In this document: positions 1 through 32,191 of the stretch, one piece after another
Position numbering within the stretch: the stretch's first letter is position 1
How the letters are laid out: every line of letters starts with the position of its first letter
DNA from: Psammoneis japonica
Taxonomy: Eukaryota
Assembly (NCBI GenBank): GCA_008632985.1
Contig: QPGO01000027.1
Coordinates: forward strand, 682,001 to 714,191
Direction: 5' to 3'
DNA length: 32,191 bases
Translations under genes and position numbers: made by a program
Notes under the pieces: model-generated
What the model was told of the DNA's origin: nothing
Seen by the model: the letters and a program-made list of their open reading frames with translations, nothing else
The model's database searches: none

Positions 1-3
1 CGC

Positions 4-969
4 TTGCACGATTTCTTTGACTTGGTGATTGGAAGCTTGCCGAATAACCTCACAGATGAAAATGATGAGGATGACGAAGAAACGAAAAAGATAGAGTGCT
101 GGCTCCAGTGGGCTGCGAAAAAGCATCCGAAAGTCTTTCTGAAAAAATGCAAAGAGCTTCAGGAAACAGCGGAAGAATGTGAAAAGAAAAGGTTGAAAAA
201 GGAACCCTTCCAGGCACCTCCGGATCTTGAAATGTACGACGGGGGAGACCGTGAGGAACCTTTGCACGTGAATTGGAATATCATGTACCGGGCGCTCAAA
301 GCCTACAAGGAAGAGCACGGCGACTGTTTGGTATCGTCCAGATCAAAGGAACACCCACCCGAGCAGGAGGAGCGACTGAAAAAGCTTTCTCGCTGGATAA
401 ATTCTCAGCGATCGGCGAGACGCCAGAAGAGTGCTTCCTTAACATCGAAGCGTATAGAACTGCTGGATTCGATTGGATTTGCGTGGGAACTCAACCGGGA
501 CCACGCGAACCACGTGGATGACGTTCGCTTTCAAAAGGCAATCGCTGCCAAACTCTTCTTCCAAGAAACCTTGACAGCTAAAGAAGCCATGCTCATGTCG
601 GGGTACCCGCTAGAGGAAGCCACAAATGACAACAGAAAAAAGAACATGAACAACATTGTGTGCCGTTTCTACTCGAAAAGGTTCAAATGCTCCAATGCAG
701 TCGAAAAAATCTTAGGTATTCTTCAGCAAACCTATTTGGGCAACGAAGAAGCAGTTCTCCAACAGGTTTTTGGAACACACGACATTGTACCAACTTTGAT
801 CCAACAGGGCAAGCTGGTTGCTCGTCCTGCAAAGCGACAAAGTGCTGATGGCGACGATGATGATACCAATCACAGCCACGAGAGCAACAGCGACGACATG
901 AATCGTTCACCGCCCCGGAAACGACCGGCCTTACCCTTGCAGCGGTACCAAGACCGATATTGGACGTGA
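4..969 (+). CDS. Helicase-associated (HA) domain protein, probably 5'-truncated by the window edge
   Basis: One HA-type unit: WNIMYRALKAYKEEHGDCLV...LSRWINSQRSARRQ...LTSKRIELLDSIGFAWE. The ORF is open from the window start (TTG, not ATG). Basic PPRKRP (NLS-like) motif near the C-terminus. Confidence 0.8.
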   Translation: MHDFFDLVIGSLPNNLTDENDEDDEETKKIECWLQWAAKKHPKVFLKKCKELQETAEECEKKRLKKEPFQAPPDLEMYDGGDREEPLHVNWNIMYRALKAYKEEHGDCLVSSRSKEHPPEQEERLKKLSRWINSQRSARRQKSASLTSKRIELLDSIGFAWELNRDHANHVDDVRFQKAIAAKLFFQETLTAKEAMLMSGYPLEEATNDNRKKNMNNIVCRFYSKRFKCSNAVEKILGILQQTYLGNEEAVLQQVFGTHDIVPTLIQQGKLVARPAKRQSADGDDDDTNHSHESNSDDMNRSPPRKRPALPLQRYQDRYWT

Positions 970-1382
970 CCTTGTGCGTGGACACATCTTGCAATTGCTG
1001 TTCCCTCGGTAGTCCTCCAATCTCCTCCTGGTATCAGTGGATCTTCCGTGTCGCAGTTCTCTGTTGAGGTGGTGTCGAAAGTAAGAGTTTAGGACAGTCT
1101 GTATAGCTAACTCTGGAGTAACCGAGGTGCACTTTGTTACTCTCTGTACTAAAAATATTGACGTCTACTAGCTATAGCAAACCAAAACGGTAGCCAATTC
1201 ATATAGTTGAAGGGGGTTCCCGCGATGTTGTTGTTGTTGTGTAATTTCTTTTGCAATTTGGATTCCAAGGAGAAACTAATTCTCTCCCATTCTCAAATGA
1301 AGCTATGCACCCAGCTTAGTTTGGATCAGCACCTCTCGTAGAGACAGACTACGTGCATCTGAAACTCTTCGTATTTTCTCAT

Positions 1383-3031
1383 TTACCCAAACAGAACAGT
1401 AGACATTGATACTGCCAGTACCCACGATACAGTGGTTGTACTCGGACTCCATGTTGCGGACTGCGAATCCATGGGAGAAGGACCAGGCGTAGCGGTAGTT
1501 GGGGAAGGACAAGCTGACCCATCGCTCACCTGTCTCTGAAGCACCAGTGTCGCTTCTTCGTTGGTAGACAGAAATTCAAATACGTTGTACGCACACCGAT
1601 ACACCGCTTGAATGTGATCACCTTCAAGCGGGTTACCAAGAAAGGTTGACCCATCTACAACATTTTCATGTGCAAAAAGATCTGTGGTGAACTGATAGGA
1701 TGGGATGATTGAATCTTGAGGACTGAAACACAAGGTCGTATTTGATGTGATGTTGGACCAGTCTTTCACAATGCCGTTGCTCAGGATCGCCTCGCATAGC
1801 AGTTCCGTCGTTGCATCAACAGCCTCACTTTGACAAGGATTCGTGAGGTTCAAGGCATTTGCCTCTCGAGCGAGGATGAGTAAATTTTCGTTCACAATTT
1901 TAAGGGGGTAATCCATTGGCATCAATTGAAACCATTCCTCCCCTGAGACTGGATCAGGACTTTTTAGCCATGCCACGACATTTCGATTAAAATCATCCGG
2001 GTTCATCCACTCGGGATGAAGACCCGTTTGGTCAGTTCCAGTGTTTGCTAAGCCAGGCAACTCGATGCTATAAGCAAAGGGTAGGAGTGCAGCATCCGTC
2101 CAGAGGTAGAAGTTGTCGCGTATCGGACCTACTGCTCCCAAGTCGTAGCTCTCGACGACAAATGCGAAGAACATGTCAACATCGAGAACAGGAGCATTTA
2201 CAAAAGCGTTCAAAATATCAATCTCCATGTCTTGATAGGTAAAGATGGATGCAGCTGCCGCGTAACCTCCTTCGCTGTCACCGGAAACGGTCAGAGTGTT
2301 ACTCAGGGTCGTACAACCGTTCGTGGTTTGGCTAATCCAGTCCTGGACGCCTCGAAAGGCAACAGCTGCTGCTTGACCATAACTCTCCTTGATTAAGTAT
2401 GGTCGATTGTGGGTCGACAGACTTTCTCCATACCCCAGCATGTCTGGCGCGATGCCCACACCGCCCTTGCTCGCGGCAAAAGCGGTCTCAAAATAGCCAT
2501 AAGCAAGCAGCATGTCTCCCGTCTCTACAGTGGCAGGTTCTCTCGGCCAAAGCTCAGTGCCAGCTGAGGATACATCTATGACTGTTCCTCGATAGTATAA
2601 TATGCTGCGTAGAGTGCCGCTCACAATCTCTTTGGAGGAATACATCGGTACAAAGACAAGGGACGAGTGAGTCGCATTGCTTCCATACTTGTTCTCATCA
2701 CAAAGGACGAGCAAATCTTATAGACTTTCGTATCGTACCGCATTTGGGACTCCAAACCTTGCAAGTTGGAATCGATCAGTTCTGTATTGCTTGCTCCAAG
2801 CAGGAACGAATAAAACAGTCTCATCACGAACACGAGCTCCTCCCGGGAAAACATGCCAATTTCTTCATTACAGGCGCGCCCATCCGTGTCTTGCTGCAAT
2901 CGATGCTGTCGAAGAGAGTTCCATGATGGGAAAAGATCCAAATTTGGGGTATTAGCCGTTGCGTAAAGAGCAACGGCGTTGCTGCTCGCAAGAAACACGA
3001 GTGCTGGGGCGAGAAATCGAAAAAGTAGCAT
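1383..3031 (-). CDS. Secreted lipase-like alpha/beta hydrolase with GPI-like tail; frameshift near 2702
   Basis: Signal peptide MLLFRFLAPALVFLASSNAVA, APDMLGYGES, nucleophile elbow GDSEGG, candidate Asp (SPQDSIIP) and His (GDH), then a P/S/T-rich spacer and hydrophobic C-terminus. The two ORFs (2621..3031, 1383..2714) join if one T is added to TTT at 2702-2704. Confidence 0.7.
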
Positions 3032-3690
3032 CTTTCTGTTTATTGCGAGAATCTACCCAAGTCGTATTCTTCTACTCGCTAGAAGTAGAATCGAGTGTAT
3101 AAATATTAGCACCCTGCTGGTAATAAGGTTGATATGATAGTTGATAGTGGGGGTGTTGTGTTGTTGTTTGGTGTTGATCACCGCATTGTCGTTCTTTCTG
3201 CTTCCGTTCCCTGCTTCGAGATTTCAACTCAATTTAGATATAACATATTATGATCAATTACATTTTTAATGATTGAGTCTTGAAGAGCAATCACACGACT
3301 GAAGAGTTGTGTTCTCTTTTTTTCTGCCTTTTGTCGCTCGTGTCGTCGTTCTTCGATAAGGCTATTACAGTACAGCAAATGATTCTGGGGGTGTGGCAAA
3401 AAGCCGACCCTCTCTCTCCACTACTCTAGAGAGTAGAATGGATCGGGGAAGCTGCAGCAGGTGGCATGAAATGAGTCCTCTCTCTATCGTTTTCTGAGTC
3501 TATTCTTCATGTTGCGTTTCAACGAGTTCCATCCTCCTTCAATGCTTGAGTTTGAAGTACAGCACCGTAATTTCTGCGTTCTGCACGAATAATACAGGGC
3601 GCCGAATTTCGGCAAACGGTCCAGGTGTTCTTTTCCTAATTTCTATGATAAGAGCTTCCGCCGAGATCCTCGTAGCAGGCATCTTGATTT

Positions 3691-6600
3691 TTATATTACA
3701 GTCCACTTGTTCGGCACAGTCATGAAATACCGCTCCATTGCATTCGTAAAGCGTGCCTTGTACAACGGAGGCTGAATAATAGTCGGAGCTTCACTCCCCA
3801 CAACCATGGGGAGACTCTTTCCGACACGCTCCATCTGCTTCAAAATGTCGTACTGGCGCATAAAGTCTATGATTCCCACTACAAGTTCCATTTTCTCCTC
3901 GTCAATACCAACCAGGATCGAATAATCGAGAACATTGATAATGGATAGAAATAGAGTGTCCTGAAGGAAGTAGAAAAGTGGGTGCGAATCATGAGAAACT
4001 GCAGTACACTGTCGTGAAGCAAAGACACTCGAAAAAGCGCACAAGCACGATGCTTACATTGAGAACACTCATGTGAAATACGGCCTTGGCTCTATCGGTC
4101 AAAGGCAGGGGACGACCATTCGTGAATTCCAAAAAGTCACCATCCAAAAGAGTAGCCATTGGTGCCGGTGTCATCTGCTCAGCTGCGGCATTGCCTTTAT
4201 CTTGTGATTCTGGTTCACTTTCGATAGAAACGGCGGTCGACGTGCCAACAGGAGTGTCCTCGTCGCCGAGCTCAGAACCCGACGCAGTTCGTGCAGCCAC
4301 CTTGTCTTTGGCGAATCGACCGCGAAGTGAACCCTTTAAGTCGAATATCTTCGAGATCTTCCTACCGTAAAAGATGTTCTTCATACACGAAAGAAATATC
4401 AAATGTTCAGCACAGAGAAATCACACAGCTAAACCTTCCGCGCAAGGCAACGTACCTGCATTATTGCGACCTGATTCAAACGTAAGAAAAAATATCAGGA
4501 ATTCATGTGTTGTCGAAGCTAACAAGGAGGAAATTAGCAAGATGAAACTCTCTTCTCACCTGAGTCATTTCACGTTTGCCTGTCTCTCGATCGTGATAGC
4601 CAATCTGATACACGCCCACAATTTTGCATAGAACCGTTGGTAAACCATGAAAGAACGCTTTGCTCAGGTACTCAAAGTAAGCGGGGGCGCAGTCGAGAAA
4701 CATCTGAAGTTCTGTTCTTGAAATGCACTTGATGACAAAGCGATCGTCAGCCGTCCGCGCAAAACTCGCCCCACTCTTTCCTCCACTTGCCGCCCATGGG
4801 AAAGATGACGACAAAGTTTGAATGTAAAATTTCTCCACGTCGCTCGGAGAAGGCTGGGTAGATGATGCTCCACCAGATTGCGAATGATCTTTTCCGGCCA
4901 AGAAGGCTTGGCGTACTGCATGAAATTGAGTAGCCCAGTAGGCGGTGCAAACGAACTTGCATGTTTGTTGTCCTTTTTCGTCGAAATCACGGAAAGTCGT
5001 TTTGATGTGCGACTTATTTCGGAGAAGCATGCGGCGTTCGATATCCTTTTTGCCGTTAGGTGTGGGAGCGGGTGCAGGATTCGGGCTGGATTTTTTAGAT
5101 ACTGACAGTTTTTCGGTTTGCCTGTCTTTCCGACTGGATGGCGGCGGTGAAGATTTGACCCCCTTTCGACTATGGCGGCGCTGCTGCTGTGGTATAGTCG
5201 GATCCTTCGCAATGCCCGTATCCTCCGAAGACCGACTGCTCGCTGATGACTGTGATTGCTTCTCTGTACCAGACGGTAACTCGCCCTTCGAGAACTGCTC
5301 AAACTGTTTGGCATATTCAGCGGTAGAAAGAGAGTATGCTACGACCGTGCTAGGCATGTCATCCATCACAGGAATCACCACACCACCAACTCCAACAGCC
5401 AATCGAGGTCTACCTTGATTGAAAATACCAAGATCGACGACATACGGGTCTAGCTCCTTTCCACCACGATTGAAAAAGCGATTGAATGCTGACTTGACTG
5501 CCCCACCTGGGGTAACGGTTTTGCTCTTTGCACTCTGTGAATTATGTAGGCCAGGGACTGGAGAAGCATCTCTATTATGTCGAGAACCATGTCTTTGGCG
5601 TCCGTTGTCTTGGTGTTGCGCAGCGGGTGTTCCCAGAGACTTCCTCGGTCTTCCTTCGCGGTCGCTGCCTGACTGCAGAGAGTTCATGGGCTTTGAGTTG
5701 TATAGTCTTCTCCTTGACGCAAGAACGTCCGCGTCGACTCCGTCAGCAAAGTCGCCTGTGCCTTCGGCATCCCAATCATCGTCATACTCCTGCTCCTGGT
5801 TCTGCCCCCCGTTGCCGATAATGGTAGGAAGCACCGTGGTGATGTCTGTCATATTGTACTGGGAATAAACCTCATTGAGCTCCCTAATGCGTCTCATGCA
5901 CTCCATAAGATCATCGCTTCTACCATCACCCACAATCCCTGGGACTACATTAGGAGCTATGGCAACGTCACCACGCTGTGCTTCTGCGGCTAGTTTCTTC
6001 ATGGCTCCGAGCGCCTGTCCAATGGCACTTAGTCTCTCATTCCAAGCCGACGTCAACATGAAGAGATATCGCCTCGAGAACCAAGGAAAACGAAATAGCG
6101 CTTCGTTGACAATACCGCCTACATTCCTTGACGATTTCGGCACCTTTCTGCACTTATCAGATACCGAGGCAATTTTATCCTGTAGAGTCTTTGCCGCATG
6201 GTCGACCTCGGAGCCTATAGAGGACAATTCAGCAAGTACCGTCTGAAGATGTTCTGGTCGATTTGCGGCCGATCCTAGGAGCGATCGCGCCTCCCTCGAT
6301 ATCTTCTCAATGTGTTCATCGAAACGAACGAAGAGTTTAGCAGATGACACAGAGATTGTCTCCAAGTGTTGAATCGCTTCTGATCGATGGAACGACTCGT
6401 TGATCGGGAGACTTCTTCGGGCGAACACACCGAATGGCTTCACCCTCTCATACGTGAACCGGGCTGCAAGTTGACCGCAACCGAAATACAGCGTGCCTTG
6501 CGACTGCATTTGGCAGCTACATCTGTGGTCGGGTGAATTCATCAGTGCGTCCCGATTGTAAAATACAGATTCCAAAAATTTGCCAAAGCTAAACTTCCAG

Positions 6601-9600
6601 GTCTCTTCGCCGATATAAACCAACGGCGTAACGACTTTATCACAGTGTCTGCAATAGGTCCAGGTTGCAATCGGGCTGTCGACATCTGGGTTTCCGGCAT
6701 TTTGCAATTCTTCTTCTGAAACTGCCTGAGTCTTACCCCCGGATGCTTGCAGCGGAGACGGTGGAAGCGGATCATCCATTTGCTCAACCTTTCGATGCCA
6801 AAGTGATCAAATCACAATGCATTAGCGGTTTCAACAAAAAATGTGGAGAGATAGCAGTTTACTTACCGTGATGTTGATGAGACCATCGTTGTGGACAAAA
6901 GAAAGTGAATGGTCCAATACAGATTTTTTGCAAGTCGAGTTTTGGCATTTCAGAGACAAGTTGAAGCACGAGTCTCTAAGAAACTGTCCAAGTGACACGT
7001 CTTGGAGTGAATAGTAGCAAATACCCTTGACTTCTGCTGGGCAACACTGTGTTGTGCCAGTCATCCACACAGACGTGATGAGTATTGACTGATGGTCCAG
7101 TGCAGTGACCCTGCCGGAGGCAGACCGCTGGTTGGTTTCGCTATTTCTGCCATTCCAGGGTCGCAGATTTCGTCCATTCGGGGGGCGACCGTAATCGACA
7201 CACAGCGACGAGCTGTAAAGGTGCTCCGGCTTGACCTTGAACGATTCGGGTAGCCTGCAATAGCGTTCTTTAAGGTAGCTAGTCTCCAACTTCAGGTTGT
7301 ACGCAACATTTACCAGAAAGCGAAATACTCTCTTCACTTGTTTGAGAGCAGCTCTACTGGCGCCTCTCAACACAACCGAGCATCCGAGGTGTTTTGGGCA
7401 ACCCTCCAACAGAATGTAAGTTTGAGCTACTCCACGTTTTGCCAGCCCTCGTTTGACAGCTTCAGTGCCATCAAGCACGTGCTCACCCAAAACGTTTGCA
7501 GCCAAGGCAGCCTGGCGCTCGTGGTTGCTCAGCGATGTGTCAGCCAGCAGGTATTCAATTATCCGCGCCTGGCTCTTTGTGCCATTCTTCAACGAACCTG
7601 ATGGGTGCTTCTCAGGTATGCTGCGAATGTCGTCAATCCAACTTTCATTATCTCGGAATGATACCAGACGAAAGCGGCGGCAGTTGCCTGAACGGACGCA
7701 AGAAAAGACGGCTGAGTGAACAGGATATGCGCTTCAGCTTCAGGCGATACCGTTGTTGCTTACCTAAAACGCTCTCGTTGAACTGATTCAAGGTAATGTG
7801 GTCCGTGCTAGAAATAATCGTAGCTCCCGTCTGTCTTGAGATACGGCTCATTAACGTGGACTTGACATGCTGTACAAGCACCACGCTTGCTCGAAGAAAC
7901 AACTCTTGCGCTTTGCGTGACACCATTCTCCCGACCAACAAGATATCCGGTTTCAACTTGAGAATCTTTCCAACCAGAATTTCCATGTACTTTTCTTCTT
8001 GTTCCAAAAGCGTGTCCAAGGAAGCAATCTGATTTTCAGCCCGGGTAAATTCAATACCACCACTCAAAAGCATGATACGGGGGTTGCGAATTTCCTTTGC
8101 CATTCGTTTGTGACTCACATTCTTTCGAAAGACTACGCCAGACAAGTAGGCGCAGTCCTGATGTGACCCACCAGGAATCACTGCAACATTCGAAACACAT
8201 GTAGTGAATAAGATTCTTTCAAAAAGAGAAATCTAGCAACCAGCATTAAAAAAAAGAGCATTACGCACCTTTAACCTTGCAATACGGCCTCAGATCCAAC
8301 AAATCGCCTTCTCGGACATTGGGGTTGACGGTGGCACAACATCGCGTGGCTAACGTCATGAGCGTATTGACCCATTTGCTTAATTCTTTGGGATGTTCCT
8401 TGAGGAGGAGCGGTGCATCCGAAGTCAAGAGGGAGGTTCCTAAGAGTTCCAGGTGTGAGGCTGCCGTGAGTCCCAAGTGACGATTGGCGGCACCGACCAA
8501 CGTTTGCGCATTCCCCACGGACAAGGCGCTGGAGGACGTCTCGGAGGCATCGTTACGAGGACCAAAGGGAACAGTCTTGGCGTCATTATCTGTAATTGAG
8601 GGAGAGTCGTCCGTCAGGACGGGTGCATATGGCGGCGACGCTGGAGCTTCCTTGTTACCGGGTCGCGTGGGATCACGGCCGGTGTGTGGACCTTCTCGTG
8701 AAAGCTGATCCAATGGCGTAGCTGGATGCTTGCTATATTCCAGACGTCTTTGACTCAGTCCACTCAAAACTCCCCCTTCTTCCATTTGTTCCTTTAGAAT
8801 GGGTTGTAATGTTGGTGGTGTCTGTTCTGGTGGTTGCAACAAGCTAGCTTGTCGACTATGCTGTCCTTTGTCGCTCTTGGGGCTGGACGCCCCTCCATGG
8901 TGACTGCTGCTATGCTTAGACGGATTCTGTTGTTGAATAGTGTTGGAAGTGCCTTCAAAGCACATTTTGCAAACACGCATGGTGCTTCGGGTTTCTTGGT
9001 CGGCAAATTCAGACAGCTCGACAAAGTACGCACTACAGTTGGAGCAAAAGACTTGTCCACATAGACGACAGTGATGTCGTCTACGAAACACTGTAAAGGG
9101 AACATCACAAGCATAGCACTGTTTGCACAGCTTGTCTGGCATCCAATGCTGCCGGTCGTCTTGCTTGCGAAATGAAAAGGACCGCGGTGTCGTTGGCTCT
9201 GCCGCCGTATCATCCTTGCTATCCACTCCCGTGCTTTGTCGACCAAACGTTGGAGATAATAAATATTTCTTGACTGAAGAGGTTTGTGGCGGTGGTTCCT
9301 TGGCCATTGGTATGACTCCACCGTCGACCCACTCGCGTCGTTGAGAATCGTTCCATTCGTAAAAAGAAGTTTTCGTTTCTACAGTTTTGTTCTTTTTTCG
9401 TTCTTCTGGCGCAGCCGATGACAGCGACGATGTGGATGACTTTTTCCACTGTTTGGGAATAAGGCAAGTATTATTTTCGCGATCCTTCCACAACCCATCC
9501 TCGTCCTCATCCCAACCCTTGCTTTCTGACGTCTTTTGTTGAACCTGCTCCTGCTGTTGCTTTGGGGCTACTCGTTCGCCACTAGTACCCCACGACGCAC

Positions 9601-9787
9601 TTCCCTGATACGAGTCTTCTTCGTCACCGTCAAAGCCAACTACTCCACTGGCAACATTGGTTCCATAAGCGGGGAATTGCGAAAGCAGCTTGTCGGCCAA
9701 CTCGTCTTCGTTGTCTGTCAGGAGGGCAGTGTCGTCGTCTGATGAGAAAACGTCCTTGGGAGGAGGCTCATTTAACCAGCTGAACAT
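3691..9787 (-). CDS. FAB1: 1-phosphatidylinositol-3-phosphate 5-kinase (FAB1/PIKfyve)
   Basis: FYVE finger (WMPD..CYAC..RRRHHCRLCGQVFC), Cpn60/TCP1-like domain (KVKVIPGG..GVVFRKNV), PIPK domain (GGKSGASF, FDLKGS, DYSILVG, GIIDF, PTII.P..YK.RF). GT-AG introns that restore the frame: 8181-8268, 7688-7763, 6789-6866, 4471-4559, 4379-4455, 3961-4057. Confidence 0.95.
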
Positions 9788-10466
9788 TCTTGCCGTAACA
9801 ATTTAAGAAGTCCTTAACCTTAGGAATCAACAATGCGTCCTTATGTGCCTCAAGAAGGTATGGTAGATGCAGCTAAGGGGCGCTTCTCTTTGTGTGATTT
9901 CGCCGGCCTTCGGCTTCGCGGCCATTGTGTATCGAGCGACATCCGACAAATTCCGACCTCGTGAGCGAGCTCGTGAGCGCGAGCGTCCGTTGAGCAGAGT
10001 TCCGATGATGAGAACCCAATCTATATACTACCTACAATTCTGTATATGATAAAACAACGACTGACACCGAAGAACACGACCAGACCAGATCCTTCGAGTT
10101 CGCAGGACCATGACACGAACATTCATTACGGACGGTACCTGCAAGGATCATCATGCAAGAAGGAAGTTGGCGATCAAACAGCGCATTGATGGAATATCCG
10201 ATTCTCTGGAAGTTTTTGCCAATTACGTACCACCATTCCGTTACATTAGCTAAAAACGTAAATGTTGAAACGACGCAATGTTGTTTATGCATGCTACTTT
10301 GAAATTACACTCTCTACTCATAATTATAGCTCATACAGTACAGTATTATTCTATGCATCACTCTTGAGCACCGCTAGGTTCTATTGTCTCTCTTTCGACA
10401 GTCCTTTCAAAGAACTGTCAGCATAAAAGACTTGTACAATTAGCATCGAAACATCACTGGCTCGAT

Positions 10467-10952
10467 CTAAGAAGTCGCCTTGGCATCTTCAACAACCTTC
10501 TTGGCTTGCTCTTGAAGGTCCGCAGCCTTCTTCTTGGCGTCTTCAACCGCTTTCTTGGCTTTTTCCTTGGCATCCGCCACCATTTTATCCGCCTGTTCGC
10601 TGGCTTGTGTCTTGGTTTCGGCCGCCTTCTTTTTCGCATCTTCTTGCAAGGCGTTTGCCTCTTCCTTTGCCTTTTTCTGAACGTCCTGCGCTTGCTTCTT
10701 TAGTTCATTTGCCATATCCTTGGCCTTGTCCATGGCTTCCTTGGCCTTGGCTTTGGCAGCCTGTTCCATCTCCTTGGCCTTTTCCTTGGCGGCTTTTTCG
10801 GCATCCGCCGCGGCCTTTTTCGCGTCTTCAGCCGCCTTCTTGCCCGCGTCTGCGGCGCTGTTGGCGGCATCCTTGAGACTGTCAGTCGACCAGCTGGCAG
10901 AGGCAGTGGACAAGACGCCAATGAGTAGAATGAAAAAGAGAGAAAGACGCAT
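10467..10952 (-). CDS. Secreted Ala/Lys/Glu-rich amphipathic helical protein, group-3 LEA-like
   Basis: Likely start MRLSLFFILLIGVLSTASA (signal peptide, ATG at 10952), followed by about ten 11-residue units (AKKAAADAEKA/AKEKAKEMEQA/AKAKAKEAMDK...). Confidence 0.7.
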   Translation of the reverse strand: MRLSLFFILLIGVLSTASASWSTDSLKDAANSAADAGKKAAEDAKKAAADAEKAAKEKAKEMEQAAKAKAKEAMDKAKDMANELKKQAQDVQKKAKEEANALQEDAKKKAAETKTQASEQADKMVADAKEKAKKAVEDAKKKAADLQEQAKKVVEDAKATS

Positions 10953-11430
10953 GATGGTGGTGTTGGTTATGTTGATGCCGGGAACAAGACAAGGTGGTGA
11001 TAGTGAGAGAGGTCGTTGTATGATTGACGTCTTGCGTCTTGCTCGATCAAAGATTTTGTGGGAACTGGATGGCATGGATCTTCAATCTCGCTGGAGGGGC
11101 AATATGAAAAAATCTTACTATTGACCCAATTGAGCATTTTCGAATAAATTAGCTTCGGAATGTGTCATGAGAGGCGTACCTACCATAGGGCAACTCCGAC
11201 GATCCGGTTCTGAGTACTGAATGTTGTAGCTTTTCACGTAGAAAATTTGTCAGTAAGTCTGTGCATACCCAGAGATATGATTCCTGCCCGAACACAACTG
11301 CCTCGATCAATCGGTCTTATTTGTTTGGGACAAAAACTTTATTCAATGGTCCATTTCCTGTTTATTTTCAGTACACGGATACCAAAATACCGCTTCATGC
11401 CATTTTTTCTCTGCACAATACGACCCCACC

Positions 11431-14400
11431 ATGACGACGTCGGATGAAACTGCCACCGCTACCTCTCCCTTTTCCCAAATCCCGGGACGGCCGTCGTTTC
11501 GTGCTGCCAATCTCAATGCAATCGCCATGATTCCTTTGCTCAGTACCGACAGGGACGCGGGCGTTGAACTCGACAGTCATTCGGCACGGTCCTTTCACAT
11601 GCTGCTGTCGTCTCTGCGACGCTATGCAAGAATGAAGAAGCAAAATGCCATGTCTCCTCGGAACAACAATGATAATAACAAGAGTTTTGAATTGGACGAT
11701 GTCGATTTTTCAGAAAATGACATGCAGGTCGATAGCAGCAACAACAATGTCATGTTGGTGATTCCTCATTCGCAATTAACGCGACCGGGGGATTGGCGCT
11801 ACGACAGCACGCCGTTGCGTAGTTTTCATTGGTCCAATGGCTGTCAACGCATGATTTGTTTTGATGGTCGTCCCACGTGTGGACGCATGGCTCATGATCG
11901 GCTGTTGAATGCCAGTGTCGGTCGGGATTGGATTGATCTGGTCCCCAACCGAAGGACTGCGGCTGTTGTGGGAATATTGAATATAAAGGATTGTATTTCC
12001 GAAAGTGACTTGGATAAGGCTGAACACGAGTTGCAGCAGTGGGCACAACGATATAGTGCTCCGCCGTATGAAGTTACGGCGCATGGGCGGTCCTTTGCAA
12101 GAGATGAAGTAGTGACGAGACTCTTTATTTTTGATTCCTTTGATGAGGAATGTCAAAAGCGAATTGACTTGTCCTCCACCAATTCCAGAAGCGACATGGT
12201 GGCGTTTCCGCCCAGCGATGATGCTCACCATCAAATGATGGATTTGCATTTGAATATTGTATTGAATGATTTGGCGGTTGCGATTTTTAGACAATTGGAG
12301 ACCAAGATTCGAGAGTCGGACAATACGGGAAAAGACAAGGGAGCCGCAGGAAGAAAAAATACGCGCAAGCCTGGAACAGACGAACCCGTCAATACCAAAG
12401 CCATGAGCATTACGCAGATTGCCTCCGTCGTGAATGCCGACAATGAATTGGCCATTGCAGACGACAAGCAGCAAGGCGGCCCCGGCAAAAAGGCTCGCAC
12501 GGCAATCAAGTCCATGACGGAGTCGGCCGGTCGACTCATGCCGCATCGCAAGCAAACGGCACAACCACAGCTGCTGACACCGCTGGATGATGTATGGGAT
12601 TATTCGGAATTGTCTCAAAAGGACGCGGATGCCTTTAAGAAGCGTGATGTCGGGCGGCGTGAGAAAATGGCTGCGGACTTGTCACTCTTGGCAGGATCGC
12701 CCATTGATGCGTACGAACGTTACACGAAAGCTGCGGAATTGACAAAGGCGTCACACGATCCCTTGTGGTATGCAGCGTCCCTAGAGGGATGTGCCGCATC
12801 GTTTGTGGCAATGGCCGAAGCGGGTGGACACTGTGTCGATTCGTATCTCGAATCCAATTTCCAATTGGATTCGGACATGATGGTCCTCGCCAACGCGGCC
12901 AAGGACGACAAGACGAGCAAGACTGCCCTGGCGGTGGACAAGACCAAAACCACGCTACCGGCGGCAGTTCGTGCGCTTTGTGAAGAAGCGCTCAGTATTT
13001 TTAGTCGCCACCCCAAATTGGCTCCCTTTCACGCAGAACTTGTGCTCAAGCTAGCGTGGTACACGGCCGAAGTGGAAGAATCGCATTTGCGGTGTCGTTG
13101 GGGAGAACAGGACGGATGCTATAGTGGAGAGTCTGGTGAAGCACCACGATGGGAACGAACATCCGTGGCACACGCCGAATCTCTTTCCAAAAGCCGCGAG
13201 GGCAAGGAGCTCTTGTCCGCCAACACCATGACTCGATTAAAGAATTGGTCCGAACTCTTGCACCGTGCCGCCTCGACGGGTGGGTTGGATCCACGCACCC
13301 GGGCCGATGTCGCTGCCGCGTGTGCTCGCCTGTGCCTGACGGGAATGCGAGCCACCCATTGGGGTCCACCTCGTCGTCTCTGTCTGCACCGCAAAGCTGC
13401 GTTCTTTACCGTCGTGTCAGCAGAAGCGCTGTCGCAGTGTGGCGAAAGCGACGATGTGAATGCAGACGGGCTGTGGTTGGCAGCATGCCAAGCGTATACC
13501 CGAACTGGTAACAGTTTCAAGGAGGGGTCGCACTATGGTTGGGCTACTCTCCGAGCGTGCACTCTGCATGCACTATCTCAACAGCGTGACTACTTTTCTT
13601 CGGATGCAGGTAAGTCATGGTGCGTTAAGACAAGTAATTGCAGTTCTTTATACTGAGTTCTCGATTTTCTTTACAATGCTTTCTACAGCGGCGGAATTGT
13701 TGTTGGCGCTCTTGGGTAAGATTTCTCCCGAAGAGACAAAGGACGCGGCCATGTTGGATCGGATCAATTCGTCGGATAGTAGTATGGAAATCAAGGAGGA
13801 CAGCCAGCACAGCCTGGGAGCGGTGGGAGAAGGGCAACCCATTGTGGAAGCCGATATCTCCCAAACCGTCGCGAGTGCCTTTGCAAAGCGAACAAGCCTA
13901 GCGTCCAGAAACTTTTTCTCGACGGAAGCAAAATCGTCGTTGCTCACTGTCGCGCAATCCAAGTGGACCAACGACGAGCCCATTCCGCCAGTACCGCTGC
14001 CTCTGGTAGACCCTAATCATATTGTCGCCCTCGCTAGTGGGCGTAGCAACAATTCCATGGAAACCCTGGACGCATCCCTTTCGCGGTCACTCATTTCGCT
14101 GAATTGCGTGTTACCCAGAGTGCAACCTTATTCCTGCGGTGTTGCTCAGAAGCGGTGTATTGAGCTCATTTCTGATATCCGACAGGAGTTGCCCACAATT
14201 TCGTCAGCCTCTGATGACCTGGAGAGGGAGACATTCCCAATCTATGGTGAACGTGACAAACCGTTGCCGCCACCTCTTCACATTGTCACGGCCAAGGCTG
14301 TCAAGATCGACTCGCACTTGCTGTTGGAACGGAGCAAGGCTCTCGGATTTGCGGGCAAGGCGACAGGGGCGATGGCAACCTTCTTCAATCCCTACGATAG

Positions 14401-16486
14401 CAAACAGCAAGAAGCGAAAAAGAATGAGCCTTCGCTTGTGGCCGAAGGCGAAGAACGGTCAGTCCTGATTGAGTTTGGAAGTCATTTATCGGTGCCGCTA
14501 CACATTCCGTCTTGTGAATTGGAGTTTGAATCTCATGACAAGGATCGCATCAACGCACCACCACTTTCCTTCACCCTTCCTCCCATGTCCAAGAAGTATG
14601 CGGTTCGCTTTCCGTTTATTGTCATGACGGGTGGAAAAGGGGAAGAACCTGATGAATCATCGGGAGAGGAAGCTACTGAACCCGACATTTTTGAAGCCAC
14701 CGGCATTCGAATTACGTGCTTAAATCGCTCCTTTGTCATTCCCATTGTCCCTCCACTGGAGGATGAAGTGACAGAAGAAAACCTGGACGAGCTGCAGGTA
14801 CCAGAGCCAGCCTCTGTGTACACGAGGAGCGCTCACAACCTTCCCAACAAACCAGAGGAAAGGATGAACCCTCGCTTCGAGGCTGTCCCTCCACAGCCTC
14901 ATTTGATTGTGTCCTTTACATCCTCCAATACTCCTATCGAAGATGGTACGATTGTTCCTGTACACCTTTCGGACGGAGAGATTTATTCTATTCCCGACAT
15001 TCGTCTGCACAACGACTTTGGCCCTAGTGGTATGGGTTCTATGGAACGTCTTCAGATTCTTGGAGTCGGCCTTCCCGGTTTTGCGGACGAAATGCTTTTT
15101 GACTCCGACGAGAAAGCAGTTCAACAAGATGATGACGACGACGACGATGATGATGTTGTATCCACTTCTTCGTCCTCTGGAGGCTTTGATCAGCTGATGG
15201 AACATGATGGTCTCCCTCCCCTTCGAATGAAAGCTATTTACGACGGACTATCACTCAAGAGCGTCAATGATGAGAAAGGGAGCACTGTGAAGTTTCAGAT
15301 TGCAGCGACACACGACATGGGAAACCAGCTCGCGGATGGCGGTAACGTTCGTATCCGATTCCGCTACCGTGGAAAGTCACTCAACCCAGCGACCGAGATC
15401 TGGCGCAAGAGAGAGGTCAGCCTCAGGATTATTCGAGTAAAGGGGCCGAGGATTTCTTCCCTCACCTTTCGTTCAGACTTGAGCTGGGGTAGTGCCTATT
15501 CAGAACTTTGCCAGGCTTTGGCGCAGCAACGATTGCAGGTAGCACCAATTACAAAGCGAGAATTTACAAAAGAGAATCGCATGGCCTCCGACATCAGCGA
15601 GAAGTTTGTGGACACTGACGAAGAGATACCCATTGCGGAGCGCGTAGGCATTGACCCAGGAGTGCACGTTTCAGGGAATGACGTTGTGGTACTCATGGCG
15701 GTTGCGAACGAAACAAATTCAACCATTATTCTTTCGAACCGACTTGGTTTAGTTGGTGGCTTTGAAGGCAGCCCCATGCCGACGGTACGAGTGACTTCGG
15801 GCGTGAGCGTCAAAATCCCCGTCGTGATTCCGCGCATCGATCGTGTTAAAAGCGATGATTCGTCTGTGGATATTGCGTCCGAATTGATTGCCCGTACAGC
15901 GCTCCAGTGGGAATCCGTTGTCGATGAGGAACAGGACGGTTTTGCTGGAAATCGCCAGAAACGTCAGGGGCGAGTTCGTATCCCATCGCGCTGTCTTCGT
16001 GAGATTATTGACGAACACCAAACCTTTATTCCTCGCATTTGCAAGCCACCCGTCTCAGTCAAAGTTCGTGTCACCGCAGGAAAGGCTTTTGAGGACCATC
16101 TAGTTGTCACACCCGGTACGCCAGTTGATACCTTTATGGAAGTCGAGAATGCGGACTGGGTCCCGCTGGAAGTGATTGCCAAGTGCCGAATCACTCTCGA
16201 ATTTTGTTGTGCGCGAACTGGTAACACAGCCGGCAACATTGATAGCGCCAACGAGGACCAATTCCTGTGGTTTGGACGAGTGAGACGAAGCGTGCGAGCT
16301 GATGAGGAGGACAAGAAGCATCGTGCTCGTCTAACGTTTCTGGAATGTGGACCCTATGTAGTTTCGGCATGTGCACGTGTGACGATGGATGGAAGTGAAG
16401 CCGAAGAGACATGGTGGGCTCCACAAGCAGAGCACGTCATGGTGGAGAAGCTCAACTTTGAAGATTCGTTCCGAAGCTTGCATTAA
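11431..16486 (+). CDS. TRAPPC9: TRAPP II complex subunit Trs120/TRAPPC9
   Basis: Family-typical motif GRREKMAADLSLLAGSPIDAYERYTKAAELTKASHDPLWYAASLEG, LHRKAAFF, and FFNPY before beta-rich C-terminal domains. One intron 13610-13688 (G|gtaagt...ctacag|CG) joins the two long ORFs. Confidence 0.85.
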
Positions 16487-16534
16487 CGATGCGCACGTTC
16501 AGATTTGTGATTTGCCTCTCTCTAGTTTTAAATG

Positions 16535-17718
16535 TTATCTTTGTTTCAAGGCTGCTAAAATCGCCTCTTGAGCTTCATCATATCGTGCTCGAGCTGCTGT
16601 TCTCAACTTTTCCGACATTTCTGTAGCATCTTCTGGCAACGAGAGTGGTTCTTGTCTGCCCGTGGGACAGGCATCGAGCACAAAATTGTGAACGTCCAAA
16701 ATAGCATCCCTTTGTTTGGCTAGCTGCTGTTTCAGTTCGTTCTCACCGTCTATCGCCAACGGAGGGTACAAAAGAGTTCCCAAATCCGTAACACCCTCTC
16801 CAACAACCCGCGCCAAGTCAAAAAGCGAGCTCATCCACTCCAATAACGGAGCCGTATCTTCGTCCTTGTCGAGTTGTTCACCAGCTGCTTCACAAGTTTT
16901 GAGAGCCACATTCATAGTTCCTCGCGAACATTTCAATAGAGCTACACTAGCTACAGCAATAGGCATTTCCAGAGACGTATATCGATCACTCTCTCCGTCA
17001 CAAAATTCATCCCACGACGTGTCATTCGTTTCTTCGGCTGACGGCCCTTCCTCAATTACGTCTGTAAATTCCTTCATGGTTTCATTGCATTCCATACTCC
17101 AAGTTAGTAAATCTCGTCTCATGGCCGCGCGATTTCCTTTTGGCACCTTTTCGACTCCGACACACGTCTCCCAAACCGCACCCGTCTTTTGAGCAGCCAA
17201 GTTCTTGTTTTCCATGGCAGACTCGGACACAAAGGATTCCACCAATGCAATCACAGTGGCCACCACACCTCGAGCAGCCTGTTTGGAATAGTAACGAGTC
17301 GATCTGGCACAACCTGAATCATTGTTGCATAGTACTAAAACTCCAGTGCACAACAGTTCGCATCCCTTTAGTAAATCTTGCTGTTGTGCAGAAAAAAGCA
17401 GCGTGAAAGACAAAAGAATGAGACGAGTCATTAGTTAGATGAACAAACTTTTTCGAGAAAAAATAAATTAAGCAATTCAGTCGTACTCACCGAAAGCTTT
17501 GCACCCTCCTCTATATCAATTTTTCCTACAAGTGTATACTTTGTTGAGGTCGCCTTGACGAGCCCTGCACCGTCCACCATCACCTTGTACGCCGTCGAAA
17601 CTTCCGACGTTAGTTCTCTCCAATGAGAAAGAGCGTGACCAGAAGAACCATCATCCAGTTCGACCAACGTTTTGGAGAGGCGATGCAGTGCTTCAAGGAC
17701 TCGTTTGTTCTCTTCCAT
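16535..17718 (-). CDS. GCIP (Grap2 and cyclin-D-interacting / CCNDBP1-like) domain protein
   Basis: ATSTKYTLV, TGAVWETC, KGNRAAM, ETMKEF, VTDLGTLLYPP resemble the GCIP helical domain. Intron 17381-17490 (gtgagt...caacag). Confidence 0.65.
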
Positions 17719-18039
17719 TGTCGATTCTAAAACGCCAACTCTTATTTATTCTAACAGCTTGGAAGACGCGATGCTTTTTTTATTATTTTTTGTTCAGACT
17801 CTTCGGGTGGTCGCGTCGCGTGGTCCTGCCTCCTGCGTGTCGGAGTTTTGGCGGGCTTCGGAGGGAGATTCCAGATTCCTTTCAAAAGCACCCGGAAAAA
17901 GAGTACGTGGTTGATCCACGCGCTTTTCAATTTTTGACGCCGTCGACATGCTGATTGCACACAACAACGACCACAACAACATCATCAAGCGAAGCAAAAG
18001 CGGACGCAATACAACATCGCGGTTCCTATATCAGCAATA

Positions 18040-18554
18040 ATGCCGGATACAAAAAGTAAAGATACGGGTAAGGTTGGATTGTGAGAATTTCTGGAGCTGG
18101 AAACTGCTCTCTAGCTCTGACATGACGACATGACAACTGTTTGGGGTTGAGAAGGCGGAGCACACACGCAACCTCGACGAAAACCAGAAATACAAGACTT
18201 GCCGATTCGCCGAGAAAAAAAATGACAGCAAGATCGAACTTATCGTTCTGCTGCGATGCCTGACTCATATACTTTGTGCCTTTTGTTTGATCACACACCT
18301 TTCTCATCGCCCCATGCTCTTGTTTGTTCTTGACAGGCACAGACCTAAAGTCCATTGCAATCAACATTGCAAGCATAGCATTCTTTCTGCTTCCGATTGT
18401 TGCTTATTTGTACACGGATGAAGCGTGGAAGTTTGTTGCTGGAGTCGCAGTCATGTTTTTCATTGCATTTGTCATTCCTCCCGTAGGTTGGAAGAGGCCT
18501 CATCCCTACTCGGACTACCCAGCTAATTATCCATACCCAAGAAAAGCGGAATAG
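18040..18554 (+). CDS. Small (~81 aa) two-transmembrane hypothetical protein
   Basis: ATG 18040, exon 1 MPDTKSKDT G|gtaagg, intron 18068-18336 with a pyrimidine-rich acceptor (ttgacag), in-frame exon 2 with two hydrophobic helices and a Pro/Tyr-rich tail. Confidence 0.6.
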
Positions 18555-19025
18555 AGACGAAACGAGAGAGGATTGTCGAGAGTGGAATCTGTATTATTAT
18601 TAGATATTTAGCGGTGAAAATGATTGAGTTGGCGAAAAGTGACACTCTTGATACTGCTTTGCATAATGTACTGTACGTGATTTTCGATGAATGCATACTC
18701 TGACGATGCAGTTCGCGCTTCTACAAGGCTAACTTGAATTGAATAAAGAAATCTCTACAGTACGAGGCAGTGATGCGCGAGAGCTAGTGCGTCAAAGTGT
18801 TGTGTAGTTGCTTGTTTGCTTGTCTTTGCTGTGCGTCACAGATTGCATCGCGCTCCTACTGAGTTGTTCTGGGTTCACTTGCTAGCTTGAAGCTTTTTGG
18901 AGCATCGCCTTGGTGATATTGCCGTTCGACTAGACATGTATTGATTGGATCCAGGCAACAGGCAACCGCGACCTTCAACAGGATCTCCTCAAGAGAAGAA
19001 CTCGAAAGAAGTTAAATGTTATTGG

Positions 19026-21100
19026 TTACAGGATTCTTCTAGCTGACCACTCAAACCCGGCATTATCCAATGCCGCTATCCGTGCTTGGGTCAATGAACC
19101 AGGCTGTTTTTTATCTTGACTTTGTTTGTACATTCTGCGCTGGGTCGCGATCCAACGTCCGAGACGCTTGTTTTCCGAGTAATTGGTTGGCACATGGCAA
19201 TGTCAATGAACAGCTCTAAATTGCATTAACTCATCATACATGGCATTCCAATTACTCGTTTGCAGTGACCATTCGAATCCAGCTCCTTCCAATGCGTTAA
19301 TGCGACCTGGCGTCATTGAACAAGACTTCTTTTTGTTTTGGTAACGCTTGTAATGTATTCGCTGCTGAGAAATCCACCGGGCGAGTCGTTTGTTCTCCGG
19401 ATAGACATTCGGCACGCGACAATGCCCGTGAATGGCTTTGAATCGCAAAAGCTCATCAAACATAACATGCCATCCCTTTCCTTGTACCGGCCATTCAAAT
19501 CCTACATCTTCCAATGCTCTTCCCCGGTCTGTCGTCAATGCGCATGGCTGGGTATTGTCTTGACAGCTTTTGAAAGCTGTACGTTGCCTCGCAACCCAAC
19601 TATATAGGGATTTATTCTCTGAGTCATTAGGGACACGACAATGCCCATGCGTAGCTTTGAATTCCAACAACTCATTGAACCAGTCATTCCATTTCCCCGT
19701 TGTTGTCGACCACTCAAATCCGGCATCTTCCAATGCTCTTATCCGATCACGCGTCATGGGACAAGGCTTCTCTTCGTTTTTAAACTTCTTGTAGTCGGAA
19801 CGCTGTGTTGCGACACAATTGCCTAGCCGTTTGTTTTCAGAGTACGGACACGGGACACGACAATGGAGGTGAATTGTCTTGAATTCCAATGACTCGTTTA
19901 ACATCAAATTCCACTCCTCGCTGATAGCGTCCCTGCGAAACCACTCGAATCCTGCATCTTCCAATTGTCTTATGCGATCAGGTGTGATCTGGCAAGGCTT
20001 GTTGTTTTGATGACGCTTAAAGCACGCACGCTGGTTCATCACCCAATGTGCGAGTCGACTGTTTTCCGAATAAGATGTTGGCACTCGACAATGCCCATGA
20101 AAAGCTTTGAATTCCAACTGTTCGTTGAGCATGCGCTTCCAACTGGAATTGTCAAGAGCCGTTCTTCCTCGCGGCACTGACCACTCAAATCCTGCGTCTT
20201 CCAGAGCTTTCAGACGATCCGGAGTCATTGAGCAAGGCTTGCTTTTGTTTTGACAACGCTTGCAGTTCCTGCGCTGTGTTGCGACCCAATGTGCGAGGCG
20301 TTTGTTTTCCGAATGAGACATTGGGACATGACAATGCCCATGAACAGAGCTTTGAATTCTAACAGTTCGTTGAGCATGCGCTTCCAACTGGAATTGTCAA
20401 GAGCCATTCTTCCTCGCGGCTCTGACCACTCAAATCCTGCGTCTTCCAGAGCTTTCAGATGATCCGGAGTCATTGAGCAAGGCTTGCTTTTGTTTTGACA
20501 ATGCTTGTAATTCCTGCACTGCGTCATGACCCAAAGTGCGAGACGTTTGTTTTCCGAACAATGCTGCGGGACACGACAATGTCCATGAGCAGCTTTGAAT
20601 TCTAATGGTTCATTGAGCATGTGCTTCCAACTGGAATTGTCAAGAGCTGTTCTTCCTCCCGGCACTGACCACTCGAATCCTGCATCTTCCAGAGCTTTCA
20701 GACGATCTAGAGTCATTGAGCAAGGCTTGCTTTTGTTTTGACAACACTTGCAATTCCTGCACTGCGTTGTGACCCAAAGTGCGAGGTGTTTGTTTTCCAA
20801 ATAATGCCATGGGACATGACAATGTCCATGACTGGCTTTGAGCTCCAGCAATTTGCTGAGCATGAGGTGCCACTGAGCATCTCGGGGAGATTGGTTGAGG
20901 TCGAAGCCGATGTCGTTCAGCTGGGCTCTTTGCTCTTCTGTGAGAGGTGACTTGTGATTGCTCAATTTTTCTTCAAATCCCTTGCATTGTTGGCTTGTCC
21001 AACAGCCCAAAGAAGAGCTTGTCGGTGCAATGAGATGCCCATTCTTTTCTTTGAAGTCAACCAACTCTTGGAGTCGACGTTGCCACTCATCTTTGTGAGC
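19026..21100 (-). pseudogene. Multi-HA-domain (9 units) protein pseudogene
   Basis: Nine W..M..EL.EFK..HGHC.VP..Y.EN..L..WV..QR...MT..R...LE..GFEW units. Disruptions: 2-bp insertion near 20345, premature TGA at 19203-19205 (H*HC for HGHC), and many Y>C/H and R>C/H changes. True stop TAA at 19026-19028. The 5' end is not resolved. Confidence 0.85.
20150..20880. repeat. Three highly similar 243-bp tandem units (81 codons) within the HA gene
   Basis: Anchor CCACTC(A/G)AATCCTGC at 20181, 20426 and 20669. Spacings are 245 (includes the 2-bp insertion) and 243. Confidence 0.9.
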
Positions 21101-21575
21101 TGCAGCGGGTCTCAGTTCTAGTTGTGCTGTGACAGCCCACGAACACGTTCGACATTGTTTACGTTTGAACAATAAATCCTCATAACACGATCTGCCAATG
21201 GGTGGTGAGTGGAAACCTCTGCTTTTGTGGACTGAACCAGAAGCGAAAAGGCCTCGTTTTTGTTTGCACAGAAGCAGATTGCGAAGAACAAAACTGCAGA
21301 AAGAGATGACTGAGCCAGCTTCCAAAGAGACATTGACAGGGACTTCATACTTAGGTAAGATGCTGCGGTACAGTTGCGTCAGAAGTGGAATGTGCTTGGT
21401 ACAGCAGTGCTTGTTCATGCTCATCATGTGATCGCATATGTGCGCTGCGTGTTCAGTGTGCGTTTCGTGCGCGTCGCGTGGTCCAGGTCGGCAAACGGAC
21501 ATTGCGTGCATCTAGGCTTTTAGTCTGCCAGATTCAGATAGTCTACCGGTTACCGGTACGTTGGTATTCTTGACC

Positions 21576-22349
21576 ATGGCAACGGAGACGACAACCACCA
21601 CAACTCATGGACCGGATCCCGCCGTGATGGAAGCGATTGAGCGTGGAAATGCCGTCGTATTTTTTGATGTGGTTCTTGGGGAGGGGAAAGATTCTACGGC
21701 AGAGTTGGGTCGCATCAAACTAGAGCTCTTTGTCAAGGATGTAAGTACCGAATGGTGTGGCACTAGCACTCCTGTATTGTGCAACGTCTTATTTTGATCT
21801 GCCTTATTGACTCATTTTCATACAGTGCCCCAAGACTTGCGAAAATTTCCGTCAATTCTGCACCGGTGAATACCTCCAGAACTCTCAGCCTACCGGTTAT
21901 TTGAATTCCACCTTTCACCGTGTAATCAAAGACTTTATGCTACAAGGCGGCGACTTAATCAACCACGATGGTACAGGAAAGACAAGTATATATAATGGTG
22001 GTTCATCGTTTGAAGATGAGAATTTTTTTCACAAGCATGATCAACCCGGGACCCTTTCCATGGCAAACAGCGGACCAAATACGAATGGTGGGTTTCTTTC
22101 GTTTTCATTTCGTTGTATCGGTTCGTTTTCTCAGTCTCTTCGGGCAATTTAACGTGTGCTTAAACAGGGTGTCAGTTTTTTATTACCACCGCGAAAACCA
22201 GTTGGCTTGATGGGAAGCATGTTGTGTTTGGAAGGGTATTAGACGGACCGAGCATGTTGACCGTACGGAAATGTGAAGCAGTGCCTGTATCGGGGCAAAA
22301 TAATCGACCACGAATACCTATTCGGATTGTGCAATGTGGGGAACTCTAG
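21576..22349 (+). CDS. PPIH: Peptidyl-prolyl cis-trans isomerase H (spliceosomal cyclophilin)
   Basis: [83 protein letters not shown]. The [10 protein letters not shown] and TNGCQFF variants are PPIH-like. Introns 21741-21825 and 22088-22167. Confidence 0.88.
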
Positions 22350-22513
22350 CTAGCTAGAGCCGCCGAGAGAGGGGGGCAGACGCATTGCTATGATACGCAG
22401 TTGCTCGTGAGGATGGGCGCCAACTTACTATACCTGGTACCGTATGTTTTAACTAGCACTATGATAAAGCCGCCATGCGGCCAACTCGCTTCACCAGGGC
22501 ATGTTCTTGTTTA

Positions 22514-25237
22514 TTAATGAGCCAGTATGAACATGACAATGAGAAATATGGAATAAGCGACAAAGAAAAGGATGGCTGCTGCGTAGTCCACTGTCCTCAA
22601 CTTTTTCAGCCTTCTTTTCTTCTTCGAATCAGCCTCATTAAGTCCCTGAGGAAGAAGCCTATGGCTCCACCATGTCAAGCTCGTCAGTCGCTTTTTTCGT
22701 CCACTGCGTTTTCGCTCCCTAGTGGGGTGAGCGGTCGACTCCTCCAATTGCTCATTATCAACGTTCACTTCTGTGTCAAACCCAACGGTATATTCGCGAT
22801 CTTCCCTCTGAGTACCACTTTCCAGGGCGTTGATGCTGTTGTTATTGTTGTTGCTGTCGTCAATCAGATTACGGGTCTCTTCAATGTCTCCGTGCTCTTC
22901 CCTCTCACCCTCGTAGTCATTGTGAGCGTAAAAATACAACACAATAATTGACTCGACAATTCCAAACACCACAAACATTTTAGATCCAAATGAAAGGCGA
23001 TAAATCCAAAGAAACTCCTGCGTGACAGGAGTCGAGTCTGCCAATGTAATGTCTTGAGCAACAATCACAAAGAGAATAGACGAACCTGTATGAAAAAAGA
23101 TTTTGTGTGGTGAGATGGGAATATCATAGAGGCCATCTAACAAGATGCCACCGTGAAGTAACTCACCGTAGCCCAGTCGTTCTCCCAGATGAAAGTCGAC
23201 GAAGAACATTCCAAATGCAAGATATGTAAAAATAATGTAGAGAGCAACAAACAGGTACACGTAGTATCGTTTCGCCCTCGCAAACGTAAAATCAAAACGA
23301 ACTAGCTTGTTCTCAAACCCAGACAGTTGTTCAGTTCTGAACGACACTCTTGTTTTGCGAATGTCGAGCTTGTATTCTTGGTAATTCCAAGAGCTGTCGC
23401 TTACCCGTGCGCTGTACTCAACGGATTTATTGGCAGGAACATAATTGACCCGATGATAGAGAGGATCCATCGTGCCACCAAACTCCATGTGACATTCTAC
23501 AAAAAGGCAAAACGAAGAGTGAGGAAAACGGCAAAAGCCTGAAGTGGACGTGATACGGCGCTTACCTGTCTTATCAAAGGGAAAGTCTTCGATACCAGAG
23601 AGATCACAAATAGCTGCTAGTACTCCTGTGCGCCTCCATTTCACATATCCATCATAGCGCACTGACGCATGTGCTTCGGGCAAGCTTTGAACGCCCCTTA
23701 CCATATTTACGAGCTCCATGTTTGGAACCCACAGTTCTGTCTGTTCCGCGTCAACCGATGCCCTGAAAGAAGATCGATGGCAACCCCCAATAAAGGGTTC
23801 CCACACAAGACGTGGATCATACCATTCCAACTCTAGCGACATTAAAATCTGCATCGAGTTTGTCTTTACTTCAATCTCCAATGCGTGCGAGATATCCAAA
23901 GAAATCTTGACGTCGACAGCATCTTTGCTGCTGAAGAAAGGATCTTCTTCCTTTGGTGATGGATCGACCGGAGTTATGGTATTGTACTTATCGACAAGAG
24001 CATCATGGATCTGGCTTTCACACTCGTAATTTGCCCGCGTGTCATCACAACACGCCTCTTCAAAGAACGCACGGCCAATCTCACATGCGTAGGTCGAGAC
24101 GTCCTCTTTTATCAAGAGGGCGTCAAGCTGGCTACATGACCATCCATCAGTATCCGGATAGAGTTCTAGCCAATCCTTTGGGTACTCTCGAATTGTGCCG
24201 TTGAAGAGTTTGGCTTCTGTAGCACCGCAAATGTTGCAGTCGTCCGACAAGGGCAAAAAGTCAAGTTCGAGGTCCACCTCCTGGATGGTCACGCCTTGAC
24301 TTTGAATTGTCTCTGCATCCAAAATAGAACTGTTCTCGTTAAGTCGATATTCTGGAATACCAAGAGGGTTATTAATCACAATGTCTCGCAGAATAAAGTG
24401 TACGTGGCCGCCTTGATCTGAGTCAACGAGTTGAATCGAACACAGTTTTGCATCATCGTTGTTTTGGGTGCTACAGCGAAACAGCATTGCACCATGTCGA
24501 CTCCAGTAAACGTTTCCATTGGGTAAAATTATTGCCGTTGTGTCGACGAGTGGCTCTCTTGTTCCCTGATCATGAGGGACGAGATGCGGCGTCCAAATGT
24601 CGGTGCGTCGGACCTCAAACCCTGTGCACGGTGCAATAGAGGAAGAACTCCACCTCAGCCGTTCATCCGTCCATTGTAAGTGGAGAGATCCTACTATTTC
24701 AATGGCACCACCATCAATGCCATGATCGACGATATGCATTTCATCAAAGAGCTCCACTACCAAGCTAGCATTCACCGCAATCCCTTTGGAAATGGGTGGA
24801 ACGTACTTGTCATAACTCGCATTGCTGCCCGTGAGCAGAGCCTCTCTCATTGTAGCTTCACATTCAAACAAAGGAGGCACATTATCACAACATTGTCGGA
24901 AAAGCCAGTCACGTAGCGCAAGACAGTCAAACCCTTCGTTTCGTTCCGCATAAGTTGCCCAATCCGCACAAGTAAGGTTGTTGTTCTGCACCATGGCTTT
25001 GCCTGCTGTTGCGTTATCAAAGGATACGCGGGCAGCCGCTTCTGTTGTTCTGGGACGAGTATTGTTTAGAATCAAAAATCCAGGCAGGCAAATGTTGCAT
25101 TGACCTGTATTATTCTGTTCCTGAAGCGTCCTTCTTGGTGTTGCGATGCTTTGGCTCGCAACAGTACCGACAAAATTAAGAATCGCCATGAGATATGCTG
25201 AAAGAATCAGAACGTCGTATCGCTTCAACTTAAACAT
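22514..25237 (-). CDS. Pentameric ligand-gated (Cys-loop-type) ion channel subunit with a duplicated extracellular region
   Basis: Signal peptide, two ligand-binding-domain-like blocks (WTDERLRW..IWTPHL..NGNVYW and WYDPRLVW..LWVPNM..YDGYVKW..C..EDFPFD..C), four TM helices with GERLGYG before M2. Two stop-free in-frame introns, 23497-23565 and 23086-23166, are read through by the ORF track. Confidence 0.85.
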   Translation of the reverse strand: MFKLKRYDVLILSAYLMAILNFVGTVASQSIATPRRTLQEQNNTGQCNICLPGFLILNNTRPRTTEAAARVSFDNATAGKAMVQNNNLTCADWATYAERNEGFDCLALRDWLFRQCCDNVPPLFECEATMREALLTGSNASYDKYVPPISKGIAVNASLVVELFDEMHIVDHGIDGGAIEIVGSLHLQWTDERLRWSSSSIAPCTGFEVRRTDIWTPHLVPHDQGTREPLVDTTAIILPNGNVYWSRHGAMLFRCSTQNNDDAKLCSIQLVDSDQGGHVHFILRDIVINNPLGIPEYRLNENSSILDAETIQSQGVTIQEVDLELDFLPLSDDCNICGATEAKLFNGTIREYPKDWLELYPDTDGWSCSQLDALLIKEDVSTYACEIGRAFFEEACCDDTRANYECESQIHDALVDKYNTITPVDPSPKEEDPFFSSKDAVDVKISLDISHALEIEVKTNSMQILMSLELEWYDPRLVWEPFIGGCHRSSFRASVDAEQTELWVPNMELVNMVRGVQSLPEAHASVRYDGYVKWRRTGVLAAICDLSGIEDFPFDKTGKRRITSTSGFCRFPHSSFCLFVECHMEFGGTMDPLYHRVNYVPANKSVEYSARVSDSSWNYQEYKLDIRKTRVSFRTEQLSGFENKLVRFDFTFARAKRYYVYLFVALYIIFTYLAFGMFFVDFHLGERLGYGELLHGGILLDGLYDIPISPHKIFFHTGSSILFVIVAQDITLADSTPVTQEFLWIYRLSFGSKMFVVFGIVESIIVLYFYAHNDYEGEREEHGDIEETRNLIDDSNNNNNSINALESGTQREDREYTVGFDTEVNVDNEQLEESTAHPTRERKRSGRKKRLTSLTWWSHRLLPQGLNEADSKKKRRLKKLRTVDYAAAILFFVAYSIFLIVMFILAH

Positions 25238-25633
25238 TTTTTAAACAGTTTCTTCCTATGGAGCGCCTTCTACTTTATAGATCTGCAGTATAAACTTCGT
25301 TGGCAATTTGTTATTGCTTCTCAAACTCGAAAAGCAACGATCTCATCGTCTTCTCATGTTGTTGTTGCTGTAGTTGCAGATCTCCCAGTGTTCGCGAGCG
25401 AACATAAAAATACACACATCTCTGAAGTAAAATATAAAACGTACGACTGGATTTTCCCACGATCCGATCTTTCAGTCACGAGCACTAATTGAATAGAAAA
25501 AAAGTGAAAGTTGATTATTAGCAAATTATGGAATGAATATGGTAAAATGTTAGTACTCTATCTTTCAAGCATCTGTTGCGGCCAGAATTCTCAATTCTTT
25601 TCTCAAAAGATTTTCGGTTCTCACATCGTCGCC

Positions 25634-26710
25634 ATGACGAAACAAACCGCTCGGTTGAGCAGCCGCTGCTTTCTTCTTTTCGCAGCGGTGCTCTTCGTGA
25701 GATCGTCATCTTTTGTATGCGACGCCTTTTCTTCGTCGTCCACCGACAATAACAATGGCTTTTCCTTGTCGGAATACTGGAAAGCACGTGCATTAGAAAC
25801 TTCCAATGCTCTGGATTGTTCGCGGTTTCATTTTCAAATTTTATTTGTGGACGACGACAATAGCAAGGGACGAATTGCTCGGGGTTTGTTGGATAGAATT
25901 GCCGAATACAATGACGCCATGTGCGTTCTGTTTCCGGCTTGCGCCACAATCACACAAGCCTACCGCGCACCCCGCGATGCAGCTGCACCGCAACAAGCCC
26001 TTGACGTGTGCGAAGAGCTTGGACTGTGTCCCCATGTCAGTGAAGAAATTGGGACAGCGTTTGATTTATCGTGCTTGGACGAATATGACTTGATCATTTG
26101 TATGAATGACGACATTCGGGACTTGATTTTGAGATCGATCCATGCCGATTTCGACTATTACGCTCAAAAGTGCCATTCGTTGGGCGAGTTTCTGAGTTTG
26201 GATTTCTGTTCCAGCCTCTCGCCATCATCCTCATCAAAGTCGTCCTTACTCGACATGTTGGAACAAGACTTGGTTGAGCGTGTGGCGCCCTTTGCGGATT
26301 TCTTGGTGAGCAACAGCAATCTCGACAAACAAGACCTCTTCTGTCTGACAGACGTGAGCGATCGTCGTGCTGCTGCTCCATATATGATTTTAAACGCAGA
26401 CGGAGCCGCCGTCCCCAATACGGCCGCTTGGTCCGTGGCGGAAGCGGGAATGATTCTTGCCACGGCGGGTGTCACGCGCTTTTGTCTCGATGCCATGGAT
26501 TCGCAGTTGAATTCTTCTCTGGACAGCTTGCTCGAGCGTAATGTCTACCAGCCCGAGCACTTGCGTCTTGCGTGGGAAACGGTCGATGCTCAATTGCAAC
26601 GTTGCAATGCTGCAGTACATGGATACTTTTCACCGCAACAACGAAAGGCCAAGTTTGTGCTGCACGTTGCCAACTTGAAGGAACGGTTCAAGAACAAGCT
26701 CAAACCTTGA
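25634..26710 (+). CDS. LMW protein-tyrosine-phosphatase-fold protein, probably plastid-targeted and catalytically inactive
   Basis: Signal peptide ending VCDA|FS followed by a Ser-rich transit-like stretch. FQILFVDDDNSKGRIARGLL corresponds to the ILFVC.GN.CRS..AE motif, and DEYDLIICMN to the DLI..MD motif. Confidence 0.6.
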   Translation: MTKQTARLSSRCFLLFAAVLFVRSSSFVCDAFSSSSTDNNNGFSLSEYWKARALETSNALDCSRFHFQILFVDDDNSKGRIARGLLDRIAEYNDAMCVLFPACATITQAYRAPRDAAAPQQALDVCEELGLCPHVSEEIGTAFDLSCLDEYDLIICMNDDIRDLILRSIHADFDYYAQKCHSLGEFLSLDFCSSLSPSSSSKSSLLDMLEQDLVERVAPFADFLVSNSNLDKQDLFCLTDVSDRRAAAPYMILNADGAAVPNTAAWSVAEAGMILATAGVTRFCLDAMDSQLNSSLDSLLERNVYQPEHLRLAWETVDAQLQRCNAAVHGYFSPQQRKAKFVLHVANLKERFKNKLKP

Positions 26711-27079
26711 CATTGACAACAACTAGAATAAACTTAACTGGAGCACTGCACACAACAGAAGCCGACAAGGCATCATTATAGTGGCTAGGACGACGTATGG
26801 AGCACTCCCAGGGACAGCGAGTACGACTTTGTATGGTCAGTGGGCTTGAGAAATATCAACGAGTAATCTGAGACCAACGAAACTATTAGTACAAGCTTGA
26901 AAAGATATGGAATGGAACTGTGACAACAGCTTGAGGGTACACTAGAACCCACCTGATAGGCTAGGGCTAGAACTGTCGACTTCGAAGATTTTCCTACCGT
27001 ACTACTGCAGAGCTGCTTGCGTTTACTGCCGACGCTCTCACCAAAAAGGATTCCATGACCATCGTTGGTCGCGAGTTCG

Positions 27080-28630
27080 TCACTCCGCCGCCTCAAACTC
27101 GCTCAGCGTCGTCACTCGGCCCCTCGTGTGTGCTGCCACACTATAACAGGTAGAGCTCTCGCAGCCCACCGGTACAACCTCCCAAGCCGGGAGTGAGCAG
27201 CCTCCACGAGAGAGCTTCTGCACTTCTTTGAACATTTTGCACTGCAGTCCTGACTCGCTCCCTCTCACAATTGAATGAAATGAACACCCTCTGTTGCTCC
27301 AGCTCTCTGCTGGTGAGCTGAAATCTGGCAGACACTCTCTGAGAGCAGCAGCCAGACCTTCCATCTGTCTTTGCTCATCTTTGGCTGCCAATGGCAACCT
27401 GGAACTCTAAGAAACCAGTGGGCAATTCACAGGGGCAGAACCATTCTCCTCACATGAAATCATGGCCAACCTCTTGTGAGAGTCCACACTGTGTCAGTGA
27501 GTCATTGTGGGCCATGGCACACAGCCTGTGTCATCCACTTTTGATCAAACTTTGACCCAAAAAGTGTCACCTCAAAATCATCAACAACATGCCCCTGGTT
27601 GTCCACTGCATTGTGTTCCAAGCACAATGTTGGGGTGGAGTCTCATCTCATTGACAGAGTGCTCCAGCCATGTCAACATTTTGGTTGACAAAAAGGAGTG
27701 GAGCATGAAGTGCGCACTTTTCTGGCATGCTTGGAGCTGTCTGTCTTTGTGGCCTGCTGCACCCATGTGCCCAGATCACAGATCACCCTTGCTGCTCTGG
27801 GCCAAAGCCCAGTGTGCAAAACTGTTGTGCGCCATGTGCTTCTCACAATCTGCAAGAGAAAATGGGCATCACCTGAGCTGCTGAGACCCCACAGCATCAA
27901 AAAAATGCTGGTGGTGAGGCACATCAATGGGAGGACAAGGTCTCTAAAGCAGTTGTGAGGCTGCTTTGCACACTGACCTTCTGTTTTAGCAACATTGATG
28001 GTCTTTGCCAAAAGGTCTGACTGGCAACAGCATGGCTGAATTTGCTCAAAAGATGCCCCTGGCTGCACATGTGTGTGCCTCCCTCTTTCCCCGCAGGTGA
28101 CCACATGCCGTGGCACCAAGATCTGCAGCAACAACAGCATGCTGGGTGATGCTGGCCATGGCATTGTCAGGTCCCCCATCACGAGGATGTGGAGCAGTGT
28201 CAAGAAAGGCAAGAACATGCTGTTGACATCTGGGCATCTGCAGCAAGAGTGCTCAACTCACTTTCTTGCACCAGCTGCTCAATGAGCAACTTTGCACTTG
28301 GAGCACTGCCGACGAGGAGGCCTCCTTTTTTGGCTTGCCAGAGCCAAGTGCAAATGACCCTGAGAGATCATTTTGCATGAAGCTGCTGGGACCACTTGTG
28401 TCTTTGGGCTGACTTGCATCTTCACAACCCAGACTCTCTCTTGTCACCTTCAGGAACAAAAGGGGGGGTCAACAAACACTGGGGGCTTCCCACCCCTCCT
28501 TTCTGTGGGCTCTGCTGCCGTGCTTCTGCACCCACAAATTCTTGCAGATCATTTTCTCTGTGCTGGGAGGGACTTGAGTGCTTGTGGTGCCACTGCTGAG
28601 AGCCAAAATCTTTCAGCCATTTTTCTGCTC

Positions 28631-28673
<43 letters not shown>

Positions 28674-28772
28674 TGCTGCTGTCTCCTGCTCCTGGGTTTT
28701 CAAAGCACAGCCCACTTTTTCCCACTTTGTTTCTTGTGCTTTGAACTTTTCTTGGTGCCTGCCTGGTGCCAT
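27080..28772 (-). pseudogene. Heavily mutated relic of an unidentified protein-coding gene or element ORF
   Basis: ORF fragments 28253..28459, 28046..28246, 27581..27766 and 27080..27397 share one frame. Several breaks are TGA (compatible with CGA>TGA), but in-frame TAA/TAG also occur. No domain recognised. Confidence 0.35.
28634..28671. repeat. (CT)19 microsatellite
   Basis: Perfect CT dinucleotide run, followed by short (GCT)n. Confidence 0.95.
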
Positions 28773-29058
28773 TGTTCTTTGTTGGATGATTGTGAAATCA
28801 AAGGTCAAAACTGCATGGTGGTGTTTGTTGTGTTTCTCGGAAAGATGTTCGTTTGTGCCAGTCATCTCACAGGTTGTGCTGCACCGGCAGCGAGGTTGCA
28901 CCATGCAATGCAATGATTTATTGCCAACGCGAGCGTGAGAGGTTGGCGCTCGCTGCGAAGCTTCTGATCTGATTGGCACGGCTGAATCACTCTCATGATG
29001 GCAAAGATTTCATGATCGTGGCTGGTTGACGACAAGCCCATAACCCACATCAACAAAT

Positions 29059-29186
29059 TACTTCGAGCCAAAGTAAGCTAAATGGTTAACGATGTTCCTT
29101 AATTAAAAATTCTACTTCGGCTCAAAGACAGCTAAATGGTTGACGAAATCCCCTAATTAAAGACAGCTAAATGGTTAACGATGTAG
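29059..29186. repeat. Short direct repeats, core AGCTAAATGGTTRACGA x3
   Basis: Cores at 29076, 29130 and 29165. The first two share an upstream TACTTCG..CAAAG and a downstream TAATTAAA. Confidence 0.85.
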
Positions 29187-29639
29187 AGTTGTGGGCACAA
29201 GTAAAATCGAATAGATAAAACAGGATGTCAAATACGAAATCATCATGTGTTTTCTGCACCAGTTAACTACAGCATTTACATGTTCATTTGGAAATGTCAA
29301 TTGGTTTTCTCTCTCTACATTCAATGCTCGCAACAATGCTGGTTTTCAGATCTCTGCATGGGCATCCAATCAAAATGGACAATGCACACCTTTTGCAGCA
29401 AAGACAAATCAACCCATCTGGCATTGCAGCATCCTTTCAATCCACACTCAACAGAGGCGAGCACACGCCAAAGACTTGCAGAGAGAACAAAAGGCTCTTG
29501 AGCACACAAAACAAGAACAGAGTTGATGCACCCCTCTTGTTTTGAAGCTTGGGCCCTCAAGTGGCGCATGGTTTGGCTGGCTCTGCAGCTGGTTGGGAGG
29601 TTGATGGCTTTTTCATGACTCACAGCTTGAGGCTTCTTG

Positions 29640-31000
29640 TTGGCACACGAGCTCGCCCGTGCAATGTCGCCTTTCGAGCCTGCTGCTTGCTGGAGCTGAG
29701 ATCATGTGGACAGCTCTCCACATGCCTGGGCTTTGTCATTCAGGTGCTCAATCACAAAATCATCTTCTCTTGCACTGTGGCTGCTTGGCTTTCATCAACA
29801 AAATCTGCAGCAGCCCAGGCCATCCTGAGCACTCGTGACAAAACAGCTCTCCTGCAAAACCCTTCTGCTTGTCCCCCCCCCAGAGTGGTTCTTGGCAACA
29901 GTGCCACCCACAAACCAAGCTGCAGTCACGACTGTTTGCTGAGCTGCCAGCTGAGAAATTAAAACCAAGGTTGAGAGCTGAGCATGAGACCTCCTGTGAG
30001 ATGTGCCTGCAACAAGCCTCTCCACACAGCCGTGCTGCACATGGGGTCTGAAGCAAGAGGCACATGTTTTGATGCACAAGCACATGTGCAATGTCACCTT
30101 TGGAGCACGCTGCTCACTGGAGCTTGAGCAGAGGACAGCTCTCTGTGTGCAAACCATGTCTGTCAGATGCTCAGTCACAAAAACATCTTCTCTTGCTGTG
30201 GCTGCTTGGCTTCCATCAAAAGAAAGTTCCCACAACCCAGGCTGCCCCAGCCACCATTGACAGAATGGCTCCTGCAAAACTTTTCTGCATGTTTCCCTCC
30301 TCCCCTGCAGAGCTGCTCTTGGCAACAGTGTTGTCTGCATGCCAGGCTCCAATCAAGATGGTCTGCCAAGCTGCACCAGCTGAGATGCCCAACTTGAGTT
30401 TGCAGGCTCCCAGAACCACAAGACACACAGAGGGCAGCAATGCACGTCTGGTGCTGGTGGCAATGCTGAGCTCTTCATTTGCAGCTTCCCAGGGGCACAC
30501 CCACACCTTCAGAACACCAGCACAACCACAAGAGTTGCCCTCCTTGTGCAGTCACAACAGCACGTTGCACCATCTGCAAAAGGAGTGCAGGCAGCCTGGC
30601 TCCTGGGCTGCATGCTGACCCCACATGCCACAGCTTTTCACAGCTGAGCAAGAGACGCCAGTGTTTCAAAAACCCTGAGCCAAGGTTGGAGCTGGCAGGA
30701 GCTNNNNNNNNNNNNNNNNNNNNNNNNNNNNNNNNNNNNNNNNNNNNNNNNNNNNNNNNNNNNGTGTTTGTCATTTGTTGGCACAGGCAGAACAACTTTG
30801 AGCTTGCTGTTGGACAAAAAAGCTCTGAGTGAGGTTGGGCCCAAGAGTCATTGAGCATGCTGAGTGCACAACCTGAGACATGCCAGCAACAAAACTCTCT
30901 GCACAGCAATGCAGCCAGAACCTCTCTCACTCTTCTCTCAAGAGCTTGCTCAGGACAACACACCAGGGTTTGAAAAGCAAGCAGCCAAGCTTGCATGTTT
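29640..31000. repeat. Degenerate ~427-bp tandem duplication/array of unknown origin
   Basis: GTGCAATGTC at 29659 and 30086, with collinear shared blocks (GGACAGCTCTC, CATCTTCTCTTGC, CTGTGGCTGCTTGGCTT, CTCCTGCAAAAC, TCTTGGCAACAGTG). Weaker similarity continues past the gap (~30875 vs ~29998). Confidence 0.7.
30704..30763. other. Assembly gap (60 N)
   Basis: Run of N characters. Confidence 0.99.
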
Positions 31001-31538
31001 TTCTTCTCCCTGGCCCTCCCCAGATGCAGCCTTTGAGCCAATGGTCACCCTGAAGTTGCAATGTGCACCCAGCTTTTGCCCCTGCGGCAACCACCCCAGA
31101 CCACAAAGAAGAAGCCAATGAATCTCTGGCCCTGCTTGCATGGTCAATTTTTGTGTGTGCATCGAATGGTTGAATCCCCTCCTTTTTCCCTTTTCCGTTA
31201 ATCGGCCACGAATATGAAAAAATTGCCCTCATGATAATGCACCATGATAGATCCTCTTGCTTTTGTCGCGCTTTTTTGCGTGAATGTCACAGTACAAAAT
31301 CTACATACGTACAGTACGTGAGTTCGAGCTCTCGACAGTACATAAAAGATCCACTCAACATACACTCCCACCAACAAGCAACAAGCAACACTCAACACCC
31401 AACACCAACACACCAAGCAAACAGGACGGAACTTACTATTCCAAGTTCACCAAGAAAAGAGAAACGATACATTGCATCTTGGTCGAATTGATTCCTCCCA
31501 TGCATTCTTTCGATTGATGAACGATACTAAAAAATAAC

Positions 31539-32191
31539 ATGAGTTTTGGGAACACGAACGAAGACCTGCCCAAGCCACTGCTGGCAGGGCAAGTCCTTGC
31601 GAGTTTCTCAAATTTATCATTGCTCGCCTACCAAGAAGATATCATCAATGCACTATTGGAAACGATACAGCTCGGTGATATTGCTGTACTTATCTTTATG
31701 GGATGGGCAATTCTTCCTATATCCAGATTAATCTATGACTTATACTTTCGTGGAAACAAGGGACCGGGCGAGCTTACAAATCTGTCTTCAAGAAGTAACT
31801 CGAGTGAATTCGACGCTGATGTTGATCNTTCTTCTCTTTCATTGACGTTTATGGTTGCCAACAGCGACAGGTCAGATTGCTCAAACTAGGCTGTCTGGTC
31901 TACACTTTGACTTAGTCATCATTGTTTGGGATGTCGCCACACCGGATCATGACTTGAAAGAATTGAAATTAGTTTGAAATTCGCAACAGTTAGTCTAATG
32001 TCCTGGCGCGCTGTTCGTTTGATGACGGTTAAACAGTATCTTCTCTGCCTCGCGGTCCGTCGACCACTAAAACAAGCTTGGGAAAGTTGGAGTCTATGAC
32101 CGGATCCTTGATATTTTATCCTCGTCTCGTTGGCTGTTGCTGTGTTGGATATTCTGATTTTGATTTGGGTCCAGGTCTGGCATCTCTGTTT
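31539..32191 (+). pseudogene. N-terminal part of a multi-pass membrane protein, possibly MscS-like mechanosensitive channel; frame broken, runs off the window
   Basis: IQLGDIAVLIFMGWAILPISR, then fragments in shifted frames (QIAQ..LVY..DLVIIV; KLGKVGVYDRILDI; LDIL) that resemble diatom MscS N-termini as I recall them. Multiple indels and an N at 31828 point to poor consensus or decay. The MscS core is not in the window. Confidence 0.4.

Follow-up and report, generated by a model that had tools for sequence, protein, structure and literature searches.

HA-Repeat Gene of the Window

An HA-domain repeat gene was located on the minus strand at positions 19047-21100 of the window, which is the whole 32,191-nt stretch of DNA analysed in this study. 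Two matches to Pfam PF03457 were obtained for this gene, with E values of 3.3e-40 and 1.1e-85 and scores of 136.6 and 282.3 bits against a gathering cut-off of 28.4 bits. The nine HA units counted in an earlier, sequence-only reading of this DNA were confirmed by unit alignment and by nhmmer, which recovered 9/9 units: U0 (21100-20897), U1 (20896-20669), U2 (20668-20426), U3 (20425-20181), U4 (20180-19941), U5 (19940-19710), U6 (19709-19491), U7 (19490-19269) and U8 (19268-19047), all on the minus strand. An ATG was found upstream of the gene at 21511. A single-protein query for related HA loci in metagenomes returned zero relatives.

The reading frame of the gene was not intact. It was divided into two ORFs in different frames by a +2 frameshift at about 20348 in U3, where 2 nt were inserted (CT within GCTCTG, 20345-20350, minus strand, alignment columns 76-77), and an in-frame TGA took the place of the Gly of HGHC in U8 (19203-19205, minus strand). 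At the TGA site, sequencing run X1 carried the Gly codon at 88.6 of a depth of 166.3, the remainder being the base of the window, and the spliced run X2 carried Gly in 30/30. Conserved residues were lost as well. The Leu at profile position 16, present in 421/439 relatives, was replaced by Pro, Gln and Ser in U2, U4 and U5, respectively, and the Arg at profile position 46 (423/446 in relatives) was replaced by Cys in both U1 and U2. The HA gene is a broken, decaying member of a host gene family.

Comparison of the Young Copies

Tandem Repeats Finder (TRF) identified a young tandem array on the minus strand at 20041-20831, with a period of 243 nt, 3.2 copies and 87% matches. Each repeat was out of register with the HA units, starting midway through one and ending midway through its neighbour, and the pairwise identities among the young copies formed a mosaic. 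The Tyr of the YSEN motif was encoded by TAT in U1 (20803-20801) and U4 (20072-20070), by TGT in U2 (20560-20558) and by CAT (His) in U3 (20315-20313), all on the minus strand and as the sequence-only reading had given them. In alignment columns 110-111, U1 to U4 thus carried TA, TG, CA and TA, respectively, while three of the four old units carried TA.

The degenerate forms of QRxxYKRYQ that had been described were also recovered, namely QCRNCKCCQ in U1, QCRNYKHCQ in U2 and QRRNCKRCQ in U3, together with the intact copy at about 19340, which reads QRIHYKRYQ in U7. The first Tyr of this motif was changed to TGC (Cys) in U1 (20750-20752) and U3 (20262-20264) and kept as TAC in U2 (20507-20509), on the minus strand. 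At the corresponding column 162, TAC was kept in U2 and three old units, and TGC was present in U1 and U3. Across the family this position was Tyr in 161/354 and Cys in 4/354 sequences. The second Tyr, in YKRY, was Tyr in only 32/233 family members, and was rejected as a polarised site because the family does not conserve Tyr there. Its TGT was common to U1-U3, so it represents one event at most.

The first Leu of ELLEF was CTG in U3 (20365-20363), CCA in U2 (20608-20606), TCA in U5 (19892-19890) and CAG in U4. The first three codons agreed with the earlier description, but the CTA that had been proposed as their ancestor was set aside, since starting from CTG or CCG takes no more steps once the CAG of U4 is counted. 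The proposal that TpA>TpG and TpA>CpA arose independently in different copies was upheld by the YSEN columns 110-111, but not by ELLEF or the second Tyr, which cannot be polarised. Polarity could be read at two Tyr codons, those of YSEN and the first of QRxxY, and at many CpG sites.

Transitions by Dinucleotide Context

Minimum transition events among the young copies were counted against a reconstructed ancestor of the 243-nt unit, which was corrected by outgroup and drew on three copies related to one another as a mosaic. There were 32 transitions and 9 transversions in total. The CpG class contained 14 events over 28 sites and the TpA class 3 events (4 at most) over 4 sites, while 4 events fell on the C/G of CpA/TpG (41 sites), 6 on the T/A of CpA/TpG (41 sites) and 5 on the other 129 sites. 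The sites that were neither CpG nor TpA thus held 15 events over 211 sites when pooled. A concentration of the copy differences in TA and CG contexts had been anticipated and was found: CpG and TpA together account for 32 of the 243 sites and received 17 of the 32 transitions. CpG sites differed from the rest at p=8e-8 (one-sided Fisher), and TpA sites differed from the non-CpG rest at p=0.0019 (one-sided Fisher; a post hoc comparison of 3 events at two Tyr codons).

CpG decay had been described alongside the TpA changes, and CpG was indeed the most numerous class (14/32). Up to 6 further transitions may be CpG decay whose polarity was inferred backwards, giving a range of 14 to 20 of 32. Two TpA were gained and retained in the patch: one by TTG>TTA, common to U2 and U3, where 5/5 outgroup units have G, and another by CCG>CTA in U1. 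The three TpA losses, taken alone, would be thin support for a TpA-directed process.

TpA-Poor Patches in the HA Gene and in Blocks A and B

Dinucleotide counts delimited a TpA-erased patch at 20072-21118, which spans U0 to U3 and reaches into the first part of U4. It contained 5 TpA against 38.7 expected (87% loss) and 40 CpG against 61.6 expected (35% loss), with rho values of 0.07 for TA, 0.65 for CG and 1.49 for CA/TG. With duplicated sequence counted only once, the patch kept at most 3 TpA over 539 nt, where 19.3 were expected (P=6e-6). The same domain is encoded by the old half of the gene, which had 38 TpA in 1,059 nt. CA+TG rose by about 4 per 100 nt and TA+CG fell by about 5. The patch reached 290 nt beyond the tandem array, and its shortage of TpA predated the triplication. 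In the old half of the gene, X1 depth was 3-5 times the baseline without TpA depletion, indicating that a multi-copy state is not sufficient. Compared with its paralogues, the old half had 4 of 18 transitions at CpG, one TA<->CA difference and one codon with three changes (32 differences, among the 40 rows listed of 188).

Two further patches were found 6 kb from the HA gene. Block A (27174-28918) contained 3 TpA and 15 CpG, where 64.4 and 102.6 were expected, respectively. Its CA+TG content was 21.9 per 100 nt, compared with a baseline of about 14.5, so that the rise of about 7.4 stood against a loss of about 8.5 per 100 nt. Block B (29317-31198, with a run of N at 30704-30763) contained 1 TpA and 19 CpG, the expected numbers being 67.3 and 107.1, respectively. 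The spacer between the blocks (28919-29316), which contains 54-nt tandem repeats, was unmutated, with 22 TpA and 16 CpG in 398 nt. Together, the two blocks retained 4 TpA against 132 expected (97% loss) and 34 CpG against 210 expected (84% loss), with a matching gain of CpA/TpG, these losses being deficits against expected counts. The edges of all three patches in the window were sharp.

Block B contained an internal duplication with copies about 423 nt apart. The duplicates differed at 94 positions, including 63 transitions, and the commonest adjacent double difference was a CA<->TG doublet (10 cases). No terminal repeats were found in the blocks beyond this duplication by purine/pyrimidine-coded self-matching. 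The 18 ORFs of Blocks A and B gave zero Pfam matches at E<=1 beyond noise, no HA signal was detected in the blocks by protein HMM or nhmmer, and neither Rfam families nor tRNAs were found in them.

Related Loci and Sequencing Runs

A signature was defined on 500-nt windows as rho TA <0.15 together with rho CA/TG >1.45. The control set comprised 66 related diatom-like loci (509 kb) on gene-proximal metagenome contigs, in which repeats are under-sampled. The signature was present in 0/4,798 control windows and in 34/317 windows of the stretch studied. The baseline rho TA of this stretch, 0.55, was typical, the related loci having values of 0.44-0.85, while the three patches had rho TA of 0.02-0.07 and rho CA/TG of 1.49-1.77.

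Three sequencing-run entries contained the sequence, all from one sample, and none was listed as RNA. An X1 contig covered 23153-28617, including most of Block A, with 5 differing letters, and another covered 20716-21602 with 1 differing letter and reproduced U1. At least 5 small indels separated X1 from the window, at 18309, 21223, 21436, 27538 and 27558 (among the 12 indels listed of 18). Run X2 was labelled 'DNA?' and behaved as RNA contigs, as it has GT..AG joints. X2 coverage was absent over 20340-21006 and 27010-29000, a gap to which no weight is given here.

Discussion

We propose that the three patches were produced by regional, strand-symmetric hypermutation toward TA-free and CG-free sequence, with TpA>TpG/CpA and CpG>TpG/CpA changes, and we assign this reading a probability of roughly 65%. 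The sequence-only reading had already favoured a strand-symmetric mutational process over base composition, and this was supported. The evidence within the array amounts to 3 minimum events, and what decides the matter lies beyond the copies, namely the TpA losses of the patch and blocks, the gain of CpA/TpG and the absence of the signature from all control windows.

Under the proposed mechanism, A:T to G:C transitions at TpA would yield TpG or CpA, and CpG would be converted to TpG or CpA within the same patches. The 5' half of the HA gene would represent an intermediate stage, in which unconstrained TpA had already been lost and two final TpA, kept by conserved Tyr codons, would be disappearing copy by copy. 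Ongoing loss of this kind would explain why polarity is still readable at the Tyr codons. Blocks A and B would then represent the end state. The CpG part probably arose in silenced DNA that is methylated, through deamination of its 5-methylcytosine, and the TpA part may be due to a second activity directed at that chromatin. The latter could be a deamination of adenine that favours a preceding 5' T, the explanation put forward for Bigelowiella natans, or a modification of the thymine in TpA that leads to mispairing with G. Since TpA reads identically on both strands, sequence alone does not tell these two candidates apart. It is possible, though we regard it as tentative, that a chromatin-directed editing defence exists in diatoms, which deaminates the adenine of TpA and the methylcytosine of CpG in silenced or duplicated DNA, pushes such DNA to a final state free of TA and CG, and so kills gene duplicates and invaders.

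A composition poor in TA and CG could also have been inherited or selected, either as the native bias of foreign or satellite DNA or through counterselection of TpA in UpA-sensitive RNA or as the site of a TA-targeting transposon. The blocks without recognisable genes or RNA families, the sharp boundaries resembling those of a discrete insert and the baseline rho TA, which is already as low as is typical for related loci, are consistent with this. We nevertheless consider it unlikely. The HA patch belongs to a host gene whose sister units are TpA-normal. Furthermore, surviving TA/CG copies stand beside TG/CA copies at the same site, CA<->TG doublets separate the duplicates within Block B, and the mass balance matches conversion. 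Selection at the RNA level is unlikely because the gene is broken and the blocks are apparently non-coding.

The only real bias could be the decay of CpG, with 5-methylcytosine being deaminated as usual in a pseudogene or repeat that carries methylation; Tyr>Cys and Tyr>His would then be ordinary transitions under relaxed selection that struck two Tyr codons by chance. CpG changes do dominate, accounting for 14 to 20 of 32 transitions, the gene is broken, the TpA events number just 3, and two reports describe CpG methylation of diatom transposons (PMC9998398, PMC6604790). This explanation is quite unlikely and is already contradicted, since it leaves 5 versus 38.7 TpA in the patch and 4 versus 132 in the blocks unexplained. 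CpG decay yields TpG and CpA, whose ordinary transitions would add TpA and not remove it, and in the HA patch the loss of TpA was greater than that of CpG.

A bias of repair, acting with no editing enzyme, could resolve mismatches at YpR palindromes in silenced DNA toward CpA/TpG. An analogue would be very-short-patch repair, a proposed cause of CTAG depletion in E. coli. Such a bias would account for the strand-symmetric outcome and for two palindromic dinucleotides being hit together, but it needs a regional trigger as well, and the CpG part has a simpler explanation; we regard it as improbable. An assembly or sequencing artefact is highly improbable: several small indels separate the window from X1 and the +2 frameshift of U3 is read from the window's own letters, but the X1 contigs match 23153-28617 and 20716-21602 with 5 and 1 letters off, and no sequencing error mode clears kilobases of both strands of their TA and CG.

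The regional hypermutation that we favour was compared with known systems. Fungal RIP converts CpA to TpA and leaves TpA enriched, with a high TpA/ApT ratio. As in RIP, a regional burst of transitions would have ruined duplicated DNA here, in the tandemly triplicated HA segment and the duplication of Block B. However, TpA was removed in the opposite direction, and the HA patch was TpA-poor before the triplication. A RIP-like CpA>TpA direction was rejected, as TpA is depleted in the patches (rho TA 0.02-0.07).

The patches resemble 5-methylcytosine decay in that CpG>TpG/CpA was the most frequent class and CpG was locally depleted, but that process leaves TpA alone. DNMT5a-dependent methylation of repeats is described for Phaeodactylum (PMC9998398). 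A>G change in a 5'-T/U context is shared with A-to-I hyperediting by ADAR, which prefers a 5' U, as outlined in a preprint (10.64898/2026.01.13.699255), but ADAR is an RNA editor with a one-strand signature in retrocopies, whereas both strands of genomic DNA were hit here.

TpA-only hypermutation in B. natans is the closest precedent. According to the main text of the preprint (Mettrop et al., bioRxiv 10.64898/2026.01.13.699255), TpA-specific hypermutation affects integrated NCLDV and virophage DNA, and TpA>TpG/CpA hypermutation arose de novo in mutation-accumulation lines, with an ADAT2-like deaminase as candidate enzyme. Both TpA>TpG and TpA>CpA were likewise found here (columns 110, 111 and 162, a small sample), regionally and on both strands. 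The regional trace of low rho TpA and high rho CpA+TpG, for which the preprint gives 5% cut-offs of <=0.43 and >=1.52, respectively (10.64898/2026.01.13.699255), was present in three sharp-edged patches at 0.02-0.07 and 1.49-1.77, although the definitions of rho may differ. The nearly single kind of mutation seen in B. natans was not observed, since the young copies had 14 CpG transitions, 15 other transitions and 9 transversions; these mixed kinds are old differences and not de novo events. In addition, the process was followed directly in the B. natans lines and is inferred from sequence here, and the host here is pennate-diatom-like and not a chlorarachniophyte. The targets in B. natans, as far as the preprint's main text describes them, are viral inserts, while the targets here include a host gene, and searches of the blocks for Pfam, HA, Rfam and tRNA matches gave none. 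CpG was erased here as well, and the main text of the preprint mentions neither CpG nor diatoms.

So far, TpA-specific hypermutation of nuclear DNA has one report, the 2026 preprint on a chlorarachniophyte, and a literature search for comparable TpA hypermutation in diatoms returned nothing similar. A second, distant lineage would make TpA hypermutation a candidate for a widespread genome-defence mechanism. The present case adds coupling to CpG erasure, a host gene family as target and visible intermediate stages. The HA copies form a rare internal record of direction, because ancestral TA persists beside its TG and CA derivatives. The process would help to account for local TpA deserts and for the fast death of duplicated genes, and it points to a possible source of natural DNA adenine-editing (or thymine-modifying) activity. 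If such a diatom defence and the one in Bigelowiella used a common enzyme, the editing of TpA would be an ancient feature of the stramenopile-alveolate-rhizarian (SAR) group, from which natural DNA adenine deaminases could be drawn.

Results

In three patches of the window, TpA and CpG have given way to CpA/TpG, a loss that is regional and strand-symmetric. A sliding scan placed the young copies, units U1 to U4 of a minus-strand helicase-associated (HA) gene, within a larger TpA-poor patch at 20072-21118 (the HA patch). About 6 kb from it, in Block A (27174-28918) and Block B (29317-31198), the signature was nearly complete, with 4 TpA and 34 CpG in about 3.6 kb. With expected counts taken from the baseline of the window, the HA patch, Block A and Block B contained 5, 3 and 1 TpA (38.7, 64.4 and 67.3 expected) and 40, 15 and 19 CpG (61.6, 102.6 and 107.1 expected), respectively. 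The symmetrised dinucleotide odds ratios (rho) of TA, CG and CA/TG were 0.07, 0.65 and 1.49 in the HA patch, 0.02, 0.14 and 1.77 in Blocks A and B, and 0.55, 1.01 and 1.16 in the baseline, respectively. In each patch, the gain of CA and TG approximately equalled the loss of TA and CG.

In the HA patch, the loss of TpA (87%) was greater than that of CpG (35%); the gene's old half, at 19013-20071, contained 38 TpA. The HA patch also covers U0 and the start of U1, neither of which belongs to the triplication. When duplicated sequence was counted once, at most 3 TpA were found in 539 nt versus 19.3 expected (P=6e-6). Most of the TpA loss in this patch thus preceded the triplication. The edges of Blocks A and B were sharp to within about 50 nt. 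The spacer between them (28919-29316, 398 nt) was unmutated, TpA-rich and of normal composition, and carried 54-nt tandem repeats ending in TAATTAAA; it may have been inserted later or may be a protected element. Block B has an internal duplication (29600-30490, copies about 423 nt apart) with 228 of 322 positions identical (71%); most differences were transitions (63 of 94), so that identity reached about 90% once bases were coded as purine or pyrimidine. CA<->TG doublets (10) were the commonest adjacent double change, as predicted if a palindromic pyrimidine-purine step decays independently in both directions. The 60 N at 30704-30763 in Block B mark an assembly gap or withheld sequence.

The HA gene (PF03457, 21100-19047, minus strand) consists of nine units, U0 to U8, and was interrupted at two places, in U3 by a frame-shifting 2-nt insertion (within 20345-20350) and in U8 by a TGA (19203-19205) that replaces the HGHC Gly. 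A tandem array with a 243-nt period (3.2 copies, 87% identity) was found at 20041-20831 on the minus strand. The relationships among copies were mosaic, the first third of the unit being common to U2, U3 and U4 and the remainder to U1, U2 and U3. Contigs of two public sequencing runs of one sample, X1 and X2, were compared with the window. X1 depth across the HA gene was 3-5 times baseline, so close paralogues exist. An X2 contig of 1,179 nt over 19042-20194 differed from the window by 74 differences and 12 gaps, and is a closely related, expressed paralogue of the old HA units, encoding Gly at the TGA of the window and carrying CTG at the TCA of U5.

All codons quoted in the sequence-only reading were present. 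The Tyr of YSEN was TAT in U1 and U4, TGT in U2 and CAT in U3, and the QRxxYKRYQ stretch read QCRNCKCCQ, QCRNYKHCQ and QRRNCKRCQ in U1, U2 and U3, respectively. The first Leu of ELLEF appeared as CTG, CCA and TCA as quoted; CAG in U4 had been omitted, and the ancestral state (columns 61-62 of the 243-nt unit alignment) was ambiguous. Family conservation was determined with a profile built from the units of the window; across 103 proteins (102 homologues and the ORF at 1-969), it picked out 462 HA domains. The ELLEF Leu was Leu in 421 of 439 domains (Pro, Ser and Gln in none), and the QR Arg was Arg in 423 of 446 (Cys in 1). The YSEN Tyr was Tyr in 107, Trp in 106, Cys in 12 and His in 21 of 375, and the first Tyr of QRxxY was Tyr in 161, Cys in 4 and His in 30 of 354. 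The claim that HA conservation polarises the changes thus held for most quoted examples, but not for the second Tyr of YKRY, which is not conserved (Tyr in 32 of 233).

The ancestor of the 243-nt unit was taken as the majority state unless three or more outgroup units supported the minority state, and minimum transition events were counted per class of ancestral site. There were 14 events at 28 CpG sites, 3 at 4 TpA sites, 4 at 41 sites of C or G in CpA/TpG, 6 at 41 sites of T or A in CpA/TpG and 5 at 129 other sites, with 9 transversions. CpG decay was the largest class (p=8e-8 versus the non-TpA rest). Of the 6 changes that appear to create CpG, several are probably instances of CpG decay whose polarity was inferred backwards. 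The TpA hit rate was at least that of CpG (p=0.0019 versus the non-CpG rest), a post hoc comparison of 3 events, all in two Tyr codons. Two changes in the opposite direction created TpA, TTG>TTA (common to U2 and U3) and CCG>CTA (U1). The clearest evidence is at dinucleotide positions with CA in one copy and TG in another. CG still stood in a third copy at columns 19-20, 56-57 and 167-168, and in old units at columns 144-145. At columns 110-111, TA survived in U1, U4 and three old units, bearing out the claim that TpA changed to both TpG and CpA at one site. Neither the ELLEF codon (columns 61-62) nor the second Tyr (columns 170-171) gave an unambiguous state.

Pieces of a Fab1/PIKfyve gene (FYVE, Cpn60_TCP1(-like) and PIP5K) were found at 3989-9787 on the minus strand, split over several ORFs; short introns are therefore present. 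One piece showed 54-65% identity to diatom proteins, the top named matches being the pennate diatoms Seminavis robusta and Nitzschia. The window is eukaryotic, and these matches assign it to a pennate-diatom-like stramenopile. The window also encodes a TRAPPC9-like gene and a Cys-loop ligand-gated channel (22514-25237, minus strand; Neur_chan_LBD, E 8e-30). A second, single-domain HA gene (1-969, plus strand) runs off the start of the window; rho TA of the first kilobase was 0.35, somewhat below baseline. Stretches 13607-13685, 22087-22166, 23084-23164 and 23497-23565 were absent from X2 contigs and had GT..AG or CT..AC ends, so X2, listed as 'DNA?', behaves as RNA contigs; X1 was continuous across 13607-13685. 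These stretches are thus introns of the TRAPPC9-like gene, the channel gene and a neighbour.

Metagenome contigs supplied the controls, 66 loci totalling 509 kb that surround relatives of Fab1; these loci are gene-proximal and under-sample repeats. Their overall rho TA was 0.44-0.85, so a baseline of 0.55 is not unusual among such organisms. The signature (500-nt windows with rho TA <0.15 and rho CA/TG >1.45) was found in 0 of 4,798 windows of these loci and in 34 of 317 here, all within the three patches. Assembly artefact as the source of the composition was ruled out, since X1 contigs matched the window over 23153-28617 apart from 5 letters and over 20716-21602 apart from 1. Small indels against all X1 depth at 18309, 21223, 21436, 27538 and 27558 are either assembly errors or a slightly different clone. 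Among the 32 old-half differences listed (40 of 188 listed overall), 18 were transitions, with CpG in 4 of 18 and TA<->CA in 1; among listed differences, the patch spectrum is therefore not shared by the old half.

Discussion

Polarity was readable at two TpA sites and many CpG sites. The CpG part would be 5-methylcytosine deamination; diatom repeats are reported to carry CpG methylation (PMC9998398), and mutation-accumulation lines of Phaeodactylum have been reported to show CG as mutagenic (PMC6604790). The TpA part would need a cause of its own, because CpG decay feeds TpG/CpA, from which ordinary transitions create TpA. A candidate is an ADAT2-like adenine deaminase. Alternatively, thymine modification at TpA, mispairing with G, would give the same outcome, an idea that comes from the 5-hydroxymethyluracil of dinoflagellate DNA. 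Fungal RIP was excluded as a model of direction, since it creates TpA. Tandem duplication would be a possible trigger, since it coincides with one edge of the HA patch, but the patch reaches 290 nt past the array, and the old half is multi-copy, yet spared.

The literature searched contained no account of hypermutation directed at TpA, or of patches free of TpA, in diatoms, and nothing related on HA domains in diatoms. The only precedent found there was a 2026 preprint on Bigelowiella natans, the main text of which mentions neither CpG nor diatoms. For two integrated viral regions in mutation-accumulation lines, that study reported 231 mutations, of which 230 were A>G or T>C, with every GC-biased change at TpA and an ADAT2-like adenine deaminase as the proposed cause (10.64898/2026.01.13.699255). 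We consider it fairly probable (about 0.65) that a TpA-directed mutational process made the patches described here. The dinucleotide and the direction are the same as in Bigelowiella natans, but here the lineage is another one, CpG erasure is coupled and a host gene is acted on.

Follow-up and report, generated by a model that had tools for sequence, protein, structure and literature searches.

Over its first 1.3 kb, a broken, redundant host gene in the window (the whole analysed stretch of 32,191 nucleotides, C24:682001-714191 of a 91-Mb, 597-contig eukaryotic assembly) has lost most of its TpA and part of its CpG dinucleotides to TG or CA, and the changes in this patch are one-directional with respect to an intact paralogue, bounded, and different between the two alleles. 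With moderate confidence, we attribute them to a regional mutator turning A into G at TpA, together with CpG decay, which acts on silenced, redundant gene copies and does not select its targets by likeness to neighbouring copies. The affected gene, here called W, is the window's nine-unit HA (PF03457) gene on the minus strand. The contribution of this locus is that the patch on the host gene is small and isolated and can be read against an intact control, which provided a direct test showing that copy identity alone does not pick the target. The features of the window referred to below are:

4..969, plus strand: HA gene with one unit and an open reading frame, without signs of depletion (2.4 TA and 5.9 CG per 100 bp)
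21096 to 19047, minus strand: HA units 1-9 of W, nine PF03457 units in a broken gene copy
19047..19940, minus strand: W units 6-9, essentially unmutated (90-96% identity to the units of the intact paralogue P24)
19941..20180, minus strand: W unit 5, the patch edge (TA changed at 3/6 sites, CG at 0/13)
20181..20896, minus strand: W units 2-4, young duplicates with 81-88% identity and a heavy mutation load
20897..21096, minus strand: W unit 1, unique in the array (52-61% to the other units), TA-free
21098..21333, minus strand: W leader, non-repeated, ATG at 21333, hydrophobic signal-like start, partly mutated, of chimeric origin (4 TA in 250 bp)
20072..21347, no strand: isolated hypermutated island, depleted of TpA and CpG (9 TA and 48 CG in 1276 bp)
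21578..22350, plus strand: cyclophilin (PPIH-like) gene, PF00160, unmutated, head-to-head with W
27151..31200, no strand: two long tracts lacking TA and CG, ascribed to the same process but outside W, given as context

The assignment of W to the HA repeat proteins is supported by matches of the PF03457 profile to its tandem units with 282.8 and 136.6 bits (cut-off 28.4), and a 243-bp tandem array (3.2 copies, 87% matches) lies at 20041-20831. Its frame is shifted by a 2-bp insertion near 20346, which is common to both alleles, and an in-frame TGA in unit 9 (19203-19205) arose by a transversion and not by a TA or CG change. Like other HA proteins, W has diatom and bacterial relatives, the eukaryotic ones among those named being diatoms, which we take to be Proboscia, Leptocylindrus and Pseudo-nitzschia multiseries; it differs from them in belonging to a subfamily without helicase domain, in its signal-like leader and in being broken. 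A remote bacterial origin of the HA family is possible, and no usable reports on HA domains in diatoms were found in the literature searched. In one sequencing run, a contig without the PPIH intron was present and cover over W was thin, which we did not count as evidence of expression.

Two kinds of control are at hand for W. The intact paralogue P24 lies 60 kb away on the same contig (C24:640.4-643.4 kb) and encodes nine units in a 775-aa open reading frame, and a search of the own genome returned an allele with 98% identity at C288:61-63.5 kb as well as two further mutated paralogues, P288 and P139.

At the rate of the window's gene-rich part, about 47 TA and about 75 CG would be expected in the 1276 bp of the island, and the TA deficit is accordingly extreme (Poisson p=1e-11, for limits set after inspection). 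The patch, spanning roughly 20070-21350, sits in gene-dense surroundings, and the next TA-free tract begins about 5.8 kb away at position 27151, with ordinary genes in between. In fact, the genome as a whole is a patchwork, in which long tracts nearly without CG and TA alternate with ordinary sequence, and the long TA-free tracts on C24 and C288 are likewise regional and bounded targets. The neighbours had been described before as untouched, and their densities agree: the PPIH-like gene, with 4.7 TA and 5.3 CG per 100 bp, looks unaffected, and so does the HA gene at 4..969, which was judged from density alone, there being no outgroup for polarising.

The 5′-to-3′ gradient of depletion along W, proposed in an earlier note on this DNA, is real. 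Compared with P24, units 2-5 show TA>TG/CA changes at 13/18 and CG>TG/CA changes at 16/56 sites (2 and 4 changes in the reverse direction), where units 2 and 3 were set against the best-matching P24 unit and not a strict orthologue; the corresponding figures for units 6-9 are 2/36 and 3/50 (reverse changes 0 and 3), and the contrast is significant for both dinucleotides (Fisher p=6e-7 for TA and 0.002 for CG). Unit 5 is partly altered, as the note had it for units 5 and 6; unit 6, however, is unaltered (TA 0/8, CG 0/13), so that the edge of the patch falls inside unit 5. The coding consequence follows the same line: W retains 3 Tyr codons in units 1-5, where P24 has 12, and in units 6-9 it has 9 vs. 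11. Recent gene conversion from P24 was considered as the cause of the sparing of units 6-9 but is not supported, because transversions in these units are as numerous as in unit 4. What did not stand is the idea that the load peaks on near-identical tandem copies. Units 2-4 are just 81-88% alike, and the longest exact internal run in W is 41 bp. Moreover, the unique unit 1 contains 0 TA in 201 bp, the leader is also affected, and CpG loss is deepest in units 1 and 2 (3.0 and 2.2 CG per 100 bp), whereas units 3 and 4, the most alike pair in W, keep 3.7 and 5.3.

The nature of the process is seen in a second pair of HA genes, of which g7 is intact and g63 mutated. From g7 to g63, A>G changes affect 63/168 strand-sites at TpA, against 19/432 where the A follows another A and 7/374 where it follows G; C>T changes affect 36/279 sites at CpG, against 9/237 in CC and 11/311 in CT. 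Both strands are hit, with 155 TG and 111 CA products in coding orientation over seven pairs, a mild bias (p=0.008), and among TpA contexts TA followed by C is the most affected (114/245, compared with 41/248 for TA followed by A). Gain of TA from TG or CA is rare, at only 2/290 sites between W and P24, and GC content stays at about 0.48.

Of the differences between the two alleles of W inside 19941-21400, 10/14 are of TA or CG type, compared with 23/104 in the gene-rich flanks (p=4e-4), and 7/14 of the differences in the patch are of CG type. The comparison is one of two assembled contigs, in which one site may be an assembly error (9/13 without that site, p=0.001), and the differences are not confirmable from short-read contigs, since such contigs drop variants. 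They suggest that the patch went on mutating in place after the alleles had split.

To place W among its relatives, HA genes across the genome were surveyed, taking the best 150 of 545 candidates, of which about 60 loci were analysed, with 290 units; heavily decayed copies are under-sampled in this best-scoring set. Clearly mutated copies, a class assigned by eye on the basis of TA profiles, lost Tyr codons and the polarity of pairwise changes, number 10 among 70 HA loci and all belong to three recently expanded subfamilies with intact members, in which they make up 10/16 of the sampled copies. This supports the earlier suggestion that a host gene family is affected and that transposons are not the sole target. 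Within subfamilies the copies are unequally hit: P24 is intact and W, P288 and P139 are mutated, g7 stands against g63, and g43, g44, g58 and g60 against g28, g52, g53, g56, g57 and g59, with one-sided changes in the pairs P24/W, g7/g63 and g58/g59. Stops occur in many mutated copies, some of them possibly assembly frameshifts, and depletion mostly fades toward the 3′ end.

These asymmetries are what the favoured reading, targeting of silent, redundant copies, would lead one to expect. W is a broken, chimeric and redundant copy from a young HA-repeat subfamily, and its first 1.3 kb presumably lie within a small silenced patch. On this patch TpA has changed to TpG or CpA, by A-to-G change on either strand with a preceding T, and CpG to TpG or CpA. 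The CpG loss could reflect decay of 5-methylcytosine, by analogy with the CG-type methylation described on repeat islands in the available part of a diatom study (PMC9998398), and the excess of C>T at CpG on the patch (16/56 vs. 3/50) would be consistent with this. The TpA loss would be the work of a different enzyme, for which an adenine deaminase active on silent chromatin is the probable candidate, as proposed for Bigelowiella (see below). Domain matches in the genome include 27 to the C5 methyltransferase family PF00145 and 9 to the deaminase family PF00383, as well as one Piwi-domain locus. What is recognised would then be the silent state of a dispensable copy, over its 5′ part and fading 3′-ward, and an intact, presumably expressed copy would escape. 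Fast-turnover subfamilies would yield both near-identical units and redundant copies, and young arrays would therefore correlate with damage. A pure silent-gene model explains neither the sparing of W units 6-9 nor why the 3′ edge in W, P288 and P139 comes close to where the tract of young units stops.

This edge speaks for a hybrid account, according to which silencing is seeded at tandem arrays (small RNAs could arise, e.g., from the young units of four paralogues, roughly 18 related units in all), the mark spreads from there over several hundred bases, mostly 5′-ward, and transcription and purifying selection decide which copies survive. We regard this as a real, though clearly less probable, possibility. 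In all three copies, which differ in array length, the young tract stops close to the edge; the three cases are not independent, because W and P288 share some changes by descent. Further observations point in the same direction. In the arrays of g0, g4 and g11, whose best internal identity is 85-98%, the Tyr codons are kept and the frames are open save one stop in g11, with normal N-terminal frames, and silent TpA is found at 10/57 distinct sites, compared with 242/643 in pooled controls (p=0.002, in one of several groups tested). This pattern fits array-directed exposure cleaned by selection. In g57 the depletion is confined to the array, one TPR array with 85% internal identity has 1.9 TA per 100 bp between flanks with 4.7, and the single Piwi-domain locus would be compatible with a small-RNA trigger; no usable literature on diatom small RNA was found. 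Other arrays, however, do not bear the account out. The young units of P24 are not significantly depleted in silent TpA (8/31 with repeated sites counted once, p=0.25), and neither are those of g43 and g44 (8/24), which are 97-99% identical; an apparent depletion in the P24 young units (9/54 vs. 19/54, p=0.047) was lost once repeated sites were counted once. Four mutated helicase-HA copies are damaged more in their unique than in their repeated parts, the unique 5′ part retaining 11% and the array 46% of the TpA density of intact relatives (25 TA in 6320 bp vs. 37 in 3235 bp). Among the non-HA coding tandem repeats detected outside TA-free tracts in a total of 670,632 bases of sequence, most are undepleted, with 2.7-4.5 TA per 100 bp, and among 20 TPR loci examined only two had high identity of the TPR array, one of them inside a TA-free tract, which makes this a weak test.

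A bolder proposal takes the same observations as signs of a gene-level defence in diatoms, in which small silent patches would be seeded on tandem-repeat host genes lying in open chromatin, TpA would be edited by a DNA adenine deaminase and surplus copies in expanding families would be retired; survivors would be exposed as well, with selection keeping Tyr while silent TpA is lost, as in g0, g4 and g11. We advance this tentatively and consider it rather unlikely.

Homology sensing of the RIP type, in which recent DNA-level duplication would be sensed directly and near-identical copies mutated with short spreading, corresponds to the trigger proposed in the earlier note and appears improbable. 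On its side, units more similar to their nearest internal copy have a lower TpA density (rho -0.47 over 277 units in 66 multi-unit genes, with the allele dropped; rho -0.43 at the level of the 66 genes), and the suggested regression of depletion on copy identity thus gave the predicted sign for single units and genes, with only a weak relation for CpG density (rho -0.12). Once relatives were pooled into 42 groups, the relation with TpA was gone (rho -0.12, p=0.45). The unit- and gene-level regressions are pseudo-replicated, the high-identity genes falling in few subfamilies, and we rejected them as evidence for a trigger. In the same vein, internal identity does not differ between mutated and other copies of four young subfamilies (p=0.46, 10 vs. 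9 copies). The outcomes at one TpA site vary between W units, so that some changes are later than the duplication, a point in favour of sensing. Usually, though, only one partner of a pair is affected.

Moreover, many highly similar copies are spared. P24 contains a 92-bp exact internal repeat, compared with 41 bp in W, and retains its Tyr codons. Among units 87-99% alike, differences at TpA are seldom seen (g44 0/50, g43 2/40, g0 2/38 and g4 0/3, the pairs not being independent), arrays with 96-99% identity show no ongoing TpA mutation, and arrays of 700-900 bp with 88-94% identity show no excess of TA-type differences. A direct duplicate of 2 kb, with 98% identity and 6.4 kb apart, has 1/21 differences of TA type, and three copies of the PPIH region, which may be assembly duplicates, are 99.5-99.97% alike with normal TA. 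Conversely, g63, with an internal identity of 65-68%, has lost 62/85 TpA relative to g7 (reverse 0/17) and runs into a TA-free tract, and the unique leader of P288 has lost TA at 11/16 sites. Near-identity of copies is therefore neither enough nor needed for targeting, and the suggestion that recent duplication identity triggers it largely fails; the sufficiency arm is weakened in that the youngest duplicates may have lacked time.

Another option would be that the patch acquired its mutations at a different place, in a copy bordering a TA-free domain, and reached W by recombination, or that it is the scar of a transposon at 21.1-21.5 kb. Indeed, W is chimeric. Its first 95 bp, at 21251-21345, show 81% similarity to the start of the gene opposite PPIH on C222, C149 and C49, where paralogous copies of the PPIH-like gene lie, and 20878-21363 is 70% like C288:41561-42095, a relic bordering a TA-free tract of 7 kb. 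A short-read contig spans 20716-21602, which means that the junction is not an assembly artefact. Part of the changes in W is common to P288 by descent, in line with an import, and a tree of the W units with TA and CG columns masked is poorly resolved because the units are mosaics. Import is countered by the allele differences of TA and CG type inside the patch, which indicate mutation in place. As for a former transposon as cause of the gradient, which had been raised earlier, the region 21.08-21.6 kb contains no transposon-like repeat: a repeat search of 21080-21600, with very common words skipped, returned 9 matches, namely the sequence itself, the allele, the C288 relative and the PPIH-linked copies, though an element excised without trace may have been present. 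Taken as one reading, transplant or scar is highly improbable. A chance effect of composition, or GC-biased conversion between the tandem units, for which it can be said that low TpA in some intact arrays reflects one ancestral unit counted repeatedly, is hardly credible, given that the changes are one-directional and confined to TpA and CpG at a GC content of about 0.48, that unique DNA is affected as well, and that the context specificity from g7 to g63 contradicts it.

Among known systems, the closest to a silent-copy mutator at W is described in the available part of a report on Bigelowiella natans, where TpA hypermutation strikes integrated DNA of NCLDV and virophages (Mettrop et al., bioRxiv 10.64898/2026.01.13.699255). 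The main target there is single-copy and transcriptionally silent, the rate in mutation-accumulation lines is raised about 1000-fold, and an ADAT-like enzyme was proposed (bioRxiv 10.64898/2026.01.13.699255). As far as that partial account goes, both systems share the change of TpA to TpG or CpA on both strands, its regional character and a target in silent DNA, the silence of W being presumed, and the single-copy nature of the largest Bigelowiella target agrees with duplication not being required at W. The differences are that the genome here is diatom-like, that a copy of a host HA-repeat gene is the target at W, over 1.3 kb amid ordinary genes, that CpG decay accompanies it on the same patch, and that the evidence at W is comparative and yields no rate. 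Nor was a viral or foreign origin of the target found, W being a PF03457 repeat gene that has relatives in diatoms and a paralogue that is intact.

RIP of ascomycetes, in the accessible portion of its description, changes C to T with a CpA>TpA bias in repeats longer than 400 bp with at least 80% identity (PMC4522978). In that outline it resembles the process at W in being restricted to transitions, dinucleotide-specific and directed at duplicated host genes and transposons, which it inactivates. RIP, however, creates TpA, and the process at W removes it; RIP may strike the original copy, and here one copy stays intact; and repeats of more than 400 bp with at least 80% identity are often spared here, for some of which a very recent origin could be the excuse. 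RIP also depends on RID/DNMT4 and takes place before meiosis. The process at W is not RIP. In diatoms themselves, DNMT5-dependent CG methylation of repeat islands has been described, with genes reported as non-primary targets in the part of the source at hand (PMC9998398). As presented there, it gives no account of A>G at TpA. No report of a TpA-specific A-to-G mutator in diatoms was found in the literature searched, in which subscription papers are mostly outside coverage.

As far as the available sources go, measurements of a TpA-specific A-to-G mutator come from one alga, where viral insertions are hit. At W this signature is found on a host gene that is redundant, in a patch of 1.3 kb flanked by working genes, and with the intact paralogue and the second allele as controls, the choice of target becomes testable at a single small locus. 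The finding that near-identity neither suffices nor is required points away from RIP-like homology sensing and toward chromatin state. The TpA/CpG process would also bias studies of codon use, dating and selection in diatom paralogues. In effect, young gene families are pruned, with 10/16 sampled copies degraded across three subfamilies, and if the gene-level defence reading were true, it would represent a counterpart to RIP that works by A-to-G change on families of host genes.

In the seven paralogue pairs used for polarising TpA changes, the replacement of TpA by TpG or CpA depended on the following base, affecting 47% of TpA before C, 36% before T, 22% before G and 17% before A, while TG outcomes mildly exceeded CA on the coding strand. 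Further features of the window and of a heavily mutated helicase-HA copy (L113, C169:35.9-41.8 kb) are:

L113, 5' of the HA array at a distance of about 670 to 160 bp: TA-rich insert
window 27151-29050 and 29300-31200: a pair of tracts free of TA and CG
window 29734-30300: 421-bp direct repeat
window 22514-25240, minus strand: reading frame of 908 codons that matches the ligand-binding domain of neurotransmitter-gated ion channels (PF02931) twice

The insert of L113 (~500 bp) is unmutated, which suggests either that mutation is episodic or that the insertion took place at a later date. The arrays of three further sampled HA genes (g0, g4 and g11; L061, L065 and L072) retain Tyr, and silent TpA is scarce in them (10/57 distinct sites); a possible explanation is exposure to the mutator followed by cleaning through selection. 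The two tracts of the window are parted by a short spared stretch, which has 26-49-bp direct repeats at 29059-29184. Elsewhere on the same contig (C24), an intact gene of ~600 aa occurs as two direct copies that are 98% alike (658563-660520 and 664981-666953), with a TA-depleted tract between them; the copies are themselves unmutated.

The broken nine-unit HA gene of the window is a new chimera, in which a borrowed leader has been joined to an HA array, because its head (window 21251-21345) is 81% like that of a different gene facing the cyclophilin gene PPIH on C222, C149 and C49 (L008-L010). Each of these contigs carries a 3-kb copy of the PPIH region; the three copies share 99.5-99.97% identity and represent either recent segmental copies or assembly duplicates.

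At window 21223, the assembly differs by 2 bp from the allele and from a short-read contig alike. Whether leader and unit 1 share a reading frame depends on this difference, for which an error in the assembly may be responsible. Both here (window 21250-21333) and in the intact paralogue P24 (L003:1513-3840), the leader opens with a hydrophobic segment that leads into an A-F junction, a start which may resemble the bipartite plastid-targeting presequence of diatoms. Organelle nucleic-acid-binding repeat proteins may be a candidate identity for the helicase-less HA arrays.

Follow-up and report, generated by a model that had tools for sequence, protein, structure and literature searches.

The window analyzed here, a stretch of 32,191 nt from a contig of Psammoneis japonica (QPGO01000027.1, assembly GCA_008632985.1), contains a gene for an HA-domain protein and, beyond it, a 4.6-kb intergenic insert in which two blocks of this diatom's DNA are nearly devoid of TA and CG dinucleotides (Table 1). 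The blocks extend over 1.63 kb and 1.85 kb, lie 0.43 kb apart, and are unrelated in sequence yet alike in composition. Mapping every TA and CG gave their approximate limits, with each edge no more than about 50 nt wide. Across the window, successive TA/CG are a median of 8 nt apart; of the 21 longest gaps free of both (up to 429 nt, this longest one spanning the 60 N), all but one were placed in the two blocks, whereas the exception (20914-21023), together with the 19th longest (20802-20883), falls in a third zone, at 20.8-21.0 kb within the HA gene.

Table 1. Features of the window relevant to the loss of TA and CG.
Feature	Position	Strand	Remarks
HA-domain (PF03457) gene, eight repeats	19203..21511	-	two overlapping ORFs; Pfam HA E = 8e-86 and 3e-40
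TA-poor, partly CG-depleted zone in HA gene	20018..21119	-	array 20041-20831 plus about 290 nt beyond
Block 1	27208..28838	.	TA/CG-erased, non-coding, single-copy stretch
(CT)19 microsatellite in block 1	28634..28671	.	Tandem Repeats Finder: period 2, 19 copies, 100% matches
Piece of normal composition between blocks, genomically repeated	28885..29316	.	430 nt
Block 2	29317..31163	.	TA/CG-erased, non-coding; member of repeat family
Old internal direct duplication in block 2	29640..30420	.	29640-29990 and 30067-30420
60-N run within block 2	30704..30763	.
Short repeat, high-copy and normal in composition, adjoining block 2 on its right	31163..31381	.

Between 27241 and 28620 (1380 nt) there are 3 TA where 81 are expected from base composition (o/e 0.04) and 9 CG where 91 are expected (o/e 0.10), together with 150 CA (o/e 1.71) and 163 TG (o/e 1.94). 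The region 29521-31140 (1560 called bases) holds a single TA (o/e 0.01), 14 CG (o/e 0.13), 185 CA (o/e 1.71), and 166 TG (o/e 1.94). An earlier note on this DNA, made by hand from the letters, had given the same TA and CG counts exactly, and its description of abundant TG and CA (o/e 1.7-1.9) with AA, TT, and AT retained is likewise borne out (AA o/e 1.18-1.39). Over the full extent of the blocks, block 1 (1630 dinucleotides) contains 3 TA, 9 CG, 162 CA, and 195 TG, and block 2 (1785 called dinucleotides) contains 1 TA, 17 CG, 222 CA, and 183 TG. TpA frequencies are 0.0018 and 0.0011, CG o/e is 0.10-0.14, and GC content is 0.505-0.523. Under the background frequencies of the window, TA or CG counts as low as these have a Poisson probability of 1e-21 to 1e-29 in each block. 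The remaining window (1-27000) has a TA o/e of 0.53 and a CG o/e of 1.00.

CA and TG account for 96-97% of all YpR steps in the blocks vs. 61% elsewhere, and total YpR is 0.227 in the blocks vs. 0.21-0.26 elsewhere, unchanged as expected if transitions alone acted. Dinucleotides were also saturated in silico on DNA of the window, under a model that converts both TA and CG and under a CG-only model. The first yielded a CA/TG o/e of 1.94-1.95 and the second 1.67-1.69, close to the observed CA value; given a TA-free ancestor, the CA/TG excess in the blocks could derive from CG alone. The GC content reached under the model converting both was 0.46, below that of the blocks, and the blocks have less AT and more GC, CT, and AG than simulated, which indicates that their ancestor was not typical DNA of the window.

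These mismatches, the reach of the CG-only model, the very sharp block edges, and the untouched repeats that directly adjoin the blocks all speak for an intrinsic composition, that of an element family that lacked TA from the outset or had shed it long before at another place, with ordinary CpG decay as the only process here and no local TpA mutator. The blocks would then be copies of such a non-coding element, or selection, perhaps against TA as a site of cleavage or binding, would keep the sequence free of TA. We nevertheless consider this unlikely. A TA o/e of 0.01-0.04 over 1.6-1.8 kb is far under that of the lowest ordinary gene in the window (0.27), total YpR is conserved, and the two unrelated blocks share a common composition, which argues for a process rather than a shared ancestor. 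Moreover, the HA repeats described below show the same loss with a known direction.

In block 1 no ORF exceeds 195 aa, and searches of its ORFs and read-through frames recovered no Pfam family at or above the curated cut-off; in block 2 the read-through frames gave no Pfam match at E ≤ 0.1 and the ORFs gave sub-threshold matches only. A search of the insert for Rfam families was negative, a search for protein relatives of one of its ORFs found none, and comparison with viral and metagenome contigs gave no match. All reading frames of the TA/CG-erased DNA are open for 70-195 codons. DNA of this kind produces long false ORFs and can mask decayed mobile elements in homology searches.

Only one public run contains this stretch, and its read-built contigs may come from the source sample of the window itself, in which case they are not independent of it. 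One contig covers 26000-28617 unbroken, running on from the flank into block 1 at the depth of the flanks, with 5 differing letters. Contigs of the run reproduce block 1 with 2 differing letters at a depth of 61, equal to that of the flanking genes. Such agreement at flank depth indicates that the consensus is read-supported, a point on which the earlier note had made its reading depend, with the reservation just given about the run's origin. The contigs of up to 315 kb, the longest in the run, argue for accurate reads and against a long-read base-calling artefact. An assembly or sequencing artefact might be suspected because a single run, possibly the source sample, holds the stretch and because the window has runs of N; with block 1 reproduced in this way and neighboring genes of the same contig normal, we regard it as barely credible.

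In contrast to block 1, block 2 is repeated in the genome, with a summed depth of 243-556 in the same run, from which 255 contigs were placed at ≥85% likeness over 26000-32191. Differences among block 2 copies are transitions at 125 of 187 places. In the best 40 of 192 variant rows, the 16 best-supported rows of block 2 include five that fall on residual CGs of the window and one with CG in other copies and CA in the window, and none creates a TA, as an intrinsically TA-free family would predict. Since copies differ at residual CGs, CpG decay went on after they separated. At ≥85% likeness, the other copies look no richer in TA than the one in the window, so that TA loss may predate their spread. 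A CA/TG double difference separates the window from the run at 28477-8 in block 1, the single hint of change arising de novo, and another separates copies at 30865-6. Within block 2, the two members of the old internal duplication share 234 of 343 aligned positions and differ by 68 transitions and 41 transversions; CA<->TG is the commonest double transition (11 cases vs. 16 for all other classes combined), as predicted by the independent decay of a single ancestral CG or TA, and 4 CG of one member stand opposite CA or TG of the other.

The earlier note had called the erasure repeat-restricted, which holds for block 2, as a member of a repeat family, and for the repeated HA array described below, but not for block 1, which is single-copy. 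The highest-depth pieces (28898-29311 and 31163-31381) are also normal in TA and CG. Between the blocks, 28881-29300 (420 nt) has 22 TA (o/e 0.64) and 18 CG (o/e 0.97), and this piece, which contains a 54-nt tandem repeat at 29059-29161, reaches a summed depth of 558-1068 vs. 61 in the flanks; it probably arrived after the change or else offers too short a target. To the right of block 2, 31151-31400 (250 nt) has 12 TA and 11 CG, and the short repeat there has a depth per bin of 1645-2293, with individual positions at up to about 4000. With such high-copy neighbors untouched and block 1 at flank depth, a simple repeat trigger fits poorly.

A second affected locus allows the direction of change to be followed. 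The HA-domain gene, in which repeat R3 appears to open with a +2 frameshift and has a 2-nt insertion in the alignment, contains a young tandem array of 3.2 x 243 nt with 87% matches, and only 6 TA lie between 20018 and 21119 (end positions not counted). Per 225-nt repeat, TA/CG counts are 7/16 in R7, 10/8 in R6, 6/15 in R5, and 4/14 in R4, and 1/14 in R3, 2/10 in R2, 2/5 in R1, and 0/7 in R0. When the three young tandem repeats R1-R3 were polarized by R4-R7, transitions were found in 5 of 12 TpA cells vs. 9 of 309 other A/T cells (2.9%; Fisher p = 5e-5), where the TpA cells represent 2 inferred ancestral sites in 3 copies and are non-independent through shared ancestry. Transitions were likewise enriched in CpG cells (25 of 102, vs. 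11 of 246 other C/G cells; p = 2e-7). The proposal that TpA changes more often than other A/T contexts was thus upheld for these repeats in a comparison of copies with older copies.

Where TA is present in at least three of the four older repeats (8 cells), R0-R3 keep it once and have TG in 4 cells and CA in 1; where CG is (19 cells), they keep 6 and have CA in 6 and TG in 3. Of the cells with conserved CA, 28 of 35 are unchanged, as are 25 of 38 with conserved TG. In these repeats TpA changed more than CpG, which matches the blocks, where TA has disappeared more completely than CG. At the protein level, conserved Tyr and Arg residues became Cys, His, or Gln, with conserved Tyr replaced by Cys or His in R1-R3. 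HA column 35 is Arg in 58 of 59 related domains and in 969 of 1043 aligned domains, and Cys, which is outside the eight commonest residues of the 1043 at this column, is found there in R0, R1, and R2. The affected part of the protein contains 0.7% Tyr and 10.7% Cys+His, vs. medians of 3.0% and 4.6% in 150 relatives. Against a TpA-directed process, none of these 150 HA proteins of other organisms carries an equally strong Tyr-poor, Cys/His-rich footprint (nearest, 1.2-1.3% Tyr and 6.7% Cys+His). The HA repeats thus show TA as a source of the extra TG and CA, an origin that we infer for the two blocks.

Both loci bear on how the change could be made. Pol eta prefers WA motifs, which include AA, and a pol-eta-like polymerase making A>G errors at such motifs in methylated or damaged DNA, an alternative put forward in the earlier note, would explain through its tie to methylated DNA why TA and CpG are lost in the same place. 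It fits poorly, as AA is retained or enriched (o/e 1.18-1.39) where TA is at 0.01-0.04, in the HA repeats just 2.9% of the A/T sites other than TpA have changed, and the footprint already suggests a spectrum confined to TpA with no rise at ApA; we therefore hold this error-prone repair to be very improbable. The sparing of A after A equally argues against editing of dsRNA of the ADAR type. ADAR hyper-editing of repeat-derived dsRNA resembles the present signature in its A>G change and its 5' U preference, but ADAR also edits A after A, belongs to a metazoan enzyme family, and acts on RNA.

More generally, A-to-I editing with a 5'-U preference could have acted on retroelement transcripts that were then reverse transcribed and inserted, followed by CpG decay in DNA. 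Weak strand asymmetries of opposite sign in the blocks (TG 195 vs. CA 162 in block 1, p = 0.09; CA 222 vs. TG 183 in block 2, p = 0.06) are compatible with such change on one strand, provided that the two blocks are oppositely oriented, as are the 4 TG vs. 1 CA derived from conserved TA on the HA coding strand. However, TG and CA outcomes are both present, a search for reverse transcriptase, LTR, poly-A tail, and other retroelement features found none, and the HA repeats that were hit form a tandem array within a host gene and are no retro-copies. Together with the origin of the change in resident single-copy DNA of another alga (see below), these points leave editing at the RNA level with only a slim chance.

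Among known systems, the closest likeness is to the chlorarachniophyte Bigelowiella natans, for which regional TpA>TpG/CpA hypermutation was reported in 2026 by Mettrop et al. (bioRxiv 10.64898/2026.01.13.699255), so the earlier statement that no described system does this no longer applies. According to this preprint, silent viral DNA integrated in the genome undergoes the change in real time in mutation-accumulation lines, at a rate per site and generation of about 6e-7 (de novo changes in culture of this type run at about 1e-7 to 1e-6). Targets are proven in two cases, an insert of a giant virus (186 kb) and one of a virophage, which are depleted only in part (TpA 3.3% of dinucleotides, Rho 0.45), and a low-TpA class of CDS has a TpA frequency of 0.0018. 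The preprint names TadA/ADAT2-ADAT3 and their DNA-acting relatives as candidates and cites DNA editing by amphioxus ADAT2. The systems agree in that TpA is lost to TpG or CpA in bounded nuclear regions (block TpA 0.0018 and 0.0011), that a target may be single-copy, and that many affected sequences of B. natans are without annotation. They differ in that the host here is a stramenopile and not a rhizarian, that the loss of TpA has reached saturation and CpG has been erased along with it in the blocks, that no viral feature can be recognized, and that a tandem array of a host gene is also affected. The defining transitions are shown in the HA repeats and would have produced the present state of the blocks; as for a foreign, silent target, the insert has no recognized Pfam, Rfam, or viral match, and the HA target is a host gene. 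Neither 'CpG' nor 'diatom' occurs in the text of the preprint (bioRxiv 10.64898/2026.01.13.699255), and a literature search found no TpA hypermutation for diatoms and none linking TpA hypermutation to CpG loss.

The loss of CG resembles the CpG decay of methylated repeats in its o/e of 0.10-0.14, the TG/CA excess, and CG>TG/CA changes that are independent between copies. Deamination of 5-methylcytosine, which by established chemistry turns CpG into TpG/CpA, explains only half of the block signature, because it neither removes nor creates TA. Fungal RIP is likewise saturating, confined to transitions, dinucleotide-specific, and bounded, and the young tandem duplication of the HA gene is affected with about 290 nt of spill-over, as in RIP. 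Its polarity is opposite, since RIP makes TpA from CpA, and block 1 is single-copy. Usual RIP cut-offs ask for a high TpA/ApT (about 0.89) and a low (CpA+TpG)/(ApC+GpT) (about 1.03); blocks 1 and 2 have 0.042 and 0.015 for the former and 2.08 and 2.25 for the latter, which speaks against fungal RIP.

Taken together, the polarized HA repeats, the conserved YpR total, and the CA<->TG excess between internal duplicates (11 vs. 16) favor the process proposed in the earlier note, TpA and CpG both passing to TpG/CpA, as the best reading, although for TA in the blocks the step is one we infer. We consider it probable that the blocks are the footprint of a TA-directed DNA mutator plus ordinary decay of methylated CG, in old inserted or mobile non-coding DNA of the diatom nucleus at 27.2-31.2 kb. 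Both self-complementary YpR dinucleotides, TA and CG, would have been driven near extinction by transitions, leaving CpA and TpG. One process would be CpG>TpG/CpA through deamination of 5-methylcytosine at a presumably methylated locus; diatom TEs have been shown to be CG-methylated by DNMT5a (PMC9998398). The other would be TpA>TpG/CpA, an A:T>G:C change only where A follows T, and the same pair of changes appears to be under way in the three young tandem repeats of the nearby HA-domain gene. The likeliest agent of the second process may be a DNA-acting adenine deaminase. In tRNA, the natural substrate of TadA/ADAT2-ADAT3, A34 follows the conserved U33, which gives a built-in TpA context, so a descendant of this tRNA A34 deaminase would inherit a 5'-T requirement. 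The likeness is one of candidate context, and regional action on chromatin is not known for these enzymes. Stramenopile-specific deaminase-Tudor proteins could be alternative candidates, and duplication, foreign origin, or silent chromatin might mark DNA for attack.

More tentatively, diatoms may possess a genome-defence mutator that deaminates the adenine of TpA, is aimed at CpG-methylated DNA, and is set off by young duplications and inserts, RIP-like with opposite polarity. Since a rhizarian alga acquires this signature de novo, the system would date to the common ancestor of the SAR supergroup, unless it spread from one marine alga to another. So far, DNA mutation of the A:T>G:C type targeted to TpA is described in one organism and one preprint, with the enzyme at the candidate stage. 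If true, the saturated diatom footprint would extend the phenomenon to the stramenopiles, which are a major group and dominant ecologically, would indicate that the process, given evolutionary time, goes to completion, and would tie TpA mutation spatially to CpG methylation decay. The HA-gene repeats, as young tandem duplicates within a host gene, add another type of target and make it testable whether duplication, foreign origin, or chromatin state is the trigger. For base editing, a natural DNA adenine deaminase specific for TpA would be of interest, and if the signature is common to transformable model diatoms, the deaminase could be found there by knock-out.

Two neighbouring stretches of the window are almost devoid of both TA and CG dinucleotides. 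Positions 27241-28620 (1380 nt) contain 3 TA and 9 CG, against 81 and 91 expected from base composition, and positions 29521-31140 (1560 called bases) contain 1 TA and 14 CG; these computed values reproduce exactly the hand counts of the earlier note. CA and TG reach 1.71-1.94 times expectation in both stretches, AA, TT and AT are retained, and the remaining 27 kb of the window shows observed/expected ratios (o/e) of 0.53 for TA and 1.00 for CG. Four or fewer TA plus CG per 300-nt sliding window occur only within 27301-31200, and mapping every TA and CG delimits two blocks, block 1 and block 2, whose edges are each confined to about 50 nt and which are separated by a 430-nt piece of normal composition. 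The median TA/CG spacing is 8 nt across the window, compared with gaps of up to 429 nt in the blocks. With the window's own frequencies as background, counts of TA or CG this low have Poisson probabilities between 1e-21 and 1e-29 in each block. The depletion is real and far beyond chance. A minus-strand ORF elsewhere in the window is low in TA (o/e 0.27) with normal CG (0.81) and CA+TG (0.143), and is ordinary TA-poor coding sequence, in contrast to the hypermutation-like zones.

Features of the window, with TA and CG counts per 225-nt repeat for the HA-domain gene
Feature	Position (strand)	TA	CG	Remark
First HA-domain gene	1-969 (+)			Separate from the gene at 19203-21511
TA-poor ORF	10467-11081 (-)
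TRAPPC9/Trs120 homologue	11281-16486 (+)			Two overlapping ORFs, 11281-13656 and 13460-16486
Second HA-domain gene	19203-21511 (-)			Eight repeats, R0-R7
Young tandem array, R1-R3	20041-20831			3.2 copies x 243 nt, 87% matches
R7		7	16
R6		10	8
R5		6	15
R4		4	14
R3		1	14
R2		2	10
R1		2	5
R0		0	7
Channel-like ORF	22514-25240 (-)			908 aa; PF02931, E = 8e-30
Block 1	~27208-28838			Bounds from positions of all TA and CG
Normal-composition piece	28885-29316
Deep segment, ~50 nt	near 28999-29047			Depth ~3000; several contigs stop there
54-nt unit, x1.9	29059-29161			Third partial copy 29159-29184; inside the normal-composition piece
Block 2	~29317-31163			Bounds from positions of all TA and CG
N run	30704-30763			60 N, in block 2
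Right-edge repeats	31163-31381
Single N	31828			In downstream gene
CGC/GCG difference	32007-32009			Window CGC, X1 and X2 contigs GCG; small local inversion-like difference or assembly error

The window is nuclear DNA of the diatom, with long, intron-poor ORFs encoding HA (PF03457), PIP5K, FYVE, TRAPPC9 and ligand-gated channel domains, and two of its proteins have few named relatives, from Attheya, Stephanodiscus, Fistulifera and Cyclotella. The split ORFs of the TRAPPC9/Trs120 homologue, whose closest database relatives share only 61% identity, suggest a short intron or a frameshift. From its predicted neurotransmitter-gated ion-channel ligand-binding domain, the 908-aa ORF is a putative pentameric-channel-like gene in a diatom. 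The blocks occupy a 4.6-kb gap flanked by two plus-strand genes; as read off the ORF list, the other intergenic gaps of the window seem much shorter.

The blocks do not code. They contain no ORF longer than 195 aa, though TGA is the sole possible frame stop, and Pfam searches gave a best E of 0.099 for 30 block ORFs of at least 70 aa. When 12 frames were read through with each stop written as X, one of them showed weak sub-cut-off matches, the best (E = 0.005) lying in a low-complexity stretch. An Rfam search returned 0 matches, and a search of 5.8 billion proteins, in the length range covered, with the block 2 ORF at 30073-30618 gave 166 candidates, none at E <= 0.001. No terminal repeats, LTRs or TIRs were found in the blocks. 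Self-comparison of the DNA reveals no relationship between blocks 1 and 2, or of either to other parts of the window, apart from a duplication within block 2. Recoding into purines and pyrimidines, which is blind to transitions, also yields no shared 32-mers. A 24-nt block 2 pattern had 0 matches in metagenome contigs, as did two patterns from the normal-composition repeats in viral contigs.

A search of public sequencing runs for block 1 identified one DNA run, X1, with 95% of the sampled block 1 words present, and listed no RNA run; read-derived contigs of two other runs, X2 and X3, contained the flanks only or nothing. Positions 26000-28617 lie in a single X1 contig piece with 5 differing letters, at depth 61 as in the flanking genes, and the X1 reads appear accurate because the longest contig reaches 315 kb. 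The reads thus support the consensus, on which the earlier note had made its reading depend; X1 is possibly the sample behind the window assembly and so does not count as an independent specimen. Block 1 depth equals that of the single-copy flanks, whereas summed depth is 243-556 in block 2, 558-1068 at 28898-29311 and 1645-2293 at 30968-31381, values that are not copy numbers and are taken only as several related copies. In total, 255 X1 contigs align at 85% likeness or more (59 at >=99% identity, 55 at 95-99%, 83 at 90-95% and 58 below 90%). The description of the erasure as repeat-restricted therefore holds for block 2 with its several related copies, but not for block 1 at single-copy depth, and the two deepest pieces, the normal-composition piece and the right-edge repeats, have normal TA and CG.

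YpR steps (CA, TG, TA and CG) make up 0.227 of dinucleotides in the blocks and 0.21-0.26 elsewhere, with CA/TG accounting for 96-97% of them in the blocks versus 61% elsewhere. Such a conserved total dominated by CA/TG is consistent with mutation, because transitions at CG and TA would yield exactly this pattern. Between copies in the X1 contigs, 125 of 187 differing places are transitions. Among the 16 best-supported block 2 variant rows, taken from the best 40 of 192, five fall at residual CGs of the window, and at four of these other copies read TG/CA; one has CA in the window where other copies have CG, one is a TG>CA double change, and none creates TA. Within block 2, the two arms of an old duplication agree at 234 of 343 aligned positions; between them there are 11 double transitions of the CA<->TG type and 16 of all remaining types combined, as well as 4 CG opposite CA/TG. 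Another CA/TG pair distinguishes the window from X1 at 28477-8 in block 1. CA<->TG pairs between copies are expected when a single ancestral CG or TA decays separately in each. CpG decay between copies is continuing. We infer TA>TG/CA change in the blocks; the main rival account, in which the block families were TA-free before spreading, we regard as unlikely.

When every TA and CG was converted computationally in 1.6-kb segments of window DNA, CA/TG o/e reached 1.94-1.95 (observed 1.69-1.94) and GC content 0.46 (observed 0.505-0.523), while the low AT and high GC, CT and AG of the blocks were not matched; converting CG only gave CA/TG o/e of 1.67-1.69. Therefore, the block ancestor differed from typical window DNA, and CA/TG excess alone is no proof of TA origin. 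Sorting CA/TG sites by flanking bases into native, ex-CG and ex-TA was discarded, as the profiles are nearly alike and the fit of 0% ex-CG contradicts direct evidence. Tri- and tetranucleotide enrichments revealed no higher-order motif. The two blocks show weak strand biases that point in opposite directions (TG 195 versus CA 162 in block 1, p = 0.09; CA 222 versus TG 183 in block 2, p = 0.06), and these do not separate a two-strand from a one-strand process.

Directional change can be followed in the second HA-domain gene, where a sliding count places a TA-poor, CA/TG-rich zone at ~20.0-21.1 kb. TA and CG per repeat drop along the gene from R7 to R0. With R4-R7 as outgroup for polarising changes in R1-R3, transitions affect 5 of 12 cells for A/T in TpA (42%) and 9 of 309 for A/T outside TpA (2.9%; Fisher p = 5e-5), and 25 of 102 cells for C/G in CpG (24.5%) compared with 11 of 246 for C/G outside it (4.5%; p = 2e-7). 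Ancestral TpA sites are few and R1-R3 share ancestry, so that cells are not independent; even so, the refuting outcome named in the earlier note, TA>TG/CA no more frequent than other A>G contexts, is not seen, and a TpA-specific process is favoured. Where at least three of the four older repeats agree, R0-R3 keep 1 of 8 conserved TA cells (TG 4, CA 1, other 2) and 6 of 19 conserved CG cells (CA 6, TG 3, other 4), alongside 28 of 35 CA and 25 of 38 TG. The array has undergone directional TpA and CpG loss, and the more frequent change of TpA than of CpG in R1-R3 parallels the blocks, where TA is more completely depleted than CG. R4-R7, which are older and more diverged, are unaffected, and the TA-poor zone runs ~290 nt past the array on one side.

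The changes reach conserved residues. Among 14 relatives, 58 of 59 HA domains have Arg at column 35, as do 969 of 1043 aligned domains of 150 further relatives, where Cys is outside the eight commonest residues; R0, R1 and R2 have Cys there. At one conserved Tyr position R2 has Cys and R3 has His, at a second R1 and R3 have Cys, and at a conserved Arg position R2 has His and R0 has Gln. Tyr makes up 0.7% and Cys+His 10.7% of the affected protein part, compared with medians of 3.0% and 4.6% in the 150 relatives, none of which has an equally strong footprint (nearest, Tyr 1.2-1.3% and Cys+His 6.7%). There is an apparent +2 frameshift at R3. The HA family is very large (a search of cluster representatives gave 11,643 relatives at E <= 0.001); in metagenome contigs the HA protein gave 42 pattern matches, 0 of them confirmed by tblastn.

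Fungal RIP is ruled out by its indices, with TpA/ApT of 0.015-0.042 and (CpA+TpG)/(ApC+GpT) of 2.08-2.25 in the blocks. An ADAR-like spectrum for TpA loss is disfavoured by the retained AA, which together with the low rate outside TpA in R1-R3 also speaks against the pol-eta-like repair suggested earlier. The statement that no described system converts TpA to TpG/CpA has been superseded by a 2026 preprint on Bigelowiella natans (bioRxiv 10.64898/2026.01.13.699255). In its mutation-accumulation lines, two inserts, a single-copy one of 186 kb from a giant virus and one of 25 kb from a virophage, received 231 of the 302 nuclear point mutations. Of these, 230 were GC-biased, each an A>G or T>C change at TpA that yields TpG/CpA, at ~6e-7 per site per generation and in some lines only; the authors suggest a DNA adenine deaminase resembling ADAT2. 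Our blocks, at TpA frequencies of 0.0018 and 0.0011, pass the preprint's cluster cut-offs. The words 'CpG', 'diatom' and 'stramenopile' are absent from the preprint's text, and no account of erased TpA in diatoms turned up among CC-licensed PMC papers and bioRxiv. Diatom TEs are CG-methylated, with maintenance by DNMT5a (PMC9998398, PMC2806351).

We lean towards reading the blocks as the saturated footprint of TpA-directed A:T>G:C hypermutation combined with methyl-CpG decay. The blocks would formerly have carried TA and been CpG-methylated, and TpA may have been removed by an adenine deaminase acting on DNA. The substrate of the tRNA A34 deaminase follows U33, and descent from such enzymes would naturally give a 5′-T requirement. 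Stramenopile-specific deaminase-SAM-Tudor proteins (PMC3239186) may be another candidate agent. As trigger, length-dependent recognition of duplications would account for block 2, for the HA array and for the sparing of repeats of up to 400 nt, but not for single-copy block 1. A trigger by foreign origin or by silent chromatin would suit block 1 and B. natans and would leave the HA array unexplained. If the hypermutation reading is true, this diatom would add a new eukaryotic lineage to a kind of process described only in 2026.
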